Origin: Candidatus Omnitrophota bacterium
GTDB taxonomy: Bacteria > Omnitrophota > Gorgyraeia > Gygaellales > Profunditerraquicolaceae
Direction: 5' to 3'
Length of the DNA: 64,000 nt
NCBI GenBank assembly: GCA_041650295.1
Contig: JBAZLM010000003.1
Span: 66,933-130,932, forward strand
Shown: in pieces, positions 1 to 64,000 of the stretch
How positions within the stretch are numbered: position 1 is the first letter of the stretch
Layout of the letters: every line of letters starts with the position of its first letter
Notes under the pieces: model-generated
What the model was told of the DNA's origin: nothing
The model's input: the letters and a program-made list of their open reading frames with translations, nothing else
The model's database searches: none
Program-made: the position numbers and the translations under genes

Positions 1-116
1 GCATTCATTCCGACAAAACGCGCACAAGAACCCAGCGCAAACGCCAACAGAAATAAAATGATTAGTTTAAGGCTCTGGCTTTTCATTTTAGTATAATTTT
101 ATTAAAGACCTGCTAG

Positions 117-686
117 TTATCGCAGAACTGATTTAACGCGAACGTGTATCTTGCTATAGACAACCGTTGCCAAAAGAACCTTCAAACAGTCACCCAATAC
201 AAATGGTAGGAAGCCAATTAAAAAAGCTTTACTTAATGAACAGGATAAAATTGTTTTTAACCAAAGCGTACCGCAGAATAAAATTACAAAATCCGCAAAT
301 AATAATTTCAAGAAAACAGTAGCATTATTCTGCTGCGCATTATTTAATAAATTACCAGCTAAATAGGCCGCTAAGATAAATCCCACGATATAACCACCAG
401 TAGGCCCAAGTAAATAAAGACTGCCACTACCTAAACCAGTAAAAACCTGGCTGCCCGTTAAACCTAAAAACATGTAGGTGGTCTGGGCGAAAAATCCCAA
501 CTTTCTACCTAATAACGCACCAGAAAGTAAAACGAAAAATGTCTGCAAAGTAAAAGGAACTGGAGTAAATGGCAAAGGAATACGTACAAAGGCAGATAAA
601 GCCGTCAAAATAACAAAAGCGCCTACCGCTAATACCTGACAAATTTTTTTGCTGCTCACCAATTCTCTACGAATAATATTTTCCAT
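117..686 (-). CDS. bioY: Biotin transporter BioY (ECF transporter S component)
   Basis: 189-aa polytopic membrane protein. It carries the BioY-like motif PFTPVPFTLQTFFVLLSGALLG and a Gly-rich TM core. Confidence 0.75.
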   Translation of the reverse strand: MENIIRRELVSSKKICQVLAVGAFVILTALSAFVRIPLPFTPVPFTLQTFFVLLSGALLGRKLGFFAQTTYMFLGLTGSQVFTGLGSGSLYLLGPTGGYIVGFILAAYLAGNLLNNAQQNNATVFLKLLFADFVILFCGTLWLKTILSCSLSKAFLIGFLPFVLGDCLKVLLATVVYSKIHVRVKSVLR

Positions 687-744
687 AACTTTCTCCTAAA
701 TTTATAAGTAAATATAATTTCCACTATTATATATGAAAACTAAA

Positions 745-795
745 TAATAGCAAAAAGAAAATAGGGCTAGTTCTTTTTTTTAGATCTAGCCCTAT
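745..795 (-). terminator. Rho-independent terminator downstream of the 814-1038 gene
   Basis: Stem atagggctag / ctagccctat with an A/T loop. A T-rich run (tttctttttg) follows on the minus strand. Confidence 0.5.
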
Positions 796-813
796 CTGCT
801 TAATCCTATCTAC

Positions 814-1038
814 TTATTCCTTAGCTATGGCTAAAGTAATTACGCCAGCTAAAAGCAGAAATAATCCAATACCACCTTTAACCATCGTCATCAGGTCCGG
901 CCAGAATTTATATATAGCCAAACCACCTAAAACTAAAAATACTAAACCTAAAACTACTTTTAACAATGTCGCTAACATTTTTTTAGAACCGCAACATTTG
1001 CTCTCTGTTCCACAACATTTCTTTTCATCTTGTGCCAT
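814..1038 (-). CDS. Small membrane protein with Cys-rich N-terminus (hypothetical)
   Basis: 74-aa ORF with a CCGTESKCCG motif followed by two hydrophobic helices. No family recognised. Confidence 0.45.
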   Translation of the reverse strand: MAQDEKKCCGTESKCCGSKKMLATLLKVVLGLVFLVLGGLAIYKFWPDLMTMVKGGIGLFLLLAGVITLAIAKE

Positions 1039-1050
1039 ATTGCACCTCCT

Positions 1051-1350
1051 TTATTGACTAGGTCTACCCCGTTAGAGATAGGAAACGCTTCAGACGATTC
1101 TTTAAATAGCGTTTACCCATTCCTGTTTTTAAATATCTTTCTCTAGTAAAAGCATCGTCCTTATCTATACAAGCTTCGTAATATATTAATTCAAAAGGTC
1201 CTCTATTTTTAGTTGATACTACTTTGCCTTCATTATGTTCACTGAAGCGTTTCCGTAGATCAATAGTAGTGCCGGTGTAAAACTTGTTGTCCTTTTTACT
1301 CCTGATTACGTATGTGTATACCATAAGCCGTAATCTCTAACGGGGCTTAC
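1051..1350. mobile_element. Hairpin-repeat element carrying the GIY-YIG gene (IRs ccccgttagagat / atctctaacgggg)
   Basis: A perfect 13-bp inverted repeat flanks the GIY-YIG ORF. The same IR is found at 16692-16756 and 35555-35599 with only a short loop. Confidence 0.55.
1064..1324 (-). CDS. GIY-YIG nuclease family protein (UPF0213/YhbQ-like)
   Basis: 86 aa with the GIY-YIG core YVIRSKKDNKFYTGTTIDLRKRFSEHNEG. The gene lies exactly between the 13-bp inverted repeats at 1067-1079 and 1333-1345. Confidence 0.8.
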   Translation of the reverse strand: MVYTYVIRSKKDNKFYTGTTIDLRKRFSEHNEGKVVSTKNRGPFELIYYEACIDKDDAFTRERYLKTGMGKRYLKNRLKRFLSLTG

Positions 1351-2248
1351 TCTTCCACCGACGATGAATCCAACCCCATTCTACCGGATACTTACGAATA
1401 TAAGTTTCAATAATATCGGTAAGCCTTTGAATATTAATTAATATCGTATCATGCGCATCTTTGCCTTCGATTAATTCTAACTCCGGTTCAAAAATTATCT
1501 TGTGCGTATCATCAGGCTGCCTAATAATAAAACAGGGAATTAATGCAGCTTTGGTTCTCTGTGCCAAAATTACCGGCCCAGTTGCCGTGGCTGCTTTTTG
1601 CCCAAAAAAATCTACAAAAACTCCAGCCGTACCAAAGTTTTGATCAATTGGAATAAAAATTGATTCATTATCTCGCAAAACTTGAATCGATTTATTTACA
1701 CATTCACTGCGCGGCTGACTATAAATTGTTCTGACTCCAAATTTCTCTCTTTTCTTAAAAAAGATCTTCTCCATTCCGGCATCATGCATCGGCTTCATAA
1801 TTCCGCCAACTTTATAACCCTCCACCGCCAAACGACCTAAAAGTAACGGAAAATTACCGAAATGTGCACTCACTAAGATGACCCCTCTGCCGGCAGCTAA
1901 AGCTTTATCCAGATTCTCTTTTTCAAAAAGAAAGGCGCGATCTTTTAAGGCATGTGGCTTATCAAAGAAAAACATTAATTCTACTGCGCTCTTCGCCAAA
2001 TAAACAAAACAAGTTTTCGCAATAGACTCAATTTCTTGTGGAGTTTTTTCTTTACCAAAAGCGATGCCTAAGCTTTCCAAGGCGATCTTGCGATGCTTTT
2101 TAGCAAAAAAATAAGCTAGGCCAGCCATACTTTTAGCAAAAGCATAGAGACAGCTTGATGGTATAATTTTAACGATAAAAGAACATATGCTTATACCAAG
2201 CCAGGCTGCAAAACGACTAATTGATTTTCTAATTTTTTTCGTATCCAT
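1337..2248 (-). CDS. Lipid A (Kdo2-lipid IVA) lauroyl/myristoyl acyltransferase family (LpxL/HtrB-like)
   Basis: 303 aa with an N-terminal TM and the HFGNFP motif (the HxGNWE class of the LpxL family). The stop codon TAG is supplied by the right inverted repeat. Confidence 0.65.
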   Translation of the reverse strand: MDTKKIRKSISRFAAWLGISICSFIVKIIPSSCLYAFAKSMAGLAYFFAKKHRKIALESLGIAFGKEKTPQEIESIAKTCFVYLAKSAVELMFFFDKPHALKDRAFLFEKENLDKALAAGRGVILVSAHFGNFPLLLGRLAVEGYKVGGIMKPMHDAGMEKIFFKKREKFGVRTIYSQPRSECVNKSIQVLRDNESIFIPIDQNFGTAGVFVDFFGQKAATATGPVILAQRTKAALIPCFIIRQPDDTHKIIFEPELELIEGKDAHDTILINIQRLTDIIETYIRKYPVEWGWIHRRWKSKPR

Positions 2249-2303
2249 ATTTATTTTAAATTAGTCAAATTATAGCAAACTACTTTTAAATTACAATACA
2301 AAA

Positions 2304-3725
2304 CTAATCCACATCCGGATTGATTCTAATCTTACGATAACCTACCGCATCAATAGTTAAATTACCACGGCGCATTTTAAGCGAAGTAAGTAAATAATCA
2401 GGATCATTTAAAAGTTTAAAAGGAACTTTTAAAATTAAATAATCTTTATTTAAATCTAACAAAACTCCAGAATTAACCACCGTCTCTTTTCCACTTAATA
2501 CCTTGATTGCTCTGCCAGAAGTAATGATACGAATTTTAGGCATCTGAGCGAACGGAATATTGCTATTATAACCAAAAATATACAACATTACGCCAAATCT
2601 CCAACCTAACTGCTTGGGAAGATCCAAGCGCACGATAAAGTAATCATCTTCTTGCGCATAACTTACCAGCTCATTATCCTGGGCCACATCAGGCTCATCT
2701 TGTGTCTCTGTCCACTCCTGAGTGTCCTTGAACATCTTAGAGATACCTAAATAAGTAATCGGCGCATCATTAGTTAACGGTTTAGGGGCTAGATCTAAAA
2801 CCGGATAATCACCGAATAATTCATTTCTTCTAGCAAATGCCAACAAATAAAAAGCACTCACCTGAGTCTGACTTTTATACAAAAGGATACTTTTATATTT
2901 CTTGTCTAGTTCTGCCATGCTCAGATTTAAACGCTGCCAATTAATAGAAGAACCGATAAATTTGTCCGGAGGATAAATCTCTAATTCTGGATGATAATGT
3001 CGCGGCTTAGGCCAACCAACCGTATGCACTAAATAGGGATAAACTTTAGGAGTAGGGATCTGAGCAGTTAAATCACTTAAAACAATTTGTAAAAATAAAT
3101 ACAACGATTTATGGTCAACATTTACATCTGCCGGATGCGAAACAAAGATAATATCCGGTTGATAACTTAAAATCTGATGGGTAAGATCTTTTAAAATATT
3201 TTCTCCACTATATGACGCTCCATAAGAAGGGCTATCTTTATAAGGAACATTGGATATACGCGTTAGACGATCGCGAAACGGTTTCTTTGTCTGCCAATGA
3301 TTACAAAAAATATTAAAAGTTCCAAAATCAGGATACCCTAAGAAAACAAGGTTATCTTCAGAAAGACCTAAAAACTTCATCGCTTTTATTGCTTCCTTTT
3401 GACGCACCTTACCCATATGTACAAATTCACCCTGACGCATAGTTAATCTTTTTTCATAAACAATAAAAGATAGCTCATTATGATCACCGTTAGTTAAATA
3501 AACTATTTTTACCTGAGCACCCACACTTAATGCTTTTTGGATAACCCCAGCGCAAGCAATAGATTCGTCATCTGGATGTGGGGCCAAAATTAAAATCCGT
3601 TGGTCCTTTTTAAATTCTTCTAAAATCGGAAGATTTTTCCAATAATCATAATTAGTCTTATTAACCGTAGCGCAACCAGCTATAAATAAAAGTAAAAAAT
3701 AAATTAATAATTTTTTATTACGCAT
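2304..3725 (-). CDS. PIG-L/LmbE family deacetylase lipoprotein with C-terminal extension
   Basis: Lipobox FIAGC. PIG-L motif LILAPHPDDESIACAG. At 473 aa it is longer than canonical PIG-L proteins. Confidence 0.65.
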   Translation of the reverse strand: MRNKKLLIYFLLLFIAGCATVNKTNYDYWKNLPILEEFKKDQRILILAPHPDDESIACAGVIQKALSVGAQVKIVYLTNGDHNELSFIVYEKRLTMRQGEFVHMGKVRQKEAIKAMKFLGLSEDNLVFLGYPDFGTFNIFCNHWQTKKPFRDRLTRISNVPYKDSPSYGASYSGENILKDLTHQILSYQPDIIFVSHPADVNVDHKSLYLFLQIVLSDLTAQIPTPKVYPYLVHTVGWPKPRHYHPELEIYPPDKFIGSSINWQRLNLSMAELDKKYKSILLYKSQTQVSAFYLLAFARRNELFGDYPVLDLAPKPLTNDAPITYLGISKMFKDTQEWTETQDEPDVAQDNELVSYAQEDDYFIVRLDLPKQLGWRFGVMLYIFGYNSNIPFAQMPKIRIITSGRAIKVLSGKETVVNSGVLLDLNKDYLILKVPFKLLNDPDYLLTSLKMRRGNLTIDAVGYRKIRINPDVD

Positions 3726-5214
3726 GGTTATATTCTTTCTTCCTAATGATGCTCATCAATAAAATAAAACACGCCAATATTAAGCAAAAACTAATAAAGA
3801 CATCTCCGTAGAGATTATAAAATGTAAACTGATTAGATTGCAAATAAATCTTCTGACTAATCTGGCCGTTAACAAAAATATCCTTTTGATGTAAATCGCA
3901 AACCTTAGCCAAAATCCTTCCACAAGGATCAATAAATCCAGAGATCCCGGTATTAGCGGCTCTGGCTAAATACACATGATTTTCTATAGCCCGAAAAACC
4001 GAAGCAGCAAAATGTTGATAAGGAGCACTCCCTTCTTTATACCAAGCATCATTGGTAATATTAATTAAAAATTTTGCCCCATTTTTTATAAAACGACGAC
4101 TTAATTCAGGAAAAAGATCTTCAAAGCAAATCAGCACGCCAAATTCAGCCGGCTGTTTAAAAATAGTATAATTATCGCCAGCAGTGATATCGCCAATCGG
4201 AGCAATCGTCTCTAAAAAAGGAAAAGTTTTCTTAAAAGGAATAAACTCCCCAAACGGAACCAAGTGCAATTTATTATAAATTGCTGTTAATTGACCAGCT
4301 TTGTTTACCAGTAAAGCACTATTAAAATAATTTTGGTTAAATTGTGAAACAGCGCCAACCAATAAATTAATATTTTGCTCTTTGGCTAAAGAAAAAACTT
4401 GAGCATACTCATGATCATCTTGACCAAAAATTCCCGGAACGCTAGCTTCCGGCCAAATTACTAAATCCGGTTTATCCTGGGCTGCCTGTACGGTTAATGT
4501 TTTATAATTATTCAAAACAAAATTAACAGCCCCTAAATTCCATTTTAAATGCTGTGGAATATTTCCTTGAATTACTGAAACTTTTAAAGCTTTACTAGCA
4601 ACTAAGCCTTTAGCGCTATAATTTAATTTAAAAAATCCATAGGCCAAAGTTAAAAACAATGCGATTAAACTAATTAACAAAATCTTATTTTTAGATTTTT
4701 TTCGCAAAATTAAATAAGCACCTGCATTAATTAAAACAATTAAAAAACTTACCCCCCAAACACCAGTAATATCGGCGATTTGGATAATTGGTAAATTCCT
4801 ATACTGCGAAAACCCCATTAAAGCCCAAGGAAAACCAGTAAATAAATAACTACGTAAGTGTTCTAATATCACCCAAACGCTAGGAATAAAAAATAACTGG
4901 CTAACTGTAGAAAGTTTTTTAGACAGATATACTAAGCAACCAAAAATTCCAAAATAACTTGCCAAAAATAGAATTAAAATTATCTGCCCCATTAGAGTAA
5001 CATGGATTAACCAATAAACTGTCAAGCTCCAGAAAATAACTCCACAAAAATAGGCAACCAAAAACGATTGCCGTAAAGATTTATTTTCTAAAGCCATTAA
5101 AAGAGGCACAAATCCACACCAGGCAAAAATCCAAAGGTTAAAACTCGAAAAGGAAAGTGATAATAAAATTGCAGATAAAATAGACAGGATTACGCCACTC
5201 ATTTTCCACAACAT
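3718..5214 (-). CDS. lnt: Apolipoprotein N-acyltransferase
   Basis: 498 aa. N-terminal multi-TM region plus a CN-hydrolase domain (LVIWPE ... FGVLICFE). Confidence 0.8.
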
Positions 5215-8132
5215 TTTTTATATTTCTTACCAGAGCCACAAGGGCAAAGATCATTACGCCCAACTTTAGGCTGGCTAGATTCAATAGTTTGACGAACTTG
5301 CTCTTTAGGGGCAACCTCTTCTCCTAAATCTTGATCTTGACTAGAAGATTGAAATTTATCCACTTCTGGATGAGAAAACTCTTTAGGTAGAGAACTAAAA
5401 ACACCCTTTAGCTTTTCTTGATTAGCCGGTTTAGCTGGCGCTAATTTAAAAATTGTAGCTACCGCATCCTCTTCAATCGCCGCAATCATCTGGCTAAACA
5501 TGCCAAAGGCTTCCCTTTTATATTCAATTAAAGGATCCCGTTGGCCATAAGCTCGCAAACCAATCCCTTCACGCAAGCTGTCCATTGCATAAAGATGGTC
5601 CTTCCACTTAGCATCAATAATTTGTAAAAAAACCATTCGCTCTAAATTCCGCAATAGCGGCGGATCAATTTGCTTTTCTTTATCTTCATAAGCTAGTAAC
5701 ATCTGATCAATTAAAGCATCCTTTAACTCCTGGCCACTGGAATTAGTCAATTTTTCTAAATTTAATTGCAGTCCAAAATTTAAGGCCAAAGAACTAATTA
5801 AATTGGTCATATCTAATTCTGAAGAATCACCAGGGTTATAAGTTTTTAAATAATCCTCAACTACTTTAGGAATAATTTCCAGAATATTATCTTTTAAAGA
5901 AAGACCCTCTAAGATCTGCAAACGTTGCCCATAAATAATCTCTCTTTGTTTATTCATAACATTATCATACTCTAATAATTGTTTTCTAATCTCAAAGTTA
6001 TGCTGCTCAACCCGACGCTGCGCAATTTCAATCGAACCGCTCACCCAAGGATGCTCAATCACTTGGCCTTCTTCAAGACCTAACTTATCCATTAGACCAA
6101 TAATTCTATCTGAACCAAACAAACGCATCAGGTCATCCTTTAATGAAACATAAAAACGGCTTGATCCCGGGTCTCCTTGGCGACCACAACGACCGCGCAA
6201 CTGATTATCAATACGCCTGGCTTCGTGGCGCTCTGTACCCAAAACGTGTAAACCCCCTAAATCTACAACCTTATTATGTTCAATCGCGCTCTCTGCTTTA
6301 TAACGATCCATTATCTTTTTATATTCAAGATTATAATTAGGATCCTGCGGATCTAATTTTTGCTTAGCCACATTTTTAGCAATAAATTCAGGGTTACCTC
6401 CCAAAAGAATATCTGTACCACGACCGGCCATGTTCGTAGCAATAGTTACACCTTTATAACTACCGGCCTGAGAAATAATCGTCGCTTCCATTTCATGGTA
6501 TTTGGCATTTAATACTTGATGGGTAACCCCACGCCGTTTTAACATTTCAGAGAGCCGTTCGGATTTATCAATAGTAATGGTTCCCACTAATACCGGTTTA
6601 CCTGAATTATACAATTCTACAATCTCTTCAACTACCGCATCAAATTTTTCTTTTTCGGTTTTAAAAATCCGATCAGGATAATTTTTTCTCACTAAGGGTT
6701 TATTGGTAGGCAAAACTACCACATCTAATTGATAGATGCTTTTAAACTCATTGGCCTCCGTAAACGCCGTTCCGGTCATCCCGGCCAATTTTTCATACAT
6801 ACGAAAATAATTTTGAAAAGTTACTGTGGCTAAAGTTTGATTTTCTCGTTCAATTTTTAATCCTTCTTTGGCCTCAGTAGCCTGATGTAAACCATCACTC
6901 CAACGTCGTCCGGGCATCAGTCGACCGGTAAACTCATCCACAATAATTACTTGCCCATCTTTAATTACATAGTCAACATCGCGCTCAAAGAATTCCTTAG
7001 CTCTTAAAGCCTGAATCGTATGGTGGCGATATTCAATTGTTTCAATAGCATGTAAAGTCTCTACCCCCCAAAGCTTGGAGGCCTTATATTCTCCGGCTTC
7101 GGTTAAGGCTACCGTCTGAGCTTTCTCATCGGCAACATAATCAAAACCTTTGCCTAAATCTATTCCCTTATATTTTGCATCGATCTCGTCGCGCTCAGTA
7201 ACTCGACGCCCTTCTAACTGTTCCACAATTTTCTTAGCCGTATAATATTTTTCCGTAGACTCTTCGGCCGGACCAGAGATAATTAACGGAGTGCGTGCCT
7301 CATCAATTAAAATCGAATCTACTTCATCAACAATGGCATAATAAAATGGTCGCTGTACCAAATCCTCAACAGAATACTTCATATTATCGCGTAGATAATC
7401 AAAACCAAATTCATTATTAGTACCGTAAGTTATATCGCAAGCATAGGCATGCTTTCTTTCCATGTCTCCCATATCATGCTGAATAGTACCTACGGATAAA
7501 CCTAAAAATTCATAAATCGGGCCCATCCATTCCCGGTCGCGGCGAGCCAAATAATCATTTACCGTAACTACATGTACCCCTTTACCCAACAAAGCATTTA
7601 AATAAGCCGCTAAAGTAGCGACTAAAGTTTTACCTTCTCCGGTAGACATCTCTGCGATTCTACCTTCGTGCAAAATAATACCTCCGGCAATCTGCACATC
7701 AAAATGTCTTAAGCCAATTGTGCGCTTAGAAGCTTCTCTAACTACCGCAAAAGCTTCCGGTAAGATCTGCGCAAAAATTCTATTACGACTAATTTTTAAT
7801 TTTTCTTTTATCTTTTCTTTTTCTTCGGGAATCGCCACACTTTGCATCGCTTGACGCAATTGATCTAATTCATCAGAGACCTCTTCGGATTTAATTTTTA
7901 AATATTTTTTAAATTCTAAAGACTTTGCGGCCAATTCTTTATCACTAAGTGCGCTAATTTTAGGTTCAAAAGAATTCACTAAATTAACTAATCTAGCTAT
8001 CTCCACCATCTTACTCATGGAAGGGCTAGGCATATCTGCATGCAAAGTAATATTTAACTGCGGAAATTTACTTTTAATCGCATTCTGTTTATTTTGTAAT
8101 AAAATTTTTTTAATAAACCCTAACATTAACAT
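5199..8132 (-). CDS. secA: Preprotein translocase ATPase SecA
   Basis: 977 aa. Motifs [17 protein letters not shown] and [12 protein letters not shown]-terminal zinc finger [15 protein letters not shown]. Confidence 0.95.
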
Positions 8133-8155
8133 TATTTTCCTCTTATTTATTAATA

Positions 8156-9257
8156 CTACGCCTTATTAGCACTAAACTTTAAATACGCTTCGATAAACTC
8201 ATCCAATCCACCGTCTAAAATTTTTTGACTATCTCCGGTCTCAAACTCCGTGCGATGGTCTTTCACTAAATTATACGGATGTAAAACATAAGAACGAATC
8301 TGGCTACCCCATTCAATTCTTTTTTTATCGGAATCCTGCTGTTTTACTTCAGCTAATTTTTTAACTTGTTCAGATTCATAAAGTCGAGCCTTTAAAATCT
8401 TAAAAGCAGTTTGCTTATTTTGAAACTGAGAACGCTCGTTCTGACATTGCGCCACAATCCCAGTCGGCAGATGCGTAATTCTCACCGCCGAATCCGTAGT
8501 ATTTACGCTTTGACCACCAGCACCTTTAGAACGATAAACATCAATGCGCAAATCTTTTTCATCGATCTTAATATCTAACTCTTCTTCAATCTCAGGAATT
8601 ACATCCACTGAAGCAAAAGAAGTATGCCTACGTGAATTAGCATCAAACGGAGAGATGCGCACCAAACGATGCACTCCGCGTTCAGCTTTTAAATAACCAA
8701 AAGCATAAGCACCTTCAATTAAAATAGTGACGTTTTTAATTCCCGCTTCTTCTCCGGGGAGCAGATCAATGGTTTTTACACTATAGTTATGCCTTTCCGC
8801 AAAACGAGTGTACATTCTTAACAACATCCCTGCCCAATCACAAGACTCTGTTCCGCCAGCTCCAGAATTAATACTTAAAATCGTACTATTCTTATCAAAC
8901 TTTCCACCCAAAAGCACTTGAAACTCTAATTTATCAATTATACCAATAAGCTCTTGAGTATTCTGCGTTAAATCTAAAACTAAATCTTGATCATTATCTT
9001 TGACTAAAGGAACCAGCTCAGAAAGTTCTTCATATTTCTTATGCGCTAAATCCCAAGGCTCAACCGTTGCCTTAAGGTCTTTTAACTCCTTAACCATTTT
9101 AGTGGATTTTTCTGAATTATCCCAGAAACCTTCGGAAGACATCTGAGCAGATAAAACTTCTATGCGTTGCTTTTTATTGACAACGTCAAAGATAACCTCT
9201 TAAATTTTCTACTCTCACTCCAATTTCAATAAGTTGCTTTTTAATTTCCTCAACCAT
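8156..9257 (-). CDS. prfB: Peptide chain release factor 2 with programmed +1 frameshift
   Basis: SPF motif ([16 protein letters not shown]) and GGQ motif. A frame-0 [26 protein letters not shown], ends at CTT TGA C (plus-strand gtcaaag, 9185-9191). The +1 frame then continues as [22 protein letters not shown]. Confidence 0.9.
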
Positions 9258-9276
9258 GTCTTCTGCCCCCAATTAA

Positions 9277-10347
9277 TTAACTCTTCTTAATTCCTCTGTA
9301 AGCTAACATAAATTCTTCGCGACTATCTGCAGCTAAAGCGGCATCCTCTAAAGTTATTTTTCCTTCATTAACTAATTTAACCAAAGACTGCGTAAATGAT
9401 TGCATTCCAAAAACTCCACCTTCTTCAATAAAATCAGGAATCTCCCAAATTTTACCCTCGCGAATTAAGCGACTAATCGTCGGTGTAAGTAACATAACTT
9501 CATAAGCAGGGATACGATTACCATCTTTAGCGGGAATTAAGCGTAAAGAAATTACTCCCTTTAATAATGTAGATAATTGATTTTTCACCTCTTGATGTTG
9601 ATGTGGAGGGAAAAAATTAATTAACCTCTCTACAGACTGCGACGCATTAATCGTATGTAAAGTACTTAAAACTAAAACTCCGGTTTCTGCTGCTGCAATC
9701 GCACTAGATACAGTTTCATAATCACGAATATTACCAATAAACATTACATCTGGGCTTTGTAACGTAAAAGCTCGCAAAGCAGTAGGGTAGTCTTTAACAT
9801 CAATTCCTAGCTCCCGTTGATTAATAATCGATTGTTTATCAGCAAAAGTTAATTCAATCGGTTCTTCAGCCGTTAAGATATGCTTCTTTGAATTACTATT
9901 AATATATTCAATCATACTAGCAATCGTCGTAGATTTACCGCTACCCATACTACCAGTTAATAAAACTAATCCACGAGATTCCATCGATAATTTCTTTAAT
10001 ACTTCCGCAGGCAAATTTAGCTCTTCAAAAGTGGAGATAGTATTACGTACATTGCGGATGACAATCGATGGCCAATTTCTTTGCGTAAACAAACTTACGC
10101 GAAAACGGCGGCCAAATTCTTCTAAATAAACCGCAAAATCTACATCCAAATTATTTCTAAAAACTTCTAATTGTTTCGTATTAGCTAATTGTTCAACCGC
10201 AAGCATTACATCCTCTACACTTAAAATCCGGGTATCCATAGCGACGATCTTACCGTCAATGCGCAGGCGTGGTGTGCCTCCGGCTCGGAAAAAAAGATCA
10301 GAAGCATTCTTAGCCACCATCTCCCCTAATAATTTTCTAATATCCAT
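9277..10347 (-). CDS. pilT: Type IV pilus retraction ATPase PilT/PilU family
   Basis: Walker A box GSMGSGKSTT and the PilT family fold. The start is set at MDIRK, which has a GGAGGA Shine-Dalgarno sequence 7 nt upstream. The ORF-track start at 10425 is an upstream extension. Confidence 0.8.
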   Translation of the reverse strand: MDIRKLLGEMVAKNASDLFFRAGGTPRLRIDGKIVAMDTRILSVEDVMLAVEQLANTKQLEVFRNNLDVDFAVYLEEFGRRFRVSLFTQRNWPSIVIRNVRNTISTFEELNLPAEVLKKLSMESRGLVLLTGSMGSGKSTTIASMIEYINSNSKKHILTAEEPIELTFADKQSIINQRELGIDVKDYPTALRAFTLQSPDVMFIGNIRDYETVSSAIAAAETGVLVLSTLHTINASQSVERLINFFPPHQHQEVKNQLSTLLKGVISLRLIPAKDGNRIPAYEVMLLTPTISRLIREGKIWEIPDFIEEGGVFGMQSFTQSLVKLVNEGKITLEDAALAADSREEFMLAYRGIKKS

Positions 10348-10371
10348 ATCTCCTCCAAAAACAAGAACTTG

Positions 10372-10503
10372 TCCTACATGTTTTCTTCGAAAACACGTAG
10401 GACTGCAAAAATGTTTGCCTATCAATGCCTTGCCCTACGCAAGTTTTTAAAAAAAACTTGCGTAGGACTGCGGAAATATTTGCCTTACGGCAAATATTTC
10501 CTT
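10372..10503. repeat. Intergenic array of three palindromic hairpins plus a roughly 26-bp direct repeat
   Basis: The hairpins are cctacatgttttc..gaaaacacgtagg, ccctacgcaagttttt..aaaaacttgcgtagg and aaatatttgcc..ggcaaatattt. The unit cgtaggactgcRRaaatRtttgcct occurs twice. Confidence 0.6.
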
Positions 10504-10505
10504 GA

Positions 10506-11999
10506 TTATACCACCTTATTTCCTTTTAACGTAGAATTAAATTCCATATACTTGGCCATCATTAGTCGGCTTTGCGCATCTAAAGCCGGAATAGAACCCA
10601 CAATTAAAATTATAAATGGCACAAAAAACCATTCTAAAACTAATAATACATGCTTAAGCCAACTAATCCCCTTAGGCCGCGGCGGTAAAATAGTCCAGCT
10701 TAAAAATATCCAAGTTAAACTAGTCAACAAAGTAAACCTAAACAATAACCCGGCAATCTTTGGTAGATTGTAAGCAATCGCCGTCTGACTAAAGAAAACT
10801 CCCCCAAAAAGTAAAGGCAAATATCCAATCACGACCAAAATAAACGCCCAAACCGCCCAAGTAACATGGCTTTCTAAAAGATGAAAAGACCTTCTTAATT
10901 TATTCAACAAAGAAATATTTTTATTTTGCATAAACCCGTCTACCACAAAAGGAAAATTCTCCACTCCCCAAGCCCATCTTCTTTTTTGTTTATACTGCAC
11001 TAAAATCGTCTTCCAAAGATTATTGGAATAAGCTACATCCATCGAAACAGTGATATACAAAGGGACAACTCGATAATCACCATTATAATGCAAATAACCT
11101 TTCCAATAAATCACTGAATCATCAGAGATCATATTCGTTGGCCAATAACCCACCTCTACTAATGTTTTAAAGCTCATACTGTGACTAGAAAATGTCACAA
11201 ATTTCTCAAGCCGCATACTTTCAATCAACTGACAAAATGAACTACTAATTTCGATGAGTCTGGCAAAAGAAGGCGCTTGCCAAATATTATTATTATAAAC
11301 CGGCATCGGCTGATAACTAGCCTGATGCGGCTTAGCTGAAGTTAAAAAATGATATGCCAGGCAACCAAAATATTCTGCCTCTACGCAAGTATCCGCATCA
11401 AAACAAGAGACAATTACTTTTTCATAATCTATTCCTTGCATATCTAAAAATTTTTTAGCCTCCCTAGCCGACCAAGTAGCATTAGCACCTTTAGTGCGTG
11501 CCTCCCCCGCCAACCCATCCGGATGAAACGTCGATAGGTGCGCCCCAAATTTTCCGGTAAACTCATTTTCTAAAATCGCAGCAGTTTCATGTGCCAAGAG
11601 ATTGCGCTCCTCAAAAGCCATCACTAAAATAATCTTTTCTTTTGGATAATGACTTTTACTTAAAGCCTCCAAAGACGGGCGCAAAACTTCCAGTCCCTCG
11701 TTATAAACTGGAAATATAACCAACTGATATAAAGCAGAAAAACCCTGAATTGCTGGCAACTCTAAACAACACTGTAACCAATCTTTATTTTTTTGCCGGA
11801 ATAACCTTTGGTGAGCCATAATTAAAAGTGTAGTTAAATAAATCGTACGGATAATCCAATAAAAATCAAAAGTAATAATAATTAAAGCACTGATTACCGG
11901 ATGAATAATCGAAAGGATAATTAACCCGAGAATTATCCCCCAAGACAAACCTCCGGGAACTATCTCCATAACTCTTCTTAAGAATGCGCGCTTATTCAT
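10506..11999 (-). CDS. Family 2 glycosyltransferase, integral membrane (cellulose-synthase-like fold)
   Basis: 497 aa. N- and C-terminal TM bundles flank a cytosolic GT-A domain (VIVSCFDADTCVEAEYF, QxxRW-like KQKRRWAWG). Confidence 0.65.
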   Translation of the reverse strand: MNKRAFLRRVMEIVPGGLSWGIILGLIILSIIHPVISALIIITFDFYWIIRTIYLTTLLIMAHQRLFRQKNKDWLQCCLELPAIQGFSALYQLVIFPVYNEGLEVLRPSLEALSKSHYPKEKIILVMAFEERNLLAHETAAILENEFTGKFGAHLSTFHPDGLAGEARTKGANATWSAREAKKFLDMQGIDYEKVIVSCFDADTCVEAEYFGCLAYHFLTSAKPHQASYQPMPVYNNNIWQAPSFARLIEISSSFCQLIESMRLEKFVTFSSHSMSFKTLVEVGYWPTNMISDDSVIYWKGYLHYNGDYRVVPLYITVSMDVAYSNNLWKTILVQYKQKRRWAWGVENFPFVVDGFMQNKNISLLNKLRRSFHLLESHVTWAVWAFILVVIGYLPLLFGGVFFSQTAIAYNLPKIAGLLFRFTLLTSLTWIFLSWTILPPRPKGISWLKHVLLVLEWFFVPFIILIVGSIPALDAQSRLMMAKYMEFNSTLKGNKVV

Positions 12000-12927
12000 T
12001 ATCTTTTTTCATTAATTTTTCTAACAAAACTGGGCTAGAGCTTAAGTCTAACTTATATAAATTATTATACGCTCGGCCATTTATATTTTTTTGATTATCG
12101 CTAAAATAAAGCAAGTTTTCTTTGCTATCATAGAAAGCTACCGTAGCTTCTTTATTTAATTTTACTAAATTTATCGGATGCGCTTGCGTTCGCGATTCAA
12201 TGATTTGAATATACTTGTCCGTAAATACAATTAAATGATAGCTATCCGCATACCAAAAGACATTAATTATTTTCTCCTGCGGATAATCTAAAAATACCGC
12301 CGAATCCGCATACCCATAATCTGCCTGATTATCAAAGAAAACTACCACAATTTGGTGTTGGTTAAAAATAAATAATTTATTTTTATCATCAGCTACCTGC
12401 CAGCCAACAATTGAGGTAAATTTTTCCGGTAAACTAGCGATATCCTCAAAATTGCCCCCTTCTAAATTAGAACGATAAACTACATTGGTTTCTTGATCTA
12501 AATAATAAATAAATTTTTTTTCAAAATCTATATGAAAAGAAGAAAACTTTTCTTGATTCAATTGCAATAAATTAGGACGCAGTGGGAAAAGAATGATTTT
12601 ATCTAAACGACAAGCTTTCCCCGCCTCAACGTAAGCCTCTCCCTTCCAGGGATAATGCTGTTTCAACTCAATCGCAATTTTATAAGTACCCGGGACTAGC
12701 TCATGCAAACTAGTGGGAGTTTTTTCAGCAGTTAATTTACCATTTAAATATACTTTTGCACCGTCAGGTTGGGTTTTTACAAAAATTAATCCGGTTTTAG
12801 TGAATTTTAAAGTATGGGGATTGAATTTATACCCTAAAGCAAAAGAAAGAATAAAGGGCAACCCAGCAAAAAACAAAGATAAGCTTAGATAAAATAATAA
12901 GCTTCTAATTTTTTGAAAATTTAACAT
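11992..12927 (-). CDS. PEGA domain-containing protein
   Basis: An N-terminal TM is followed by a PEGA-like segment (FVKTQPDGAKVYLNGKLTAEKTP). The rest is uncharacterised. Confidence 0.5.
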   Translation of the reverse strand: MLNFQKIRSLLFYLSLSLFFAGLPFILSFALGYKFNPHTLKFTKTGLIFVKTQPDGAKVYLNGKLTAEKTPTSLHELVPGTYKIAIELKQHYPWKGEAYVEAGKACRLDKIILFPLRPNLLQLNQEKFSSFHIDFEKKFIYYLDQETNVVYRSNLEGGNFEDIASLPEKFTSIVGWQVADDKNKLFIFNQHQIVVVFFDNQADYGYADSAVFLDYPQEKIINVFWYADSYHLIVFTDKYIQIIESRTQAHPINLVKLNKEATVAFYDSKENLLYFSDNQKNINGRAYNNLYKLDLSSSPVLLEKLMKKDNE

Positions 12928-14201
12928 TTTGTAAAAGTCTCTTTCTTACGCAGCAGATGATGATAGCTTAAAGCAAAACGATGCGCTTCATCGCGTATTC
13001 TGCGAATTAAATTTAGCCCCACAGCATTTTCAGGAAAATTTAAACTCACCGATTCTTGGCTACTATAAATATGCTCTTTTTCTTCACCCCGTATAAAACC
13101 GCAGGTTTTTTTACGGGGTTTGGCAATGCTAACTAGGGGAATAGTTAAATTTAGCTGCTTCAGCATTAAAGAAGCCGTTAAAAGATGTCCTTTGCCACCA
13201 TCAATGAGCACCAAATCCGGCAAAGCTTTATTTTCTCGAATTAACCTGCTATAGCGTCGACTAACGACTTCTGCTAACATCTTATAATCATCTACACCAC
13301 TAAAACTTTTTATACGATATCGTCGATAATTATTTTTATCCGCTACTCCATTCTCAAAACTAACCATCGACCCTACCGCTTGCTTACCAGAAATGTTAGA
13401 GATATCAAATCCTTCAATTCTTTTAGGAAGATTGGTTAGGTTTAATCTATTTCTTAGATCATCTAACTCTGCCTGACGAGTAAATCGATTGGGAGTCGCA
13501 GAGATCTCAGATAAAACAATAATTTGATCACGTATTTTAGCTGCAGCTTCAAAATCAAGTTTTTCAGATTGAAGCTGCATTAATTTATGTAATTTTTGTA
13601 ATAATAAGTCCGTTTTTCCTTCCAACACTAAAACAATCTGATTAATTAACATCGCGTATTCTTTTTGTGTAATCTTACCTATGCAAGGAGCCGGACAAAG
13701 CTTAATGCGAGCATAAATACAGCTCTGCTTGGGTAATTTTTTACAAGATCTAAACCCAAAACTATGCCGAATAATTTTTAAAGCACTTTTTAGAAGCTTG
13801 GCATTAGTATAAGGACCCAAATAACGGCTAGATAAATCATCTTTTTTGCGTGTGATATAAACTGCAGGAAATTTTTCATCAGTAATTTTAACTAATGGAA
13901 AACTTTTATCGTCTTTAAGAGAGATATTATATTTAGGCTTTAGATCATGCACCAAAGCAGCTTCCAGCAATAAAGCCATCGCTTCATTGGCAGTTAATCT
14001 AAATTCAACATCGGTTACCTGAAAAATTAAAGCCGCAGTTTTATTATTAACATCTTTAGCTAAATAGTTTAACAATCTTTTTTTTAATGAATTAGCTTTA
14101 CCTACGTAAAGCACTTGCCCAAAACGATTACGCATCAGATAAACGCCACAGGAATCCGGAGCAGCTAAAAATTTTTCTCTTAAATTTTGTAAGTTTGCCA
14201 T
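12921..14201 (-). CDS. uvrC: Excinuclease ABC subunit C, short form lacking C-terminal (HhH)2
   Basis: N-terminal GIY-YIG domain (GVYLMRNRFGQVLYVGKANSLKKRL), a UVR domain and an endonuclease domain. At 426 aa it is shorter than the roughly 600-aa canonical UvrC. Confidence 0.75.
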   Translation of the reverse strand: MANLQNLREKFLAAPDSCGVYLMRNRFGQVLYVGKANSLKKRLLNYLAKDVNNKTAALIFQVTDVEFRLTANEAMALLLEAALVHDLKPKYNISLKDDKSFPLVKITDEKFPAVYITRKKDDLSSRYLGPYTNAKLLKSALKIIRHSFGFRSCKKLPKQSCIYARIKLCPAPCIGKITQKEYAMLINQIVLVLEGKTDLLLQKLHKLMQLQSEKLDFEAAAKIRDQIIVLSEISATPNRFTRQAELDDLRNRLNLTNLPKRIEGFDISNISGKQAVGSMVSFENGVADKNNYRRYRIKSFSGVDDYKMLAEVVSRRYSRLIRENKALPDLVLIDGGKGHLLTASLMLKQLNLTIPLVSIAKPRKKTCGFIRGEEKEHIYSSQESVSLNFPENAVGLNLIRRIRDEAHRFALSYHHLLRKKETFTKC

Positions 14202-15730
14202 AAAATTTTATCGGTCAACTCTTTTAATTCAGTAACTTTAAAAATAAAACAAAAGACAATGTAAGCTATGCCGCCGCAAAATAATGCCCAATAAAAATTT
14301 AATGCCCGATTCACTAAAAAGCAAACCGCAGCCATACCTAAAGTTGCCCCACAAACACGTAAAAATGAAAAAAGTATTTTATTTTCTTGAAAACCACCTA
14401 AGCGCTTACTTAAAATGAAAAATAAAACAAAAAAAGTAATTACCCCAGAGATAGAAGTAGCCAATGCTAAGCCGCCGATTTTAAGGGGAAACATTAAAAT
14501 AGCATTAAGTGCGACATTTAAAAATAAAGCCAAACCCGCGATCTTAGTCGGAGTAACCGTATCCTTTAAAGCAAAAAAGCAACATTGTAAAATTTTTGTG
14601 CCCCCGTAAGCAAATAACCCAATACTATAATAAAATAAAGCGCTGCTAGTCAAAACTCCTGAATTGAAATCAAATCTCCCTCCGCCGAAAAAAGTAAAAA
14701 CTAAAGGCTTGGCCAAAACCATAAAGAGTGCAGTCATTGGCATCAGCACAAAGAAAACTGTCCGCAGCCCCCAGGAAAGCGTATGCTTAAGATTATCATG
14801 ATTATCTTCTAATACCTGGGTTGAAAATGTGGGTAGAATTGCCTGGGCAATCGCATTACTAAAAATACCGATCGGAAATTGAATCAGCCGATAAGCAAAA
14901 TAAAGTACAGCAACTCCCCCATCTCCGACAATAGCTATTAATGAACCAAAAATGGTATCCACAAAATTATTTAACTGATAAATACTGGAGCTAACTAATC
15001 GCGGCAACAATAATTTCTTAATTTGCACTATACCGGGATGCTTAAAATTAAACGCTACTCTTGGTCGAAAGCCTTTTTTATATAAAAGCGGAATCTGCAC
15101 TGCTAACTGCAAAACCCCGCCTAAAAGAACTCCAGTGGCTAATCCTTTCGTCCCTTCCCCTAAAAGCAAAGCGCAAATAATTATCGAAATATTTAATAAA
15201 CAAGGCGCAAACGCCGAAATGGTAAAATTCTTTAGCGAATTCAACACCGCCATGGCATATGCCGCTAAACCAATCAGAAAAATATAAGGAAAAATAATGC
15301 GATTTAAATTAATGGTTGCTTGTAATTTTTCTGGGAAAGCGATAAACCCCGGAGCAATCAAACGCACAATCAACGGGGAAAATATAATCCCCAAAATAGT
15401 GATCGCGCTTAAGATTACCACCGCTAGATTAAGTAAAAGATTAGCCAGTTCCCAAAACTCTTCTTTAGAACGCTTATGATTATATTCACTTAAAACCGGA
15501 ACAATCGCCGCATTGGAAGCCCCTTCTCCCACTAAATCGCGAAAAAGATTGGGTATACGAAAAGCAATGACGAAAGCCTGAGCATAAACATAAATACCAA
15601 ATAAGCGGGCAATAATAATATCTCTAATAAAACCCAGGATACGCGAACTCAACGTGGCTAAGCTAATCATCCCCGCTGAACGGGCAACGCTGTGATTGTG
15701 ATGATTTATGAAAGATTTGTCTGTTGACAT
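14180..15730 (-). CDS. murJ: Lipid II flippase MurJ
   Basis: 516-aa polytopic protein. N-terminus LSRILGFIRDIIIARLFG is typical of MurJ/MviN. Confidence 0.85.
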   Translation of the reverse strand: MSTDKSFINHHNHSVARSAGMISLATLSSRILGFIRDIIIARLFGIYVYAQAFVIAFRIPNLFRDLVGEGASNAAIVPVLSEYNHKRSKEEFWELANLLLNLAVVILSAITILGIIFSPLIVRLIAPGFIAFPEKLQATINLNRIIFPYIFLIGLAAYAMAVLNSLKNFTISAFAPCLLNISIIICALLLGEGTKGLATGVLLGGVLQLAVQIPLLYKKGFRPRVAFNFKHPGIVQIKKLLLPRLVSSSIYQLNNFVDTIFGSLIAIVGDGGVAVLYFAYRLIQFPIGIFSNAIAQAILPTFSTQVLEDNHDNLKHTLSWGLRTVFFVLMPMTALFMVLAKPLVFTFFGGGRFDFNSGVLTSSALFYYSIGLFAYGGTKILQCCFFALKDTVTPTKIAGLALFLNVALNAILMFPLKIGGLALATSISGVITFFVLFFILSKRLGGFQENKILFSFLRVCGATLGMAAVCFLVNRALNFYWALFCGGIAYIVFCFIFKVTELKELTDKILWQTYKI

Positions 15731-15810
15731 GAGTAATTAATTATGCTAATAATATCCCTTGTTATTACCGGCCTAAAGGGGCCGATTATTCTAAACATTA
15801 AGGAGAATAT

Positions 15811-16074
15811 ATGCCTAGACGTAGAACATCAATTAAAAGTACCCGCGTAAATAAAAGAAAACATACTCGTAATCTTAAGGTCAAAGTAGCACTTAAGAAA
15901 GCGATCAAGAATTTTCAAGAATTAATTACTAAAAAAGATGCTAGTGAAGCTAAAAAATGCTTAGTTAAGGTTTTTTCTCAGCTAGATAAAGCCGCCAAAA
16001 AAAATGTCATCGCTTTAGGAACCGCTAATCGCAAAAAATCGCGCCTCATGCTTCGTTTAAACAAAAGCGCATAA
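15811..16074 (+). CDS. rpsT: 30S ribosomal protein S20
   Basis: 87-aa basic protein (SIKSTRVNKRKHTRNLKVK ...). AAGGAG Shine-Dalgarno sequence lies 4 nt upstream. Confidence 0.9.
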   Translation: MPRRRTSIKSTRVNKRKHTRNLKVKVALKKAIKNFQELITKKDASEAKKCLVKVFSQLDKAAKKNVIALGTANRKKSRLMLRLNKSA

Positions 16075-16764
16075 ATTTACCACTAATTTTTCCAAAGCAA
16101 AGGCAGGCCTAAGCCTGCCTGTTTTTATCTCAATATCACAATTCAGCAAAAGTTTTAATTTTCTCTTTGCAATTTGACTTTGGATATCCTGTTTTTCCCA
16201 AGCAAAACGCAAACCGCCCAAAATCCTCTCCGGGGCTTGGCCATTTTTAAGCAGCTGGCTTAAGACCTCCAGAGCATAATCAGTTTTTCTCAATTCAATC
16301 TGGCGATTTAAAGCAAATGTATCCGGATTAGTTATCTCTTTAAAACGCATAAGCGATGCATATGAAGAGATCGCCTTAACAAATTCATCTTTATAATCAT
16401 ATTGCGGAAAATCTAAAACTAAAATTAATTGTTTAAATGGCTTTTTAGCATAAGCCAGCAGAAAATCCCGCGATGCATCATCTAGAGAATCTGCTTCTTT
16501 AATTACAACAATTCTTTTTTCACTTTTTAAGGGAATTGCCAGAAAACGTTCTTGGATATCTTTTAATTTTATTTCATTAGCATATAAGATATCCAGGTTA
16601 AAATCCTGCAGATCTTTAGAAAGGGCTTCCTGCTTTATTTTTCTAAGTTGAGTTTCTTTAGCCGCGATATCCTGGCCAATAAGTAAATAAACCCCGTTAG
16701 AAACAGGTTGTCGCAGACAACCACCGGATGTCTCATTTATCTTATTTCTAACGGGGTAAACCAT
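16057..16764 (-). CDS. holA: DNA polymerase III delta subunit (HolA), short
   Basis: VYLLIGQD...RKIKQEAL signature of the clamp-loader delta subunit. The ATG lies 1 nt after the lptE stop. Codons 3-24 are encoded by the hairpin repeat at 16692-16756. Confidence 0.7.
   Translation of the reverse strand: MVYPVRNKINETSGGCLRQPVSNGVYLLIGQDIAAKETQLRKIKQEALSKDLQDFNLDILYANEIKLKDIQERFLAIPLKSEKRIVVIKEADSLDDASRDFLLAYAKKPFKQLILVLDFPQYDYKDEFVKAISSYASLMRFKEITNPDTFALNRQIELRKTDYALEVLSQLLKNGQAPERILGGLRFAWEKQDIQSQIAKRKLKLLLNCDIEIKTGRLRPAFALEKLVVNLCAFV
16101..16126 (+). terminator. Rho-independent terminator for rpsT
   Basis: Stem aggcaggc, loop ctaa, stem gcctgcct, then gttttt. It lies inside the 3' coding end of the convergent holA ORF. 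Confidence 0.6.
16692..16756. repeat. Hairpin repeat copy 2 (ccccgttagaaa ... tttctaacgggg)
   Basis: 12-13-bp perfect inverted repeat with a 41-nt spacer. Same motif as the IRs flanking the GIY-YIG gene. Confidence 0.8.
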
Positions 16765-16765
16765 A

Positions 16766-17338
16766 TTACCATTGTTCAACGGTGCGTTCGACAATACGCC
16801 GAGCCAAATCCTCTACTGCATTAGTAACGGCTGTATCTTCAGAGACCAAAATCACATTACCAGAAGCAAAGCTGGTAAAATAAGAATAGTTACCATTAAA
16901 ATTACTCTCTTCCCAAACTAATTTATTCTCTGTAGTATCCCAAAGGCTAAGTTTTACATAAACATTAATACGATACTCCGTAACATTTTCACTATCGGCA
17001 GTATAACTCAAAGGATCCTTACGATATTCAATAAGTTCTCCCTTTAGCACTAAATCAGCTTGGCCATCTTTAGCCGGTTTTAGATTTCCATCAAAAAGAT
17101 ATTTATTAATTACTTTTTTAGTAATTTCAGTCTCAAGCATCGGTCGATAAATACGATATTTACTGGCAGAATAAGACTCTTGAGTTACATCTACTTTATT
17201 TAAGAAGGGAGTGACATAAATCGTTTTATATTTTCCATAAAGCATGGAGCGGGTAGTATAACCGCAACCACTTAAAACACTGGTTAAAATAAATAACCCG
17301 GTAGTAAAAATTACAAAAAATTTAACTTTATTTCTCAT
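16766..17338 (-). CDS. lptE: LPS-assembly lipoprotein LptE-like
   Basis: Lipobox LSGCG. Size and beta-rich composition match LptE/RlpB. Gene order is bamD-lptE-holA. Confidence 0.55.
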   Translation of the reverse strand: MRNKVKFFVIFTTGLFILTSVLSGCGYTTRSMLYGKYKTIYVTPFLNKVDVTQESYSASKYRIYRPMLETEITKKVINKYLFDGNLKPAKDGQADLVLKGELIEYRKDPLSYTADSENVTEYRINVYVKLSLWDTTENKLVWEESNFNGNYSYFTSFASGNVILVSEDTAVTNAVEDLARRIVERTVEQW

Positions 17339-18275
17339 TTTTACGCTCCATCATCTGCAACCTCACTAATGCCTCTTTAGCCAAAGGACTTTCTGGATGA
17401 CTATCAATTATATCATTATAATAAATTTTTGCCGAATTAAAATTCTTTTGTTTTTCATAAAACCGTGCAATGTTATAGCTAGCCTCTGCCTCTTTTTCTC
17501 TAATCCGATCAACATTTTTCTGCGCATCTAAAGAAAGTACAGCATCTGGATGCTCCCTAACAAACTCTTCAAACTTTTCCTTAGCCTCTTGCGCTGCTCC
17601 CTGATCATAAGCAAACCCTTTGGACAAGCTAGCTCGGCAAGAGGCAATCTGAAATTTTGCTGGTGCAGCCCACTCGCTATCCGGATAACGTGAGACTACT
17701 TTATTAAACTCATCTTCGGCTTCATAATAACGCAACAGTCCTTTTAGCACCAAACCTAATTTATATTGTGCTGCTGGAGCTAACGGCCCGTAAGTAGAGT
17801 TCTCGATCACCTTACCAAATATTTCAATCGCCGGATTATCTACGGGCAAAGTTATACCTAAAGCTTTGCGCGTTTCTCCGTTCATAAACCTTTCAGCAAT
17901 TTTATATTCGCGTTCATTAATCTCCTGGATACGCTCACTAAAAGGATACTTATCAATCACCATCTGATAAGCCTGAAATGCTTCATAGATCCTACCCTGC
18001 TTTTCTTCTGCTAAACCTAAATAATACTGACTTTCCGCGGCTTCCGCAGATTTAGGGTAAGCCTTCAATAATTTACGAAATTCACGTTTAGCTTCATCCA
18101 ATTTATTGTCATCGAAAAAGATTTTCGCATAAGCAAATTGATCTTTAGGATTATCTTTAGGCAGAGATTTAGGGTTTATCCATTTACCGGTTTTGGGGGT
18201 CCAGATCCAATAGGAATACACCGGTTGGATAGCTAAAAGAGAAATAATTAAAAAACTTAAAATTATACGTTTCAT
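17328..18275 (-). CDS. bamD: Outer membrane protein assembly factor BamD-like TPR lipoprotein
   Basis: Signal peptide followed by multiple TPR-like repeats (YYLGLAEEKQGRIYEA ... AQYKLGLVLK ...). Confidence 0.6.
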   Translation of the reverse strand: MKRIILSFLIISLLAIQPVYSYWIWTPKTGKWINPKSLPKDNPKDQFAYAKIFFDDNKLDEAKREFRKLLKAYPKSAEAAESQYYLGLAEEKQGRIYEAFQAYQMVIDKYPFSERIQEINEREYKIAERFMNGETRKALGITLPVDNPAIEIFGKVIENSTYGPLAPAAQYKLGLVLKGLLRYYEAEDEFNKVVSRYPDSEWAAPAKFQIASCRASLSKGFAYDQGAAQEAKEKFEEFVREHPDAVLSLDAQKNVDRIREKEAEASYNIARFYEKQKNFNSAKIYYNDIIDSHPESPLAKEALVRLQMMERKNEK

Positions 18276-18352
18276 AGGGGTTTATTGCTGAATTACAGCT
18301 TCTCCAATTTATCATAGCCCAAAGCGTTTGTCAAAGATATTATCGGGTTTGG

Positions 18353-19768
18353 TTAATAACGAATATAAGCAAAGGGGAGCTTAATGATTGCGGTATTTAT
18401 ACTTAAGAGCAAGTTAATGAATAACGCAACCGGAGCACTAAAAAGGCTGGCTAAATATGGATGAATTAAACCAAAAACCACTAAAGTAAATCCGGATAAA
18501 GTAATCACTGTAGCCAGAGGAACAATTAAAATGTTGGCGATAATCGTAATCGGAGCAATAATTCTAAAATTAAAAGCAATAATCCATAAAGTACCTAACC
18601 ATGCCGACAAGGAGACTAAAAAACCTTCGCCTATGAATTTCCAAATTTTATTTTTATAATCTTCTAGATGAAAAAACGCTTTTAATTTAGGGTAGAGATA
18701 AATAATTGCCCATACGCTAATAAATGATAACTGAAAACCAATATCAAAAAATTGTCGTGGAGCAATGATTAAAATAAATAAAGCAGAAAGTGCTAAAGAG
18801 TTATAGATATCGAAATCGCGTTTAAAAAAATAGGCGGACAAGAAAACTACCCCCATAACCGTAGCACGTACCACCGGATTACTGGCTCCCGTAACCGCAC
18901 AATAAATCAACAAGCAAATTATCGCTAAAATTAAACGCTGTTTACGAGGAATGCGTAAAATTTTAAACAACAGATTAATAATAAAAGCTACAATGCTCAC
19001 GTTAAAACCACTAACCACTAGAATATGAACCGTGCCCGATTTGATCATTAAATCATTGATTAACCAGGGGACATTGCGTTTCTGACCCAAAACCATCGCC
19101 GCAAGTAAGCTTGCCGGTAATTCCGGAAGAGCCCGGTAGATTGCCTCCTCCATCTTCGAACGTAGCCAAAACGAACCTGCAATTAATTTAGAGCCACCAA
19201 AGCCGGGTTGTATAATTACCTGTCGCACATCTTTAATCGACATGACCAAATAAATATCTAAGCGCTTTAAATATTCTTTATAGCTATAACTTGCGCGATT
19301 ATAACCATACGGTCTAGATAATTTTCCAATTAAAGTTAAATTAGTGCCATAACTTAACGCTTGGTTAAAATTGATTTTTACTAAAACTTTACCGCAACTT
19401 TTAAATCTAAGCTTATCTGCTTGAGCGCTCTGCAGACGAAAGATAAAACTTAAACTATTATTTTTTAACTCCGGTTGGCTATCGACATATCCATTTAAGC
19501 TATAAAGTTGATTATCTTTATAAATAACAAAATTATTAATATGGTTCTTAGGTAATCGATAAGCATTTTTTAAATTAAAAAATCCTAACAATACTGTTAA
19601 AAATAACACCGCCGATAGAAATATGAAACTTTTTGTCTGTAATTTACTAACTACAAAATAGATAAAAATTCCCACTAAAATTGCTAACCAAAAATTAATT
19701 AACTTAAGACTAGCTAAAATTATTCCCAGGCAATAAAATCCCGTTAACCAAACCAGTAACGAATTCAT
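18353..19768 (-). CDS. comEC: ComEC/Rec2 family competence protein (membrane channel domain only)
   Basis: 471-aa polytopic membrane protein with the DUF4131/competence domain. There is no C-terminal metallo-beta-lactamase domain. Confidence 0.65.
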   Translation of the reverse strand: MNSLLVWLTGFYCLGIILASLKLINFWLAILVGIFIYFVVSKLQTKSFIFLSAVLFLTVLLGFFNLKNAYRLPKNHINNFVIYKDNQLYSLNGYVDSQPELKNNSLSFIFRLQSAQADKLRFKSCGKVLVKINFNQALSYGTNLTLIGKLSRPYGYNRASYSYKEYLKRLDIYLVMSIKDVRQVIIQPGFGGSKLIAGSFWLRSKMEEAIYRALPELPASLLAAMVLGQKRNVPWLINDLMIKSGTVHILVVSGFNVSIVAFIINLLFKILRIPRKQRLILAIICLLIYCAVTGASNPVVRATVMGVVFLSAYFFKRDFDIYNSLALSALFILIIAPRQFFDIGFQLSFISVWAIIYLYPKLKAFFHLEDYKNKIWKFIGEGFLVSLSAWLGTLWIIAFNFRIIAPITIIANILIVPLATVITLSGFTLVVFGLIHPYLASLFSAPVALFINLLLSINTAIIKLPFAYIRY

Positions 19769-20094
19769 CAGATAAAAAATACCTCTTTTAACCGCTCATA
19801 ACGCAGGCGACCGATCCCCTTAACTTCTTTTAATTCTTCTAAAAATCTAAATTCTTTGTGCAAAGAGCGATACTCAATAATTCTCTCTCCCAATTTCAAA
19901 GAAACCCCCTTAACCTTGGAAATTTCACTTAAACTAATTTTATTTAAATTTAGCTTAGCTAATTCAACTTGCGGATAAACCAATTTTTCAACGCGGGCAT
20001 TTACTTTAATTAAATTATTTAAAATCAACCCGCAAAAAGCTAAACCTAAAAGAAACAAAGCTACCTTACGTTCTTCAGTTGTAAAATTGAGCAT
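19768..20094 (-). CDS. comEA: Competence protein ComEA (helix-hairpin-helix DNA-binding)
   Basis: A TM anchor is followed by an HhH motif (LEELKEVKGIGRLRYERL). The start is set at MLNFTT, which has a GGAGGG Shine-Dalgarno sequence. Confidence 0.75.
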   Translation of the reverse strand: MLNFTTEERKVALFLLGLAFCGLILNNLIKVNARVEKLVYPQVELAKLNLNKISLSEISKVKGVSLKLGERIIEYRSLHKEFRFLEELKEVKGIGRLRYERLKEVFFI

Positions 20095-20176
20095 ATTTTT
20101 AACCCTCCTCACTTTAATAGACGAAGGAATTACCATTATCTAACAGGAAAACAGCCCAGTTGTAATCGCTATCTAT

Positions 20177-20563
20177 TTGATGTATACTAAACTTATGCCT
20201 AAAAAGATCCTAATTATTGACGATGACTACAATATTGCCAAAAAAAGCAAAGAAGAGCTGCTAAAAGCCGGTTATACGGTAATAATTGCTTACGACGCTA
20301 AGAGTGGATTAGAAAAATTCAAAGCAGAAAAACCCGATTGTTTGCTTTTAGACTTAGTTTTACCAGATGATAGCGGATTTAAAGTAGCCCAAGAGATTAG
20401 AAACCTAATCGAATTTATCGATATTCCGATTATTGCTACTTCATTAAAACACGAAGATATTGATAAACATATCGCTGCCAAAAGCGGAATCACTGTTTAC
20501 GTAGAAAAACCCCTAGATTATCCCAGACTCCTCTTCCACATCAAAGACGTTCTAAATAAATAA
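20177..20563 (+). CDS. Single-domain response regulator (CheY-like receiver)
   Basis: KILIIDDD ... LLLDLVLPDDSG ... K. The phospho-acceptor Asp and the Lys are both present. Confidence 0.8.
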   Translation: MMYTKLMPKKILIIDDDYNIAKKSKEELLKAGYTVIIAYDAKSGLEKFKAEKPDCLLLDLVLPDDSGFKVAQEIRNLIEFIDIPIIATSLKHEDIDKHIAAKSGITVYVEKPLDYPRLLFHIKDVLNK

Positions 20564-20604
20564 TCCTGTTGCTTTTCAAGTGAGTGTCGATTTATAAGCT
20601 TTCT

Positions 20605-20781
20605 GGCTTTTGCTGAAGGCACATTAGAAGATTTTCGGCAACTGTGTACAAGCCTGTCCTCCGCAGGAGGAGAATTACGTCGAGTGAAGGCGGTGTCCAT
20701 CTAGCGTAAGGAAGAAAGCCGTAGCCAGACGTAAGCCGCAGCAGGCGGCGAAAATCTTCGTGCCGAAGCGAAAGCCGGAAA
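20605..20781 (+). ncRNA. GC-rich structured non-coding element, copy A (unknown family)
   Basis: No ORF. GC content is higher than the flanking DNA. It is about 85% identical to the reverse complement of 47099-47270. A long-range complementary pair gattttcg / cgaaaatc is present. An extra hairpin, tcctccgcaggagga, occurs only in this copy. Confidence 0.45.
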
Positions 20782-20813
20782 GCTTAGGCAGGACCCGCGT
20801 AGACGAAATAAAA

Positions 20814-23212
20814 TTATATAACGATATTAACGAGTTTCTGGGGGACGATGATAATTTTCTTCGGGGACTTTCCTTCAAACCAAGGAATTAATTTTTCATC
20901 TTGCTGAATCAACTCTTTAAGCTTTTCTTCAGAGATATTACGCTCAACAGAAATTTTACTACGCACTTTTCCATTAACTTGAATTACTAACTCTACAGTT
21001 TCTTCCACCAATAATGCCGGATCAAATTTTGGCCAACTAGCTTTAAAAATACTTTCCTTATTACCCAAAATTTCCCAAAGCTCCTCGGCAAAATGCGGCA
21101 CAATCGGACTCAGCATAATTACAAGAGTTGAAAATATCTGCTTATTGGCACCAGTTTGATAAATAACATTGGTTAACTCCATGAGACTAGCAATCGCGGT
21201 ATTAAATTTAAATTCGCTGTAATCCTGGCTGACTTTTTTTATTGCTTTATGCAAACTCTTTAAAGCTTGCGGATCTACTTGATCCTTTAAATTTTCCTGA
21301 ATTCTCCAAACCCGGTTTAAAAATTTAAACGACCCCTCTAACCCACGCTCATCCCACTCAAGTTCAGTCTCCGGAGGAGCCGCAAATAAAATAAACAAAC
21401 GCAGGGCATCCGCGCCGTAATTTTTAATCATTGAATCCGGATCAACGATATTGCCCTTAGACTTAGACATTACCTCGCCATCTTTTAAAACCATACCTTG
21501 AGTAAGCAATTTATTAAACGGCTCGCTAAAATCAATCAACTTTAAATCTTGGAAAAATTTCGTAAAGAATCTCGAGTACAACAAGTGCAAAATCGCATGC
21601 TCAATTCCACCAATATATTGATCAACCGTCATCCAATATTTAGCTTCTTGAACATCAAACGGTGCCTCATTAAATTTAGGCGAGCAAAATCTTAAAAAAT
21701 ACAGGAAGAATCAAAAAAAGTAGCCATCGTGTCAGTTTCTCGACGAGCTTTGCCCTTACATTTAGGACAATTAACTTCCACAAATGCTTTAACTTTATTT
21801 AACGGACTTCCCCCTTCCCCAGTAAAGGGTGCATCAGCAGGTAATTCAACCGGTAAATCTTGATAAGGGACTGGCACAATTCCACAAGTCGGACAATAAA
21901 TCATCGGAATCGGTGTACCCCAATAGCGTTGACGAGAGATTAACCAATCACGTAAGCGCCAATGGGTTTGAATTTTACCAATTTTTTTAGCCTCCATCCA
22001 TTGCGCAATTTTATTTTTAGCTTCTTGATTATTTAATCCATCAAACTCACCAGAATTTATCTGTAGGCCATCACCTTCATAAGCTTGAGTTAAATCTTGT
22101 GCAGATTTTAAAGTTCCCTCTTTAGGCGAGATAACCAAACGCAGCGGTAATTTATGCTCTTTAGCAAAAAGAAAATCACGTTGATCATGTGTGGGTACGG
22201 CCATAATGGCTCCGGTGCCATACTCCATCAACACATAATCAGCAATCCAAATCGGAACCTTTTCGTTATTTACCGGATTAATTGCAAAACTACCGGTAAA
22301 TACCCCTTCTTTCTTAACATCAGAAGCCGCACGTACAACTTTACTTTCCGCCGCCACTTTTTTAATAAAAGCTAGCGCTGCCTTTTCCTCAGGTCTACCT
22401 TTAATTAAATCTTTAACTAATGGATGCTCCGGAGCTAAAACAATATAGGTAGCCCCAAAGATTGTATCCACACGCGTAGTAAATACGGAGATTACCGTAT
22501 CACTATTTTCTAATTTAAAATAAATATCCACCCCGCTGCTTTTGCCAATCCAATTATTTTGCATGGCTAAAACTCGCGGTGGCCAATTGACTAATTTTTC
22601 TAAATCTTCTAATAATCGTTCCTTATATTCAGTGATTTTTAAATACCACTGCTCTAAATCTTTTTGCTCAACCTTAGTATGACAGCGCCAACACTCTCCA
22701 TCGATTACCTCTTCATTGGCCAAAGTGGTCTGACAGCTAGTACACCAATTTACCCCCGAAGCTTTACGATAAGCCAGGCCGCGTTCAAACATCTTTAAAA
22801 AAATCCACTGGTTCCATTTATAATAATCACTCTGACAGGTGGAGACTTCCCTTTCCCAATCATAAGAAAAACCCATTTTCTTTAATTCGGTTTCCATCTC
22901 TTTAATACATTTATGCGTCCAATCAGCAGGCTTAGTTTTATTTTTTATCGCCGCATTCTCCGCCGGCTGGCCAAAAGCATCAAAACCCATCGGATGCATT
23001 ACATTGTAACCTTCTAAAGTTTTAAAACGGCTAGCTACATCGCCAATCGTATAATTGCGCACATGACCCATGTGAATTTTTCCCGACGGATACGGAAACA
23101 TCTCTAGCAGATAATATTTTTTGCGCGCTAGATCAGCTTGCGCCCGAAAAGCAGAACTATCCTGCCAAATTTTCTGCCACTTATTTTCTATTGTTTTAGG
23201 ATCATATTGCAT
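20814..23212 (-). pseudogene. leuS: Leucyl-tRNA synthetase disrupted by a 1-bp frameshift near 21700
   Basis: Two adjacent ORFs, 21692-23212 and 20814-21632, match the LeuS N- and C-terminal halves. Shifting +1 at tcctg^tatttt restores [39 protein letters not shown]. Confidence 0.85.
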
Positions 23213-23213
23213 T

Positions 23214-24062
23214 TTATTTAACCGCCAATTTTTTAACTAATGCTAAATTTTCTTGATCACTTTTTTCCGTAGTTTTAGGTGTCTCTAAGATCATCGGGAT
23301 TTTCTTTAACTTAGGATGATTAATAATTCTTTTCATCCCGGCCATGCCGATATGGCCTTTGCCAATATGGTCATGACGATCGTGATGGCTGCCCAATTCT
23401 GCGGCCGCATCATTAAGATGAATGAGTTTAATCAATTTTGTTCCCACCAACTCTTCAATCTCAGTCATCATTTTATCTAAACCGTCTTTGGTCGATAAAT
23501 TATAACCAGCCAGATAAGCATGCGCCGTATCTAAACACAAACCTACGCGCGATTTATCCTTTATCCCTTTAAGAATTTTTTGCTGATGATAGAAACGATA
23601 ACCCAGCCAAGATCCGCTACCGGAAGTGTTTTCTAATAAGATTCCCACCTTAGAACCCTTAGTTTTTTCTAAAATTATATTCAAAGCCTCAATTAATCTT
23701 TTAATCCCGGCGTCCTCAGATGTCTCCTTATGACTACCCATGTGCGTAACAATATAATCAGCTCCTAATCGATCAGCCTCTTGAATATCCTCAATATAAG
23801 CCTGAATGGAACCACGATACAAACGCACATCTGGAGAAGCTAAATTAATCAGATAAGATATATGAATAAAAACCGGATTAATTTTATATTTTTTACGACG
23901 AGCGATAAACTCTTGGATGTCTTCCGCAGCAATCTGATTACCCTTACGCCAAGATTGCGGTGGCCGGCTAAAGATCTGCATCGTATCGGCACCTAAGTGA
24001 TGGGCGATATCTAATGCCTGATAAATTTTACCCGCTGCGGAAACATGTGCGCCTAGAATCAT
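23214..24062 (-). CDS. nfo: Endonuclease IV (AP endonuclease family 2)
   Basis: 282 aa. TIM-barrel AP endonuclease motifs are present (LGADTMQIF, LENTSGSG, HLNDA). Confidence 0.85.
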   Translation of the reverse strand: MILGAHVSAAGKIYQALDIAHHLGADTMQIFSRPPQSWRKGNQIAAEDIQEFIARRKKYKINPVFIHISYLINLASPDVRLYRGSIQAYIEDIQEADRLGADYIVTHMGSHKETSEDAGIKRLIEALNIILEKTKGSKVGILLENTSGSGSWLGYRFYHQQKILKGIKDKSRVGLCLDTAHAYLAGYNLSTKDGLDKMMTEIEELVGTKLIKLIHLNDAAAELGSHHDRHDHIGKGHIGMAGMKRIINHPKLKKIPMILETPKTTEKSDQENLALVKKLAVK

Positions 24063-24214
24063 AATGTTTAGATTATACCCTTTCCTAAAATAAGCGTCAA
24101 TAGCTTATCCACAACTAACTAAAATTATTTAATAGAAATTTTTTATAAATAAGAGTTCTATGGCTTGAAAATTTTAAATTTAAAGATATAATAAGCTCAA
24201 TAAAGGAAACTTAA

Positions 24215-25816
24215 ATGTTTAAATTCAAAAAACCAACCATATTAATTATCGATGACGATCCTGCCGTAAGAAGTTACCTTAACGACCTGTTAAAAAGCAA
24301 AGGTTTTCTTACCTACTTGGCTAGCGATGGCCAGGAAGCTTTAGAAAAAATAAAAAAATTAAAAATCCAGATTGTCCTCTGTGATATTAAAATGCCTAAA
24401 CTTAACGGCATTGACTTTCTTAAAGCTACTCATAAATTAAACTTAAATGTGCAGGTAACCATTATGACCGGAGTTTATGATTTAGAGAGCTGCAATGAAG
24501 CAGTAAAATACGCCATTTGCGGTTACTTGATTAAACCTTTCTCAAGCGAAGAACTAATGAAATCCATAACTCTAGCCCAACGCAATATTCTAGAGAAGCA
24601 CGAAACCACTAAACACGCCATGGGCCAGCTCAAAGAAGGAAAACATAAATACATCTTGAGCAATATTTTAAAAAAAATTTATTTGGCGATCCCTTTAACT
24701 TTATTACTTTGCGCAATTCTAGTTCCTTTAGTTAATTTTGTCCCCTTCTCAGGAAACTTAAGATGCGGCATTTACGACCAGCTGCAAAAGACAGAAAACA
24801 TCCTCAAAGGCCCACCTGAGCAAATTAACCAAATTGTTTTAGTGCTCATCGATAATCAAACTATCGAAAAAATTTCTCAAAGCTGGCCATATCCGCGTTC
24901 AGTATTTGCACAAGTAATCAAAAATATTAAGGCAGCTAACCCAAAGATAATTGCCCTAGACTTTACTTTTATCGGCAACTCTGATCCTAAAGAAGATGAC
25001 TATCTCAAAGAAGAACTTTCTGGCGGCCAGCCGATAATTTTAGGCTACGGGATTGATGAAGCTAGTAAGATTAATTTCTCTACCTTGCCCCAAATTACTT
25101 CAGTAACTTCCTCAGGATTTGTTAATTCATTACAAGATCATGACGGGGTAGCCCGTCGAGGATTAACTTATCTTAAAAGTGAAAACAATCCTAAGCTCTG
25201 GTTTCTTTCTTGGGAGATGCAAGTATTAAAAACAATCAAGGGAATCAACTACTCTACTTTTATAGACGACAAAACTACTATCTCCTTTAAAAACAGCGCT
25301 CAAGAAGAATGGGAGATTCCGGTTGATCCACAATCAAGTTCATTTCTCATCCGTTTTCGCGCTAAAACTGAAGACTTCAAACAACTTTCTTTTGTACAAG
25401 TTCTAAATCACAACTTTAACCCTCTAGATTTAAAAGATAAGATTGTCTTTTTAGGAATTAACTCTACTTTGTTAGGTGATTACCAAAATGTGCCGATTGG
25501 TAAAGTCCCTGGAATAATCTTAAAAGCTAACTCTTTTTTAACACTTTATGCACATAATTTTTTAAAAATTGCGCCAGTGGCATTACGCTTAGGATTTCTG
25601 ATTTTAGGAATATTTTTAATGGTCTTAGCTTTCTTTTTCCTTAAAAATTGGAGAAGGGCCGCAGTGGCGGGGTTACTGGTGTTTTTATTTTTCATTTTAA
25701 GCTATGTGTTTTTTAGCTTTGGTCTAATTTGGAACTACGCAGTTTTCCCTAGTGTATTGGTATTAACTTACTTACTCTTATCCGCTACACAAAATATCTG
25801 GAAGTTTCCGGCTTAA
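24215..25816 (+). CDS. Receiver domain fused to CHASE2 sensor domain membrane protein
   Basis: N-terminal receiver domain (ILIIDDD ... CDIKMP ... K), then a TM segment, then a CHASE2-like segment (VLVLIDNQTIEKISQSWPYPRSVFA ... ALDFTF), then C-terminal TM helices. No output domain is present. Confidence 0.6.
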   Translation: MFKFKKPTILIIDDDPAVRSYLNDLLKSKGFLTYLASDGQEALEKIKKLKIQIVLCDIKMPKLNGIDFLKATHKLNLNVQVTIMTGVYDLESCNEAVKYAICGYLIKPFSSEELMKSITLAQRNILEKHETTKHAMGQLKEGKHKYILSNILKKIYLAIPLTLLLCAILVPLVNFVPFSGNLRCGIYDQLQKTENILKGPPEQINQIVLVLIDNQTIEKISQSWPYPRSVFAQVIKNIKAANPKIIALDFTFIGNSDPKEDDYLKEELSGGQPIILGYGIDEASKINFSTLPQITSVTSSGFVNSLQDHDGVARRGLTYLKSENNPKLWFLSWEMQVLKTIKGINYSTFIDDKTTISFKNSAQEEWEIPVDPQSSSFLIRFRAKTEDFKQLSFVQVLNHNFNPLDLKDKIVFLGINSTLLGDYQNVPIGKVPGIILKANSFLTLYAHNFLKIAPVALRLGFLILGIFLMVLAFFFLKNWRRAAVAGLLVFLFFILSYVFFSFGLIWNYAVFPSVLVLTYLLLSATQNIWKFPA

Positions 25817-28800
25817 TTAAAGACTTCCTGATCGGTTGATTTTTTATCTTGTTGAAGATTAGGTTTAGCCAACGGCTTTTCTGCGCCTAAAGGAATCACT
25901 CCCATCCCACCCGGAGGAATAATCCCGCTACCATGAGGAAACATCAAACGATTGGTAATTTCAGGGCTTTGATTTGAGATAAAATTTTGCTTTGAATACG
26001 AAAGATTGGAAACATCCGCAATGACTGGCATTGTCACAGGCAAAATCGCCGGGTTCACAAAGACTGGAGTGACCCCCATAGGAATAATTAATGGTGCGCT
26101 AACCGGAATGGGCATGGCCATTGGCACAGCAGGGACTACCCCAGTAGAAATAAACACAGGAACAGAGATATTTAAAGGTGTTGGTAAATTACTAACATAT
26201 AAGACACTTTCGCCTTGCATAATGGTTAAAGATTGATTAATCGCCAATGATCCGGGTTGATAGGTGATGGCATAATTACTCAAACCTGTTCCCTCTGCAG
26301 CGCTAGCAACGATACTATAAGGTGATTGATTAACCCCGGCACTGGCGGCAGCACCAGAGCTAGTTAAAGTTACGCTAGAGATTAGATCACTATTAATTAA
26401 TCCGCTGGAAGTAAACTCTGTTCCCGTAAAATTTAAATTATCGCCAAAAGTTTTAGTAACATTATCGGCGGTAATGGTTAAAGGTTTAGTAGTAATGGTT
26501 AGATTAGCTCCAACAAAATTAATTGAATAGTTGCTACCTGCAGATAAAGTGCCTTGATTAATCGCATAAGGACCAGCAGTAACAGTTTCGCCAGCGGCAC
26601 GCGCTAATGCGCCAGTAAATGAAATCGCTTCACTAGGTGTATAAGTAAATATCGGATCCACTGCACCGTAAACTTTGGTTTGAGCATCTGCAATCACGGT
26701 TACCGATTTAGGAGCAATAGTAAAATTAGCCGAAACAAAAGTAATGTCATAATTAGTACCAGCAGTTAAAGTTCCTTGATTAATGGCGTAACTACCGACG
26801 TCAGTACCAGCAGCGCGGCTTAAAGCACCAGAATAAGTATCTAAACCAACTAAGGTATCCGCAGTATAAGTAAAGACTGGATCAGCCGCTCCATAAACTT
26901 TAGATTGTCCGGCATTAGCCGTAACAGTTACCGGCTTAGCACTGATGGTTAAGTTGGCCGGAACAAAAGTAATTGTATAATTGCTGCCCGCAGTTAAGGT
27001 TCCCTGACCAATAGCATAATCGCCAACATTCGTGCCAACAGCGCGAGTTAATGCGCCAGTGTAAACGTCCTCACCCACTAAAGCAGTAGCGGTATAAGTT
27101 AAAGTTGGATCGCTAGCACCATAGACTTTGGTTTGAGCGTTAGCGGTAACGGTCACGGGTTTAGTATTAACAGTTAAAGACCCATTCTCATAAACAATAT
27201 TATAGTTGCTTAATCCTGTTCCCACTGCATCGCTAGGAACAATGCTATAGCTATTTACATTTGCACCTGAAGCTGCACCGACGCTAGTTAAAGTAACACT
27301 GTTTAAAGTATCCGAACCGACTAATCCTACTGCTGTAAATTCAGTTCCGGCAAAAGTTAAGGTTGAGCCATAAATCTTACTAGCGCTATTAGCCGTAATC
27401 GTCAAAGTTGGCTTAATCGCGCTGGTAATTACATTAAAAACGCCTGTGCCGATTGTAAAATATACATCATTTTCATGCGTTGCTCCCGAGCCGGTAATTC
27501 CCCAGGTTCCGTTAACTTGACCAATTTCGCCTAAAGTAAGCATATCAATACTAATCTCTGCCCCATCAGCAATATTAACTTGCGCTCCTGAAGCAATCGA
27601 TAAATTACCAACCACTATTGTGTCGCTGTATATATTAAATACGCAATTACCGGTTAAAATTAAATTAGCATTATAAGTGGCTGGAAATACATCTTGCTCA
27701 GTAACACCAATATATTCAACATCGCCATTAAATGTGCCACCAATAATTACGCCATTGTTAACAATCTCCCCATTAAATATGCCGCCAAGAATATACATAT
27801 TATTAACAACCTCTGCATTAAATGTACCATCAAGAATTGCTCCGTTATTAATAATTGCGGCATTAAATGTACCACTGGCAAGCGGAGCAATGCTATTAAT
27901 TGTGCCATTATATGTTCCAGCGGCGATACCGTAATAATTATCAATATGGGCGCTAAAAGTACCCTCACCAATTAAAGCGAAATTTCCAAACTCTACCGTA
28001 TAATCCGGAACCGTTTCTTGCACCACCCCATTAACGCTCCAGTTACTTGGAACAGTCGGACTGGCAAACCAACCGGTAAATACCGGAACCAAATGTTTGT
28101 CCGATCCAACCGGCACCGGAGTTCCTAAAACAATTTGATAAAAGTTCCCTCCGGTAACCGTACCATTATTTGTCACTACACCACTAAATCCACCACCATT
28201 AATTGTACCGTTATTCAAAACCGTACCCGTAAATCCTCCATCATTAATCGTACCATTATTAATTACTGGTCTGGCAACATTAAAAATACCATTTTCCATC
28301 GAATATGAACCCAATGTTTCGATCCCCATCCATTCATTACCTGCGCCTATAGTTAATGTCTTCGTATTGCTAGGAACTAAACCCAGGCCACCGACCGACC
28401 CACTGACCCAAATAAAATCTCCTACATATGCACCATCGCTAACTTCTCCACCGTCATTAATAAATGTGCCCTGAAATATTAATACTATGCCCTCATCATC
28501 AGAAATGCTAACTGAGCCATAATTAGTGACTGTACCATTAAATGTTCCACCTAAAATGGAACCATTATTAGTCAATGTGCCAGCATTAGATGTTCCCTCA
28601 GATGGATAATTTATCTTACCTGCATCAGGAATAGTTAGTGTATCATCACTAACTGGCACTCCATTTCCACCGGAATAATTACCAACATTATTTAAATTAC
28701 CATCCTCTGCACCAGTCCAAGTATAATTATAAGGACCGAGTCCATCATTCTGCACGAAATCGCCATTAATAACTCCGGCCGAAATAATTCCACCAACCTG

Positions 28801-31800
28801 ATTAGTTACCGTTCCAGTAAAAGTGCCACCATTAATCGTGCCATAGTTATCCAGATCCGTAGCGGTGGATCCGCTCATAATCGTTCCGATATTGGCAGCT
28901 TCTCCGGTAGAAGGTAGTACCTCAATTGTGGCTCCGTTTATCGTCCAGTTAGCAGCCACATCTAAATCTCCGCCGTTAAATACCGGAACAGCAGATTTAT
29001 CTATTCCACCGCCAATATCCCCATCAACACTCTGGTAAAAATTTCCGCCGGCAATAGCGCCAGTATTAGTAACCACGCCAAAAAACACACCATCCTCAAT
29101 GTCAGCTATATTAATAACCGGACCGTCAAAAATTCCTCCGGAAATTGTACCAGCATTAATCAGCTGATCGCTGTCATAAGTTTCACCACCAAGTTCATAG
29201 CTACCACCCATAACCTGATTATTAAATGTACCGCCGGATATCATTCCCACATTAGCAATCAAACCATTAAATTCTCCTGAATAAATATAACCAGCATTAT
29301 AAATTAGACCGCTAATCTCTCCTCCATCAATAATATTATAGTTGAAAAAATATTCACCTGAATATGACCCACCAGTAATTATGCCGGAATTAGCAACTTC
29401 TGCCTCATCTATAGGTAATGCTGATAATGGCTCACCATTCACTGACCAATTAGCGGCGACATCTAAATCTCCACCATTAAACACCGGGACATCAGATTTA
29501 TTTGTTCCATCTCCAATGCCATATCCTCCAACAGTCCGATAAAAATTACCACCAGCGATACTACTATTATTAGTAACTACGCCAAAAAATTGACCATCCT
29601 GAATATAATAATTATTGATAACTGTATTATTGAATACGCCATATTGGATATAATAATCATTAGTAACTGCGGCATTAAATACACCGCCGGCTATAAGATA
29701 AGTATTAACCACTGCGGAATTAAATACACCGCCACCAATTGCGATATTATTGGTAACTACGCCATTAAATGTACCGCCAAAAATTAACCCAGTATTAGTC
29801 AGCGCTTGGGCAAATGTACCACCCCAAATGCCCATAAGATTTGTAACTACACCACTAAATGTTCCATCGCCGATCAAGCCAGAGTTGTTAATTATGCCAC
29901 CATATACGCCATTCATAATGGAGCCGTAATTATCAATGCGTACAGAAGTTTGGCCAGCAATAATTACACCGAAATTAGCAAATTCTATTTCCGGCAATAC
30001 CTCTGTTGTATACGAATGACCGTCCATAGTCCAGGACCAGGTATCTGGATTATTTAAATCTCCCTCTTCGGCTGTAAATACCGGAACAGCTGACTTATTA
30101 ATACCGCTCTGGATCCCATTTGCACCAATAACCGTTTGATAAAAATCACCGCCGGTAATTGTACCGTCATTAGTAACTACGCCTAAGAAACCACCACCAG
30201 TAATCGTACCGCTAGGATTATTCAATACCGTATTACTAAACCCACCGCCAGTAATCGTACCATTGTTAGTAACTGGAGCAGAGATTGCGAATTTATTGTT
30301 ACCTAATCCGCTCAAAGAAAATACAGCTCCATCCCAAGTAGCGCCTGAGGCAATAGTTAAAGAAGTAATACCTGCAATATCAATAATAAATTGCGATCCG
30401 CCTTCCCAAATAAAATCTCCAGTAAATGTGGCGCCATAAATATGTCCACTATGAGCAGTAAATTTACCTTTAAAAAATATACCTACCTCTAAATCGTCAG
30501 AAATATTACCATTATTAACAACTTCACCATTAAATATCCCACCGAAAATATTACCGTTATTAGTAGTTAACAAAGCATTGGATGTTCCTGATGATGGATA
30601 ATTTGCTTCATCCCCAAGCCAAGGAATAGTTAATGTATCAGTATTAGTTGGTACCACTTCAGCCACTAATCCACCGCAAGTATAATTGCCTGGTTTACCC
30701 AAATCCCCATCAATTGCCCCCGTCCAAACATAATCTAAATCCCAATTAGAGTTGTTAGTTCCTTTTAACGATAAAGTCATTGGCATAAGATAATTAGCCA
30801 CATTATTACCATCCTGAACGTATATATAGGTAAGATTTACTTTTGTCTGATCAAGAGCATTAACCATCCATTGGCTGCCAGCTTCTGTGGAAGATACACG
30901 GATTAAGTTGCCAGATGCTCCCTCTATTCTTAAGTTGTTCAGAATAGTCTGGGTTTTACCGGCTTCAAATTTGATGATTTTTCCAGGAGTGGTGCAAACT
31001 AAATTATAGAAGGTATTATTACCGCTGATAATGGAAACCTTGCTGGCATCAATAAAGCTTACGGTATAAGTAGCCGCATCAAAGGTTCCGGTCTGGTGAT
31101 TAAAATTACCTCTTAAAGCCAAATCCCGGGCTAAAGTTAAAGTACTGGTATAACCATTTATATTTAAATCATCAATCGTCCCCTGGAAAGCCGCATCCAC
31201 AATAGAATCTTTATTCGGGTTATTTCCAGTGACACCATCAAAGGTAACGATGTCATATTCGGTAGGAGTAGTTCCGGTATCCCAGTTATTTGCATCTGAC
31301 CAGTTATTGGTTGCGCCATTACCAGTCCAGAAAGGATCTAAATCGAGGTTGGTATTATTGCCCAAAGAGCTAGAATGAATGATCTTTAACGGAGGAGCAC
31401 GGATATTTAATAAGTTGCTGACTAAAGCATATTGAATATCGCTCTCTCCTTGTGCATTCAGTGACCATTGTTTTAAAGGATCAATAGAAGTTAAAGTTAA
31501 AAGATTACCGTAGCTTCCTTTTAAGTTTAAGTTATTTAAAATGGCTTGAGGATTTTCAGTGTCAAATCTAACGATTTTACCCGGTTCAGTAACGTTAAAA
31601 TTATAAAAGATATTGGCTCCTAAAACATTGGCATCTTGACTAGAAACTAAATTTACCGTAGAGGTACCAGCATTAAATAAGCCAGAATTGGCCCAATTTC
31701 GGCTAATACTATACTCAGTATTAGCCGCATTCAAAGTCACGCCCTTACCTATATATAAGGATCCGGCAGTTCTGACTTGAGAATTATCCTGTTGATTATA

Positions 31801-32979
31801 AATGGCCACCGCTCCGGCTTGATTCAAATTTAAATCACCAATGACATTAATATTGGCTAAAGTCGAAGCTCCTGAAGATTGAATAGTGATATCACCAGAA
31901 GTAGTCGTAGAGATAGTCGTACCCGCAGCCTGATTAAATGCACCAACGCCATCTAAATCATAATCAGCTAATAACGATAAATCACCGGAATCAGCCGCTA
32001 TATCCGCGCTTACCTTAATATCATTATTAGCGGCTAAAGTAGCCTCTCCGGTAATATTCAATTTAGCATTAACCTTAATGGATTCATCACTGGATATTAA
32101 AATTTTACCATTTGCTCCGGCATCCAGGGTGCCAGAGGCAACCACATCTGCTCCGGTAGCCACAATCCGAATGGCGTCCCCTACCTTAATTACTTGATTT
32201 GCCCGCACTACTCCGGTTTGATTAACCGCTTGCTTAAAGATATTTTTAGCAGTTTTAACCGTCATAAACACTTGAGCTGCAGCAATCGTACCAGAGTTAG
32301 CAACAGCTTCTTCTAAAGTAACTCCATTGCTATCACAAACCTGACCACTGGTAGCTTGATTAATCTCAACCTGGATTAAACCCATTTGGTCAAAACTAAC
32401 CGTAGCTTTATCCCCAGAAGCCAGGTGTGCAGTTCCCGCATATGCGGTAATTATACCTATATTATTTACGGCACTACCAATCAAAGCCACTGTATTAGTA
32501 GCTAAATTACCTTCATTCAAAATTTGAGAGTAAGGTGAATTGGCATTGTGTTCAAAGATATAATTACCATTAATAAAATTATTGGTAGTGATATTTAAGG
32601 TAGAAGCGATAAAACGATTTACTTGTACATTAGCATTTGGTCCAAAATGAATACCATTAGGATTAACCAAAACTAACATTCCGTTTGCATAAAGCGAACC
32701 AAAAATTTGGCTAGCCGCATTTCCAATGACTCTACTTAAAACGCTAGCATCATTTGATGGCTGAATAAAATTTACAATTTCATTTTGCGCAATGTTAAAA
32801 GAATTAAAATTAATTACGGTTTGATTGCTGGCAGTAATGTTTAAAGTATTGGCATTGATCTGTTCAAAAGTGGCAGAACCGGATTCCACAGTTTGACCTT
32901 GCGGCAAAGCAAAAAGCAATTGGCCGCAGCTCAAAGAAAAAATTAAAGTTAAGATTATAGTAAAAATTATTTTTTTCAT
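25813..32979 (-). CDS. Giant two-partner-secretion exoprotein (TpsA/filamentous-hemagglutinin-like adhesin), 2388 aa
   Basis: Signal peptide plus TPS secretion domain (VLSRVIG ... LVNPNGIHFG). A long 15-residue GG.FN..V.N...I. repeat lattice follows. VPVF..GDLDVAANW units occur four times. There are four MBG-type repeats (KPVTVTA..KVYG..DP..TYT) and a Pro/Val-rich C-terminus. Confidence 0.8.
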   Translation of the reverse strand: MKKIIFTIILTLIFSLSCGQLLFALPQGQTVESGSATFEQINANTLNITASNQTVINFNSFNIAQNEIVNFIQPSNDASVLSRVIGNAASQIFGSLYANGMLVLVNPNGIHFGPNANVQVNRFIASTLNITTNNFINGNYIFEHNANSPYSQILNEGNLATNTVALIGSAVNNIGIITAYAGTAHLASGDKATVSFDQMGLIQVEINQATSGQVCDSNGVTLEEAVANSGTIAAAQVFMTVKTAKNIFKQAVNQTGVVRANQVIKVGDAIRIVATGADVVASGTLDAGANGKILISSDESIKVNAKLNITGEATLAANNDIKVSADIAADSGDLSLLADYDLDGVGAFNQAAGTTISTTTSGDITIQSSGASTLANINVIGDLNLNQAGAVAIYNQQDNSQVRTAGSLYIGKGVTLNAANTEYSISRNWANSGLFNAGTSTVNLVSSQDANVLGANIFYNFNVTEPGKIVRFDTENPQAILNNLNLKGSYGNLLTLTSIDPLKQWSLNAQGESDIQYALVSNLLNIRAPPLKIIHSSSLGNNTNLDLDPFWTGNGATNNWSDANNWDTGTTPTEYDIVTFDGVTGNNPNKDSIVDAAFQGTIDDLNINGYTSTLTLARDLALRGNFNHQTGTFDAATYTVSFIDASKVSIISGNNTFYNLVCTTPGKIIKFEAGKTQTILNNLRIEGASGNLIRVSSTEAGSQWMVNALDQTKVNLTYIYVQDGNNVANYLMPMTLSLKGTNNSNWDLDYVWTGAIDGDLGKPGNYTCGGLVAEVVPTNTDTLTIPWLGDEANYPSSGTSNALLTTNNGNIFGGIFNGEVVNNGNISDDLEVGIFFKGKFTAHSGHIYGATFTGDFIWEGGSQFIIDIAGITSLTIASGATWDGAVFSLSGLGNNKFAISAPVTNNGTITGGGFSNTVLNNPSGTITGGGFLGVVTNDGTITGGDFYQTVIGANGIQSGINKSAVPVFTAEEGDLNNPDTWSWTMDGHSYTTEVLPEIEFANFGVIIAGQTSVRIDNYGSIMNGVYGGIINNSGLIGDGTFSGVVTNLMGIWGGTFAQALTNTGLIFGGTFNGVVTNNIAIGGGVFNSAVVNTYLIAGGVFNAAVTNDYYIQYGVFNNTVINNYYIQDGQFFGVVTNNSSIAGGNFYRTVGGYGIGDGTNKSDVPVFNGGDLDVAANWSVNGEPLSALPIDEAEVANSGIITGGSYSGEYFFNYNIIDGGEISGLIYNAGYIYSGEFNGLIANVGMISGGTFNNQVMGGSYELGGETYDSDQLINAGTISGGIFDGPVINIADIEDGVFFGVVTNTGAIAGGNFYQSVDGDIGGGIDKSAVPVFNGGDLDVAANWTINGATIEVLPSTGEAANIGTIMSGSTATDLDNYGTINGGTFTGTVTNQVGGIISAGVINGDFVQNDGLGPYNYTWTGAEDGNLNNVGNYSGGNGVPVSDDTLTIPDAGKINYPSEGTSNAGTLTNNGSILGGTFNGTVTNYGSVSISDDEGIVLIFQGTFINDGGEVSDGAYVGDFIWVSGSVGGLGLVPSNTKTLTIGAGNEWMGIETLGSYSMENGIFNVARPVINNGTINDGGFTGTVLNNGTINGGGFSGVVTNNGTVTGGNFYQIVLGTPVPVGSDKHLVPVFTGWFASPTVPSNWSVNGVVQETVPDYTVEFGNFALIGEGTFSAHIDNYYGIAAGTYNGTINSIAPLASGTFNAAIINNGAILDGTFNAEVVNNMYILGGIFNGEIVNNGVIIGGTFNGDVEYIGVTEQDVFPATYNANLILTGNCVFNIYSDTIVVGNLSIASGAQVNIADGAEISIDMLTLGEIGQVNGTWGITGSGATHENDVYFTIGTGVFNVITSAIKPTLTITANSASKIYGSTLTFAGTEFTAVGLVGSDTLNSVTLTSVGAASGANVNSYSIVPSDAVGTGLSNYNIVYENGSLTVNTKPVTVTANAQTKVYGASDPTLTYTATALVGEDVYTGALTRAVGTNVGDYAIGQGTLTAGSNYTITFVPANLTISAKPVTVTANAGQSKVYGAADPVFTYTADTLVGLDTYSGALSRAAGTDVGSYAINQGTLTAGTNYDITFVSANFTIAPKSVTVIADAQTKVYGAVDPIFTYTPSEAISFTGALARAAGETVTAGPYAINQGTLSAGSNYSINFVGANLTITTKPLTITADNVTKTFGDNLNFTGTEFTSSGLINSDLISSVTLTSSGAAASAGVNQSPYSIVASAAEGTGLSNYAITYQPGSLAINQSLTIMQGESVLYVSNLPTPLNISVPVFISTGVVPAVPMAMPIPVSAPLIIPMGVTPVFVNPAILPVTMPVIADVSNLSYSKQNFISNQSPEITNRLMFPHGSGIIPPGGMGVIPLGAEKPLAKPNLQQDKKSTDQEVFN

Positions 32980-33179
32980 TTTAGTATTGCTTCCTTTGGA
33001 AATGTGCCCACAAAGTTTGAACGAATTCCATATTTATCTTCCAAGAAAACTCGGCATAAATAATTCAAGATATCACTAACATCTTTATTAGATTCCATAG
33101 AAATAAACTTAATATGCTCTTCTATTTCTTTGGTGGTTCTAAATCCCAGGAATCCGTTTTGTTTTTTGATTTTGTTCAT
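32976..33179 (-). CDS. Small protein, paralog 1 (possible RHH-like DNA-binding)
   Basis: 67 aa starting at MNKIKKQNGFLGFRTTKEIEEHIKF, with a GGAGGA Shine-Dalgarno sequence. It is 60-70% identical to the 33379-33582 product. The beta-alpha-alpha pattern suggests ribbon-helix-helix. Confidence 0.45.
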   Translation of the reverse strand: MNKIKKQNGFLGFRTTKEIEEHIKFISMESNKDVSDILNYLCRVFLEDKYGIRSNFVGTFPKEAILK

Positions 33180-33378
33180 CTCTTTCCTCCGACAGCTAAA
33201 GTATAACATATGTTTAACAGTTGTCAAGGTTGACAGATAAAATATTTTTGTTAATACCATAATTATTTATTAATGTAAGTTGTTGAATACCAACGATTTA
33301 AAACATAGGTAGGTTTAAATTAGTTAAATCTTTTAAAAAATTTGAAAAAATTTTATCGAGGAGAAATAAACTACTCTC

Positions 33379-33582
33379 TTACTTCTTGGCTGCGGGCTTA
33401 GTTGGTTTACCAGTGAAATTCGAACGGATGGAGTATTCGTCTTTTAAAAATAAACGACAAAGATAATTTAAGGTGCCACTAATTTCTTTATCACATTCTG
33501 CAGATAGCGACTTCATACTAGTTTCAATTTGTTTGGTCGTACGAAATCCCAAGAAACCATCTTGCTTTTTGATCTTCTTCAT
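33379..33582 (-). CDS. Small protein, paralog 2 (possible RHH-like DNA-binding)
   Basis: 67 aa, MKKIKKQDGFLGFRTTKQIETSMKSLSAECDKEISGTLNYLCRLFL. Paralog of the upstream small ORF. Confidence 0.45.
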   Translation of the reverse strand: MKKIKKQDGFLGFRTTKQIETSMKSLSAECDKEISGTLNYLCRLFLKDEYSIRSNFTGKPTKPAAKK

Positions 33583-33594
33583 ATCTTTTTAACT

Positions 33595-35349
33595 TTATAT
33601 TTCAGCTTGAAAAGTTAAATAAAATGTAGATGGTCCTGATCCACTAACCGGTTGGTCTCCTCCAATGGCTTTAGCCCATTGCGCTTTTACAGAACAACCG
33701 GTAAAATTTAATTGCACACCCCCACCAACACCCGCTAAAAATTGATCCGGCATTTCTCCGGGAATTACTTTTCTTAATTTTCCACCACCGCAATCTACAA
33801 AAATTAAAGGTTGAATTTGATAACGCAAAGGAACTTTTTGATTATTTAATTTCCAATCTTTGGGAATTAAATACATGGGAAAAATCCACTCTGTAGCTAA
33901 GTAACCACCAATGTCTGCTAAATAGTCACCTTCCGGATAACCTCTTACGGAATAAGCACCACCAATCTGAATCTGTTCAGAAGCCGGTAAGGTACAAGAT
34001 GCAGCCTGAAACTGAGAACGCATGGAAAGATAGCTACCAAAAGGCATCCTTTGTGTACGATTTAAAGTTTGATCATATTTAAAAAATGATCCCCCCGAAC
34101 CAGTACGACTGGCCAAAGAATTACCGCGTGAAGAAGATCCTAAGAAACCACTGGAACTAAAAGAAAATTTAGGAGAAAAACTAGTTTGTCCGGTAGTATC
34201 CTGCTTAGTAAAATCAAAACCAAACCAGGGAAGGCGCAGTTGATCATCAGAGGTCTTCTCTCCAGCTGTTTTTTGCACAATAGACTTAATATCAATACCT
34301 AAATTAAAATCAGCCTGATAATCTTCTCTTAAAGCTAACTCCCAAGATAAGCGAGGTGTATAAATCTGAGTTTGACCGGTAATATCTTGTGGCCCATACT
34401 CTTTCCCTAGCCTCATCTTAAAATAAGTAGTATCAAAGTAAAATTTTGTTCCATTGGTCCCTATTGGCAGCCCATAACTAATCGACTGACCAAAAGTATC
34501 GCGACTTAATAATGATACAGAGAATAACGAATCTGCATTACCAGTTAAATTAGAGGTGCGTAAAGTAAAGGAAGTGCGGTACTGACCGGTGAGTCGAGTT
34601 CCCTGATTATCCTCTCCTATGCCAATATGCCAGGGAAGCTTGTCTTTTACTTGCAAAACAATATCTGAGGATTGCGGATCTTGACCAGCAGAGATAACCG
34701 TTTTAACCTCTAAATCTGAACTTTGATTTAAACGTAAAACATCTCTTTGTAATTCATTAATGTTTAGAATTTGGTTTTTTTTTGAGTGGAAGAATCTTTC
34801 AATTAAATCGGAAGAAAACCATTTATTACCCTCAATTTTCAAATTTCCCATCTTGCCTTCGGCTACTCTAATCTCTACCTGGCCATCTTTAATATCCTGA
34901 GGAGGAATATAGGCACTAGTAGTAAGATAACCTTTTTTAGCATAAACAGATTCCATCGCTTTCATTACTGTTTCCAAATCTTGAAAGGTTATCTCTTTAT
35001 TAAGGTAAGGCTGATAAATTGAACTAAACTCTTCCGGTTTAAAAATAGTAGACCCGGTAATCACAATTTTCTTTAAGAAAAATGGTACGCTCGGTAAAGC
35101 GGTAATTCCCGGCCGAGTAGGAACTTCAATCACCGGAGTTTTAGCTTTTTGCTGCAGTTGAGTTTTTTGACGTTCGGCTTGCGCTTTAAAACGCTCTGCT
35201 TCAGCTCCCACGCTTTGCCCGGTTGGTGGCGCAGCAAAAGCAAAAGAAGAGATAAAAATAAAGGTTAAATTAAATAATATTGTTTTAAGCAGAAAACCCG
35301 GAAGATTTTTTGATTTACGTTTATACATAATTTTATTAGGTAATGGCAC
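33595..35349 (-). CDS. ShlB/FhaC/HecB family two-partner-secretion transporter (TpsB)
   Basis: 584 aa. Signal peptide, POTRA region and a beta-barrel with the conserved motif GGAYSVRGYPEGD. Confidence 0.8.
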   Translation of the reverse strand: MPLPNKIMYKRKSKNLPGFLLKTILFNLTFIFISSFAFAAPPTGQSVGAEAERFKAQAERQKTQLQQKAKTPVIEVPTRPGITALPSVPFFLKKIVITGSTIFKPEEFSSIYQPYLNKEITFQDLETVMKAMESVYAKKGYLTTSAYIPPQDIKDGQVEIRVAEGKMGNLKIEGNKWFSSDLIERFFHSKKNQILNINELQRDVLRLNQSSDLEVKTVISAGQDPQSSDIVLQVKDKLPWHIGIGEDNQGTRLTGQYRTSFTLRTSNLTGNADSLFSVSLLSRDTFGQSISYGLPIGTNGTKFYFDTTYFKMRLGKEYGPQDITGQTQIYTPRLSWELALREDYQADFNLGIDIKSIVQKTAGEKTSDDQLRLPWFGFDFTKQDTTGQTSFSPKFSFSSSGFLGSSSRGNSLASRTGSGGSFFKYDQTLNRTQRMPFGSYLSMRSQFQAASCTLPASEQIQIGGAYSVRGYPEGDYLADIGGYLATEWIFPMYLIPKDWKLNNQKVPLRYQIQPLIFVDCGGGKLRKVIPGEMPDQFLAGVGGGVQLNFTGCSVKAQWAKAIGGDQPVSGSGPSTFYLTFQAEI

Positions 35350-35428
35350 TACGCTCGCTACGGCACTTGTCGTGCCGTTTTACGCTCGTTTTAGTGCCAT
35401 TTAATTTTTGCTTGTCGCAAAAATTAAA

Positions 35429-35501
35429 TGGAGCTGAGGAGGATCGAACTCCTGACCCTTTGCATGCCATGCAAATGCTCTCCCAGCTGAGCTACAGCCC
35501 C
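35429..35501 (-). tRNA. tRNA-Ala (GGC)
   Basis: Cloverleaf GGGGCTG / GCTCAGCTGGGAGAGC / anticodon loop ATGGCAT / GGGTCAGGAGTTCGATCCTCCT / CAGCTCC-A. The G3:U70 Ala identity pair is present. Confidence 0.8.
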
Positions 35502-35554
35502 AAAATTTATCTATTGACCTTTGCTATTTTAGAATATAAAATGCTTAACGTCAA

Positions 35555-35599
35555 CCCCGTTAGAAATACAAAATTATAATAGCATAATTTCTAACGGGG
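35555..35599. repeat. Hairpin repeat copy 3 (ccccgttagaaat ... atttctaacgggg)
   Basis: 13-bp perfect inverted repeat with a 19-nt loop, lying between the divergent tRNA-Ala and tRNA-Leu. Confidence 0.8.
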
Positions 35600-35616
35600 T
35601 CAACTTAAAAATCTAT

Positions 35617-35699
35617 GCCGGGATGGCGAAATGGCATACGCGGCAGCCTCAAAAGCTGCTGAGCGCAAGTTCATGTGGGTTCAACTCCCTCTCCCGGTA
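35617..35699 (+). tRNA. tRNA-Leu (CAA), type II with long variable arm
   Basis: Acceptor stem GCCGGGA/TCCCGGT. D-arm GCGAAATGGCATACGC. Anticodon stem-loop GCAGC-CTCAAAA-GCTGC. T-loop GGTTCAACTCC. One apparent mismatch remains in my T-stem parse. Confidence 0.55.
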
Positions 35700-35707
35700 T
35701 TTTTTTA

Positions 35708-36367
35708 ATGAAACAAAATATTAATCACAACTGGAATTCAAATTTAGCTTACGCTATCGGCCTTATAGCGACTGATGGAAATTTATCAAAAGACAAAAGG
35801 CATATCCTCTTTACGACAACTGACCTGCAATTAGCAAATACATTCAAAAAGTGTCTAAACATTAAAAATAAAATAATAATCACTTCTCCAAGCGGTTTCG
35901 GAAAGAAACGCGCTTATAGAATAAATTTTGGAAATGTAAAATTATATCAATGGTTGCAAACAATAGGGCTGATGCCTAAAAAAACAATGTTAATGGGTAA
36001 ATTAGATATTCCAGATAAATATTTCGTTGATTTCTTAAGGGGTCACCTTGATGGTGACGGCTCTATTTTTACTTATACCGATAAATACATGAAATACAAA
36101 GAAAAAAAGTATACTTATTTCAGATTATACACTAAGTTTATCTCAGCTAGTTTTATCCAAATTAGCTGGATTAGAGAAAAAATTAAAGAAATATTAAATA
36201 TACAAGGATCATTAACTCACTATCTTAAAATAAATAGAAAATTTCCTATTTGGCAACTTCGTTTTGCTAAAAATGATTCTTTAAAACTTCTATCCTGGCT
36301 CTACTACAAACCCAATCTGCCTTGTTTAAATCGTAAAAGAAAAATTGCACTACGTTTTATTAAGTAA
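35708..36367 (+). CDS. Free-standing double-motif LAGLIDADG homing endonuclease
   Basis: Two LAGLIDADG motifs are present (LAYAIGLIATDGNL and FLRGHLDGDGSI). It is 219 aa long and starts 9 nt after tRNA-Leu. Confidence 0.8.
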   Translation: MKQNINHNWNSNLAYAIGLIATDGNLSKDKRHILFTTTDLQLANTFKKCLNIKNKIIITSPSGFGKKRAYRINFGNVKLYQWLQTIGLMPKKTMLMGKLDIPDKYFVDFLRGHLDGDGSIFTYTDKYMKYKEKKYTYFRLYTKFISASFIQISWIREKIKEILNIQGSLTHYLKINRKFPIWQLRFAKNDSLKLLSWLYYKPNLPCLNRKRKIALRFIK

Positions 36368-36376
36368 ATTTTTTAT

Positions 36377-36982
36377 TTATTTAATATACGCTGCAATTCC
36401 CTGATAGATGCGCTTAGCTACTATTTTATATCCGCGCCCGTTAGGATGAAAGAAATCACTTTTCATCGACGGATTAGTAATAATACGATTTAAAACTGTG
36501 GGTATGAATATTGCCTTTTTTTCAGTAGCTAATTTCTTAAAAACTCCTCGATAATCCATAAAGAACATTCCCGCGCTAATATCTACTAAAGCCACCATCG
36601 CACCCTTTTGCTGGATACGATCAATCATCTTACTTAAATTTTTTACTGTTTCCTCTATAGTTATTTTTTTAAGAAAATCGTTTCCGCAAAATTCTACAAT
36701 CACTAAACGAGGATTCTTACTTAATACATCAGATTCTAATCGTTCTAAAGCCGCAAAAGTGGTATCTCCATCGACCCCCGCATTAATCACCGGCAGCTTC
36801 ACCATTGTCCTTAACACAGTAGGATAATCTTCACCTTGGTTAGCCCCGTAACCAAAAGTAATGCTGTCGCCAAAACAAATAATATTCCCACCCTTAGCAT
36901 CAATATTTTTTATTTCGGGCTTAAAACATCCGGACGATAAAATACTTAAAATTATTAAAATGTACTTAAATTTGTTCTTCAT
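36377..36982 (-). CDS. SGNH/GDSL hydrolase family lipoprotein (arylesterase-like)
   Basis: Lipobox LSSGC. GDSL block ICFGDSIT. A Gly block and a DxxH catalytic triad are present. Confidence 0.75.
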   Translation of the reverse strand: MKNKFKYILIILSILSSGCFKPEIKNIDAKGGNIICFGDSITFGYGANQGEDYPTVLRTMVKLPVINAGVDGDTTFAALERLESDVLSKNPRLVIVEFCGNDFLKKITIEETVKNLSKMIDRIQQKGAMVALVDISAGMFFMDYRGVFKKLATEKKAIFIPTVLNRIITNPSMKSDFFHPNGRGYKIVAKRIYQGIAAYIK

Positions 36983-38000
36983 GTCTTAATCTCAATTGGC
37001 CACAAGCTGCGGCAATATCCTGTCCCCGTTCTTTTCTTAAAGTAACATTAATTCCAGATTTAAATAAATAGTCTCTAAAAGCAATTACATCTGATGTTGG
37101 CGGGGGAGCAATCTTTAATTCCGCAATTGTATTGGCGGGAATTAAGTTCACTTTAGCTAATCGTAAATCTTTTAAAAGAGTAACTAAATTTTGTGCCGCC
37201 GCATGGCTAGCATTAAACCCCTTAATTAAAATATACTCAAAAGTAATCTGGCGATTAGTTTTAGCCGTATATTCATGGCAACATTTAATTAACATCTCTA
37301 AAGGATACTTGCGATTTACGGGCATAATTTGGTCGCGGCTTTTATCATCAGCAGCATGCAAGGATATCGAAAGTTCAATCTGCAAATCTTCCGACTCTAA
37401 TTTCTTTATTGCCGGAATAATTCCACAGGTTGAGATTGTAATACGCCGAGCCCCGATATTAAAAGCTTCTGGTGAATTAATAATCCTAATTGCCGTTAAA
37501 ACATTTTCATAATTATCCAACGGCTCACCGGTTCCCATGAATACAATGTGGGTAAGATCGACATCAACGGTGTTATTTTTCAAGTAAAGAACTTCATCTA
37601 AAATTTCCGCTACCGTTAAATTGCGCTTAAAACCATTTAAACCACTGGCACAAAACTGACAAGCAAATTTACAACCCACTTGCGAAGATAAACAACCAGT
37701 GACCCGTCGAGCAGCCGGAATACTCACCGCTTCAATTAAATTTTTATCCTCTAATTCAAAAAGAAATTTAGTTGTCCCATCTTTAGATTTCTGTAAATCT
37801 GCTAAACTTAAACCTAGAATATTAAACTCTTGGCTTAACCTTGTCCTCAAAGCCACCGGCAGATTACTCATTTTATCAAAATCAACAATCCCCTTTTGAT
37901 AAATCCAATTAAAAATTTGACGGGCATGGTATTTAGGAGCCTGCCAGCTAATTAATTGATCTTGGAGCTTGCTTAAGGATAACTCTTTAATATCCTGCAT
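36966..38000 (-). CDS. rlmN: 23S rRNA/tRNA (adenine-C2)-methyltransferase RlmN (radical SAM)
   Basis: CKFACQFCASG radical-SAM cluster motif and RlmN/Cfr family architecture. Confidence 0.85.
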   Translation of the reverse strand: MQDIKELSLSKLQDQLISWQAPKYHARQIFNWIYQKGIVDFDKMSNLPVALRTRLSQEFNILGLSLADLQKSKDGTTKFLFELEDKNLIEAVSIPAARRVTGCLSSQVGCKFACQFCASGLNGFKRNLTVAEILDEVLYLKNNTVDVDLTHIVFMGTGEPLDNYENVLTAIRIINSPEAFNIGARRITISTCGIIPAIKKLESEDLQIELSISLHAADDKSRDQIMPVNRKYPLEMLIKCCHEYTAKTNRQITFEYILIKGFNASHAAAQNLVTLLKDLRLAKVNLIPANTIAELKIAPPPTSDVIAFRDYLFKSGINVTLRKERGQDIAAACGQLRLRHEEQI

Positions 38001-38008
38001 ATTTAATT

Positions 38009-39511
38009 CTACTTTCTTAATTGTTCTTTATCGATCTTACCCGTACGATTCTTAGGAAGGCTGGTACAAAATTCAAAATAATGCGGAATCTTAAAATTTG
38101 CTAAATTCTGTCTTAAAAAATAACGCAGATCTTCTTCGCTAAGCTGCTTTCCTTCTTTAATTACTAAAAATGCTTTGGGAACCTCTCCTCTTAATTTATC
38201 TGCCACCCCCACTACTGCGGCCTCAGCAATATCCGGATGTTTTTGCAAGCTAGCTTCAACTTCCGGCTCAAAGACAATCTCGCCACCCACCTTAATCATC
38301 TCTTTTTTTCTACCGACAATATAGAGATAGCCGTCCTGATCAAATTTACCTAAATCTCCGGTATGAAACCAACCACCCCGCAAGGTTTCTTTAGTTAATT
38401 TGGCATCTTTAAAATATCCGTCGGTAACCACCCAACTTTTTACCACAACCTCTCCTACCTCTCCGCAAGGTAACTCCTGGTCCGTGCCTGAAAATATTTT
38501 TACCTCTATCCAGGGAGCCGGTCGGCCCACGCTTTCAACGTTTTTTGAACCCATCGGTAAAACTACCGTCGGAGCATTGGTTTCGGTTAAGCCCCAACCA
38601 TTCAAAAGACTAGCCTTGGGACAAAACTGATGAAACCTGCGCAAAGCATCCGGAGAGTTAGATGCCCCAAAGGTAACAATCCAACGCAAACTAGATAAAT
38701 CAAAAGTTTCAAACTCTTTTAATTGTAAAAGCGCATAATACATCGAAGGCACAATCCAGAAAAAATTTATCTTATAATTCTGTACGTTCTTTAAAAATTC
38801 TAACGGGCTAAAACGCTCCATCAAGACAACTTTTAAACCAAAAGAGATCATATTCTGGATATAAATTAACCCTCCTAAATGCGAAAATGGTAAAGCACAA
38901 AGTGCAGTATCTTTGGCACTCAGATCAGAGTTCACAAAAAAAGCCATCGATTTAGGCGGAGCATCTAATTGCGCATAATTAATTAAAACTCCTTTGGGTT
39001 TACCCGTGGTACCAGAAGTATAAAAAATTATGGCATAATCTTTTTCATTAATTTTTACCTGCGGAGCCGAACTTGATCCTTCGGCCAAAAGTTTTTCATA
39101 ACTTAAACTCAAGCTATCCTCTGATTGACAGGAGATAATATTTTTTAATGAAGGTAGTCTGGCCTTAAGATTAGCAAATGAAATATTAGCTTTATGTTTA
39201 GTAATTAGTAACTTAGTTTCAGAATGATCTAGGCAGGAAACAATCTCTTCTTCGGTAAGCATAAAATCTAAAGGCACACTACAAGCCCCCACTGACCAGA
39301 TCGCTAAATAACTAATCACATACTCCGGCCAATTAGGCAAATAGATCGCTACTTTATCCTGCGGCTTAACTCCCAACTTAATTAAACTTTGCGCAAATGA
39401 AAATACTTTATCTTTTAATTGAGAAAAAGAGATCTCATCCTGACGAAAAATAATCGCCGGTTTATTGGCATACTCTTTGGCACAATTTTCTAAAACATTA
39501 ATTACTTTCAC
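38009..39511 (-). CDS. AMP-dependent synthetase / long-chain fatty-acid-CoA ligase family
   Basis: AMP-binding motif YTSGTTGKPKGV and the acyl-CoA synthetase C-terminal domain. GTG start. Confidence 0.8.
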   Translation of the reverse strand: MKVINVLENCAKEYANKPAIIFRQDEISFSQLKDKVFSFAQSLIKLGVKPQDKVAIYLPNWPEYVISYLAIWSVGACSVPLDFMLTEEEIVSCLDHSETKLLITKHKANISFANLKARLPSLKNIISCQSEDSLSLSYEKLLAEGSSSAPQVKINEKDYAIIFYTSGTTGKPKGVLINYAQLDAPPKSMAFFVNSDLSAKDTALCALPFSHLGGLIYIQNMISFGLKVVLMERFSPLEFLKNVQNYKINFFWIVPSMYYALLQLKEFETFDLSSLRWIVTFGASNSPDALRRFHQFCPKASLLNGWGLTETNAPTVVLPMGSKNVESVGRPAPWIEVKIFSGTDQELPCGEVGEVVVKSWVVTDGYFKDAKLTKETLRGGWFHTGDLGKFDQDGYLYIVGRKKEMIKVGGEIVFEPEVEASLQKHPDIAEAAVVGVADKLRGEVPKAFLVIKEGKQLSEEDLRYFLRQNLANFKIPHYFEFCTSLPKNRTGKIDKEQLRK

Positions 39512-39590
39512 CCCGCACCTTCTTCCCTATTTAATTTCTACCCCATCACTTCTTATTCTATCAATACAAAGAAGGTGTGGGGTTCATTTA
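39512..39590 (-). promoter_or_regulatory. Conserved hairpin leader (copy 1) pairing the Shine-Dalgarno sequence of the downstream GTG-start gene
   Basis: On the mRNA strand, ccccacaccttctt ... gggaagaaggtgcggg|GTG. Stem of 12-14 bp. A paralogous element lies at 48085-48157. Confidence 0.5.
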
Positions 39591-41075
39591 AAACCCATAC
39601 CAGTAATTAACTAGAGGCTTGCCCTCAGCGGATTGGTCCACAATTATATTTTTAAGACGAATATACTCTAAGAATCCTTCTTTACCCAATTCTTTACCAA
39701 ATCCACTCTGCTTAAATCCACCGTAAGGAAGTTGATTATAAAACATGCCATAAGTATTCACCCAAACTGTCCCCGCATTTAATTTTTTAGATAGATCATG
39801 AGCTAAATACAGATCTTTGCTCCAAATACAAGCCGCCAGCCCAAAATCTACTGCATTAGCTAATGCAGTAGCTTCATCTGAACCAGAAAACTTATGAATC
39901 AAAACTACCGGACCAAAGACCTCTTCCTTAAATATATGTGAATGCGCAGAAACATCAATTAAAACTGTCGGCTCAAAATAATAACCATTCTTTAACTCCG
40001 AGTTCTCCGGAATCTTGCCGCCACAAAGCACTTTACCACCTTCAGCTTTAGCTTTATCAATATAAGCAATAACTTTTTTACGTTGAGCATCGCTAATTAA
40101 GGGGCCCATTTGCGTTTCAAAATCATCCGCTAAACCCAACTTAATTTGCTTAGCCTTACTAACAAAACTTTTAATAAAATCATCATAGATACCCTCTTGC
40201 ACAAAAATACGCGACATCGCCGTGCACATCTGCCCTTGGTTTAAAAAAATTGAAGTTAACGCACTATTAACCGCCACCTCTAAATCAACGTCACTAAAGA
40301 TTAAACTCGCCGATTTACCACCCAGCTCTAAAGTTAACTTCTTAACATTTTTAGAAGAATACTGTAAAATTTGTTTTCCGGTTTCATTACTACCCGTAAA
40401 GGACACCATATCTACTCGTTTGTCCGTACAAAGCTGCTCGCCAATCTTTGGACCACTGCCATTAACTAAATTAAATACTCCAGCGGGTACTCCGGCAAGA
40501 TGTATAATTTTAGCTAATTCATAAGCAGTCAGCGGGGTAAGGCTAGAAGATTTTAAAATAACCGTATTGCCCGCCGCTAATGCGGAAGCCAATTTCCAAC
40601 AAGCGATCAAAAGCGGATAATTCCAGGGAACAATTAAAACCACTACCCCCATCGGCTCAGGGACTACTTTGGCTTTGGCATCTTCGGAAAGATTGAATTC
40701 TGTCTCATCTAAATAATTAATAAAATTCTCCGCCATAAATTCAAAAGTTTTAGCGCTGGAAGGAACGTCCATAAAAGTAGTTTCTTTAATCGGCTTACCG
40801 GTGTTCTGCATCTCTAATTGCGCAAGAGTAGCAGCATTATCTAAAATTCCTTGCGCAATTTTAAAAATAAATTCTTTGCGTTGCGCTAGCGAAAACTGCT
40901 GCCAAGGTCCCTGATCAAAAGCTGCTCTAGCGCTAGAAAGCGCCAACTCTACTTCTTTTTCACCGGCTAAAGAAACTTCCGCAATTACTTTTCCAGTTGA
41001 AGGATTAATAATATTCTGCTTCTCAACAGTTTCAATAAATTGTCCGTTAATATACAGTGGGCATTTTAAATTCAT
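39588..41075 (-). CDS. NAD(P)-dependent aldehyde dehydrogenase
   Basis: 495 aa. ALDH motifs ELGGKSA and the catalytic Cys block QGQMCTA. Confidence 0.85.
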   Translation of the reverse strand: MNLKCPLYINGQFIETVEKQNIINPSTGKVIAEVSLAGEKEVELALSSARAAFDQGPWQQFSLAQRKEFIFKIAQGILDNAATLAQLEMQNTGKPIKETTFMDVPSSAKTFEFMAENFINYLDETEFNLSEDAKAKVVPEPMGVVVLIVPWNYPLLIACWKLASALAAGNTVILKSSSLTPLTAYELAKIIHLAGVPAGVFNLVNGSGPKIGEQLCTDKRVDMVSFTGSNETGKQILQYSSKNVKKLTLELGGKSASLIFSDVDLEVAVNSALTSIFLNQGQMCTAMSRIFVQEGIYDDFIKSFVSKAKQIKLGLADDFETQMGPLISDAQRKKVIAYIDKAKAEGGKVLCGGKIPENSELKNGYYFEPTVLIDVSAHSHIFKEEVFGPVVLIHKFSGSDEATALANAVDFGLAACIWSKDLYLAHDLSKKLNAGTVWVNTYGMFYNQLPYGGFKQSGFGKELGKEGFLEYIRLKNIIVDQSAEGKPLVNYWYGF

Positions 41076-42067
41076 CTGATATTGACCTCTCTAAATAAGG
41101 CAAACAACCGGTTAAAAGGCACATACCACTTAGAAAGCTGACCTAATTGTCCAGTTAACTTCATCTTACCTTGAGTAACCGCAACAAATGAATCAAGTTT
41201 ACCTAAAAATACCTGCTCCCAAACTACTGCTGGAGCCGAAATTACAAAAGGAGCATCGCTATCTGTTTCTAACTTTACAATTTTTCCATCTTCAAAATTA
41301 AATTTAAAAACACTATCGCTACCGTCGAGTTTAATCGCTAACTTTACAGTTAAACCTAGCTCTTTGCCTTTACGCGCAATAAATTCATCCTGATTAACTA
41401 AATCGACAATTGCCTGGATATGTGGTTGACTAAACATAACATGCGCTAGATCATTGCGTTTCAAATCAGCCTTAAGTGCTGTATCCAAATCATCTAAAAT
41501 ATCTTTATCAAACAATCTAGCAACGGCAGCACTTTTTACCGCCTCCTCTAATGCTTCAGTAACACTTAAAGCATCTTCAAATTTATCCGCAATCGCCACC
41601 GTTCCGTGATTTTTTAAAACTACTAAATTATTAGTTTTAAGCGCAGCAATTACTGGAACAGGATCAGTAACCGTAGGAGTATCTTGAGGGATAATTGGGA
41701 TTTCACCTAAATAAAATTTAGTTTCAAAACTCATTGCTTTCAAATTTTTAGTTACCGCAAAATAACCATTAATTAATGGAGGATGACAATGAATAACTAC
41801 TTTGGCAGAAAAATTTTTATAAACTAAACTGTGCAAAGGCAACTCTGAACTAGGATTTAATATGCCTTCAAGCTTACCGCTAGCTAAATTTACCTTAACA
41901 ATATCACTTTCTTTTAATTGGCCCAAGAATGTTCCAGTGCCAGTAATCAAAATATTATCGTTATCAAGACGAGCGCTGAGATTCCCGGATTTAGCTACCG
42001 CTAAACCGGCAGCATAAAGTCTTTTACCCACCCCGATAATCTCTTGTTTTAATTGCTGCTCTAACAT
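41072..42067 (-). CDS. Class II aldolase/adducin domain (MtnB-like) fused to SCP2 sterol-carrier domain
   Basis: N-terminal aldolase-II fold (VVIHCHPP). C-terminal SCP2-like segment (KMKLTGQLGQLSKW). Adjacent to mtnA and a PNP-family gene. Confidence 0.6.
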   Translation of the reverse strand: MLEQQLKQEIIGVGKRLYAAGLAVAKSGNLSARLDNDNILITGTGTFLGQLKESDIVKVNLASGKLEGILNPSSELPLHSLVYKNFSAKVVIHCHPPLINGYFAVTKNLKAMSFETKFYLGEIPIIPQDTPTVTDPVPVIAALKTNNLVVLKNHGTVAIADKFEDALSVTEALEEAVKSAAVARLFDKDILDDLDTALKADLKRNDLAHVMFSQPHIQAIVDLVNQDEFIARKGKELGLTVKLAIKLDGSDSVFKFNFEDGKIVKLETDSDAPFVISAPAVVWEQVFLGKLDSFVAVTQGKMKLTGQLGQLSKWYVPFNRLFALFREVNIR

Positions 42068-43000
42068 TTATACTTCTCCACTAAAAGTGCCTAAATAAAT
42101 ATGTTTAGTAATTAATGCATTCGGCGTAACATCAAAAGCCGGATAATAAGCTTTAACTTCTTTAGGCGCTAAACGCAACCCTTGATAAATTTTTAATTCA
42201 TCATCCGGCCGAATCTCAATCACAATCTCTTTACCAGTTTTTAATTTTGAAGCCGGCGGACAAATAACATAAAAAGGAATCTTAAAGTATTTAGCCACCA
42301 CCGCAATTTGATATGTTCCAATTTTATTGGCGATATCACCATTTAAAGTTAAATGATCTGCTCCCACGATAACCTTAGTTACTTTACCTAGCGATAATAA
42401 ATACGCCACCATATTATCAGTAATAATTGTAACCTCAAAACCGGCGCGCATGATTTCCCAAGCAGTAAGCCGCGAACCTTGCAAATAAGGACGAGTTTCC
42501 GTAACATAAAAACTGATTTTTTTGCCTTGCTCCTTAGCAAACTGTGCAATTAACGGCATTAAGCCACTCACATTGCAATGCGTCAAGATTACATCACCGT
42601 CTTTAAGTAAATCGGCAGTAGCTTTAGCCTGCTGGATTCTTTTACCTTTAAGCATCTCTAAAAATCCCAAGATACTTTTTTCTAACGGTGCTCCACTTTT
42701 AACCATCCCTAAAACCATATCGGTTAAGAATTTAAATGATAATGTGGGACGCGTGGCATTAATCGCCTGAGCAACTTTAAATAAATCTTTATTCTGGCGT
42801 TTACTTAAAATAAAAGTATACATTACTAAAAGCACTTGGCCCACGGCACGAGTTTTCATCTGTTTAATCGCGCCACAAGCCTCCAGATAATTCTTAGCCT
42901 TAAGATAAACTAATTTTTGGGGCAATTGAGTTTCATCAAGGATATAAATAACATTACCCTTAAGTTGAATCGGCCAAAATAATGGAGAAAATTTCATCAT
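42068..43000 (-). CDS. mtnA: S-methyl-5-thioribose-1-phosphate isomerase (eIF-2B alpha/beta/delta family)
   Basis: GADHLTLNGDIANKIGTYQIAVVAKYFKIPFYVICP matches the MtnA/e2B core. Confidence 0.75.
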   Translation of the reverse strand: MMKFSPLFWPIQLKGNVIYILDETQLPQKLVYLKAKNYLEACGAIKQMKTRAVGQVLLVMYTFILSKRQNKDLFKVAQAINATRPTLSFKFLTDMVLGMVKSGAPLEKSILGFLEMLKGKRIQQAKATADLLKDGDVILTHCNVSGLMPLIAQFAKEQGKKISFYVTETRPYLQGSRLTAWEIMRAGFEVTIITDNMVAYLLSLGKVTKVIVGADHLTLNGDIANKIGTYQIAVVAKYFKIPFYVICPPASKLKTGKEIVIEIRPDDELKIYQGLRLAPKEVKAYYPAFDVTPNALITKHIYLGTFSGEV

Positions 43001-43752
43001 AATTTATTTTTTTCTAATCTTTTAACTAATTCTAAGGCAATTTTAATTACATTACTTTCCGCCATATAATAAAGTGGATTCATAAAACCCATCTCGCCAG
43101 TCACCACATTATCACTAATCGCTAAAATTGAACCTGCCTTAATATTATAGGTCTGACAGATCGTAAGCAGCGTGGAAGAAACCATATCTACGGCTTGAGC
43201 TCCCTCTTTGCGCTTGGCTTCGACAATTTCACGTGTCTCACGCAATAAAGCATCAGTGGTCCAGGCTTTACCACGGTGCACGGTTAAGCCCATCTCTTTA
43301 GCAATATTAAAAAGAAGGTCCGATATATTTTTATCACTGCTCGTTTTAAAATCTTTATCCACATAATAAGGAGTTACCCCGTCGCCACGGATCACTTCAT
43401 CCACCACAAATAAATCACCCACTTTAATATTTTCATCAAGTGCTCCACCGCTACCTACGCGAATAATATTTTGAATTCCTGCATTACACATTACCTCAGT
43501 AGTAATGGAAGTATCTGTAGAAAATCTTCCACCATTAATTCCAGTAACTTTGATTCCTTCGTAAGTTCCCGTGTACATGGTGTATTCCATAAATGAAAAA
43601 TTGCGCACCGGATTTTCAATTTTTTTCATTAATACATCCAAGCGGTCACGCGGTCCGGGAACAATCGCATACTTACCTACGTCCTGTGGTCTAAGCTGCA
43701 CCATATCAGTTAGATCTTTTCCGGTTAAATGAACATTCTTTTGCATCTGCAT
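42997..43752 (-). CDS. Nucleoside phosphorylase family 1 (PNP/MTA phosphorylase-like)
   Basis: PNP_UDP_1 fold (VGSGGALDENIKVGDLFVVDE ...). Its position next to mtnA/mtnB suggests an MTA phosphorylase role. Confidence 0.6.
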   Translation of the reverse strand: MQMQKNVHLTGKDLTDMVQLRPQDVGKYAIVPGPRDRLDVLMKKIENPVRNFSFMEYTMYTGTYEGIKVTGINGGRFSTDTSITTEVMCNAGIQNIIRVGSGGALDENIKVGDLFVVDEVIRGDGVTPYYVDKDFKTSSDKNISDLLFNIAKEMGLTVHRGKAWTTDALLRETREIVEAKRKEGAQAVDMVSSTLLTICQTYNIKAGSILAISDNVVTGEMGFMNPLYYMAESNVIKIALELVKRLEKNKL

Positions 43753-43771
43753 TTAATTTCTCCTCCTAGTA

Positions 43772-44101
43772 TTAAGCCCGATACATAATTACATTTGCTT
43801 TTTCTAAAGTAATTAATCCTTCCTTAACCATAGTATCCAGCTGTGGAATAAACTGATTAATCTTCTCTTCACTATCCACAATCTCCACAATTATCGGCAA
43901 ATCTTCCGAAAGTCGTAATAAATTGGCAGTGTGCATATGACTTTTGCAGCCAAATCCCATAAATCCTTTAATGGCAGTGGCTCCGGCTAACCCGTTTTTC
44001 TTAGCCAGAAAAACAATCTCTTCATAAAGCGGTTTACCATTCCACTTGTCTGCTTCACCAATAAAAACTCTTAAAAGTTTACCATCGGCTGGAATTTTCA
44101 T
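43772..44101 (-). CDS. DUF190 (PII-like) protein, CrcB-associated
   Basis: 109 aa. COG1993-like sequence, translationally coupled to crcB. Confidence 0.6.
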   Translation of the reverse strand: MKIPADGKLLRVFIGEADKWNGKPLYEEIVFLAKKNGLAGATAIKGFMGFGCKSHMHTANLLRLSEDLPIIVEIVDSEEKINQFIPQLDTMVKEGLITLEKANVIMYRA

Positions 44102-44472
44102 ATTATCTCTCCAATTAAACTACCAATTCTAAATAATATAAACCCCAAAATTACACTAGCAAAAATATTTGTAAAAGCACGTAAAGCCTGTCCATTTCTC
44201 ACTAAACTATCGGTTTCAAAAATCAATGTTGAAAATGTGGTAAATGCCCCACAAAAACCAATCATCAATAATATACGCAAATCAGGTCCAAGCATAAATT
44301 TCTTTTCTGAAATGGTAGCTAAAATTCCTAAAATAAAACAACCACTAATATTGACAATCAACGTACCATAAGGAAAACTTGCACCCATAAATTTATAAAC
44401 CAGTCCACCTAATAAATATCTAGCTACTGTCCCCGCCGCTCCACCAATAATTAAATTTAAAAATTTTATCAT
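44098..44472 (-). CDS. crcB: Fluoride ion channel CrcB (Fluc)
   Basis: 124 aa, four TM helices. GFCGAFTTFS signature. Confidence 0.85.
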   Translation of the reverse strand: MIKFLNLIIGGAAGTVARYLLGGLVYKFMGASFPYGTLIVNISGCFILGILATISEKKFMLGPDLRILLMIGFCGAFTTFSTLIFETDSLVRNGQALRAFTNIFASVILGFILFRIGSLIGEII

Positions 44473-44474
44473 AT

Positions 44475-45404
44475 TTAAAAATCCAACATTCTAGCTAAAT
44501 TACCACCTAAAATATTCTTCTTATCCTCAGCGGATATCTCTAAATCATTCACGGCTTTAATGCCGCCGGTCACTTCTTTTTTTGCCGGATAATCCGAACC
44601 CCATAAAATATGCCGTGGCCCCATTAACTCAAGTGCCAGTAAAAAATTCGCTTTGGTCGTATCGCCACTAGTATCGACATAAATATTTTTAAAATAATCT
44701 GAAGGCGCACCCTGCAGGTCTTTAACAAAATTCAGCGTGCGCAACATCTGATAAGTAGTATCGAAACGTTGCTTAAGATAACAGATTGCTCCGCCAAAAT
44801 GCCCAAAAATAAATTTTACTTTGGGATACTGACGTAAAATATCCGACATTAAAAGCTTACCAATAGAAATTGTCGTATCAAAAACATATTCAATCGCCGG
44901 TGTAAGCAACGGATCCTTAACTCGTTCATAGCCAATCGGATTAACAATTTGCGCATGTACAAAGATCGGAATATTTTTAGCTTCGGCTTCCTTATAGATA
45001 GGCCAAAACATTTTATCATCTAAATAAATGCTATTATAACTTGAGGCCAAAGAAATTGCCTTAAACCCTAGTTCATTAGTGGCGCGCTTTAACTCCTCCA
45101 GCATATCGATAGAATTATCTACGGGCAAAACTGCCGCGCCAATAAATCTTTTGGGGTAAGCTTTTAAAATTTGAGCCACGTTATCATTATAAATGTGGGC
45201 AACTTGACTAATACTACCAATCTTTAAATGTGCATCTGAGGTAGGATAACTTAAAACCGCTTGATCAATTTGTGCCGCATCCATTACCGCTAGTTGACTT
45301 TGAATATCACCCCAACCCTTATGAAAAAAATGGGCATTGGTAATTATCTCATCTGGCAGCCAATGGCTATGTGCATCAATTAACATTAATAGTTTATCCC
45401 GCAA
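44475..45404 (-). CDS. Amidohydrolase-2 family protein (ACMSD-like metal-dependent hydrolase)
   Basis: N-terminal HSHWLP metal-binding motif. TIM-barrel amidohydrolase_2 pattern (FGHFGG, WGSDYP). Confidence 0.65.
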   Translation of the reverse strand: MRDKLLMLIDAHSHWLPDEIITNAHFFHKGWGDIQSQLAVMDAAQIDQAVLSYPTSDAHLKIGSISQVAHIYNDNVAQILKAYPKRFIGAAVLPVDNSIDMLEELKRATNELGFKAISLASSYNSIYLDDKMFWPIYKEAEAKNIPIFVHAQIVNPIGYERVKDPLLTPAIEYVFDTTISIGKLLMSDILRQYPKVKFIFGHFGGAICYLKQRFDTTYQMLRTLNFVKDLQGAPSDYFKNIYVDTSGDTTKANFLLALELMGPRHILWGSDYPAKKEVTGGIKAVNDLEISAEDKKNILGGNLARMLDF

Positions 45405-45414
45405 GATAAATAAA

Positions 45415-45834
45415 TCATTGGCGGGACTCCGTACTTTTTAGGATGCGCTCAATCATCTCTTTTTCATAAAGCGCTTTAATCTCTTCTAAACCTTTTTTTC
45501 CTAATTCTTTAGTAATTACTTTTTCAATCGCATCCAACTTTATCTCGGAGAAAATAAAATCCGGATTAATCTTTTTATCCTGATCTCTTAAATCCGAACA
45601 AGCCTTCTCTTTACTCTCGATATATCTTTGGAAATCATCAATACGTTTCTGAATAGCATCTTTTTCATGAGGAAGATAGGTTCCCAAAAGCTCACTCTCC
45701 ATCTCCTCTAGAATATCTTGATCAATATCGATTTGCGTAAACTTTCGTTCGAATTTATCAAAAGCTTCTTTGGCTATTTTATAGAGCCAAATAAAATAGC
45801 GTTTCTTTAAATTTTTAAGATCCTGATTATTCAT
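45415..45834 (-). CDS. Hypothetical protein
   Basis: 139-aa acidic, helical ORF in an operon with the downstream genes. No family recognised. Confidence 0.4.
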   Translation of the reverse strand: MNNQDLKNLKKRYFIWLYKIAKEAFDKFERKFTQIDIDQDILEEMESELLGTYLPHEKDAIQKRIDDFQRYIESKEKACSDLRDQDKKINPDFIFSEIKLDAIEKVITKELGKKGLEEIKALYEKEMIERILKSTESRQ

Positions 45835-45851
45835 CTTACCTCCTACTGTTT

Positions 45852-46631
45852 TTACTTTCCCGGATGCTGCTGCTTAAACGGAATTACCGGAGCAGTCCAA
45901 GGTGTCTGTTGATTGATTACAGAAATCTCCAAGGGACAAACGTTAGCCGGCACGGTTAAAGCAAAACGCACTGCATCCTCTATAGCCTGAGTTCCCATTA
46001 AACGGGAAGTATCGCCGGTTATATCTTTTAATTTACCGGTTAAGTCCGTATCGGTAACTCCGGGCAAAATTGAGGTTACTTTGATTCCATGATCGCGTAA
46101 CTCCCAAAATAAACCTTTAGAGAATGCCCGCAAGCCAACTTTAAGCGAACTGTAAACAATAAAATTTCTGGGAACTGGATCGACTAGAGTAGAACCAGAA
46201 ACAATATTAATAATTGCCCCATACTTTTGTTTCATCATATCATTAATCACTAAACGAATTAAGCGCACATAACCTAAATAATTGGTATAAGCTAATTTCT
46301 CAAAATCCTCAATCGGTTGTTCATTGAAGGGAAACTGTGAAGAGACACCCGCGCAATTAATTAAAATATCTACTTTGCCAAATTTCGCTTTGGCTTTATT
46401 TACTAAATTCTCTAAATCCTCTAATTTAGTAACGTCACAACCCACCGGTAAAACCTCAACTTTATATTGTTTGGCTAGTTCAGCAGCAGTTTCTTTTAAC
46501 GGACCTTCTCCTCTAGCAGCCACCACCAAATTAACTCCAAGGCTAGCTGCGGTTGCGGCCATGGCTTTACCAATACCTCGACTGGCTCCCGTAACAATCG
46601 CTACTTTTCCTTTTAAGTCGGTACTCATCAA
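45852..46631 (-). CDS. SDR family oxidoreductase (3-oxoacyl-ACP/ketoreductase-like)
   Basis: TGASRGIG cofactor motif. YSSLK catalytic dyad region. Confidence 0.8.
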   Translation of the reverse strand: MMSTDLKGKVAIVTGASRGIGKAMAATAASLGVNLVVAARGEGPLKETAAELAKQYKVEVLPVGCDVTKLEDLENLVNKAKAKFGKVDILINCAGVSSQFPFNEQPIEDFEKLAYTNYLGYVRLIRLVINDMMKQKYGAIINIVSGSTLVDPVPRNFIVYSSLKVGLRAFSKGLFWELRDHGIKVTSILPGVTDTDLTGKLKDITGDTSRLMGTQAIEDAVRFALTVPANVCPLEISVINQQTPWTAPVIPFKQQHPGK

Positions 46632-46637
46632 TGCCTC

Positions 46638-47075
46638 CTATTTTACTTCAGACTCAATAACTTTTTTAAAAATTAATAAATTATCTTTAGAATGTTTATT
46701 AATAAATCCTTCGACCTGCTCATCATTAAACTTAGCCTTGGCATCCATTTTAAAATGCTGAATCCAAGTTAACTCTATCCCTTCAGGTTTTTGTGTATAA
46801 AGCCAGATAATCTTCATAAATTCGAAAGGAAATTTAGGATCATGACGCTCTGAATAAGTAAAAAAGTTTTCTTTATATAATAATCTCCAAGAGATCCAGG
46901 ATTTATCCTCATCATCAGTAAGCCGAAAAGTTATTTTGTTAGCTTCCTTCTTGACGATCTCGGCTTTTTTATATTCTGCACCAAATAACTGCGTCCAGCG
47001 CGGGATATCATTAGAAATTTTAAAAACTAAATCGTAAGGCGCATTAATCACCACTGAATTACAAGTATGTCCCAT
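46638..47075 (-). CDS. SRPBCC (Bet v1-like) polyketide cyclase/dehydrase-family protein
   Basis: 145 aa with an SRPBCC-like composition. GGGAGGG Shine-Dalgarno sequence. Sits in a KS/CLF/ACP cluster. Confidence 0.55.
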   Translation of the reverse strand: MGHTCNSVVINAPYDLVFKISNDIPRWTQLFGAEYKKAEIVKKEANKITFRLTDDEDKSWISWRLLYKENFFTYSERHDPKFPFEFMKIIWLYTQKPEGIELTWIQHFKMDAKAKFNDEQVEGFINKHSKDNLLIFKKVIESEVK

Positions 47076-47098
47076 ACTACCCTCCCAATGTTAGATTT

Positions 47099-47270
47099 CC
47101 GTCTTTTACTTCCGGCGCTCAAAGATTTTCGCCGTGTGCTGCGGCTTACGTCTCGTTACGGCTTTCTTCCTTACGCTAGATGGACACCGCCTTCACTCGA
47201 CGTAATTCCTTGCACACTATCAAAAAATTAGAAAGCCGAAAACTTTGAACGCGCCTCCAGCAAAAGCCGG
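47099..47270 (-). ncRNA. GC-rich structured non-coding element, copy B (5' leader of the 46638-47075 operon)
   Basis: The reverse complement is about 85% identical to 20605-20781. No ORF. It lies between two minus-strand genes, immediately upstream of the Shine-Dalgarno sequence of the SRPBCC gene. Confidence 0.45.
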
Positions 47271-47283
47271 AAATTTATAATAT

Positions 47284-48084
47284 TTAGTCTAAAAGAGCAA
47301 CCACTCTCGCCCAAGCTGCGCCAGTATTCTTTATGCGAATCGGAAAACAACTCACTTTAAATCCAAAATCCGGCAATTTCTCTAAATTAGCTAAACGCTC
47401 AATATGAATAAATTCTTTTTTACGACCGTAAAAATGCGCCGGATAAAACTTAGAGGCATCTTTTGTCTCTAAAAATTCTTTAAGCATAAAGCGATACGGT
47501 CGGTCAATGCCCATCGTATCTACACCAAAGATCTTTATACCTTTATTTAAAAGATACTCAATTGCGGACGGATCAACTCCCGGGTAATCGGAAAAATATT
47601 TAGGGCCCCCATAAAGCTTATCAGCACCAGTATGTAAAAATACAATATCCAAAGGCTTAAGTTGATAATTAATCTTCTTTAAAGCCTCCTCGATATCTGA
47701 GGACTTAATCACTTCATTGGGTTTCTTATGACGAAAATCTAACTTTACACCATTTTGATAACAATATTCTAAGGGAATCTCGTCGGCGGTTTTAGCCGCG
47801 CGGCCCTCTGATTGAGAACCATAATGAAAGGAATAATCTAAATGCGTGCCAATATGCACCGGCGCATGCACAATCTCTAACGACAGAAATTCCTCATCAG
47901 GCAAATCAGTTGGCTTAATAATGCGCTGACCCAGTAAATGCTTAACCTTGCCTAATAAAGTTTTACCCATAATCACGCGGTTAAATTTCTTAACCCCAGC
48001 TTTATGGGTAATTCTTTCGATATCTACTTTGTGTACTTCAAAAGCCTTTTCATCAATCGGCAGGCTTAAGTCAATTATTCTCAC
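47284..48084 (-). CDS. Cyclase family protein (PF04199; kynurenine-formamidase-like)
   Basis: HAPVHIGTHLDYSFHY metal-binding motif. GTG start preceded by the conserved hairpin leader. Confidence 0.7.
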   Translation of the reverse strand: MRIIDLSLPIDEKAFEVHKVDIERITHKAGVKKFNRVIMGKTLLGKVKHLLGQRIIKPTDLPDEEFLSLEIVHAPVHIGTHLDYSFHYGSQSEGRAAKTADEIPLEYCYQNGVKLDFRHKKPNEVIKSSDIEEALKKINYQLKPLDIVFLHTGADKLYGGPKYFSDYPGVDPSAIEYLLNKGIKIFGVDTMGIDRPYRFMLKEFLETKDASKFYPAHFYGRKKEFIHIERLANLEKLPDFGFKVSCFPIRIKNTGAAWARVVALLD

Positions 48085-48157
48085 CCCGCACCTTCTTTCC
48101 TATTTATCTTTACTCCCCCACTTTCTAATATTAAATTTTTAGAAGGTGCGGGACTCA
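48085..48157 (-). promoter_or_regulatory. Conserved hairpin leader (copy 2) pairing the Shine-Dalgarno sequence of the downstream GTG-start gene
   Basis: On the mRNA strand, cccgcaccttct ... ggaaagaaggtgcgggGTGAGA. It shares stem and loop blocks with 39512-39590. Confidence 0.5.
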
Positions 48158-48391
48158 TTAGGCAATTTTTGATTGAATATTGTTAACGATATCATTAATT
48201 GTCGAATTCTTAGTAATCTCTTTAGGGCTTAACTTTACTCCAAATGATTTTTCTAAAGCAATCACCGACTCCACCATCTCAGTAGAATCCACACCAATGC
48301 TATTAATCAAAGTGACATCATCTTTTAACTCTTCAATCTTTACTTTCAGCAAATTACTTAAAACTTCTTTTATTTTTATTTTAATATCCAT
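48158..48391 (-). CDS. Acyl carrier protein
   Basis: 77 aa. Phosphopantetheine attachment site IGVDSTEMVE on an ACP fold. Confidence 0.8.
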   Translation of the reverse strand: MDIKIKIKEVLSNLLKVKIEELKDDVTLINSIGVDSTEMVESVIALEKSFGVKLSPKEITKNSTINDIVNNIQSKIA

Positions 48392-48408
48392 CCACGCCTC
48401 CTATTTAC

Positions 48409-49869
48409 CTATATTTGCACTTCACCTTTTGTAGCTGCTGCTTCCCACTTACCTACTCCATCCATCACATCCTTAAAACAAAGTTTAGCCAACGGATCAA
48501 AATCACTTTCCATGATACGATTAATTCTTCCAGGTTTTGAGAAAAATTCTCGCATACACCAAGAGCCTAGTCGACCCAGATCTTCAGTAGTTAAATGATC
48601 TGTAGGAATGACTGGATGCAGAAAATCCCACTGGCTAAAATCTACTTTTTTCGGATCAATCCAATTTTTCTTTAAAGCAATTCTCCACATCGGTGAATTC
48701 GGAGCAGGAGTAACATACCCTACCCAAAGAATATCTGGATCAACCATATCAGTAAACTCAAAACGCTGTTTTATAATCTCTTCAGTATCATAATCAAAAC
48801 CCATCATGATGTCGGCGACAATAGCAATATCTTGTTTACGTAAGATCGCAATCGTCTTTTTAATCTGTTCGATAGTAGTACCTTTGGCGATTCTTTTTAG
48901 TTCTAATTGTGTAGTCACCTCAATGCCGAAAACCCCCATAAACAAACCCGCCTCTTTCATTAAAGGTAAAATAGATTCGCAATTGACCCAATCCACGGCG
49001 CGGCCCAAAGCCACCCATTTAGTTTCAATTTTCTTAGCTAACTTTAATTCACAGAATTTTTTAATGCGAGCTGGGTCAACAATAAAATTGTCGTCCTGGA
49101 TCACCACCACTTTAACTCCATATTTATTTTGTAAAAGCTCTAATTCTTCGATCACTCTTTCCGGACTTTTGGCACGCCATTTTAAGAAATCTGAAGGATG
49201 GCGTGGATCAAACTGATCCCATTCATAACAAAAAGTACAAGCCGAAGGACAACCGCGAGAGGTAACCATATCCACAAACGGCTTCCAATAAGTATGCCCA
49301 GAATATTTATCCATCGGAAATAAATCATACGCCGGTAATGGCAGTTTATCTAAATCTGTCATCAATGGTTTATGTGGGCCCATAACAATTTCACCATTAA
49401 TCCGAGAAGTTACTCCTGCGACATCCTTAAATGATTTGTTTTTATCAATCGCTTCAATTAAATCACCAAATGATTCTTCCTCACCCATGACAATAAAATC
49501 AACTTCGGGAATCTCTTCTAATGTGGGTACAGGCATCGCTGAATACCACAAACCACCTAAAATTATTTTCACCTTTGGTAATACTTTTTTAATCCCAATG
49601 GCGGCATCTTTAAAATGGCGTAATACTCCGTATCCACCGTAACCGTGTAATTGCTCGCCCATCACCACGATATCAGGATTAATCGCTTTGACCTTAGTAA
49701 TTAAATCTTGCATCGGGATCTGATCGGCTTTCGCGTCAATCACAGCCACATCTTTGTATCCTTTTTCCCGAATGTAAGCAGCCCAATGCGCATACAATTG
49801 ATTGGGTGAACGATGAATTCCGTGTGTTGCCCAAGCACCTACTTTTGGCATAACAAATAAAATTTTCAT
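48409..49869 (-). CDS. B12-binding domain-containing radical SAM protein
   Basis: N-terminal cobalamin-binding Rossmann-like domain. CPSACTFCYEW radical SAM cluster motif. Confidence 0.8.
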   Translation of the reverse strand: MKILFVMPKVGAWATHGIHRSPNQLYAHWAAYIREKGYKDVAVIDAKADQIPMQDLITKVKAINPDIVVMGEQLHGYGGYGVLRHFKDAAIGIKKVLPKVKIILGGLWYSAMPVPTLEEIPEVDFIVMGEEESFGDLIEAIDKNKSFKDVAGVTSRINGEIVMGPHKPLMTDLDKLPLPAYDLFPMDKYSGHTYWKPFVDMVTSRGCPSACTFCYEWDQFDPRHPSDFLKWRAKSPERVIEELELLQNKYGVKVVVIQDDNFIVDPARIKKFCELKLAKKIETKWVALGRAVDWVNCESILPLMKEAGLFMGVFGIEVTTQLELKRIAKGTTIEQIKKTIAILRKQDIAIVADIMMGFDYDTEEIIKQRFEFTDMVDPDILWVGYVTPAPNSPMWRIALKKNWIDPKKVDFSQWDFLHPVIPTDHLTTEDLGRLGSWCMREFFSKPGRINRIMESDFDPLAKLCFKDVMDGVGKWEAAATKGEVQI

Positions 49870-49888
49870 GACTCCTCCATAATAATGA

Positions 49889-51118
49889 TTAAACCTTCTC
49901 GACCACTAAAACTGAATTAATTCCGCCGCGGCCGCGCGAAATGATCAAAGACTTGCCTACCTTATATTCTTTAGCTTCTTTAGCGACATAATTTAAATGA
50001 TTAATTGCCGGAGTTTCTAAATTTAAGGTCGGAGCCACTAAATTGTGCTCCATAGTCAAAAGAGCAATGATCATATCCAACGCACCGGATGCCCCCAATA
50101 AATTTCCAAACATCGATTTAGGACAACTCAGCGGAATATTTTTTAATTGCTCACCAAAAACTAATCTTAACGCCTTAATTTCTGAATCATCCCAAAGGTC
50201 CACCGCTAAACCATCTAAACTGATATAACCAATTTCATTAATATTGGCTTGGGCATCATTTAAAGCTAAATTAATGGCGCGTGCTAACTCTTTACCATCA
50301 TTAGAGCAATGAATACGATTTTCTCCGTCGCAAGTAGAGCCGTAGCCACTAATTAAACCTAAAATATTAGCACCTCTTTTTTTGGCTCGTGCCACACTCT
50401 CCATCACCACAATTCCGGCACCTTCGCCAATCACAAAACCGTTACGATTTTTATCAAATGGTCGGTAGGCACCCGCAGGATCCTGATTATTTTTGGATAA
50501 CGTTCCGTAAGTATTACAACACAGTAAAGCATACGGGGTCACCGGAGCTTCCATCCCCCCACCTAAAATCATATTCAATTTATTTTTAGCTAAAACTTTA
50601 CGCGCATAACCTAAAGCCATCGCAGAACTGGCTCGGTCACTGACTACCGTTTTACTAAAACCTTTTATCCCATAATAAATGGAGACCTGACCTTGGGGCG
50701 CGGCAGGAAACCAAGCACTGGCCATATAAGGAGAAACTCCTTCGCGACCTTCTAAATATAAATCTCTTAATTCTGTTTCGGCATAAAGCCAGCCACCAAT
50801 AGCATTACCTAAAAAGATCCCCACTAGATTAGGATCTTCATTTTTAATATCGATCCCAGCGTCTTGCAAAGCTAATTCAGAAGCGACCAATGCCATGTGC
50901 GAAAAAGCATCAATCTTTTTCAAAAGTCTTTCTGAGATATGGCTATATTTTTCTAAATCATCAATTTGTCCGGCGATATGGGCAGGATACAAAGAAGCAT
51001 CAAAACGAGTAATCTCTTTAATAAAGGAGCGACCGCTCTTAATGTTAGCCCAGAATTGACGTTTACCAATTCCTGATGGGCTGACTACTCCAATTCCAGT
51101 AATTGCAATCTTATCCAT
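49889..51118 (-). CDS. Beta-ketoacyl synthase lacking the active-site Cys (chain-length-factor / KS-beta-like)
   Basis: KS fold with thiolase-like domains. The position equivalent to the Cys of SACA(T/S)S reads VSDRASSAM (Cys replaced by Arg). Translationally coupled (ATGA) to the upstream KS. Confidence 0.65.
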   Translation of the reverse strand: MDKIAITGIGVVSPSGIGKRQFWANIKSGRSFIKEITRFDASLYPAHIAGQIDDLEKYSHISERLLKKIDAFSHMALVASELALQDAGIDIKNEDPNLVGIFLGNAIGGWLYAETELRDLYLEGREGVSPYMASAWFPAAPQGQVSIYYGIKGFSKTVVSDRASSAMALGYARKVLAKNKLNMILGGGMEAPVTPYALLCCNTYGTLSKNNQDPAGAYRPFDKNRNGFVIGEGAGIVVMESVARAKKRGANILGLISGYGSTCDGENRIHCSNDGKELARAINLALNDAQANINEIGYISLDGLAVDLWDDSEIKALRLVFGEQLKNIPLSCPKSMFGNLLGASGALDMIIALLTMEHNLVAPTLNLETPAINHLNYVAKEAKEYKVGKSLIISRGRGGINSVLVVEKV

Positions 51119-52410
51119 TATCCACCATACCTTTTTAAAACCAACGAAGAATGAATTCCTGAAAAACCACTGCTGGTTTTCAAAATCATGTTCACTTTTT
51201 TAGAAATTGCCTGATTAGGAATATAATATAAATCGCATTGCGGATCTTTTTCTTCCTGATTAATCGTCGGAGGAAGAATGTTTTTTTCAAAGATCATCGC
51301 TGCAATCGTCATTTCAATGGCATTAGCCGCCGCCAACGGATGGCCAGTCATCGACTTTAAAGAACTAATCGGTAATTTATAAGCGTAATCACCAAAAATT
51401 GCTTTATAAGCATTAGACTCAAAAATATCATTCATCCTAGTACTTGAGCCATGGGCATTAATATAGTCTACTTGACTGGGTTTAATCTGGGCATCTTTTA
51501 ATGCCAAACTAATACAAGTCTCCATCGCTCGACCATCAGAAGGCAGGTCAGTCATATGAAACGCATTACAACTAGTGCCAAAACCTAAAACTTCACAATA
51601 AATCACAGCATTACGTTTTAAAGCATGTTCTAATTCTTCCAAGACTAAAATTCCTGCGCCTTCTCCTAAAACAAATCCGTCACGTTTATTATCAAAAGGA
51701 CGCGATGATTTTTGCGGCTCATCATTATGCACTGATAAAACATTAACCACATCAAAAGCCCCAAAAGTTATCGGAGTTAGCGGAGCTTCCGCCGCCCCAC
51801 AAATCATTACATCCTGTTCACCGTCTTGAATACTCTCCAAACCAAACCCCAATGAATCTGTGCCGGCCGTGCAACCAGTAGAAATGGTATTACAAATTCC
51901 TTTTAAACCGTAACGGGCACTAATCTCAATCGACGGCGTATTAAACATCGCCGCATCATATAGATCCGGTCGCACTAAAGCTGGATTAATCGGTTTTTTG
52001 CCGTCGTCAGTAACTAAAGCAAACTCTTCTTCCATATATTTTGTACCACAAATCGCATTAGCCAAACAAACACCCGCCCGTTGAAGATCAATTTTAGAAA
52101 AATCAATTTTACTATCATCGATGGCCATCTTCCCAGCGGCCACACCGAATTGGACATAACGGTCCATGCGCATTGCCTCTTCATGGTTTAATCCTAATTT
52201 AAACGGATCAAAATCACGTACCTGCGCAGCAATTTTAGTATTAAAAACTGAGACATCAAAACCGTCCACTAAACGTATCCCCGATTTTCCACTTGAGTAT
52301 CCTGCCCAAGCATTTTTTTTACCAATGCCATTAGGCGAAATCACTCCGATACCGGTAATCACTACTCTGCGTTTGTTCACTATCATCCCTTTCGTCATTG
52401 CCAGCCACAT
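51118..52410 (-). CDS. Beta-ketoacyl-ACP synthase (KS-alpha; active-site Cys present)
   Basis: ISTGCTAG active-site block. His-His motifs are retained. The true start is probably MIVNKRRVVITGIG at 52386. Confidence 0.8.
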   Translation of the reverse strand: MWLAMTKGMIVNKRRVVITGIGVISPNGIGKKNAWAGYSSGKSGIRLVDGFDVSVFNTKIAAQVRDFDPFKLGLNHEEAMRMDRYVQFGVAAGKMAIDDSKIDFSKIDLQRAGVCLANAICGTKYMEEEFALVTDDGKKPINPALVRPDLYDAAMFNTPSIEISARYGLKGICNTISTGCTAGTDSLGFGLESIQDGEQDVMICGAAEAPLTPITFGAFDVVNVLSVHNDEPQKSSRPFDNKRDGFVLGEGAGILVLEELEHALKRNAVIYCEVLGFGTSCNAFHMTDLPSDGRAMETCISLALKDAQIKPSQVDYINAHGSSTRMNDIFESNAYKAIFGDYAYKLPISSLKSMTGHPLAAANAIEMTIAAMIFEKNILPPTINQEEKDPQCDLYYIPNQAISKKVNMILKTSSGFSGIHSSLVLKRYGG

Positions 52411-52515
52411 AGTGGCGAAGCAACCTCATCTTTATTGATTGCCGCGTCGCCTGCGGCTCCTCGCAATGACAAGAGTCGCAAATTATCTTAAAATCATTCG
52501 ACTCTTGTCACTTTA
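52387..52515 (-). promoter_or_regulatory. GC-rich structured leader with three-way-junction potential upstream of KS-alpha
   Basis: Closing helix gtcattgc (52394-52401) / gcaatgac (52463-52470). Internal hairpins gccgcgtcgcctgcggc and gccacatagtggc. The closing helix abuts the GAAAGGG Shine-Dalgarno sequence. Confidence 0.4.
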
Positions 52516-53081
52516 AAAATAATATTTCCCCCATCTGGACAAGTTACAGTATCAATCGAATTAGGGTCTGGCATAAAGAAAAACTTAGCTCCAAAATTTA
52601 AAGCAAATAAAGCCGGAAATGCTGTATGAAATGCCGCTCCGCAAAAACCCGGGATACATTTTAATCCCGTAGTCTCCCATTTGTCGCCGACTTTATAGCC
52701 AAAAGCACATTTTCCTTTTGCTGCAACTACCTCCAGCACCATCTTTTTAGGATTTGGCCCTTTATGTAACGGATCGCGCGGGATAACTTGCAACTTACCT
52801 TCTTTATCTAAAATTTCTGCTTTAAATTCTAACTTTCCACCGTCGGGACAAGTAATTAATAAAGAACGCTGGTTATCTCGAAAACCAAATTGCGCACCAA
52901 AACTTAAAGCATAAATTACCGGAAAAAGTGCATGGGCCAACCCCAAACAAAAATGTTTCGGCGCATGCGTAAAATCTTCTAAAATAATTTCATCACCTAT
53001 TTTATAGCCGTGATAACAAACCCCTAAAACTTGAGTTACCGTTAATTTAAGTCGCGGAAAAGGCGTTTTAACTTCTTCCAT
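52494..53081 (-). CDS. TIGR04076-like protein with internally duplicated Cys-rich domain
   Basis: Two homologous halves, each with C..GYK.GD ... FGA.F.F ... CPDGG. Confidence 0.5.
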   Translation of the reverse strand: MEEVKTPFPRLKLTVTQVLGVCYHGYKIGDEIILEDFTHAPKHFCLGLAHALFPVIYALSFGAQFGFRDNQRSLLITCPDGGKLEFKAEILDKEGKLQVIPRDPLHKGPNPKKMVLEVVAAKGKCAFGYKVGDKWETTGLKCIPGFCGAAFHTAFPALFALNFGAKFFFMPDPNSIDTVTCPDGGNIIFKVTRVE

Positions 53082-53083
53082 TT

Positions 53084-54088
53084 TTATATTAACTCCTTAG
53101 TTTTGGCAATTAACTCTTCTTTACTAAAAAAACGATGATTTTTTTCTACTGCATGCACCATCTCTACTAAAACTTTATTTAAAGGTGCTTGGGTATGATG
53201 ATCCAGCGCCAAAGTTACAAATTCGCCATTAATATAATCAATTTCCGAAAGCTTTCCCCGCATAATACTTTGTAAGATCGAGCCATATAAAGGTTCCTTA
53301 CTTAAATTTTTCATCCGCTCTGAAAAAACTTGCGCTGATAATTCAATAGGCATGTTTGTTAACTTAGTAAGATTCTCTAGCGGAAAATCGGGAAGCGAAA
53401 CTAAATTAATTTTAGCCTGCTCTATTACTCTGAAAGCCTCTTTCCAAATCGCCACACTAATGCGACTAATCGCTAAATCGCTAAAAACTTCCTGCATACT
53501 TTTGCCGGTGATTGCCGGTAAACAATTGTTAGCATTTACAAAAATTTTTAAATACTTCATCCCGGTAATATTTTCGCTAATTACCGTTGGAAAAATTTTA
53601 TCTAAGACCAAACTTACTGCTAATAAGGATGCACTAGGTGCTGGATGAGCAAAACCACCCAAGACCCAACTGCCTTCAAAGTTATGTACCACTTTTCCCG
53701 GCTCTAAAGAAGTAGCCCCGAACATAACAATACTAGAGATAATTTTTTCTGCCGGAACATAACAAGCGGCTAATTTATCTGACCTTACTCCATTTTGGAT
53801 CGTTAAGAAATTAGCATTCTGCAATAAATGCGAATTATTTTGTAGCGCCGCATTAACATCTTGAGTTTTAGTAGCTAGAATAGCTAAATCCGGAATATAA
53901 TTTAAAGTGTCGGCGACAGGAATTTGCACTGACAAATTTCCCCTGACCCCAGAGACAAGTATGCCTTGGTTTTGAACTATTTTAACCGCTTTAGTTTGAC
54001 TAACTAAAGTAACCTCTTGGCCTTTTTCCTTAAGATAAGCCGCCACTAAACAACCAATGGCTCCAGCACCAATTACCGCAATTCGCAT
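53084..54088 (-). CDS. Ketopantoate reductase-like (ApbA/PanE family) NAD(P)-dependent oxidoreductase
   Basis: N-terminal Rossmann motif MRIAVIGAGAIGC. Length and C-terminal domain fit the PanE family. Confidence 0.65.
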   Translation of the reverse strand: MRIAVIGAGAIGCLVAAYLKEKGQEVTLVSQTKAVKIVQNQGILVSGVRGNLSVQIPVADTLNYIPDLAILATKTQDVNAALQNNSHLLQNANFLTIQNGVRSDKLAACYVPAEKIISSIVMFGATSLEPGKVVHNFEGSWVLGGFAHPAPSASLLAVSLVLDKIFPTVISENITGMKYLKIFVNANNCLPAITGKSMQEVFSDLAISRISVAIWKEAFRVIEQAKINLVSLPDFPLENLTKLTNMPIELSAQVFSERMKNLSKEPLYGSILQSIMRGKLSEIDYINGEFVTLALDHHTQAPLNKVLVEMVHAVEKNHRFFSKEELIAKTKELI

Positions 54089-54357
54089 TAACCCTTATTC
54101 TCCTTTGGAAAACCGTATTTTTTATAGTCAAAGCCGTTTTGCCCAAGGAGACGCACCATCATACTGTAAAATGGCGAAGGAACATCAGAGAAAAAAGCTG
54201 CCACTACGTCTTGCTCCTCTACTTGTTGGCTATTACGCGTTGCGGCCAGTTTTTCGGCCTGGCCCCTAACCACAGACTCCGTAATATGACGATGAAAGAC
54301 CGGGATCTTAGAGATTAAAACTTTAAATTTATTTTCGGTTTGCAGTTCCCAAGGCAT
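54088..54357 (-). CDS. PCP_red-like small protein (resembles the C-terminal domain of protochlorophyllide reductase subunit B)
   Basis: 89 aa with VLISKIPVFHRHITESVVRGQAEKLAA. Proteins of this kind often accompany B12-binding radical SAM enzymes. Assignment is tentative. Confidence 0.4.
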   Translation of the reverse strand: MPWELQTENKFKVLISKIPVFHRHITESVVRGQAEKLAATRNSQQVEEQDVVAAFFSDVPSPFYSMMVRLLGQNGFDYKKYGFPKENKG

Positions 54358-54428
54358 AACTTAACCCTCAAAATATAGTAAAATTTTACTATATAATTTT
54401 AACAAGACCAGCTATTTTGTCAAGTCAA

Positions 54429-55370
54429 TTAATCTTCACGCCAGGAGAGAACTTTCTTGGCTTGTGGATTGATTACGATGCTATAATGCAACCCTTCATG
54501 ATTACCAGAGGTAGTAATCACATTAAAACGCAGATACTCTGATTTAACCGTAAATACCGGAAGTAAAACCAAGAGATCTTGCTCCTGGCGTAAACTTAAC
54601 ATCGTATACTCCCGCAGATCATTCAATAATGCTGACAAGTTAGCAATGCCATAGATCGGCTCACCTGTAGGCTCAACAACCGGCTCAGAAAAAATGCCTT
54701 TATCAGGAGGCTTAACCTCGGGTTTAATTTCATGTTCCCGGCGAAAACGTAAAATAATTTTAGCTACCTCTTCTTCTAAACCCAAAGCCATCAAAACTTC
54801 CCGGCTAGCCGTATTAATATTCACTCTACCGGTTCCAAAAATCGTAACATAATCTTTAAAAAGCAAAAATTTCTCTTTTGAGATATCTTCAACCAATAAT
54901 ACTTCATTAATCGAACGAAAAGGTCGCCAGCTAGATCTGACAATTGCTTGCGCCATATCTTCATCCATACCCGGTAAACGCGCTAAAACTTCTGCGGAGG
55001 CAAGATTTAAATTAATTAGAGCGCTCTCGTCAATAATCTCCTCTTTATCTTTAAATTTAATTTTATCTACAAAAAAACAGCGATAACTATTCCCACCCGC
55101 TAGATCAAATATCTCCTCTTTAGATAATTCATCCCAAGTATCATAAGCAGGGGTTAGGTCTTTGGCTCTAAAGTTCAACATTCTTTTTAATGCACCTTGC
55201 ACAATGGGCGGTGAAGTAACTAAGCGAGTATAGGTTTTACTAAAATTAATCTCCTGAAGCACTAATCCAGTAATTCCTAATCCTAAAACAGAGAGGATCA
55301 TAATTACCCATAAACAAACTACTAAAACACTGCCTTGATTAGGCTTTTGGTAAATAAACGGTCGATTCAT
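54429..55370 (-). CDS. gspK: Type II secretion system minor pseudopilin GspK-like
   Basis: N-terminal TM, GspK-like domains and helix-hairpin-helix segments (LNLASAEVLARLPGM, INTASREVLMAL). Confidence 0.65.
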   Translation of the reverse strand: MNRPFIYQKPNQGSVLVVCLWVIMILSVLGLGITGLVLQEINFSKTYTRLVTSPPIVQGALKRMLNFRAKDLTPAYDTWDELSKEEIFDLAGGNSYRCFFVDKIKFKDKEEIIDESALINLNLASAEVLARLPGMDEDMAQAIVRSSWRPFRSINEVLLVEDISKEKFLLFKDYVTIFGTGRVNINTASREVLMALGLEEEVAKIILRFRREHEIKPEVKPPDKGIFSEPVVEPTGEPIYGIANLSALLNDLREYTMLSLRQEQDLLVLLPVFTVKSEYLRFNVITTSGNHEGLHYSIVINPQAKKVLSWRED

Positions 55371-55941
55371 ATTTTTTTTGTTGGCTAAAAATAGTAATTT
55401 TTACCGCTACCGGCAAAAACTTTTTATCCCACAGCGCTGTCCACAAATATTCGTTTTTTACTGAATCTTTATATAAATAACTAAATTCAACTGCTTTAAC
55501 ATTAGATAAAAAAATTGCTGGCTTAGCTAATAAATCCGGGTTTAATTTACCTTCGTCGTCGATAATATTACTAAGTTTATCCACAACCTGTTTTAAAGTT
55601 TTAGACCTCAAGTCAAAATAATAAGTCAGGCGGCAGGGAAAATAATCTACATGGGCAGGAAAGCTTAAGCGATCTATTCCTCCAGCAAACAATAATTTGC
55701 TACTCTCTGGTTGCTGGCGTAACTGGCGTGAAAAACTCTCAATTTTTAATAAAATCTTTTGTTGAACTAAATCAATGTTTTTAACTCGGCGTAAAACTGC
55801 TGCTCCGGAAGAAAATGTTGAATAGATCGCAAGACTAACCACTGAAAAAATAGAGACGGCAATCAATAGTTCGACTAAACTAAAGGCGCGCGATTTAATT
55901 TTTTTATTTTTGTTTGGGAAGATAGGTGGCCAAAGAGACAT
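55339..55941 (-). CDS. Pseudopilin with prepilin-type N-terminal methylation motif (GspJ-like)
   Basis: RAFSLVELLIAVSIF class III signal/methylation motif. Confidence 0.6.
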   Translation of the reverse strand: MSLWPPIFPNKNKKIKSRAFSLVELLIAVSIFSVVSLAIYSTFSSGAAVLRRVKNIDLVQQKILLKIESFSRQLRQQPESSKLLFAGGIDRLSFPAHVDYFPCRLTYYFDLRSKTLKQVVDKLSNIIDDEGKLNPDLLAKPAIFLSNVKAVEFSYLYKDSVKNEYLWTALWDKKFLPVAVKITIFSQQKKYESTVYLPKA

Positions 55942-56299
55942 TTTTTAAAGAATTCTTTTCACTCCAACTAACAGTTAAGGACGCTAAGACAAAATCTTCG
56001 GATTCAGTAATCGCCTTAATCTCTTCTTGATATTGATAATTTCTGGATAAAGTTTTTATCTCATCGGTTTTACTCTGCGCTACCGCTATTCCTTTTAAAC
56101 TGTTAAATTCTAAGGCTTCAAATTTTTCTTTGGCTAAGATCAAGGCTCCAATACTATTCTGAGCCGTATTAGCTGCACGCAGTGCCAACATATAGGAGTT
56201 AGCCACCGAAGTCAGGCCAACTCCTAAAATAACCACACTCACCATAATTTCTACTAAGGTAAAACCGCGCAATTTATTCACTCCAGTTATTAATATCAT
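55904..56299 (-). CDS. Pseudopilin (GspI/GspH-like)
   Basis: LRGFTLVEIMVSVVILGVG prepilin motif. The start is set at MILITGV. Confidence 0.6.
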   Translation of the reverse strand: MILITGVNKLRGFTLVEIMVSVVILGVGLTSVANSYMLALRAANTAQNSIGALILAKEKFEALEFNSLKGIAVAQSKTDEIKTLSRNYQYQEEIKAITESEDFVLASLTVSWSEKNSLKNVSLATYLPKQK

Positions 56300-56672
56300 C
56301 GGCAGTATCCGGGCGGCCATCGCTACCTGCAGAAGAAAGATCATAACCATTAGAATTATGTTCCCCTGGAGCTTTATAGATATAAACTTTACCCCAAGGA
56401 TCTAAGGGTTTTTTCTTGATATAAGGACCTTTCCAACTTGTCGCATCCTCACCCGGATTGGTTCTTAAATAATCCAACAATTCCGGATAATGACCTAAAT
56501 CCATCTCATAAAGATCAAGGGCCACTGGTAAACTAGAATTAATATCTGTTTTGGCTGCCTGCACGCGCGCCTGCTCAGAACGCCCGGCCAAACGCGGTAC
56601 CACCATCGCTGATAAAACTCCAATAATAATTACTACCAACATTAGTTCAATCAAAGTAAATGCTTTTTTCAT
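56274..56672 (-). CDS. gspG: Type II secretion major pseudopilin GspG
   Basis: MKKAFTLIELMLVVIIIGVLSAMVVP, followed by the GspG core DPWGKVYIYKAPGEHNSNGYDLSSAGSDG. Confidence 0.85.
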   Translation of the reverse strand: MKKAFTLIELMLVVIIIGVLSAMVVPRLAGRSEQARVQAAKTDINSSLPVALDLYEMDLGHYPELLDYLRTNPGEDATSWKGPYIKKKPLDPWGKVYIYKAPGEHNSNGYDLSSAGSDGRPDTADDINNWSE

Positions 56673-56694
56673 AACTTACCTCCTTCGCTAATTA

Positions 56695-57225
56695 CTAACC
56701 AAAAGCAATCCCTAAAATCACTGCATCAATTTTTAATAAACCGGCAGCCTCATCTTTAACCGCTAAACTGATTTTTTCTATCTGTAATAAAATATTAGCC
56801 CCCTCTACCCCGGAGATAAAATCTAATAAATTTCTTAGCTGTCCCTCTGAGCTTAAATTAACCCGATAAATGGTTACCCCACCTTTAATTTTAGTAGAAC
56901 CGGCGGAGTTCATATCCAAAATCTGCAATTTAGATTTTCTGGCTTCCGCTTCAATCTTACTCATCACCATCGCTGACTTCTCTTCGTCACTGCCTTTAAG
57001 ACTAGAATATCCAGCAATTTGTTTTTGCGCTTTGAGAATTTCCGTACGATTGTGCTCTAAAGCCATATACTTACGGATAGTTAATTTAGCCTGTGCAATT
57101 TCTCCGGAATAAGCACTAGTCTTATCATAAATGGGGCCCAAAATAAAAACCTTCAATAAGAAGAGGACCAATAAAACTCCGATTGAAGCAATTAATATTT
57201 TTTCTTTACTATTTAATTCTCTCAT
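56695..57225 (-). CDS. gspM: Type II secretion system protein M (GspM/PilO-like)
   Basis: Single N-terminal TM, coiled coil and a ferredoxin-like C-terminal domain. Position in the gsp operon supports the call. Confidence 0.55.
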   Translation of the reverse strand: MRELNSKEKILIASIGVLLVLFLLKVFILGPIYDKTSAYSGEIAQAKLTIRKYMALEHNRTEILKAQKQIAGYSSLKGSDEEKSAMVMSKIEAEARKSKLQILDMNSAGSTKIKGGVTIYRVNLSSEGQLRNLLDFISGVEGANILLQIEKISLAVKDEAAGLLKIDAVILGIAFG

Positions 57226-58595
57226 TTTATAAAAACCTCAAAATCTACCACGTCTTTATCTTTTAATTTACGGCGACGAGTATAACGATTTTGTGCCCCT
57301 TTAAAAGTTTCCGAATTACCTAAGGTATTCGTAAACTCTAAAATATCCGGAATAGTTAAAGCATAGCCACGAATAGTTAAAGATTTACCCAGCTCCCAAT
57401 TATAATTCGTAATTACAATATTCTCCGGACACAGACGATTTAAACCATTAAGATAAGTTAAGGCAGATGCCTTAGGGTCTACATATTGACGAGCAATCTT
57501 TAATTTACTGGTAATATCCTCTAGCTCTTTAGCACTTTTACCTAAAATTTCAACTTTCTTTTTAAGATCCGTGGCATATGATTGTTGCTGCGCTAAGCGC
57601 ACTAACGCCATTCCTCCTAGCATAATTAAAATATAAATAACAGCTACCCCTAAAATCATTAATTGCTGTAACTTTGACTTCATCTCCTTCTTAATTTGAA
57701 TCTCTGGAAGTACAAATTTAATATCTTCTTTAGCTACCTGGGCATTAAAACCTAACAACGCCGACAAAGAGATATTTTTTGCACCGGTAGCTAAAAAATT
57801 ATCATACTCTTTAGAAGAAAGATACTGCACTTTCAAATTAAAATCTTTAGCTAAAATATTTTCAATTAAGGCAAGATAATCACTAGCTGCGCCGGTTAAA
57901 AATAATTTATCACAATGGGCATCCGGGATCTCATTATTTAAAGCCACCAACGCTTGTTTGAACTCAGCAGCAAATTTTTCTTTTTCCAAAGAATCCTTAA
58001 GCTGCTCTGCTCCTTGTGGAATAACCACCGTAGAGCCTAATTTTTGTTTATGCACTAAAACTAAATCACTATAATTAGCATCGATATCTAAAATCATATA
58101 TGAATCAGGAAGAGAAAATTTATTCTTAGAAAGATCCGCCACATAATGCAACAAACCTTGCGAACTCATTAAAATGGCTTCCGGTAAAATATTAACCGGT
58201 ACAAAAGCACTGACAATATTTTTGAAAACGTTCTTTAAAGCTACCGCTAAAATTAAATGACTATTACTGATTCCATCAAAACCTAAATTTTGATAGGCCC
58301 AAGAGACCTCTTCCTTATGATAAGGAATCTGGCGAATTAAATAAAGACCTAACATCTGCTCAATCTCGGCAGGATCTTGCGAAGGCAGATCAACGCGACG
58401 CACCGTAATTTTATTACGGCTAAGCACCACAAAAACATCTAAATCTTTACCACATTGATTTTGTTTTAAAACTTTGTTTAAAACTGAGGAGATACTGACA
58501 GGCTCAAGATTAGCTAAGGGCTCAACGTAAACCTTACGGTTGACTGCCACTTTAAGTCCGTGCTCAAAGACTTCAATGATTATTTTAGTGCGCAT
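57222..58595 (-). CDS. gspL: Type II secretion system protein L (PilM-like actin-fold cytoplasmic domain + TM + PilN-like periplasmic domain)
   Basis: 457 aa with a central TM (LMILGVAVIYILIMLGGMALV). Operon context. Confidence 0.6.
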   Translation of the reverse strand: MRTKIIIEVFEHGLKVAVNRKVYVEPLANLEPVSISSVLNKVLKQNQCGKDLDVFVVLSRNKITVRRVDLPSQDPAEIEQMLGLYLIRQIPYHKEEVSWAYQNLGFDGISNSHLILAVALKNVFKNIVSAFVPVNILPEAILMSSQGLLHYVADLSKNKFSLPDSYMILDIDANYSDLVLVHKQKLGSTVVIPQGAEQLKDSLEKEKFAAEFKQALVALNNEIPDAHCDKLFLTGAASDYLALIENILAKDFNLKVQYLSSKEYDNFLATGAKNISLSALLGFNAQVAKEDIKFVLPEIQIKKEMKSKLQQLMILGVAVIYILIMLGGMALVRLAQQQSYATDLKKKVEILGKSAKELEDITSKLKIARQYVDPKASALTYLNGLNRLCPENIVITNYNWELGKSLTIRGYALTIPDILEFTNTLGNSETFKGAQNRYTRRRKLKDKDVVDFEVFIK

Positions 58596-58605
58596 ATTTA
58601 CTTAT

Positions 58606-59829
58606 TTATCCACCCACGATACTGTTCATCTCAAATATCGGTAACAACATAGCAATGACCATTGCTCCAATAATTAAACCTAAAACTAAAATTATCGCCG
58701 GCTCAATCAAAGAACTCAAAGTTTTTAAATCTGATTCGATCTCTTTTTCATAGGATTCTGCAATATCGGCTAAAACTACATCTAAGCGACCGCCTTCTTC
58801 ACCTACTCGCACCATCTGCACAAAAAAATCCGGGAAGATTTTAAATTTAGCCAAAGCATCCGAAAAAGGAATACCCTCGCTAATATCTTTACGCACCACT
58901 TCTAATTGCGCAATATAAATCGGTTTACCAATTACTGGAGCAGCATCCACTAATGCAGAAAGTAAATTAACCCCACTTTGTAAAAGCAACGACAGAGATC
59001 GTGAAAAATTAGCCACTGATTGTTTATAAACAATATCTTTAACCAGCGGAATATGATATTTCAAACGACTAAGTATACTTTCTTTATCCGCACCCTTGAT
59101 CTTTAAAATAAAAGTCAATACTGTAACTAAAAGAATAACTATCCACCAATAACTTTGTAAAAAGCTAGAAATTTTTAATAAAATCAGCGTCGGCATGGGT
59201 AGTTGTGCCTGGAAATCATCAAACATCCCCGCCAAGCGCGGCAAGACAAAAGTAAGCATCACAAAAATTGTCCCCAACCCCACTACGCTCATAAAAATCG
59301 GATAGGCCAGAGCTTGTTTTACTTTTAATTTTAAATCGGAAAGCCTGCGCAAATAATCTAATAACTGCACCAATGATTCTTTAAGTTTTCCGGTAGACTC
59401 TCCGGTATGCACAATATTTACATAAAGCCTGGGAAAATATTTCGGATAGCGGCTCAAACAAGTTGAAAAAGGCACTCCTTCTTTTATCTGATGGATTATT
59501 TCCGCCAATAATTTTTTTTCAACCCGATTATCACAATTTTTTTCTAAAAGCCTTAAAGCACTTAATAACTCTACACGAGAATTAATCAAATTATAAAGTT
59601 TCTGCGTAAACAAGGTCAACTGTTTTAAGCCAAACTTACCAGCTTTTATCTTTGCATTATTTTTTAAATCTAAAACGGAGGCTGACAAAACTACCGCTAC
59701 TGGCTCAACTGAAATTGGCACTAATCCTTGGCTTTGCAACTGCTCCAGCACACTCTCAACACTAGCGCCTTGCAGATTGCCTTGCACAACTTCATTAAGA
59801 TTCTTTTTAGCTTTATATTTAAATTCCAT
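58606..59829 (-). CDS. gspF: Type II secretion system inner-membrane platform protein GspF
   Basis: 407 aa. Duplicated T2SSF domains with three TM helices. Confidence 0.85.
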   Translation of the reverse strand: MEFKYKAKKNLNEVVQGNLQGASVESVLEQLQSQGLVPISVEPVAVVLSASVLDLKNNAKIKAGKFGLKQLTLFTQKLYNLINSRVELLSALRLLEKNCDNRVEKKLLAEIIHQIKEGVPFSTCLSRYPKYFPRLYVNIVHTGESTGKLKESLVQLLDYLRRLSDLKLKVKQALAYPIFMSVVGLGTIFVMLTFVLPRLAGMFDDFQAQLPMPTLILLKISSFLQSYWWIVILLVTVLTFILKIKGADKESILSRLKYHIPLVKDIVYKQSVANFSRSLSLLLQSGVNLLSALVDAAPVIGKPIYIAQLEVVRKDISEGIPFSDALAKFKIFPDFFVQMVRVGEEGGRLDVVLADIAESYEKEIESDLKTLSSLIEPAIILVLGLIIGAMVIAMLLPIFEMNSIVGG

Positions 59830-59830
59830 T

Positions 59831-61446
59831 TTATTCTAGCTCCACCACGCGCAAGATCTCTTCTTTTGTAGTTAGGCCTTGCTCGACTAATTGCATCCCG
59901 TTTTCCATAAGCGTACGCATGCCATTTTTACGCGCTTTATCCTTAATCTCTTGGGCATTTTTATGTTCAACAATCATCTGACGAATATTATTGTCAATAA
60001 CCATAATTTCATAAATCGGACGGCGCCCCTTAAATCCAGTTTCACTACAAGACTCACAGCCTTTACCCTTACATAATGGACAAAGTAGACGCACCAGACG
60101 TTGGGCAATAATTACTTCTACTGAGGAAGCTAATAAATATGGTTGAATACCCATGTCCATCAGACGAGCAATACCACTAGCTGAATCATTGGTGTGCAAA
60201 GTTGAGAAAACTAAGTGCCCAGTTAAAGAAGAACGGATAGCTAAATCCGCTGTCTCTGAATCGCGAATCTCACCGATCATCATAATATCCGGATCATGTC
60301 TTAAAACACTTCTTAAAGCCGCAGCAAAGGTTAAGCCCACTTTAGGATTAACATGAATCTGCGTAATTCCTTCAATCGCATATTCAACCGGATCTTCAAT
60401 GCTAATAATTTTAACTTCTTTACGATTTAATCGGCTCAAACATGTATAAAGAGTCGTGGTTTTTCCGCTTCCGGTAGGACCAGTTAATAAAATAATCCCG
60501 TGCGGTTTTTGAATCAATTTATTAATCGTCTCTAAATCCTGCACGGAAAAACCAATTTTATCTAGATCTAATAAAACCTGCGAAGGTAAGATGCGGATTA
60601 CTACATTTTCACCAAAGTAGCCCTGCAGAATTGATACCCGCAAATCCACTTCTTGACCATCCAGTAATCTTACTTTAGCCCGACCATCTTGCGGAATGCG
60701 ATGCTCTACCACATCTAAATGACACATAATCTTAATGCGAGAAACAATTGCCGGCTCAATATAATAAGCATCTTGAGGCATCTTCATCTCGCGTAAAACA
60801 CCGTCGATACGATAACGCAACACTACTTTATCCACATAAATTTCAATGTGAATATCGGTAGCCCGCATTTTTATCGCCTCAGTAATAATTTGATTCACTA
60901 ATTTTATAACCGAAGCCTCATCGGCATTTCTTTCAATATCTTCCACGCTCTCATCTTTTACTAATTTTGTACCGGCGCTGGCCTTATCTTCCATAATCTT
61001 ATCCACCGTGCCAGCCACTGCTCCGTAATATTTACGAATCGCTGTCTCTACTTCATGACGGCTGGTTAAAACCCTAGCTACTTGAAATCCTAAATTTAAT
61101 TTTATATTCTCAGCCAGCCAGACATCCATCGGATTATATACGGCCACCGTTAATACAGAACCTTCTAAATTAATCGGCATAAAACCATAATGTTGCACAA
61201 ATTTTGCCGGCACGGCTTTAACAGCCTCTGAAGAGATACGCACTTCTTTTAAATGTAAATAAAATGGTAAATTAAATTGTTCGGCCAATACTTTTAAAAG
61301 ATCAACTTCTTTCACTAGGCCCTGATTAATCAGAATCTTACCTAACATCTCTCCATTGCCAGCTGACTCTTTTAAAGCAACATCCACTTGCTCTTGCGTA
61401 ACCAAACCTTTTTTTACTAAAACCTCACCTAATAATTTTATTAACA

Positions 61447-61447
<1 letters not shown>
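59831..61447 (-). CDS. gspE: Type II secretion ATPase GspE
   Basis: N1 domain, Walker A LLTGPTGSGKTTTLY and tetracysteine motif CPLCKGKGCESC. Confidence 0.9.
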
Positions 61448-63683
<2,236 letters not shown>

Positions 63684-63689
63684 CTAAAT

Positions 63690-64000
63690 TTATCCTGGCA
63701 AAAGAGTCCTAAAAAACTCTTTAATTGCTTTATCTAAAGTTGACTTAACCTCAGGAGTTAATTCACCGCGTTTATTTAAATCATCAACTAAGCTATGATT
63801 ATATTTTTCTAAATGGGCAAAAAAATCTTTTTTAAATAACTTAACCTGGCTTAAATCCAATGACTCTAGGATTTTTTGCTGAAAAGCATAGAAGATGGCA
63901 ATCTCCTCAGCTTGAGAGAGTGGGGCATTATTCTCCTGAGTTAAAAGCTCATACAAGGTATGGCCGCGCTGCAGCTGCATCGTTGCCTCCGGCGAAAGTT
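63690..64000 (-). CDS. atpA: F-type ATP synthase alpha subunit, C-terminal fragment (gene continues beyond window)
   Basis: C-terminal alpha-subunit helical domain (QAEEIAIFYAFQQKILESLDLSQVKLF ...). No start codon inside the window. Confidence 0.7.
   Translation of the reverse strand, partial: LSPEATMQLQRGHTLYELLTQENNAPLSQAEEIAIFYAFQQKILESLDLSQVKLFKKDFFAHLEKYNHSLVDDLNKRGELTPEVKSTLDKAIKEFFRTLLPG

Follow-up and report, generated by a model that had tools for sequence, protein, structure and literature searches.

The window, a 64,000-nt stretch of Omnitrophota DNA, carries three copies of a short inverted repeat, one of which encloses a gene for an 86-aa GIY-YIG nuclease. The arrangement is probably best explained by an IS-like mini-transposon with MITE derivatives, the nuclease acting on the folded ends of the element. 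On this view, three members of a very small mobile-element family lie in the window: one is autonomous and two lack the gene. Discrete insertion, target duplication, association of the repeat arms with the gene, selected base pairing, genomes with multiple copies, and near-identical copies elsewhere were each observed directly.

Repeat copies and the nuclease in the window

Six arms were found in the 64-kb window at ≤1 mismatch, compared to 0.18 expected and a maximum of 2 in 100 shuffles, and they form three inverted-repeat pairs of CCCCGTTAGARAT, all located where the preliminary description had placed them. At three mismatches, the arm signal in the window was lost in chance (38 found, 28 expected). 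An orphan half-arm at 38796–38808 was discarded as a chance match, being without a partner and part of ordinary coding sequence.

Copy 1, with arms at 1067–1079(+) and 1333–1345(−), is the full-length element of 279 nt (1067..1345, − strand) and comprises a 5′ arm, an 8-nt spacer, and the GIY-YIG ORF, the last four codons of which form the 3′ arm. The 5′ arm, CCCCGTTAGAGAT (1333..1345, −), provides the 5′ strand of the arm-arm helix P1 and lies 8 nt upstream of the nuclease ATG; a TAG within it (1337–1339) ends the upstream LpxL-like gene. The 3′ arm, ATCTCTAACGGGG (1067..1079, −), provides the 3′ strand of P1 and codes for the C-terminal SLTG of the nuclease, a single-domain protein encoded at 1064..1324 (−). 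The ORF had been described as bracketed exactly by the arms; in fact the 3′ arm lies inside it, with the stop codon at 1064–1066. Overlap of the arms with the stop codons of both neighbors had also been reported and applies to the LpxL-like gene, but not to the other neighbor (814..1038), whose start faces the element from 25 nt away. A second helix, P2, has its 5′ strand, GGAAACGCTTCAG (1242..1254, −), in the RKRFS codons for aa 24–28 (a segment also given as LRKRF) and its 3′ strand, CTGAAGCGTTTCC (1081..1093, −), in the LKRFL codons for aa 78–82, 1 nt from the 3′ arm. When compared with the empty sites in the relatives L218 and L220, the left flank TAAG (1346..1349, −) is probably a decayed TAAA target duplication; the right flank TAGA (1063..1066, −), which gives the nuclease gene its stop codon, is the probable decayed duplicate.

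The two remaining copies lack the gene. Copy 2 is a 65-nt MITE of the three-way-junction class (16692..16756), with arms CCCCGTTAGAAAC at 16692–16704(+) and CCCCGTTAGAAAT at 16744–16756(−), flanked by a TAAA target-site duplication (16688..16691 and 16757..16760, +; TTTA on the opposite strand). Its loop, previously given as 41 nt, is 39 nt with 13-nt arms because the innermost pair is mismatched, and the copy, previously listed as having no ORF, occupies codons 4–26 of holA in frame and is translated as those residues. Copy 3 is a 45-nt unit with a 19-nt loop (35555..35599) situated between tRNA-Ala(−) and tRNA-Leu(+); both of its arms, at 35555–35567(+) and 35587–35599(−), read CCCCGTTAGAAAT, and it is flanked by a TCAA target-site duplication (35551..35554 and 35600..35603, +). 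The 4-bp direct repeats at both solo copies had been overlooked earlier.

The region from 600 to 2400 contained no terminator-like site, and promoter-like sites occurred there at chance level. Neither being above chance, terminator and promoter readings were dropped, and the concern that the hairpin might be a general terminator motif is answered by the same scan. No Rfam family reached the gathering threshold anywhere in the window, which removed a known RNA family from consideration; the only matches near copies 1 and 2 were chance-level (E ≤ 1).

The 86-aa protein matched PF01541 (E = 3.5e-18, 66 bits; cut-off 22.6), and its AF2 model (pLDDT 91) has the GIY-YIG fold, so both domain model and fold place it in the GIY-YIG superfamily. 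Foldseek matched the model to BH0048, Slx1 (7cq3, TM 0.64), and I-TevI. The earlier label “YhbQ-type” stands at the superfamily level only; the best PDB sequence match was the UPF0213 protein BH0048 (1zg2; E = 6.8e-7). Weak matches to TIGR01453 and phrog_314 were also obtained. The nuclease comprises one domain, beyond which there is only an 18-residue C-terminal helix. Positions invariant in 28 homologues include Y3, Y5, Y16, G18, R26, H30, E62, and N76, and on our reading Y3, Y5, Y16, R26, H30, E62, and N76 would be the GIY-YIG catalytic motif residues. Homologues numbered 3226, many of them on very short contigs, and identities of 62–100% across phyla indicate that the nuclease is under strong purifying selection. 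Some homologues are misannotated, for example, as “excinuclease ABC subunit C”, and a cluster look-up of distant representatives returned almost no attached names. A tblastn search of a plasmid collection gave only four weak matches of the UPF0213/YazA type. PADLOC gave no defense-system match, and a defense-system reading was dropped.

Insertion sites and distribution of the element

The LpxL/74-aa junction is present without the element in the close relatives L218, L219, and L220, which bears out the proposed insertion into a tight gene junction, and the unit at 1067–1345 is a discrete insertion. The empty site has no hairpin of any kind; therefore, the arms came with the gene. In the window, LpxL ends in KPR-stop, as against KPSQ-stop or KPNQ-stop. 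In L217, where holA has no insert, the site is ATGGTTTATTTACTT, and the corresponding sequence in the window is ATGGTTTA, 65 nt, then TTTATTTACTT; copy 2 is a 65-nt insertion accompanied by a 4-bp duplication. Most holA orthologues are 212 aa long, start with MVYLLIGQD, and do not have the insert, from which the window protein gains 23 residues.

Arms of 13 bp (consensus NCCCGTTAGANNN) bracket the 86-aa gene, with a gap of 248–259 nt, in 69 of 80 species-representative genomes from at least eight phylum-level groups, including Omnitrophota, Patescibacteria, and Planctomycetota; because the loci were picked for carrying the gene, the association of MITEs with it applies to these loci rather than to whole genomes. 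The full unit was found in 75 further copies. The proposals that hairpin and nuclease gene belong together and that the solo hairpins are gene-less relatives of the element were supported, and the suggested searches for further copies and for repeat-flanked homologues both turned out in their favor. Genomes can hold several copies (three full copies in L036, four MITEs in L059, and up to four copies per 15 kb), and nucleases that are 88–95% identical sit at different junctions (LpxL/74-aa, pgk/tpiA, and LysM-M23/ATPase). One copy is nested inside another GIY-YIG gene (P0090), and decayed or pseudogenized copies occur (the second copy of L001, and L077). The spread across distant phyla fits horizontal transfer (PMC12455944).

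Duplications of 4 bp flank 31 of 52 solo copies (null 5.5, maximum 13) and 26 of 75 full copies (35%; null 9.5, maximum 16). In an independent metagenome set, they were present at 89 of 153 solo copies (null 13.4, maximum 25) and conformed to TNNA, the first base being T in 79/89 and the fourth A in 80/89. Most full elements have TGAA or TAAA as the right flank, and a combination of left TTCA with right TAAA recurs in eight cases among the full copies. That recurrence, which simple duplication does not explain, and the exact duplication in only 35% of full copies count against the transposon explanation.

The solo copies conform to the description of MITEs, being 45–130 nt long with terminal inverted repeats, duplications, and multiple copies. 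Their arms match those of full elements at positions 1–10. Some are internal-deletion derivatives of the nuclease gene, and partly deleted copies have 5′ and 3′ sequence in common with full copies. MITEs lie mostly between genes but have lengths that leave reading frames uninterrupted. Most neighboring genes run in the same direction as the full copy beside them (60/71 upstream and 69/73 downstream); the arm TAG terminates the upstream host ORF in 16/69 full elements, and in 28/69 a host stop lies within the arm or the duplication.

Folded ends and the candidate mobility mechanism

P1 was paired in 98.5% of cells, and 6 of its 13 pairs showed compensatory changes. P2 was found independently by RNAalifold and co-varies at synonymous sites across ~160 nt; column 102/270, for example, is GC in 34 sequences and AU in 32. 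Helix pairing overall reached 96.5% of cells, and double-change cells numbered 183, compared to 49.6 in shuffles (0 of 500 reached 183) and at most 23 in slid controls. Base pairing is selected. The gene-less copies retain P1 and one or two small hairpins beside the arms, including one at the place of the P2 3′ strand, with compensatory changes. A point against the transposon explanation is that MITEs often disagree with the full copy of their own genome at the inner positions of the arms (GAT versus AAT/AAC in the window). Concerted change of the arms could partly reflect recognition by a single protein or arm-to-arm copying, rather than pairing as such. G-U and A-C counts in P1 and P2, which bear on RNA- versus DNA-level structure, are few.

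In the explanation we favor, the ~279-bp element is delimited by 13-bp terminal inverted repeats that pair as P1, with one 86-aa gene between them, and P2, drawn from two coding segments, would stack beside the 3′ arm. Insertion duplicates 4 bp of target, with TNNA preferred. Full copies reside in sense orientation within operons, where they coincide with a host stop codon or follow it closely; the TGA, TAA, or TAG duplicated there also ends the nuclease ORF, and read-through from the host gene, together with translational coupling, probably drives expression. MITEs of 45–130 nt that retain P1 and one or two small arm-adjacent hairpins would arise by internal deletion or remodeling. We infer that the element encodes, in the GIY-YIG protein, the nuclease that moves it. 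If the protein works like the Ssn nucleases discussed below, it would recognize the conserved arm together with the hairpin beside it, in DNA that is folded and probably single-stranded, and would cut where arm meets flank, with rejoining and gap filling left to host enzymes. GIY-YIG enzymes act by hydrolysis and are not known to perform strand transfer; an exact 4-bp duplication would therefore need a staggered target cut with host ligation and fill-in, which counts against this explanation. The case for the nuclease as the mover is circumstantial and comes from sequence comparison: it is the sole ORF, the element is multi-copy, and gene and cis structure have co-evolved, given that the 3′ arm lies in the ORF and P2, itself coding sequence, co-varies at synonymous sites.

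It is unlikely that the unit is instead a domesticated Ssn-like system, in which hairpin sites would be maintained by the host for an ssDNA nuclease that modulates DNA uptake or recombination, the gene being flanked for regulation and the repeats immobile. The architecture does parallel NTS-ssnA-NTS, a canonical example of which was recovered (L151, below); Ssn enzymes cut ssDNA by a hairpin and affect transformation (PMC11893778), and the strong purifying selection on the nuclease points in the same direction. Immobile repeats are, however, at odds with insertion polymorphism with target duplications (including within an essential gene), with near-identical copies at different loci, with decayed and nested copies, and with a phylum-level spread suggestive of horizontal transfer. 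The protein also appears to fall outside the Ssn family by the published criterion, as judged on proxies, and the SRM motif is absent. A domesticated host function could coexist with mobility.

Terminal inverted repeats and a fixed-length target duplication are typical of DDE transposition, and strand transfer is a catalytic step for which GIY-YIG enzymes are not known. Both points favor ordinary MITEs moved in trans by a DDE transposase located elsewhere, with the GIY-YIG gene as a captured passenger, but we regard this as improbable. No arm pairs 330–4000 bp apart were found in 1.2 Mb from 80 genomes; therefore, neither other cargo nor a DDE transposase lies between such arms in that sequence, and a DDE partner in the form of a larger element with these ends was dropped. 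A passenger gene is also at variance with the co-evolution of gene and cis structure and with the arm-gene association in 69/80 genomes, Patescibacteria included. DDE transposases are not known to need arm-arm pairing with freely varying inner positions.

A similarly small probability attaches to a free-standing homing endonuclease whose homing site would be the empty hairpin: once cut, the hairpin would be repaired from a filled copy, and the gene would thereby come to lie in its loop. Some GIY-YIG enzymes are homing endonucleases, the weak TIGR01453 and phrog_314 matches and the likeness to the I-TevI catalytic domain are in keeping with such an origin, and partly deleted copies could act as templates for conversion both ways. 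At the LpxL site, however, homing into a hairpin already in place was dropped, the empty sites of relatives having none. Full copies themselves bear 4-bp duplications, the protein has no DNA-binding domain beyond its 18-residue C-terminal helix, and 13-bp arms offer little homology for recombinational repair. Conversion between MITEs and full copies may serve the mini-transposon as a secondary route.

That the hairpins are RNA-level signals (a terminator, processing site, or translational operator) unrelated to DNA mobility is very improbable. In its favor, P1 joins the ORF end to the stretch immediately before the ATG, which likely includes the ribosome-binding site, and could throttle translation of a toxic nuclease, and full copies are transcribed with host operons. 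Against it, terminator-like sites and Rfam matches were lacking in the scans above, copies are located within coding sequence as well as between divergent tRNA genes, DNA insertion is evident from the target duplications and empty sites, and ORF-less MITEs retain the structure. An additional role for P1 in translational control of full copies is plausible.

A broader proposal is put forward tentatively, as a possibility short of probable: that the elements constitute an unrecognized class of autonomous prokaryotic DNA transposons, defined by a single protein, the 86-aa single-domain GIY-YIG nuclease, and by folded two-helix ends that draw in part on its coding sequence, and spread with their MITEs through Patescibacteria, Omnitrophota, Planctomycetota, and other phyla. 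IS200-type elements, at ~0.7 kb, are among the smallest known autonomous ISs. If the ~279-bp element is indeed an autonomous transposon, the lower size limit for autonomous mobile elements would have to be redrawn, and if the nuclease moves it, a minimal hydrolytic GIY-YIG domain would accomplish transposition with the aid of folded DNA and host repair. We know of no such mechanism in current IS classifications, and none based on a hydrolytic GIY-YIG enzyme was found in the published literature searched. A mobile-element origin of small GIY-YIG/hairpin-repeat systems was raised, without a test, for Ssn/NTS, and the present interpretation, if true, would back the idea that such systems began as mobile elements. 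Patescibacteria and Omnitrophota genomes contain these elements and their MITEs in abundance, and assemblies break at them, as the many homologues on very short contigs show; the insertions alter protein termini (LpxL) and add peptides to essential proteins (holA). As has been proposed for Ssn, an enzyme that recognizes a 13-nt motif and a hairpin could find use as a DNA tool with specificity for both sequence and structure.

Comparison with known systems

The nearest described counterpart is Ssn, a group of small single-domain GIY-YIG nucleases with hundreds of solo repeats (Chenal et al. 2025, Nat Commun; PMC11893778). In ssDNA, these enzymes bind a hairpin together with a motif upstream and cleave immediately upstream, and their authors compared the system with IS200/IS605 and REP/BIME and noted its IS-like architecture (PMC11893778). 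Ssn genes flanked by inverted hairpin repeats having already been described (PMC11893778), the combination seen in the window is not entirely undescribed, and the preliminary description went too far in calling it so. In both systems, a single-domain GIY-YIG protein of ~90–100 aa is encoded by a gene flanked by inverted repeats that also occur solo, and the repeat unit is a conserved oriented sequence beside a small hairpin. The published definition calls for ≤150 aa and either blastp E < 1e-10 with ≥75% coverage to Neisseria meningitidis SsnA or a top CDD match to cd10448 (PMC11893778). The window protein has the size, the single domain (86 aa, one domain), and the flanking repeats. Six NTS-flanked homologues, recovered by scanning viral contigs with the Neisseria NTS and used as Ssn proxies, matched it at E = 4e-9 to 1e-5 in a six-sequence database, with 72–74% coverage (63–65/86). 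Identity was 25–32% over the core (aa 3–66), the C-terminal third differs, and hhalign against the proxies gave a probability of 92% (E = 6.4e-7) for the core only. The canonical example, L151, consists of NTS(+), 13 nt, a 103-aa GIY-YIG ORF, 3 nt, and NTS(−). The SRM pattern HGTCWYN(0-2)YYVSBRHN(0-5)WNVSBRGN(0-2)RNCYNB, sought within 500 bp either side of the gene, had no match in 75 regions (0.2 expected) and none in the window, and canonical Ssn/SRM membership was dropped. These comparisons point to a protein family separate from Ssn. The window element resembles the Ssn system yet differs from it in repeat and duplications and, probably, in protein family. In contrast to Ssn, the conserved 13-mers of the two ends pair together and enclose the gene, the 3′ one being coding, and the hairpin by the arm of full copies consists of two coding segments separated by 160 nt. 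The present analysis documents target duplications, empty sites, MITE subfamilies, and in-frame insertions, whereas the terms “duplication”, “in-frame”, Omnitrophota, and Patescibacteria do not appear in the Ssn paper (PMC11893778). A literature search with the letters of the motif returned only unrelated primer sequences.

The analogy with REP/RAYT drawn in the preliminary description extends to hairpins around the gene and solo hairpins, but not to the 4-bp target duplications or to behavior like that of a terminal-inverted-repeat transposon with MITEs. With both REP/RAYT and IS200/IS605, the element shares a small gene flanked by hairpin-forming repeats, scattered solo or clustered hairpins, and probable recognition of folded DNA; its only ORF, however, encodes a GIY-YIG hydrolase and not an HUH Y1 transposase. 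IS200/IS605 elements make no target duplication and insert beside a fixed tetra- or pentanucleotide, whereas here variable TNNA sites are duplicated and the two ends are complementary to each other.

Rickettsia palindromic elements and Correia elements are likewise short, palindromic, structured, multi-copy MITEs with target duplications and with some copies translated in frame. They differ in that the MITEs described here have an apparent autonomous partner of <300 bp and share their arms with a GIY-YIG gene rather than a DDE insertion sequence. Among proteins, the UPF0213/YhbQ type (BH0048, EF2693, and Bacillus subtilis YazA) and Slx1, a structure-selective nuclease, provide the best PDB sequence and structure matches, but identity is ~30% and confined to the core, and the long basic C-terminal helix ending in FLSLTG is specific to the present family. 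I-TevI and the Seg proteins share the GIY-YIG catalytic fold and the spread of a selfish gene. Unlike these homing enzymes, the window nuclease carries no additional DNA-binding domain, and its gene, bounded by the ends of the element and a target duplication, is inserted at many sites unrelated to one another rather than at one cognate allele.

Three units in the window and the empty sites of two

The preliminary description had placed inverted-repeat pairs at three positions, and all were recovered: six arms in the window match CCCCGTTAGARAT at ≤1 mismatch, against 0.18 expected by chance. At 3 mismatches the arm count no longer exceeds chance, which leaves exactly three units in the window. 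Two half-arm-like matches that have no partner arm, at 38796-38808(-) (AATTCTAACGGGC) and 42678-42690(-) (TTTTCTAACGGTG), are probably due to chance; the sequence around the former (38461-38880) is ordinary in appearance.

Copy 1, the full element (1067-1345(-)), carries the 86-aa GIY-YIG ORF (1064..1324, minus strand; PF01541, E=3.5e-18). In gene orientation, the 5' arm (CCCCGTTAGAGAT) lies just upstream of the nuclease start and is followed by an 8-nt spacer, the ATG and an ORF that ends CTA TCT CTA ACG GGG before TAG; the 3' arm therefore codes for the final residues SLTG. The upstream LpxL-like gene (PF03279) terminates at a TAG within the 5' arm, and a downstream gene of 74 aa starts 25 nt past the element. 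Neither a terminator nor a promoter above chance was found in or beside this copy. Proteins identical to those encoded in the window are present in NCBI MAGs, which place it in a Candidatus Omnitrophota MAG. In three relatives (L218, L219 and L220; LpxL 89% and 81% identical) the 74-aa gene follows LpxL by 10-15 nt, and neither the nuclease gene nor the hairpin is present at the junction. The junction reads AAGAGCAAACCAAATCAATAAGGAGGTG or AAGAGTAAACCCAGTTAATAGAGGAGGTG in the relatives and AAGAGTAAG[279 nt]TAGACCTAGTCAATAAAGGAGGTG in the window. The comparison is consistent with insertion at a TAAA whose two copies later drifted, the left one to TAAG and the right one to TAGA, and the LpxL C-terminus is altered from ...KPSQ* or ...KPNQ* to ...KPR*.

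The gene-less copy 2 (16692-16756) separates the LptE stop from the conserved holA start and is read through in frame. The majority of 120 holA orthologues are 212 aa long with the N-terminus MVYLLIGQD; in the window protein, as in a subset of orthologues, the start is MVY-PVRNKINETSGGCLRQPVSNGVY-LLIGQD. The empty site (taatATGGTTTATTTACTT, contig L217) and the window site (taatATGGTTTA[CCCC...65 nt...GGGG]TTTATTTACTT) differ by 69 nt, or 23 codons: the element itself accounts for 65 nt and a duplicated TTTA for the other 4. The 23-residue insertion is common to a clade of Omnitrophota orthologues (P0289-P0400), where it shows progressive decay (e.g., MVYPHTNGNRSQVKHPIGLGVYLL). The peptide has probably been inherited and tolerated in this essential replication protein; repeated insertion into one and the same TTTA is a possible alternative. 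Copy 3 (35555-35599) has TCAA on either side and is situated in the interval that separates tRNA-Ala(-) from tRNA-Leu(+). A LAGLIDADG-type endonuclease ORF (35675-36367(+); PF14528, E=6e-7; phrog_4645, E=1e-26) starts 76 nt from copy 3, inside or just past the 3' end of tRNA-Leu(CAA) (35616-35700), and thus represents a second selfish nuclease at the same tRNA junction.

Target-site duplications and gene-less copies

Gene-less (solo) units were collected from the 10-kb flanks of genome loci (52 units, loops of 4-120 nt) and from an independent metagenome scan that yielded at least 120 contigs (L221-L340), with 153 unique solo units in the 120 contigs examined. Exact 4-bp direct repeats flank 31 of the 52 genome-set solos (permutation null mean 5.5, max 13), 89 of the 153 metagenome solos (13.4, max 25) and 26 of 75 full copies (9.5, max 16). 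The units are discrete insertions with 4-bp duplications. The duplication follows TNNA: 79/89 begin with T and 80/89 end in A, and TTTA, TGAA, TAAA and TTCA are commonest. Eight full copies (L030, L032, L043, L046, L052, L060, L087 and one further locus) have mismatched flanks, with a left TTCA and a right TAAA, possibly from stop-codon selection after insertion at TTCA or from recombination between copies.

Full copies point the same way as their upstream neighbor in 60/71 cases and as their downstream neighbor in 69/73. In 16/69 full copies the closest host stop upstream is the TAG of the arm itself, and in 12/69 it falls within the duplication; when host ORFs run into the arm (n=21), 15 do so in the frame that ends at the arm TAG. 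The nuclease gene takes its own stop from the right-hand TGAA, TAAA or TAGA. From this arrangement we infer that the nuclease is expressed by host read-through and translational coupling, and pairing of the arms may occlude its start region.

Solo copies avoid coding sequence: only 16/145 lie in a stop-free frame, compared with 418/765 random segments. The length plus duplication is divisible by three in 15 of these 16. Among solos, lengths of 62, 65, 68 and 71 nt are dominant, and the divisible-by-three class holds 78 units versus 26 and 24 in the others. The arms are translated without stops as PVR...SNG or TPLE...LTG. Several in-frame metagenome solos (e.g., L262 4019 and L229 8181) lie in genes for type IV pilin-like pre-proteins, just 5' of the GFTLIELL motif (for example, …GFTPLD…YLTGFTLIELLIV…); the codons for this motif, GGTTTTACC, include the favored target TTTA. 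The GIY-YIG homologue P0090 contains an in-frame 16-residue insertion (…KLYPVRSGAPRRGTSNGVYTG…), which is a solo hairpin that has landed, at a TTTA-like site, in the nuclease gene of another copy of the element.

A co-varying two-helix structure

Alignment of 72 full elements and analysis with RNAalifold returned two helices. P1 (columns 1-13 with 276-288) is the inverted repeat of the preliminary description, and P2 (columns 98-108 with 264-274) pairs GGAAACGCTTC (codons LRKRF, residues 23-27) with GAAGCGTTTCC (codons LKRFL, residues 78-82), its 3' strand lying one nucleotide from the 3' arm. On this structure 96.5% of cells are paired, compared with 88.8% in shuffles, and 183 cells are changed on both sides, compared with 49.6 ± 11.6 in shuffles (0/500 reach 183) and 7-23 in slid controls. 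Covariation is evident, for instance, at columns 1/288 (UA 41, CG 28), 13/276 (UA 39, CG 22, AU 8), 102/270 (GC 34, AU 32) and 108/264 (UA 31, CG 27, GC 6). The changes in P2 are synonymous, at third positions of Lys/Arg codons ~160 nt apart, and are not explained by protein constraint alone. Arm positions 1 and 11-13 vary freely with complementarity kept, and positions 2-10 (CCCGTTAGA) are nearly invariant; their conservation suggests recognition of the sequence.

Many solos with loops of 80-105 nt carry ...ACGGAAGCGTTT-loop-AAACGTTTCCT adjoining the right arm, which is P2 minus the ORF. The conserved, co-varying two-helix cis structure is common to coding and non-coding copies. In contig L001 the second of two tandem copies (784-929) has lost sequence between its LRKRF and LKRFL codons, which is the origin of a MITE caught in the act. 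This shortened copy directly follows the full copy at the pgk/tpiA junction, as it does in L002-L005 and L007, and gene calling merged it with the tpiA start. Solos of 62-71 nt form a separate class, in which two hairpins (each 7 bp with a 3-nt loop) stand between the arms in the order arm, A, hairpin, NNN, hairpin, T, arm; this shape is kept from genome to genome although the sequences of the hairpins vary. Window copy 2 is one of these, with a decayed second hairpin.

In the AlphaFold2 model of the nuclease, built from the family alignment (pLDDT 91), helices accompany a three-stranded sheet, and residues 68-85 form a long basic C-terminal helix. Among solved structures the best relatives are BH0048 (UPF0213), Slx1 and the catalytic domain of I-TevI. 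The homologues aligned are invariant at the GIY-YIG motif positions, and the protein has no second domain. In the proposed mechanism the nuclease, a hydrolytic enzyme, would recognize CCCGTTAGA together with the hairpin beside it on folded DNA and would cut at the element boundary, with rejoining and fill-in performed by the host. The structure may work in ssDNA, as a cruciform, or in RNA as well.

Distribution and relation to known systems

A protein search detected 3226 homologues of the window nuclease; the best 120 are ≥72% identical, nearly all 86 aa, and many are on very short contigs. With exhaustive searching, the number of clusters (50% identity) is 7087 at E≤1e-3, falling to 1188 at E≤1e-10. 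Scanning a single genome for each species confirmed at least 562 loci; the 80 retained for analysis span Omnitrophota, Planctomycetota, many Patescibacteria lineages, Bdellovibrionales, Desulfobacterota, Elusimicrobia, Clostridia and Zetaproteobacteria. The same arms bracket the nuclease gene in 69/80 loci, at a spacing of 248-259 nt. No arm pairs 330-4000 bp apart were found in 1.2 Mb of genome loci, so no other cargo, in particular no DDE transposase, lies between such ends. Proteins 88-95% identical to that of the window occupy other junctions, namely pgk/tpiA (P0006, P0014), LysM-M23/ATPase (P0003) and ORF6N/unknown (P0101), and two or three full copies occur on single contigs (L024, L032 and L036). 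The element has a single conserved ORF and multiple copies in multiple contexts. In the Yanofskybacteria contig L036, full copies at 9226-9500, 9984-10258 and 11837-12111 all lie within 3 kb; a rare arm variant (GCCTC…) common to two of them suggests very local or recent proliferation. A study of groundwater Patescibacteria names GIY-YIG genes among those passed on to other bacteria (PMC12455944). The original observation was real, though under-described. The window unit is part of an extensive family of mini-elements with MITEs that spans phyla.

REP/RAYT and IS200/IS605 resemble the window element in their hairpin logic; their enzymes are of the HUH type and they generate no target duplication. 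The closest described system is Ssn, whose single-domain GIY-YIG proteins (~94 aa, CDD cd10448) are encoded by genes flanked by inverted hairpin repeats (NTS/SRM), with hundreds of solo copies besides (PMC11893778). In ssDNA these enzymes bind the hairpin together with a conserved motif upstream of it, and cleave just upstream; the authors likened NTS-ssnA-NTS to an insertion sequence and proposed domestication (PMC11893778). IMG/VR viral contigs were scanned with the Neisseria NTS, and six NTS-flanked proteins stand in for SsnA. Canonical Ssn-type loci include L151 7785-8165 (NTS(+), 13 nt, 103-aa ORF, 3 nt, NTS(-)), and others occur in L098, L174, L176, L189 and L209. Gene callers read the NTS hairpins as the peptide SFPRKRES on either side of ~100-aa GIY-YIG ORFs, which have the tail KKWxRAWKLxLIExxNPxWxDL. 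These loci are useful references to tell the two families apart. Identity between the window protein and the six proxies is 25-32% and confined to residues 3-66 (E 4e-9 to 1e-5 against a six-sequence database; hhalign probability 92%, E=6.4e-7), and the C-terminal third of the window protein is unrelated to theirs. The window has no match to the published SRM pattern, nor does the vicinity of any of the 75 full copies. The window family thus lacks the Ssn motif and, as judged on the six proxies, also appears to fall outside Ssn by sequence.

No prokaryotic GIY-YIG element combining terminal inverted repeats, target duplications and MITEs is described in the papers searched, and neither is this motif; Rfam returned no matching family. 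That the element is a genuinely new class of autonomous transposon is a tentative reading, to which we give a little under an even chance. The preliminary interpretation is partly right, in that the element is best read as a mobility system combining a nuclease and hairpins; its novelty is narrower than proposed, because Ssn/NTS, which works similarly in outline, had already been described and the system is not wholly new in kind.

Follow-up and report, generated by a model that had tools for sequence, protein, structure and literature searches.

Among the closest described counterparts of the element reported here are two groups of short bacterial repeats. The Rickettsia palindromic elements (RPEs) are short palindromes found in frame in protein-coding, even essential, genes, where the added peptide is tolerated, and they are dispersed throughout their lineage. 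The Correia/NEMIS elements of Neisseria are small, non-coding, multicopy sequences in which the inverted repeats measure 26 bp, TA is duplicated and the interior is conserved; they form stable RNA hairpins and are inserted beside or into genes, supplying stops or altering gene ends. A family of elements from Omnitrophota, one copy of which lies at the very start of holA, the gene for the delta subunit of DNA polymerase III, shares with the RPEs the in-frame insertion in genes, the tolerated peptide and the lineage-wide dispersal, and with Correia/NEMIS the small multicopy format, the inverted repeats with target duplications, the hairpins and the effect on gene ends. It differs from RPEs in its apparently unrelated sequence, in its host phylum, in its shorter length, in its sharp 13-bp repeat and TWWA duplication, and in its highly variable interiors, one version of which encodes a predicted GIY-YIG nuclease. 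From Correia/NEMIS it is set apart by the 13-bp length of the repeat, by a 4-bp duplication (TWWA) and by the conservation of the arms alone, and about 1 Mb of loci yielded no transposase-bearing parent insertion sequence for it.

The features found in the window, that is, the whole 64,000-nt stretch of DNA analysed, are provided in Table 1. The initial annotation had placed the holA ATG 1 nt past the lptE stop, and a hairpin at codons 3-24 followed by VYLLIGQD; coordinates and sequence were correct in both cases. Both genes are read from the minus strand, where TAA (16768-16766), the stop codon of lptE, is followed by a single spacer base (16765) and by the holA ATG (16764-16762). In the holA sense, the hairpin (65 nt, from 16756 to 16692) reads CCCCGTTAGAAAT-AAGATAAATGAGACATCCGGT-GGTTGTCTGCGACAACC-TG-TTTCTAACGGGG. 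It supplies the third base of codon 3 (TAC), the whole of codons 4-24 and the first base of codon 25 (GTT), so that the peptide read from it is YPVRNKINETSGGCLRQPVSNG, followed by VYLLIGQD; the insert-derived stretch of HolA is VYPVRNKINETSGGCLRQPVSNG, or (M)VYPVRNKINETSGGCLRQPVSNGVYLL in its N-terminal form with the start residue. The 4-bp direct repeat flanking the element had been missed in the initial annotation.

Table 1. Location of the holA element, its neighbouring genes and the related units in the window.
Feature	Position	Strand	Details
279-bp unit around the gene of a predicted 86-aa GIY-YIG nuclease	1067..1345	-	13-bp arms CCCCGTTAGAGAT; ORF 1064-1324; PF01541, E 3.5e-18
holA (DNA polymerase III delta subunit)	16057..16764, stop codon included	-	235 aa, 23-aa insert counted in
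Target-site duplication, second copy	16688..16691	.	TTTA in holA sense
65-nt palindromic element in holA	16692..16756	.	13-bp terminal inverted repeats CCCCGTTAGAAAT / (A/G)TTTCTAACGGGG; variable interior
Inner hairpin of the holA element	16706..16722	.	GGTTGTC-TGC-GACAACC; encodes GCLRQ
Target-site duplication, holA-start side	16757..16760	.	TTTA in holA sense, TAAA on + strand
lptE	16766..17338	-	PF04390, E 1.3e-11
Second short copy, 45 nt	35555..35599	.	TCAA duplication 35551-35554 and 35600-35603; fold z about -7

The HolA protein of the window was identical (100%) to P0001 from an Omnitrophota MAG, and both domains expected of a delta subunit, N-terminal and C-terminal, were present according to Pfam: PF06144 (DNA_pol3_delta; E 4.4e-9) matched residues 26-141, with residue 26 at model position 1, and PF21694 gave a second match (E 4.8e-6). 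The synteny lptE-holA-rpsT-murJ is conserved, and the lptE-holA junction TGGTAATATGG is kept across L001-L012. Folding of the hairpin region gave -30 kcal/mol, with a z value of -4.3 for the strand of holA and of -6.2 for its complement. In the AlphaFold model of HolA, residues 1-22 have a pLDDT of about 30, and the confident fold begins with the strand at residues 25-29.

The ortholog alignment that the initial annotation had proposed was carried out, and the 22-aa N-terminal insert is missing from most HolA proteins. The orthologs start directly with MVYLLIGQD in 92 of 120 cases (65-83% identity), and an insert at exactly that point is found in the other 28/120. At DNA level, the filled site consists of ATGGTTTA, the 65 nt and TTTATTTACTT. 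In the empty site of L007, ATGGTTTA is joined directly to TCTACTT; across L002-L012 the same sequence (also written ...TGGTAATATGGTTTA) runs directly into TYTACTT, and the 65-nt element is absent. L001, filled at the same place, forms an exact pair with L007: their HolA core proteins are 96.2% identical, their holA DNA is 88.9% identical and gap-free, and the difference between them is precisely 65 nt plus TTTA. In lineages other than that of the window, filled and empty cores are 95-96% identical. A conserved regulatory hairpin for holA was discarded, given its absence from most orthologs.

These observations are best explained, with a probability of about 0.88, by a MITE-like insertion at the holA start that is read through in frame. 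A non-autonomous palindromic transposable element of 65 bp, with 13-bp inverted repeats CCCCGTTAGAAAT, landed at the TTTA lying across holA codons 2-3 (ATG GTT TAT ...), and those 4 bp were duplicated. The start codon is kept, and the element would be read in a stop-free frame (..Y PVRNK..SNG V..). The net gain is 65 + 4 = 69 nt, i.e., 23 codons, and holA stays readable because this number is divisible by three and the frame contains no stop. The 23 residues would form a disordered N-terminal tail before strand beta-1, with the essential protein still functional. We infer that this tail is disordered, in agreement with the AlphaFold model, and that it is tolerated.

An untranslated hairpin must be considered in this regard, with the true holA start lying downstream, or with ribosomes bypassing the hairpin, which would then act as a 5' leader or attenuator. 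The structure is certainly very stable and begins 8 nt past the holA ATG, and a stable hairpin so near a start codon normally lowers initiation; in addition, the HolA of L174 was called from a GTG within the element. However, the window has no in-frame ATG, GTG or TTG between the hairpin and VYLL (strand beta-1), which argues against the downstream start that had been put forward as an alternative and points to translation of the insert. Insert-free orthologs have M right before VYLL and thus no N-terminal residues to trim; furthermore, all holA inserts seen as protein consist of whole codons without stops, and the keeping of the frame in 20/21 genic copies of the family would be unexpected if these sequences were skipped or left untranslated. 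We consider an untranslated hairpin highly improbable and infer from the reading frame that the 23 extra HolA residues are translated. As for initiation on the inserted gene, the arrangement stop, 1 nt, ATG suggests that holA translation is coupled to that of lptE; the holA start would probably be reached in this way, and ribosomes arriving from lptE could help to melt the hairpin of roughly -30 kcal/mol.

The holA copy belongs to a family with three copies in the window. A 12-nt arm pattern gave seven matches there (three inverted pairs and one single), compared with 0.3 expected, and none of 100 shuffles equalled that number. The 45-nt copy is placed between divergent tRNA-Ala and tRNA-Leu genes. 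A metagenome scan yielded at least 120 loci with the hairpin family, whose arm-pair sequence is CCCCGTTAGARAT. Family members are 30-198 nt long, mostly 40-70, and their interiors are highly variable, the 13-bp arms being the only common part; the copy in L133 carries a tRNA as cargo. The length of the perfect stem peaks sharply at 13 bp (98/148 copies), and arm positions 11 and 13 covary between arms while position 14 does not. Perfect 4-bp flanking direct repeats were found in 93 of 133 copies (70%), and a logo built on 103 distinct target sites read T(88%)-W-W-A(88%), invariably Y..R; 47% of them had both G at -1 and C at +1. Rfam at the gathering threshold returned two tRNAs and nothing else for the whole window, and at a permissive threshold only chance microRNA-like matches for the hairpin. 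No account of the family was found in literature searches on Omnitrophota repeats and on GIY-YIG proteins in connection with palindromes, MITEs, inverted repeats or target duplications. The family is widespread in Omnitrophota and apparently undescribed.

The likeness to RPEs suggested in the initial annotation holds as far as behaviour is concerned. Among about 152 copies, 21 (~13%) lie inside real genes (long ORFs), and in 20 of these 21 the length plus 4 is divisible by three, compared with 66/131 elsewhere (Fisher p = 6.7e-5); leaving holA aside, 19 of the 20 further genic copies preserve the frame. The host genes identified by Pfam include those for an FdhA-like molybdopterin oxidoreductase, RtcB, a Pif1-like helicase, CinA and PrmC. 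The RtcB insertion belongs to the same 65-nt subfamily as the holA element, and P0210, a GIY-YIG homolog, itself holds an in-frame copy.

The conserved holA start GGTTTAT matches the family target and, on the proposed explanation, has received insertions repeatedly. On a HolA tree (neighbour-joining, 212-aa protein, weakly resolved), the insert state changed 25 times, compared with a mean of 26.3 when states were shuffled, i.e., without phylogenetic signal. The scattered presence and absence at holA could partly reflect precise loss instead of repeated gain. In its extreme form, a single ancient insertion in the ancestor of the clade would have been followed by many precise excisions, and holA would not be a recurrent target. 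The location of every insert at exactly one position agrees with this, palindromes with a 4-bp direct repeat on either side are well known to be deleted precisely through replication slippage, and the window and L295 appear to hold one old, decaying copy. Nevertheless, such a history is unlikely. In L173, the same holA TTTA is occupied by a second inverted-repeat family, [C/T]CCCCGCRCCAATTG, unrelated to that of the window and L001, so that the site was gained twice or more. In L001, the arms of the copy and both inner hairpins are intact, yet the closest relative of L001 (96% protein identity) is empty. Additionally, the 65-nt subfamily of the holA element also occurs in L065, L116 and L139, at sites other than holA, so that the similarity among holA inserts is a trait of the family and not of common descent. 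From the sequences compared, the holA start is an insertion hotspot, struck by two repeat families.

The initial annotation had considered the family mobile and recent. Mobility is supported by the 4-bp target duplications, by the empty sites and by the two repeat families at one holA site. Recent activity at the holA site is supported in other lineages by the near-identical filled and empty cores, but it would not extend to the copy of the window. This copy is probably not recent because it is seemingly shared with L295, a diverged relative whose holA core DNA is only about 76% identical, and decay is seen in one of the two inner hairpins of the window copy; judging from its sequence, it is probably an old, tolerated insertion. 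In the inner hairpin at 16706-16722, L001 (GGCTGCC-TGC-GGCAGCC) differs from the window by synonymous changes that also compensate each other in the stem. The description of the holA copy as "empty" was fair, since a GIY-YIG gene lies between these arms elsewhere.

The 279-bp unit that contains this gene was the sole coding element with these arms among the examined loci. Its upstream arm gives the stop codon (CCC CGT TAG) to the lipid A acyltransferase gene 1337-2248, and the C-terminal LSLTG of the nuclease comes from the opposite arm. By its Pfam match and its closest solved relative (1ZG2_A, from PDB 1ZG2, UPF0213 protein; E 6.8e-7), the 86-aa protein belongs to the GIY-YIG superfamily (UPF0213 / YhbQ-like) and is a predicted nuclease. 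An exact-sequence look-up of this protein (P0121) and of P0123 returned no record. No match was obtained in a protein-based scan of viral contigs with the GIY-YIG sequence, and a 14-mer arm scan of the same contigs gave single unpaired matches only, which were read as chance.

The mobilising enzyme would be either this nuclease or an unlinked DDE transposase. In the first case, the nuclease would recognise the 13-bp arms as duplex ends, hairpin or cruciform, and the 279-bp unit would mobilise both itself and the short "empty" copies, the holA one included. The constancy of the unit argues for this: it measures exactly 279 bp in the window, in L151-158, L160, L169 and L170-172 and even in a relative with 55% protein identity (L296-301), both arms of which carry a compensating change (CCCCGTGAGATA / TATCTCACGGGG), and 278 bp at the pgk-tpiA site of L159. 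In 78/120 close homologs, the protein terminates precisely with the ...LSLTG that the arm encodes, and among distant ones many end in ...YLTG and have N-terminal extensions that read the upstream arm as PVR. The unit is found at different places in related genomes (the acyltransferase 3' end, the holA 3' end in L008, the pgk-tpiA gap, beside an ORF6N gene and the L169 site), and perfect TAAA duplications flank both the full unit of L169 and an internally deleted unit of 146 nt in L152. Moreover, the surroundings of the elements in the examined loci contain no alternative enzyme that recurs. On the other hand, a matching duplication was found at only one of six distinct, fully flanked full-unit sites, in contrast to 70% of the short copies, and the unit at pgk-tpiA is passed on stably across genomes. 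The arms also disagree, with GAAAT in most short copies and GAGAT in the units, and GIY-YIG genes are rare in the loci selected by the hairpin. The chemistry of GIY-YIG nucleases is limited to DNA hydrolysis, none of them is known to be a transposase, and those studied in detail produce staggers of 2 nt, not 4 nt. On balance, mobilisation by the GIY-YIG nuclease is a tentative proposal with the odds clearly against it.

A DDE transposase acting in trans, with the GIY-YIG gene as a passenger or a homing-type parasite, has nearly an even chance. Dimeric cut-and-paste transposases are usually recognised by a palindromic 4-bp target combined with an inverted repeat of 13 bp, seamless excision would agree with the missing phylogenetic signal at holA, and the tRNA cargo of L133 indicates that passengers are possible. 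The putative likeness of the TWWA duplication and CCC ends to piggyBac and IS1380-type elements points in the same direction. It must be noted, however, that no transposase with the inverted repeats of the family was found in about 1 Mb of Omnitrophota and metagenome loci. No DDE transposase lay between the arms of any examined pair in the window, the Omnitrophota or the metagenome loci, longer-spaced arm pairs (L143, L108, L037) contained housekeeping genes only, and all-against-all clustering of 904 ORFs from 120 hairpin-bearing metagenome loci revealed no recurrent transposase-like family. In addition, a passenger role leaves the exact 279-bp layout and the covarying arms, conserved down to 55% identity, unexplained. 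Two other types of element were rejected: integron attC sites, since GTTAGA / TCTAAC occurs in the arms but the remaining attC architecture is absent, and IS200/IS605-type single-strand elements, which make no target duplication.

Whatever the enzyme, an insertion read through at holA would mean that an essential replication gene can have a transposon scar translated at its extreme N-terminus, and that one 4-bp site has been repeatedly colonised in one phylum. The family would provide a second, independent and much larger case, beside Rickettsia, of palindromic elements adding peptides to proteins, with frame preservation as a clean statistical signature. The annotation of Omnitrophota MAGs is affected by odd N-termini and by stops supplied to neighbouring genes, and the elements may also cause assembly breaks at repeats.

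With respect to other known systems, the family has the traits of a MITE: it is small and non-coding, with inverted repeats, target duplications, empty sites and many dispersed copies. We apply this label to the holA element on its anatomy, no partner transposase having been found in about 1 Mb, and typical MITE families have interiors far less variable than those of the Omnitrophota elements. The putative resemblance to piggyBac and IS1380-type elements comprises the 4-bp, A/T-rich, near-palindromic duplication (TTAA vs TWWA), the C-run ends and the possibility of seamless loss; the piggyBac inverted-repeat end is CCCTAGAAAGATA, compared with CCCCGTTAGAAAT here, and the Omnitrophota target is relaxed to TWWA / YNNR. 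The REP/RAYT (TnpA-REP) system is similar in another respect, as a small nuclease gene lies between inverted copies of a scattered short palindrome and gene and repeats appear to co-evolve. However, RAYT is an HUH/Y1 enzyme and the Omnitrophota gene is of GIY-YIG type (UPF0213-like), REPs lack the target duplication found in 70% of the Omnitrophota copies, and REPs are extragenic whereas 13% of the latter are inside genes. The tie to the conserved 279-bp unit raises the testable question of whether a minimal GIY-YIG nuclease drives the transposition of hairpin elements. If so, the unit would represent a prokaryotic transposon of a new class and one of the smallest known mobile elements that are autonomous. 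It would parallel the REP/RAYT partnership, except that the target site is duplicated and genes are often colonised in frame.

The holA gene of the window, whose source organism is a Candidatus Omnitrophota MAG and whose product has a 100% identical HolA on record (protein P0001), reads ATG GTT TA/C CCC GTT AGA AAT ... TCT AAC GGG G/TT TAT TTA CTT ATT GGC CAG GAT, where the slashes mark the limits of a palindromic element. Its outer arms are CCCCGTTAGAAAT and (A/G)TTTCTAACGGGG, and the segment has a folding energy of about -30 kcal/mol (z -4.3 on the holA strand, -6.2 on the opposite strand). Seven occurrences of the arm motif were found in the window (six as inverted pairs, one alone), while 0.3 were expected by chance. 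The Pfam delta-subunit domain starts at HolA residue 26, directly after the hairpin-encoded residues. The initial annotation had described a hairpin carried in frame within the first holA codons, and that description proved accurate throughout.

Features of the holA region and of related and other repeats in the window
Feature	Position	Strand	Remarks
GIY-YIG unit	1067-1345	minus	279 bp; arms CCCCGTTAGAGAT, the same as in the holA element
holA element	16756 down to 16692		65 nt; within holA, a minus-strand gene
Inner hairpin of holA element	16706-16722		GGTTGTC-TGC-GACAACC
holA start ATG	16764-16762	minus	single base between lptE TAA and ATG
lptE	16766-17338	minus	Pfam LptE, E 1.3e-11; stop TAA at 16768-16766
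Duplicated sequence, copy 1	20672-20763	plus	92 nt, intergenic
Duplicated sequence, copy 2	47117-47208	minus	92 nt, intergenic
Degenerate repeat array	~26300-30600		45-nt period (15 residues), ~4 kb
tRNA-Ala(GGC)	35428-35502	minus	one side of the 45-nt copy
45-nt family copy	35555-35599		TCAA duplication
tRNA-Leu(CAA)	35616-35700	plus	other side of the 45-nt copy
Further hairpin family, copy 1	39511-39582		TTCA at 39507-39510 and 39583-39586
Further hairpin family, copy 2	48084-48153		CTCA at 48080-48083 and 48154-48157

Alignment of HolA orthologs had been proposed in order to see whether the N-terminal insert is absent elsewhere, and it was indeed lacking in 92 of the best 120 homologs (65-83% identity). 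As called, insert-free proteins start at MVYLLIGQD or are extended upstream into the lptE overlap, while the other 28 carry their additional residues precisely where MVY meets VYLL. In DNA, the empty site ...CAATGGTAATATGGTTTA/TYTACTTATCGGCCAGGAT was seen in eleven related genomes (L002-L009, L011, L012 and others, L handles being loci from other genomes or metagenomes), and the filled site ...ATGGTTTA[CCCC...GGGG]TTTATYTACTT in the window and L001. Therefore, the insertion consists of 65 nt plus the duplicated TTTA, that is, 69 nt or 23 codons. The HolA cores of L001 and L007 were 96.2% identical in protein and 88.9% in DNA without gaps, and the sole length difference at holA was exactly those 69 nt; this pair is a classical filled-site/empty-site proof of insertion.

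With respect to translation, no in-frame ATG, GTG or TTG was found in the window holA between the hairpin and strand beta-1, and insert-free orthologs have M directly before VYLL, so that no start is possible further in. In the AlphaFold model (72 aligned sequences; mean pLDDT 78.8), residues 1-22 had a pLDDT of ~30 and the confident fold began at strand 25-29, so that the insert is predicted to form a disordered tail at the N-terminus. Translational coupling from lptE to holA is suggested by the conserved junction of lptE stop, 1 nt and ATG; it would carry ribosomes to the holA start despite the hairpin.

Scanning metagenomes for paired arms (fixed 12-nt arms, 15-45 nt interior) revealed at least 120 loci. 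Among the matches listed, a perfect 4-bp direct repeat was present on both sides of 93 of 133 copies, the perfect stem was 13 bp long in 98 of 148 distinct copies, which makes the terminal repeat exactly 13 bp, and the target reconstructed from 103 distinct sites was T-W-W-A, with T and A each at 88%. The outer target positions were always pyrimidine...purine, with G before and C after in 47% of these 103 sites, and the target preference is palindromic. Between the two arms, position 11 (A or G) and position 13 (any base) nearly always agreed, while position 14 was unrelated. Interiors varied widely in sequence and length (30-198 nt), although subfamilies were recognisable. Besides holA, the holA-type subfamily (65 nt, two inner hairpins) occupies rtcB in L065 and one uncharacterised site each in L116 and L139; therefore, the likeness among holA inserts is a family trait. 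Nested and tandem copies with a common 4-bp repeat occurred in L048, L056, L092, L094, L100 and L147.

In the window, one 45-nt copy lies in the 113-nt spacer between divergent tRNA genes. In addition, the metagenome contig L133 (2993-3135) has a 143-nt element with the same arms and an intact tRNA-Met(CAT) gene as cargo. Flanked by a CTCA duplication, this element interrupts another tRNA-Met gene in its anticodon loop, so that it breaks one tRNA gene while bringing a substitute. Another hairpin family has two copies in the window, with arms CCCCGCACCTTCT / AGAAGGTG(T/C)GGG(G/A); given the same end type (CCCCG...) and Y..R duplication as the holA element, two or more families of a single repeat superfamily are present in the window. 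The two 92-nt copies (93% identity, opposite orientation, 26 kb apart) are G+C-rich relative to their surroundings and had no match in Rfam; possible identities are a small RNA, a leader or a further repeat. The 45-nt-periodic array is dense and probably codes for a very large repetitive protein, putatively surface or adhesin-like.

Long ORFs contained 21 of the ~152 non-redundant copies, those in holA of the window and of L001 included. Element plus duplication was a multiple of three in 20 of these 21 vs. 66 of 131 copies elsewhere (Fisher p = 6.7e-5). Two of the three frames through the arms are open (x-P-V-R-N/D...I/L-S-N-G-V or x-P-L-E...F/S-L-T-G), while the third is closed by TAG and TAA. 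Host genes identified by Pfam were those of an FdhA-like molybdopterin oxidoreductase (two inserts), RtcB, a Pif1-like helicase, CinA and PrmC; putative ComEC-like and glycosyltransferase-like ORFs, named by eye from their translations, also had inserts, as did one GIY-YIG homolog itself (P0210). Colonising genes in frame is a general trait of the family.

The holA start is a hotspot for insertion. In L173, a different element with arms (C/T)CCCCGCRCCAATTG occupies the same TTTA (53 + 4 = 57 nt; product MVYPRANCNLSQVERSIGAG-IYLF), and this type was present in 6 of the best 120 HolA orthologs. On a weakly resolved neighbour-joining tree of 212-aa cores of this short protein, the insert state requires no fewer than 25 changes (mean of 26.3 for randomly shuffled states) and shows no phylogenetic signal. 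Several insert-bearing HolAs had an insert-free nearest neighbour (92-96% identity), their nearest insert-bearing relative being only 83-90% identical. At least two gains are proven, and numerous gains, numerous precise losses or a mixture of the two are likely. As to age, the initial annotation had considered the family mobile and recent. Recent activity of the family stood, but the window copy itself is probably an old, tolerated insertion: its first inner hairpin is decayed relative to the subfamily consensus, and its T/A variant of the inner hairpin is shared with L295 (P0002), in which the right arm and duplication are decayed and whose holA core shares only 76% DNA identity with that of the window.

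In L174 (249-313), a 65-nt element of the holA type immediately precedes VYLL, with unrelated upstream DNA, no lptE and no ATG, HolA being called from a GTG within the element; either the repeat was the site of a rearrangement or the assembly is chimeric here. The lptE-holA spacers of the more distant Omnitrophota L015 and L017 contain other CCCC...GGGG hairpins, whose arms are CCCCCGCACCAATTG and CCCCAGCATCAATTC and whose flanks are TAAA or TAAG. Elements of this kind are attracted to the junction even when they land outside coding sequence.

The GIY-YIG unit encodes a predicted 86-aa nuclease (PF01541, E 3.5e-18), whose nearest solved structure is the UPF0213 protein 1ZG2. One arm encodes the nuclease C-terminus LSLTG, and the upstream acyltransferase gene takes its stop codon (CCC CGT TAG) from the other. 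Such upstream-arm stops were located at 1334-1345 in the window, L008 6675, L152 1980, L159 2481 and L297 1483; CCC CGT TAG ends lipid A acyltransferase, holA and pgk genes, and CCG TGA ends ftsY in a variant family. The unit is therefore always fused to the 3' end of a gene. Its length was exactly 279 bp at the pgk-tpiA site of L151-158 and L170-172 (278 bp at the same site in L159), next to an ORF6N gene (L160-168) and at a further site in L169; in L008 it lies at the holA 3' end, the contig ending within it. Among the matches listed, 78 of 120 close homologs ended exactly in ...KRFLSLTG, and several started with the upstream arm translated as (N/S)PVRD; many 50%-identity cluster representatives end in ...YLTG and many begin with ...PVR. 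In a soil relative with 55% protein identity (L296-301), the unit was again exactly 279 bp, and both of its arms, CCCCGTGAGATA / TATCTCACGGGG, are altered in a compensating manner; L108 has a short hairpin of 30 nt with arms of this type. Short copies can derive from the unit, and L152 has a 146-nt internally deleted one with a perfect TAAA duplication, adjoining a full unit.

The nuclease itself is a less likely candidate for the mobiliser, with about one chance in four. A simple autonomous GIY-YIG transposon is at odds with the 4-bp flanks, which match at only one of six distinct fully flanked full-unit sites (L169), and with the stable inheritance of the pgk-tpiA unit; moreover, GIY-YIG enzymes are hydrolases that are not known to perform strand transfer. 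We somewhat favor, with a probability of about 0.45, an unlinked DDE-type enzyme as the mover of the short elements. The 4-bp palindromic target and CCC-initiated repeats are reminiscent of piggyBac and IS1380-type DDE elements and may hint at it, but the loci examined revealed no transposase of this sort inside or close to an element. An enzyme of neither type accounts for the remaining probability.

Our literature search found no description of the hairpin family, nor of bacterial GIY-YIG genes enclosed by inverted repeats that have target duplications, which is not proof of novelty. The family is MITE/RPE-like. It is unusual in that conservation is limited to the 13-bp arms with symmetric covariation, a large share of copies lies in frame inside genes, and its only coding relative among the loci examined is a GIY-YIG nuclease gene instead of a transposase. 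It differs from REP/RAYT in having duplications and no HUH enzyme. As to the two likenesses originally proposed, the holA element is not a Correia element, since it is set apart by repeat length and duplication. The likeness to Rickettsia palindromic elements holds as behaviour, frame being preserved in nearly all in-ORF copies (20/21), although the Omnitrophota family appears unrelated and is from another phylum. The holA feature is RPE-like in its working and a MITE in its anatomy.

Follow-up and report, generated by a model that had tools for sequence, protein, structure and literature searches.

Two GC-rich segments that face each other in inverted orientation raise the question of whether this part of a Candidatus Omnitrophota genome carries a structured regulatory RNA, a dispersed repeat, or a repeat whose structure is itself maintained. 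The DNA analysed is a stretch of 64,000 nt, referred to as the window throughout. The sequence-only reading of the window had described the two segments as inverted copies of one element, here termed E, and this was confirmed, both copies being slightly wider than first given (Table 1). A repeat search of the window returned inverted arms at 20672-20763 and 47117-47208 (92 nt, 93% complementary), and the core 40-mer occurs exactly twice in the window against 0 expected from 100 shuffles. In pairwise alignment copies A and B are approximately 85% identical overall and share a 52-nt block, GAATTACGTCGAGTGAAGGCGGTGTCCATCTAGCGTAAGGAAGAAAGCCGTA, that is identical in both. The GC content is 0.50-0.54 across copy A vs 0.33-0.37 in its flanks, and both copies are GC-rich against a host genome of approximately 35% GC. 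Other GC-rich intergenic islands in the window (at 52.4, 54.2 and 56.5 kb) were set aside as unrelated to E and probably coding.

Table 1. Positions of element E, its helices and adjoining modules in the window (helices of copy A placed by the family alignment).
Feature	Position	Strand	Length	Remarks
E copy A	20595-20786	+	192 nt	nhmmer 160.7 bits
E copy B	47092-47277	-	186 nt	nhmmer 155.8 bits
Copy A P1a/b	20595-20613 with 20768-20786	+		family alignment
Copy A P1c	20618-20622 with 20760-20764	+		family alignment
Copy A P1d	20627-20637 with 20749-20759	+		family alignment
Copy A re-formed P2	20652-20657 with 20741-20746	+		family alignment
Copy A P3	20675-20681 with 20728-20734	+		family alignment
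Copy A P4	20682-20691 with 20718-20727	+		family alignment
Small hairpin CCUCC-GCA-GGAGG	20658-20670	+		insert at P2/P3 junction, copy A only
AT-rich spacer of larger unit (U-spacer-E)	20558-20594	+		starts at response-regulator stop codon
T(-) remnant GGCAGGACCCGCGTA	20787-20801	-		exact minus-strand match; reverse complement of 5' terminal repeat (T)ACGCGGGTCCTGCC

Neither copy has a conserved open reading frame, in line with the sequence-only reading: indels separate the copies, and stop codons interrupt the sense frames. The "proteins" of antisense frames found no match in a set of 5.8 billion proteins. A scan of the window with Rfam 15 gave no match to E at the gathering score, where only tRNAs reached threshold; the sub-threshold matches were fragments with best E-values of 0.19-5, with nothing meaningful at E≤10. 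The same scan of loci that carry E together with an upstream module U (described below) assigned no family to E, in agreement with the earlier failure to place it in any known non-coding RNA or riboswitch consensus. Resemblances to SRP and 6S RNA were dropped because no Rfam match appeared even at E≤10. The tRNA matches, the only ones in the window, correspond to two divergently oriented genes at 35429-35501 (-) and 35617-35699 (+), which scored 61.1 and 51.6 bits.

The wider distribution of E was traced from a diverged homologue in locus L004, syntenic with copy A, that surfaced through a tblastn artefact. A search pattern built to fit three copies (A, B and that in L004) gave 97 matches in metagenome contigs, approximately 53 of which are true homologues, and a 19-mer scan of GTDB species genomes gave 78 matches, of which approximately 45 are true. 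The GTDB matches come almost entirely from Candidatus Omnitrophota MAGs, with a few in bins labelled Planctomycetales or Verrucomicrobia (PVC). An nhmmer census over 1.3 Mb of fetched DNA raised the count to approximately 100 copies, among them second copies without the pattern. Per MAG the number runs from 2 to at least 10 (nzgw297, at least 9; CAYIFW01, at least 10). Many matches fall at the ends of contigs or abut 100-N scaffold gaps, as a repeat would be expected to do; the N-runs adjoining E in L165 and L109 are such gaps and not masks. Neither the 26-mer core nor the 19-mer matched viral contigs, and blastn of E against plasmids and phages gave no match. A pattern of loops only (GAGTGAAN10ATCTAGCGTAANNNAGAAA) found nothing in genomes or metagenomes, and the apical loop of the window type is lineage-specific. 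Copies measure approximately 175-195 nt across the family, and the internal sequence of E is invariant among genomes with a protein identity of only 70-80%. Neither Rfam 15 nor full-text literature searches on RNAs and repeats of Omnitrophota returned a structured RNA or a repeat family from the phylum. E is a large, undescribed, phylum-restricted intergenic repeat family of Candidatus Omnitrophota.

Copy A follows a response-regulator gene (20177-20563, +), as the sequence-only reading had it, and lies between this gene and the convergent beta part of leuS (20814-21632, -). The window has leuS as two separate ORFs with 59 nt between them: the alpha ORF (21692-23212, -; 506 aa) holds the catalytic N part and the editing domain, and the beta ORF (272 aa) holds the C part and the anticodon-binding domain. 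Many Omnitrophota homologues of LeuRS-beta are 272-304 aa long, and unsplit LeuRS of approximately 798 aa occurs in L101, L121 and L132. Heterodimeric LeuRS is otherwise known from Aquifex. The homologues of LeuRS-beta and of SRPBCC indicate a Candidatus Omnitrophota host for the window. Further into the window, at 26300-30600, lie dense degenerate repeats with a 45-nt periodicity, probably a very large gene for a repeat-containing surface protein.

Copy B sits inside a minus-strand operon (42997-51118) that encodes KS, a B12-binding radical SAM protein, ACP, a PF04199 cyclase, then after copy B a polyketide-cyclase-like SRPBCC protein, SDR, a 139-aa protein, amidohydrolase, CrcB, DUF190 and PNP. 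The operon is strongly conserved across Omnitrophota, with SRPBCC 80-91% identical in more than 800 proteins and the gene order kept in L009 and L010. The window also has a 34-nt direct repeat with 91% identity (39500-39533 and 48073-48106), whose second copy overlaps the RBS of the minus-strand cyclase gene and its GTG start codon; the repeat may be a translation-start region shared by two genes. Copy B had been taken for the 5' leader of an SRPBCC-SDR operon. It occupies the spacer from the cyclase stop codon (47284-47286) to the SRPBCC RBS and ATG (47073-47075); it starts 7 nt past the stop codon, its other end lies 6 nt from the Shine-Dalgarno sequence and 15 nt from the ATG, and it is therefore intercistronic and not an operon leader.

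The idea that E acts as a cis-regulatory leader or riboswitch for the SRPBCC-SDR genes draws on this short distance to the SRPBCC start, which sense copies in L030 and L086/L029 share. However, the distribution of E largely refutes it. The same junction between cyclase and SRPBCC genes holds E in sense orientation in the window, L030 and L086, holds it inverted in L039 and L123, and is empty in L005, L009, L010 and L173. In L173 the spacer is only 16 nt, although L173 carries E elsewhere, and across the close relatives (L005-L011, L173) the spacer measures 16-62 nt with at most a small unrelated hairpin. Moreover, copy A and most members of the family are not upstream of any comparable gene, E shows no expression platform, and no Rfam riboswitch matches it. 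A constant position and orientation before a coherent set of genes is not what the family displays, and a leader function is very improbable. The earlier view of a locus-specific leader or riboswitch-like RNA gives way to that of a dispersed family beside unrelated genes, in either orientation, with turnover at the very site of copy B.

Unrelated housekeeping genes adjoin E (among them genes for cation efflux, an oxidoreductase, an acyltransferase, thioredoxin, GDT1, LpxK and ArgC), and its orientation relative to them is unbiased (+E+ 14, -E- 18, -E+ 8, +E- 5). Three junctions are used repeatedly, namely response regulator|leuS, cyclase|SRPBCC and STAS-PilZ|GDT1-LpxK, where E or the unit of U and E is found in one or the other orientation and in different subtypes, or is missing. 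In relatives, the content of the spacer between the response-regulator gene and leuS varies: it is E, pointing either way, or mobile DNA of another kind, namely a different palindrome (L002), a RAYT-like Y1 gene flanked by repeats of its own (L003) or IS fragments (L004). Similarity between copies does not track the site. Copies that share a site are 60-85% identical. The nearest relatives of copy A are those in L013, L092 and L073 (88-90%), whereas its same-site counterparts reach 69-77%, and copy B is nearest to that in L106 (92%). Copies within one MAG share genome-specific variants and differ from each other by 8-25%, so no burst has occurred recently. Insertion at such sites could be mimicked by an ancient presence with later inversion or precise loss.

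The structure of E was derived from alignments of 35 and 57 distinct full-length copies, and one rod-like fold is supported across the 57. From the outside inwards it comprises P1a/b, an internal loop UGGA/(G)GAA, P1c (GGCAC/GUGCC), a 4-5-nt bulge A(A)UUA and P1d (GAAGAUUUUCG/CGAAAAUCUUC). Inward of P1d follow a junction with or without an extra hairpin, P2 (GUGUGC/GCACAC), a 2-bp P2', P3 (UUACGUC/GACGUAA) and P4, and the tip of the rod is a variable apical domain of at least five sequence types. In the predicted folds of the two window copies (copy A, -92.7 kcal/mol, z -7.8 vs shuffles; copy B, -71.7 kcal/mol, z -5.5) a long closing stem surrounds an interior that is branched or irregular. 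Conservation peaks inside the element, in P1c/P1d and the junction, and the stem termini are least conserved. K-turn, hammerhead and sarcin-ricin readings of the internal loops were discarded as misfits to the consensus on inspection by eye. A CsrA sponge was likewise rejected: E holds six GGA motifs, but their enrichment is only about twofold and several lie in stems.

Across the two alignments, 92.7-93.2% of cells form standard pairs, and in 23-26 pairs both partners have changed (88-139 cells). Not one shuffle out of 500 equalled the real alignment on any pairing measure, and slid controls gave approximately 40% paired cells and 6-11 double-change pairs. The expectation of a structured element with covariation is therefore borne out by 57 homologues and up to 26 compensated pairs. 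The long-range helix gattttcg/cgaaaatc that had been suggested proved to be P1d (GATTTTCG/CGAAAATC), invariant or compensated in 57 of 57 family members; compensation reaches even this near-invariant helix in L154 (5842-6034, GAAAUUUUUCG/CGAAAAAUUUC), and P1c/P1d compensation is also seen in copy B and L106. Compensatory changes beyond controls show that a single strand folds, a strand that may be either RNA or DNA. E has an actively maintained, rod-like single-strand fold under selection.

The differences between the two window copies, which had been read as variable stems, do sit in stems and are compensated, for example in P1c (GGCAC/GUGCC vs GGCGC/GCGCC) and P2. The "gg versus ca" difference is part of P2, where GCCUGU/GCAGGC in copy A replaces GUGUGC/GCACAC, the new 5' strand GCCUGU being supplied by an insertion. 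The "gccag versus acgag" difference lies in the 3' strand of P4, and here copy A has lost one conserved A.G pair, which has become A.C; in these two respects copy A is slightly atypical. The small hairpin that had been noticed in one copy is indeed confined to copy A, and its insert position holds the palindrome CCTGCCTGCCGGCAGGCAGG in L114 and a variant of it in L004.

These features bear on the suggestion that the copies are neutral, decaying remnants of an extinct repeat whose structure is unconstrained. Copy A, truncated in that it lacks the upstream module and deviant at one A.G pair and in P2, would suit such a history. However, neutral decay is contradicted by the covariation (93% paired cells and 26 compensated pairs vs approximately 40% paired in slid controls), by a 52-nt identical block in two copies that are 85% identical overall, and by the fact that even copy A re-forms P2 with a new 5' strand, so that we regard it as hardly credible. 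The sequence-only reading had named a MITE-like decaying repeat as the finding that would overturn a structured RNA: the repeat with inverted termini is present, but it is not decaying and it covaries.

Conserved non-canonical pairs add to the picture. A tandem G.A/A.G in P4, adjoining P3, is kept in 54 and 53 of the 57 copies, and two further purine-purine pairs of P4 in 53 and 43. Furthermore, G.U outnumbers A.C on the drawn strand by about 2:1 (104:56 overall and 41:18 in well-aligned helices). The ratio is 24:10 in copies sense to their neighbours and 20:9 in antisense copies, and therefore the strand preference is the element's own and does not come from host read-through.

Such properties invite the explanation that the copies are independently expressed, trans-acting structured RNAs, for instance an RNP scaffold or guide that works with a protein encoded elsewhere. 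The protein would then bind the invariant basal rod as a handle, and specificity would come from the variable apical domain. Strong covariation, the tandem G.A/A.G with two further purine-purine pairs in 43-54 of 57 copies, an internal sequence that is invariant across genomes with proteins only 70-80% identical, at least five apical subtypes and a strand bias independent of host transcription are all consistent with this. However, many copies are wedged 1-20 nt from the genes on both sides, which leaves no room for a promoter and terminator of their own, and no conserved promoter-like or terminator-like sequence was found in the flanks of E or of the larger unit. Presence, absence and inversion at the same sites also count against it, as does the observation that no protein co-localises with E. 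On balance, independently expressed RNAs, the main alternative to the repeat reading favoured below, seem possible but unlikely.

In most loci E is accompanied by U, a second GC-rich hairpin module that lies upstream, measures 46-205 nt, begins with (T)TAACGCGGGTCCTGTC and ends in ...CCCGCTA. Between U and E lies an AT-rich spacer of 0-50 nt, and the first 20-25 nt of U often recur, inverted, downstream of E. This T motif opens U in many loci and is found inverted after E in L018, L068, L078, L097, L098, L100 and L104. E is thus often one module of a mosaic unit, T(+)-U-spacer-E-T(-), with inverted repeats at the unit ends; the whole unit folds with a closing T/T helix at -167 kcal/mol (z -8.3). 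Neither U nor the whole unit matched Rfam in the loci scanned with U and E. In the window, copy A retains the spacer and the T(-) remnant and has no T(+)-U, and copy B is E alone, with no other module of the unit. Positions 813-1023 of L106 match window positions 20558-20786 at 80.6% (blastn), and in L106 the spacer comes after a complete T(+)-U.

Other cargo may stand in the place of E or behind it: a paralogue E2 (L073, L083, L092), a long variant (L074, L097, L052) or a module X (L009). E2 is a diverged paralogue with a shorter interior, placed downstream of E in those three loci; the long variant, also seen in L182 and L184, carries additional 5' structure of approximately 150 nt. The 3' strand GCACACGGCGAAAATCTT(C/A)CGTGC...GGAAAGC recurs in both paralogues, which sometimes stand in tandem with E. 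A 20-nt perfect palindrome, CCTGCCTGCCGGCAGGCAGG, is inserted in different modules of different genomes: at 3848-3870 in L009, in U of L097, L161 and L052, and in E of L114 (1884-2083) and L004. Copy A has a related insert, CCTGTCCTCCGCAGGAGGAG, at window positions 20654-20673, the same position within E. CCTGCCTGCCGGCAGGCAGG may be a still smaller nested palindromic insertion.

Taken together, E and U may also be thought of as a new class of element-borne functional RNA, in which a protein from another place in the Omnitrophota genome would bind the invariant, mismatch-studded basal rod and specificity would reside in the exchangeable apical domain, or in which the RNA is itself an intermediate or catalyst of spread. 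This would be analogous to omega or bridge RNAs, with the difference that E lies apart from any effector gene, and we hold it to be distinctly doubtful.

Several features link E to miniature mobile elements. It is small, has no ORF, ends in terminal inverted repeats (TAAGCTTTCCGG...CCGGAAAGCTTA) and is present in many dispersed copies with presence/absence polymorphism. TA, a possible target-site duplication, flanks both window copies and most family members; as TA is palindromic, it cannot be told from one extra U-A pair, and the empty sites are too diverged to align. No autonomous element with the termini of E was found: within 2.5 kb of the approximately 100 copies there is no transposase-like cluster, and clustering of the ORFs in these flanks returned only syntenic housekeeping clusters and no transposase, reverse transcriptase or nuclease. 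The copies are dispersed among housekeeping genes in both orientations, unlike the integron attC sites of a cassette array, and E does not coincide with tnpA/tnpB ends as an IS200/IS605 PATE or omega RNA would. An IS200-type tnpA stands beside E in L004 only, with its own CCCCGGGCTTTAGCCCGGGG hairpin; the IS200 link that this hinted at was abandoned as not general, with 1 of approximately 100 copies near a Y1 gene.

A more specific form of the repeat reading holds that E is a single-stranded DNA hairpin mobilised by an HUH/Y1 enzyme, either with a REPIN-like RAYT partner or as a PATE-like derivative of IS200/IS605. A long imperfect hairpin with conserved mismatches and compensatory changes would fit, as would tens of extragenic copies in both orientations with genome-specific variants and a strand bias intrinsic to the element. 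Y1_Tnp genes are present in these genomes, and one adjoins E (L004). However, it is the only such case in approximately 100 copies, E is two to three times longer than known REPINs, and no RAYT with E arms on its flanks was found in the 1.3 Mb of flanking DNA, where tblastn detected no Y1 genes apart from those of L003 and L004. The RAYT-like gene of L003 (1020-1780; Y1_Tnp, 196 aa) lies between inverted repeats of another kind, GGGGACGTCCTCCTAGGGGACACCC, unrelated to E. HUH/Y1 mobilisation accordingly appears improbable. A repeat similar to GGGGACGTCCTCCTAGGGGACACCC occurs downstream of E in L085, and another palindrome occupies the response regulator|leuS spacer of L002 (1212-1366); these are repeat families separate from E in the same genomes.

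E is multi-copy and non-coding, with inverted termini and site turnover. The explanation that we favour, with a probability of roughly 0.5, is that it represents a new family of mosaic palindromic repeats of the MITE/ERIC/REPIN type (resembling ERIC, Correia, BOX and REPIN elements), non-autonomous and with a hairpin under selection. E would spread or turn over within genomes as a non-autonomous element, and a putative enzyme acting in trans would recognise the invariant internal part of its hairpin in single-stranded form. Because of this proposed single-strand recognition, base pairing, mismatches and strand bias would be kept whatever the direction of host transcription. Once inside a transcription unit, E would travel with the message as a passenger, a very stable stem-loop that would be likely to affect how neighbouring messages are processed, stabilised or terminated. 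On this reading copy B was inserted between two genes of a single operon; lying 15 nt before the SRPBCC ATG, it is probably an intercistronic processing or stability element. Copy A is a 5'-truncated unit between convergent genes and probably acts as a barrier or insulator between the response-regulator gene and leuS-beta.

Several observations count against a mosaic repeat of this type. The 1.3 Mb of flanking DNA contained no autonomous partner or mobilising gene. The divergence of 8-25% among copies of one genome and the possible mimicry of insertion by ancient presence, both noted above, belong here, as does the ambiguity of the flanking TA. The peak of conservation is internal, unlike in ordinary MITEs with their conserved termini. 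Finally, conserved purine-purine mismatches, a 2:1 excess of G.U over A.C and a variable apical domain are classic signs of functional RNA.

Whatever its mode of spread, the family supplies an alignment of approximately 100 sequences with strong covariation from an uncultured and poorly annotated phylum. It explains GC-rich islands and contig breaks in Omnitrophota MAGs, and its positions show where the genome is plastic within operons that are conserved in other respects. Should the rod be read as RNA by a dedicated protein, E would form a new class of RNA; should the substrate be single-stranded DNA, replicators of the REPIN/ERIC type would extend to a new phylum with an unusually elaborate structure.

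Among known systems, the ERIC/IRU elements of Enterobacteriaceae and Vibrio share much with E. Both are imperfect palindromes of 100-200 nt, strictly intergenic and in either orientation, with a sequence strikingly conserved between genera, a patchy presence at orthologous sites and internal-insertion variants. Neither is known to have a transposase. The two may further be likened as co-transcribed stem-loops able to alter mRNA stability, a predicted property in the case of E. However, E has no sequence similarity to ERIC/IRU, is longer and is hosted by Omnitrophota, and it differs in its non-palindromic structured core (P2-P5), its conserved G.A pairs, its several apical subtypes and its frequent nesting in T(+)-U-E-T(-).

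Correia/NEMIS of Neisseria and RUP and BOX of Streptococcus pneumoniae are, like E, small, non-coding and multi-copy, with inverted termini and TA-type flanks, and the modular boxA-B-C of BOX may be compared with the T-U-E-T arrangement. All of them insert between operon genes, and their long hairpins are plausible RNase III substrates. In these elements, however, the termini are best conserved and a TA duplication is demonstrable, whereas the stem of E is least conserved at its termini, no duplication could be read from its flanks, and a parent IS did not turn up. REP/BIME and REPIN-RAYT systems resemble E as extragenic, hairpin-forming inverted doublets that undergo compensatory evolution, persist in a lineage as intragenomic sequence populations and form mosaics of several motif types. 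E differs in that no E-flanked RAYT was found, in being much longer and in having a spacer that is itself a conserved, covarying structure.

The omega RNAs of TnpB/IscB and the bridge RNAs of IS110 are alike with E in size (approximately 150-200 nt), in combining an invariant scaffold with variable parts and in residing in mobile DNA. However, they adjoin their own nuclease or recombinase gene in a fixed orientation, whereas E has no associated gene, and HEARO and related Rfam models did not match it. Set beside the other mosaic palindromic intergenic repeats of bacteria, E is unusual in its internal peak of conservation, its conserved non-canonical pairs, its exchangeable apical domains and its nesting in a unit bounded by inverted repeats.

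Follow-up and report, generated by a model that had tools for sequence, protein, structure and literature searches.

A 64,000-nucleotide stretch of a Candidatus Omnitrophota genome (the window) encodes a very large protein with long runs of a 15-residue repeat next to a putative outer-membrane transporter, which raises the question of whether the two form a secretion system and what the large protein does once outside the cell. Our reading, to which we give a probability of roughly 0.7, is that the locus is a type Vb (two-partner) secretion system of this bacterium and that the exoprotein, TpsA, is an exported, adhesin-like fibre. The features on which this reading is built are collected in Table 1.

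Table 1. Features of the tpsB-tpsA locus and its neighbours, with positions in the window
Feature	Positions	Strand	Description
tpsB, Omp85-family outer-membrane transporter	33595..35349	-	584-aa ORF, starts GTG
Small ORF a, 67 aa	33379..33582	-	no signal peptide; annotated as a gene by ENA
Candidate sigma-70-like promoter	33200..33227	-	TTGACA-16-TATACT with TG; just upstream of small ORF b and tpsA
Small ORF b, 67 aa	32976..33179	-	stop overlaps tpsA start (ATGA)
tpsA, exoprotein, 2388 aa	25813..32979	-	ORF of 7167 nt, uninterrupted
Putative signal peptide, aa 1-24	32908..32979	-	MKK, hydrophobic core, LFA|LPQG; read by eye
TPS secretion domain, aa 25-263	32191..32907	-	PF05860, TIGR01901; NPNG at aa 106
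Conserved shaft, aa 264-744	30748..32190	-	common to other Omnitrophota TpsAs; internal duplication
15-residue-repeat cassette, aa 745-1850	27430..30747	-	two super-repeats, ~8 runs of units, four connectors
Connector 1, aa 965	29980..30099	-	NKSAVPVFTAEEGDLNNPDTWSWTMDG...LP
Longest regular run, aa 1008-1157	29509..29958	-	AF2-predicted three-sided beta-solenoid, one turn per 15 aa
Connector 2, aa 1164	29395..29502	-	NKSDVPVFNGGDLDVAANWSVNG...LP; DNA repeat families D8, D11
Connector 3, aa 1331	28894..29001	-	DKSAVPVFNGGDLDVAANWTING...LP
Connector 4, aa 1631	27994..28101	-	DKHLVPVFTGWFASPTVPSNWSVNG...VP
Five MBG_2 (YGX-type) domains, aa 1857-2250	26230..27411	-	PF18676, 230.7 bits, 5 stretches
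Pro/Val-rich spacer, aa 2265-2323	26011..26187	-	P 22%, V 20%
Conserved C-terminal motif, aa 2343-2375	25855..25953	-	33 residues; NRLMFPHGSGIIPPGGMGVIPLGAEKPLAKPNL
Convergent REC-CHASE2 membrane protein, 533 aa	24215..25816	+	overlaps tpsA stop by 4 nt

Judged by sequence, the tpsB/tpsA pair is a genuine two-partner secretion locus, because the domain scores of TpsB and TpsA exceed curated cut-offs and the hallmark motifs are all present. TpsB matched the Pfam families ShlB (PF03865; 84 bits, cut-off 22.7), POTRA_2 (PF08479; 80.6 bits) and POTRA (36 bits). It contains GGAYSVRGYPEGD, with VRGY at aa 468, and its F/GxDxG barrel motif occurs as FVDCG at aa 517. The TPS domain of TpsA scored 87.1 bits against PF05860 (cut-off 33.5) when aa 1 to 300 were scanned alone, and the whole-protein Pfam scan missed the domain; the NCBIfam model TIGR01901 gave 68.5 bits (cut-off 29.1). 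NPNG in TpsA, VRGY/F in loop L6 of TpsB and the F/GxDxG barrel motif have been described as defining features of type Vb systems (PMC5422565). The tpsB gene lies 616 nt upstream of tpsA on the same strand, the arrangement expected of a cognate TpsB, and the order tpsB then tpsA was kept in all 11 Omnitrophota loci. TpsB is 47 to 55% identical to the TpsBs of eight other Omnitrophota TPS loci, and its true start is likely the Met at codon 8, ahead of the signal peptide. An NCBI entry has the identical TpsA sequence (MFA5092778.1, [quoted passage not shown]), which confirms the Omnitrophota origin. A sequence-only reading of this DNA had named both partners and given the coordinates of their ORFs, and the domain matches, the VRGY, FVDCG and NPNG motifs and the ORF positions all agree with it. 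A literature search on Omnitrophota and TPS found nothing, and two papers on giant genes in Omnitrophota make no mention of TPS.

The repeat region might instead be an assembly artefact, collapsed, expanded or chimeric, or tpsA might be a pseudogene. TpsA is known from a single short-read metagenome contig, and errors do exist in the window, which elsewhere, at position 21703, lacks one nucleotide that the ENA record has. We consider an artefact extremely improbable. The tpsA reading frame is unbroken, the window equals the ENA record across the entire TPS locus, and the TpsA architecture is collinear with that of an independent protein (P0140, described below). Assembly collapse is unlikely because the DNA repeats of tpsA, its 45-nt units, are only 60 to 85% identical, with no near-identical copies long enough to mislead an assembler. 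The same 1-nt deletion explains an apparent split LeuRS in the window, an idea that we rejected.

TpsA is a mosaic of a TPS domain plus shaft, the repeat cassette, five MBG domains, a Pro/Val-rich spacer and a C-terminal motif. Its first 744 residues are common to dozens of Omnitrophota TpsAs: the shaft, which carries an internal duplication (aa 432 to 515 and 630 to 714 by self-comparison), matched 42 proteins by phmmer with E values down to 1e-173, and other Omnitrophota TpsAs (P0003-P0066, annotated as [quoted passage not shown]) are 49 to 60% identical over aa 1 to 770. A subset of these also shares the C-terminal motif, a convergent CHASE2 gene and a small ORF. They differ from TpsA in their passengers, which are PATR, RCC1, SBBP, FG-GAP, DUF2341 or MBG/YDG modules. 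None of the 119 best TpsA matches aligned to aa 780 to 1850, and the 15-residue repeat was absent from all of them; among the relatives sampled, by sequence alignment, the cassette is unique to this TpsA. The locus shows that Omnitrophota export interchangeable passenger cassettes by ordinary type Vb secretion.

Within the cassette, a position matrix derived from the units themselves recognized 20 strong GGxFxGxVxNxGxI units and, when the threshold was relaxed, 25. All of them lie between aa 745 and 1850, and shuffled versions of this segment gave 0.1 to 0.8. The units are arranged in tandem, with G2, F4, V8, N10 and I14 conserved and a longest unbroken run of nine units (aa 1008 to 1142), and the tpsA DNA has a 45-nt spacing that matches them. 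On a larger scale there is a super-repeat of about 665 residues, in which aa 749 to 1020 are about 50% identical to aa 1418 to 1682, and the cassette also holds two less regular "head" segments. Connectors 2 and 3 are 80 to 85% identical in DNA, whereas connectors 1 and 4 have diverged. The long runs of 15-residue units and the four VPVF...NW.VNG units had both been noted from the sequence, and both are real.

No curated family accounts for the repeat. The cassette (aa 780 to 1850) matched no Pfam family at an E value of ≤10, the whole protein matched no NCBIfam family over the repeat region at ≤0.01, and PDB sequences searched with the cassette and with the repeat profile gave no matches. Neither Pfam nor NCBIfam covers the repeat in its two most repeat-rich carriers (P0121 and P0126), the profile searches did not place it in an FhaB-type family (an outcome that would have counted against the earlier sequence-only reading), and a literature search on a 15-residue repeat and beta-solenoids found nothing. 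These results weigh against the view that the unit is a diverged form of a known beta-helix repeat (FhaB-type Fil_haemagg_2, GLUG, PATR, hexapeptide LbH or bactofilin), as does its turn of 15 residues compared with 18 in LbH and 19 in FHA proteins. That view draws on the PATR or GLUG modules of related TpsAs, on a weak, below-cut-off Bactofilin match in one carrier (E = 0.0077) and on the recurrence of LbH enzymes among nonsignificant structural matches, and we regard it as quite improbable.

AlphaFold2 modeling suggests what the repeat may form. Over aa 1014 to 1144 the model had pLDDT values of 90 to 96, and DSSP assigned three short strands to each 15 residues, which indicates a three-sided solenoid; each unit in the regular runs of TpsA is thus predicted to make one turn of a very thin three-sided beta-solenoid. 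The earlier suggestion that the repeat is compatible with a beta-helix or beta-solenoid is supported by this model. The pLDDT values fell below 50 in the heads and in some connectors, which make up about 37% of the cassette model, and the two AF2 runs disagreed on connector 4, with values of 81 to 89 in the long model and <50 in the short one. Neither model had a Foldseek match in the PDB below an E value of 1e-3, nor did the short model have one in BFVD. The neighbours found were all beta-solenoids, but nonsignificant (E > 0.1, TM < 0.3).

Among known short-turn three-sided beta-helices, the hexapeptide LbH enzymes (18 residues per turn) resemble the TpsA repeat in having three short strands per turn, and the spruce budworm antifreeze protein, a triangular beta-helix with 15 residues per turn, matches its turn length. 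Neither shows any sequence relationship or significant structural match to the repeat, which lacks both a Cys ladder and a TxT motif. If the model is right, a 15-residue turn would rank among the thinnest solenoids known, making the repeat a useful target for structural work and for a new Pfam entry.

The same features allow another view of the solenoid, as a functional surface and not a passive stalk: a flat face lined with regularly spaced Thr/Asn residues that would bind a periodic ligand (a polysaccharide, a mineral or ice), as beta-helical ice-binding and antifreeze proteins do. T and N positions are conserved in the unit (GGTFNGxVTN), Asn and Thr account for 10.9% and 9.4% of the cassette, several of the nonsignificant Foldseek neighbours are ice-binding proteins, and the budworm beta-helix has the same turn. 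Every one of those Foldseek matches has the poor scores given above, and ice binding fits badly with carriers that mostly come from warm animal guts (by a degenerate codon pattern scan). We judge a ligand-binding face unlikely; it would refine the fibre explanation and would not exclude it.

The repeat was described earlier as unfamiliar, which is correct in that curated families lack it but not in the sense of its being unique. It is rare: a search of 1.84 billion representative proteins found 15-residue repeat runs in 199 representative clusters at an E value of ≤1e-3. Most carriers are surface proteins of gut Clostridia, and one is a phage virion protein. The Clostridia proteins, an unnamed family (for example, P0122, P0121, P0123 and P0140), share the unit xGTFxGxVxNxGxIx, repeated up to 10 times in a run, and differ in having Gram-positive-style signal peptides and anchors (choline-binding repeats, dockerin or a C-terminal transmembrane segment). 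One of them, P0140, combines 15-residue runs, two MBG_2 domains and choline-binding repeats and is collinear with TpsA from aa ~870 to 2100 (E = 5e-31); elsewhere the repeat is accompanied by dockerin, Flg_new or InlB B-repeat domains. None of 272 repeat carriers had a TPS N terminus or the C-terminal tail motif of TpsA.

The phage protein, a 635-residue ORF (L045:4720-6627, IMG/VR UViG_3300032173_000014), matches PHROG 2155, "virion structural protein." At its C terminus a Y.W.G...NY...P head precedes a run of five or six 15-residue units, and this head and run are 56% identical to TpsA over 82 residues (E = 7e-16), although as a virion protein it is not secreted by a TPS system. A viral scan with aa 1001 to 1200 of TpsA gave no confirmed relative. 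The cassette of the Omnitrophota TpsA is one that gut Clostridia surface proteins also use, and its head-plus-solenoid part is used by a phage virion protein. From the predicted fold, the 15-residue unit may be a new minimal class of three-sided beta-solenoid common to phage, Clostridia and Omnitrophota, a proposal that we hold as doubtful.

Downstream of the cassette, the MBG identity of the next repeats was confirmed, but Pfam counts five where four had been reported; by self-similarity the outer two are alike and the inner three belong to another subtype. The Pro/Val-rich tail noted earlier is present. After it comes a motif, LMFPGG..IPTYG.G.PLGAEKP, that is also found at the C termini of ten other TpsAs (P0003, 4, 8, 19, 38, 50, 53, 56, 61 and 66) and in a 74-residue secreted ORF at another Omnitrophota locus (L002). 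Searching a set of 5.8 billion proteins with it returned only 10 matches, mostly C-terminal TpsA fragments. As far as these alignments reach, the motif is conserved in a subfamily of Omnitrophota TpsAs, and it is a new finding.

This C terminus bears on whether TpsA is a CdiA-like contact-dependent inhibition protein that delivers a C-terminal toxin into neighbours while an immunity protein guards the producer. TPS systems often deliver toxins (PMC5422565), Omnitrophota are believed to live on other cells or to prey on them (bioRxiv 10.1101/2023.11.21.568195), and TpsA, like CdiA, is a large modular protein secreted by a type Vb system. Yet TpsA has no VENN, ELYN or similar pretoxin motif, its last 139 residues (aa 2250 to 2388) match no Pfam family even at an E value of ≤10, and its C terminus is a short motif common to many TpsAs, quite the reverse of a polymorphic toxin tip. 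The gene that comes after tpsA is the convergent one for the REC-CHASE2 protein, and no small gene lies there in the orientation of tpsA. A CdiA-like role is very improbable. The earlier proposal of an adhesin or a contact-dependent effector scaffold thus survives in its first half, argued from architecture, and loses its second; Pfam and a motif scan found no toxin and immunity pair at this locus. Since a toxin domain, a VENN motif and an immunity gene are all lacking, we prefer an adhesin-like fibre to contact-dependent inhibition.

The closer comparison is with FhaB/FhaC of Bordetella, with which the pair shares a POTRA-bearing Omp85 transporter, the VRGY and F/GxDxG motifs, a TPS domain with NPNG and a very long exoprotein that in FhaB is beta-helical and here is predicted to be so. 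TpsA also has a Pro-rich region and, after it, a conserved extreme C terminus, a layout that may resemble that of the FhaB prodomain. TpsA differs in lacking the NPNL motif and detected FHA-type repeats, its passenger consists of the 15-residue unit and MBG domains, its C-terminal motif is unrelated in sequence, and the fha locus does not include a CHASE2 protein or small ORFs. By analogy with FhaC/FhaB, TpsB would recognize the TPS domain of TpsA in the periplasm and thread the ~250-kDa protein across the outer membrane, and TpsA would fold outside as a long beta-helical fibre. TpsA is most likely a surface-exposed binding fibre (an adhesin) and not a toxin carrier, because wall-anchored surface proteins of Gram-positive bacteria carry the same solenoid-plus-MBG cassette and a phage virion protein carries its head-plus-solenoid part. 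Omnitrophota, which are uncultivated and very small, probably depend on a host or live as predators, and surface fibres are therefore obvious candidates for attachment to partner cells.

The genes around tpsA suggest further components. The convergent REC-CHASE2 protein matched CHASE2 (PF05226; 140.6 bits) and Response_reg (89.7 bits), with hydrophobic segments at aa ~147 to 182 and 448 to 522 flanking CHASE2; it has only the N-terminal receiver and no C-terminal cytoplasmic output domain (kinase, cyclase or GGDEF). An orthologous CHASE2 protein is convergent to tpsA in 5 of the 11 loci, a new finding, and a literature search linking CHASE2 to two-partner secretion found nothing. The four orthologues (L002 and L041-L043; 39 to 42% identity, E = 1e-90 to 1e-99) have CHASE2 alone, in contrast to the receiver fusion here. 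Small ORFs a and b are paralogues (61% identical), and homologues of ORF a occupy the same position at two other loci (L041 and L044). By these comparisons a conserved small ORF between tpsB and tpsA is also new, and both the CHASE2 protein and the small ORF(s) probably serve this TPS subfamily as accessory or regulatory components.

We also offer a broader proposal, which is rather unlikely as it stands: that the subfamily is a five-part machine in which CHASE2 is coupled to type Vb secretion. The parts may be TpsB, a small cytoplasmic protein, a TpsA with the conserved end, a lipoprotein and the CHASE2 inner-membrane protein, whose periplasmic CHASE2 domain may bind or sense the TpsA C terminus. 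If so, this contact would either hold the fibre on the cell or signal its state of secretion or engagement, in this window through the fused receiver domain, and type Vb secretion would be linked to a CHASE2 signalling module in a way not described before. How such fibres are anchored or regulated is a question for which the recurrent CHASE2 neighbour and the conserved C-terminal motif offer a testable starting point.

Profile searches of the small ORFs against Pfam, NCBIfam and the PDB yielded no significant match (ribosomal protein bS18 came closest, E = 0.083), and we rejected a ribbon-helix-helix assignment, which was a pattern only. The total number of promoter-like sites between positions 25500 and 35800 was not above that in shuffles, and the candidate promoter in Table 1 had the top score in this region, matching 11 of 12 consensus positions.

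We identified the locus as a transporter-exoprotein pair whose genes run on the minus strand in the order tpsB, two 67-aa open reading frames (ORFs), and tpsA. TpsB matched the Pfam families ShlB (84 bits) and POTRA_2 (80.6 bits) and carried the Omp85 hallmark motifs VRGY at aa 468 and FVDCG at aa 517, which are of the types that define two-partner secretion (TPS) transporters (PMC5422565). TpsA matched TIGR01901 with 68.5 bits, and residues 1 to 300 scanned alone matched the Pfam TPS domain PF05860 with 87.1 bits against a cutoff of 33.5. A motif check of the protein found NPNG at aa 106 and no NPNL. The tpsB-then-tpsA order was kept in all 11 Omnitrophota loci examined, and the TpsBs compared were 47 to 55% identical in pairs. 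The predicted assignment to two-partner secretion is solid on these sequence features, and the locus belongs to a well-known kind, type Vb secretion. Our literature search found no paper describing TPS systems in Omnitrophota.

The domains of TpsA and the coordinates of the locus and its relatives are collected in the table. The shaft contains an internal duplication (aa 432 to 515 versus 630 to 714, 38% identity, E of 6e-18; window 30838-31686, minus strand) centered around the motif FYN..(T/E)PGKI..F. Four MBG repeats had been counted in the sequence-only reading, and Pfam corrects this number to five MBG_2 domains.

Features of the TPS locus, of TpsA, and of related Omnitrophota loci (L002, L041, L042, L043)
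Feature	Location	Strand	Remark
tpsB ORF, 584 aa	window 33595-35349	minus	
Small ORF, 67 aa	window 33379-33582	minus	between tpsB and tpsA
Second small ORF, 67 aa	window 32976-33179	minus	between tpsB and tpsA
tpsA ORF, 2388 aa	window 25813-32979	minus	
CHASE2 gene, 533 aa	window 24215-25816	plus	convergent to tpsA, 4-nt overlap with tpsA stop
Putative signal peptide	TpsA aa 1-24		
TPS domain	TpsA aa 25-263		
Shaft	TpsA aa 264-744		49-60% identity with dozens of Omnitrophota TpsAs
15-residue-repeat cassette	TpsA aa 745-1850		
Five MBG_2 domains	TpsA aa 1857-2250		Pfam
Pro/Val-rich stretch	TpsA aa 2265-2323		22% Pro, 20% Val
Conserved C-terminal motif	TpsA aa 2343-2375; window 25855-25953	minus	
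CHASE2 gene copies	L002:16975-18168; L041:11144-12394; L042:8852-10222; L043:10758-11954		
~140-aa lipoprotein	L041:10668-11117; L042:8406-8819; L043:10352-10768	minus	

The cassette is made of units of the form GGxFxGxVxNxGxI, each a predicted beta-solenoid turn. A position matrix scored 20 units as strong and raised the count to 25 when the threshold was relaxed, all inside the cassette; as the matrix was derived from the same units, the counts are somewhat circular. Composition-preserving shuffles gave only 0.1 to 0.8 units, and the cassette DNA has a matching 45-nt spacing; the repeat noticed from the sequence is real. The longest unbroken run holds nine units (aa 1008 to 1142). Because the DNA copies are only 60 to 85% identical, their collapse or expansion by an assembler would not be expected. 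On a larger scale, the cassette is a super-repeat of ~665 aa, in which aa 749 to 1020 are ~50% identical to aa 1418 to 1682, and it contains four connectors that each begin with VPVF (aa 965, 1164, 1331, and 1631).

Pfam gave no match on the cassette even at an E of ≤10, NCBIfam gave none at an E of ≤0.01, and searches of the PDB by sequence and by profile returned nothing for the repeat. The most repeat-rich relatives likewise had no Pfam or NCBIfam family over the repeat. These searches did not place the repeat in the FhaB beta-helix or another well-characterized family, a placement that would have counted against the initial reading. The repeat thus appears to lie outside all curated families, and this uncurated 15-residue unit, a putative solenoid repeat of unsolved structure, is the building block of the TpsA passenger.

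An exhaustive HMMER search of TpsA aa 780 to 1850 against 1.84 billion representative proteins returned 199 matches at an E of ≤1e-3 and 49 at ≤1e-10. A word-indexed search returned 535 proteins, almost all of them ENA metagenome proteins of 1300 to 1600 aa. By sequence, the carriers have signal peptides of the Gram-positive type, PEPEPE linkers, and anchors at the C terminus, and single carriers bear dockerin, Flg_new, InlB B-repeats, or choline-binding repeats. When one genome per GTDB species was scanned for the codon pattern of GGTFNGxVTN, 33 loci were found, nearly all in gut Clostridia (Oscillospiraceae, Ruminococcaceae, Acutalibacteraceae, and others), with one genome each from Bacteroidaceae, Victivallales, and Selenomonadales; no locus came from Omnitrophota. 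None of the 119 other best TpsA homologues matched aa 780 to 1850, and none of 272 repeat carriers had the TPS N terminus or the TpsA tail, so TpsA is the only protein in which the TPS part and the repeat were observed together. The carrier P0140 combines 15-mer runs with two MBG_2 domains and choline-binding repeats and is collinear with TpsA aa ~870 to 2100 (E of 5e-31); thus, solenoid and MBG domains behave as a single unit that can be transferred. In a phage, one ORF (L045:4720-6627, minus strand; IMG/VR UViG_3300032173_000014) has at its C terminus the "Y.W.G...NY...P" head also seen in the TpsA cassette and then five or six units. It shows 56% identity to the TpsA run over 82 aa (E of 7e-16) and hit PHROG 2155, annotated as "virion structural protein." Another carrier, P0126, has an N terminus that looks tail-fiber-like by eye only and had no PHROG match. 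Judged by these matches, the repeat is common to TpsA, predicted surface proteins of gut Clostridia, and one phage protein.

Nothing points to a toxin role for TpsA: the protein has no VENN-type motif, its last 139 residues matched no family, and no co-oriented gene lies downstream of tpsA. On architectural grounds, we favor a surface-exposed binding fiber: the cassette is otherwise found in wall-anchored surface proteins and in one virion protein, and both the MBG domains and the setting in a TPS locus fit such a role. The predicted solenoid may be a spacer or itself the binding face.

The last ~35 residues of TpsA carry a motif with the consensus LMFPGGxxIIPTYGxGxPLGAEKPLLEPxI, which had no Pfam match and is common to the C termini of at least 10 other Omnitrophota TpsAs. 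It also occurs in L002, in a secreted ORF of 74 aa (4616-4840) that lies between tpsB and tpsA, and it is present in the TpsAs of all five loci that bear a convergent CHASE2 membrane protein at the same position and orientation (5 of 11 loci: the window, L002, L041, L042, and L043). The CHASE2 copies are orthologous (39 to 42% identity, E of 1e-90 to 1e-99). None of the five has the usual cytoplasmic output domain, and the copy in the window is the only one with an N-terminal receiver domain; the putative periplasmic domain of this copy covers aa ~185 to 445. In L041, L042, and L043, a gene for a conserved lipoprotein separates tpsA from the CHASE2 gene; the window, in which tpsA and the CHASE2 gene overlap, lacks it. 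Our literature search revealed no paper that connects CHASE2 with TPS. The locus belongs to an Omnitrophota TPS subfamily with conserved, undescribed accessory features.

The two small ORFs of the window are 61% identical to each other, the gene having been duplicated here, and homologues lie between tpsB and tpsA at L041:3790-4014 and L044:2827-3081. The family is predicted to be cytoplasmic, spans 67 to 84 aa, and has the invariant pattern GFL.xRT.K.IE...NYL.R.F..D. The 67-aa ORFs lack a signal peptide and matched no known family; a resemblance to a segment of ribosomal protein bS18 was weak and nonsignificant (E of 0.083). From their strand-helix-helix pattern, we would guess that they are small DNA-binding regulators. 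The top sigma-70-like site in the locus (33200-33227, 11/12 plus TG) shortly precedes the second small ORF and tpsA, a placement that hints at two transcription units.

An identical copy of TpsA, encoded on a contig of 232,926 bp, is present in NCBI, JGI, and ENA (MFA5092778.1, titled [quoted passage not shown]). A comparison of the window with the ENA record across 19.2 kb around the locus showed a single difference, a C missing from the window at 21703, outside the TPS locus. This one base splits leucyl-tRNA synthetase (20813-23212, minus strand) into ORFs of 506 and 272 aa; the gene is intact at 799 aa in the ENA record ERZ27247363:k141_96025. We rejected a natural split, and the break is a sequence-version or error issue.

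Of the ORFs of ≥150 aa in window 1-64000, 43 of 45 are on the minus strand, and the GC skew is below zero in all 2-kb windows across the 64 kb (cumulative, −5.8), which suggests that the window lies within a single replichore whose genes are strongly co-oriented. In two related loci (L037:12128-13589 and L038:11287-12943), tpsA is immediately followed by AbiEi/AbiEii-type toxin-antitoxin or abortive-infection genes; in L038 these lie between two tpsA genes. Divergent from tpsB is a free-standing 230-aa ORF (window 35675-36367, plus strand) with a LAGLIDADG_3 homing-endonuclease-like domain (30 bits), and an SMC gene near the L041 locus carries an intein with LAGLIDADG_3.
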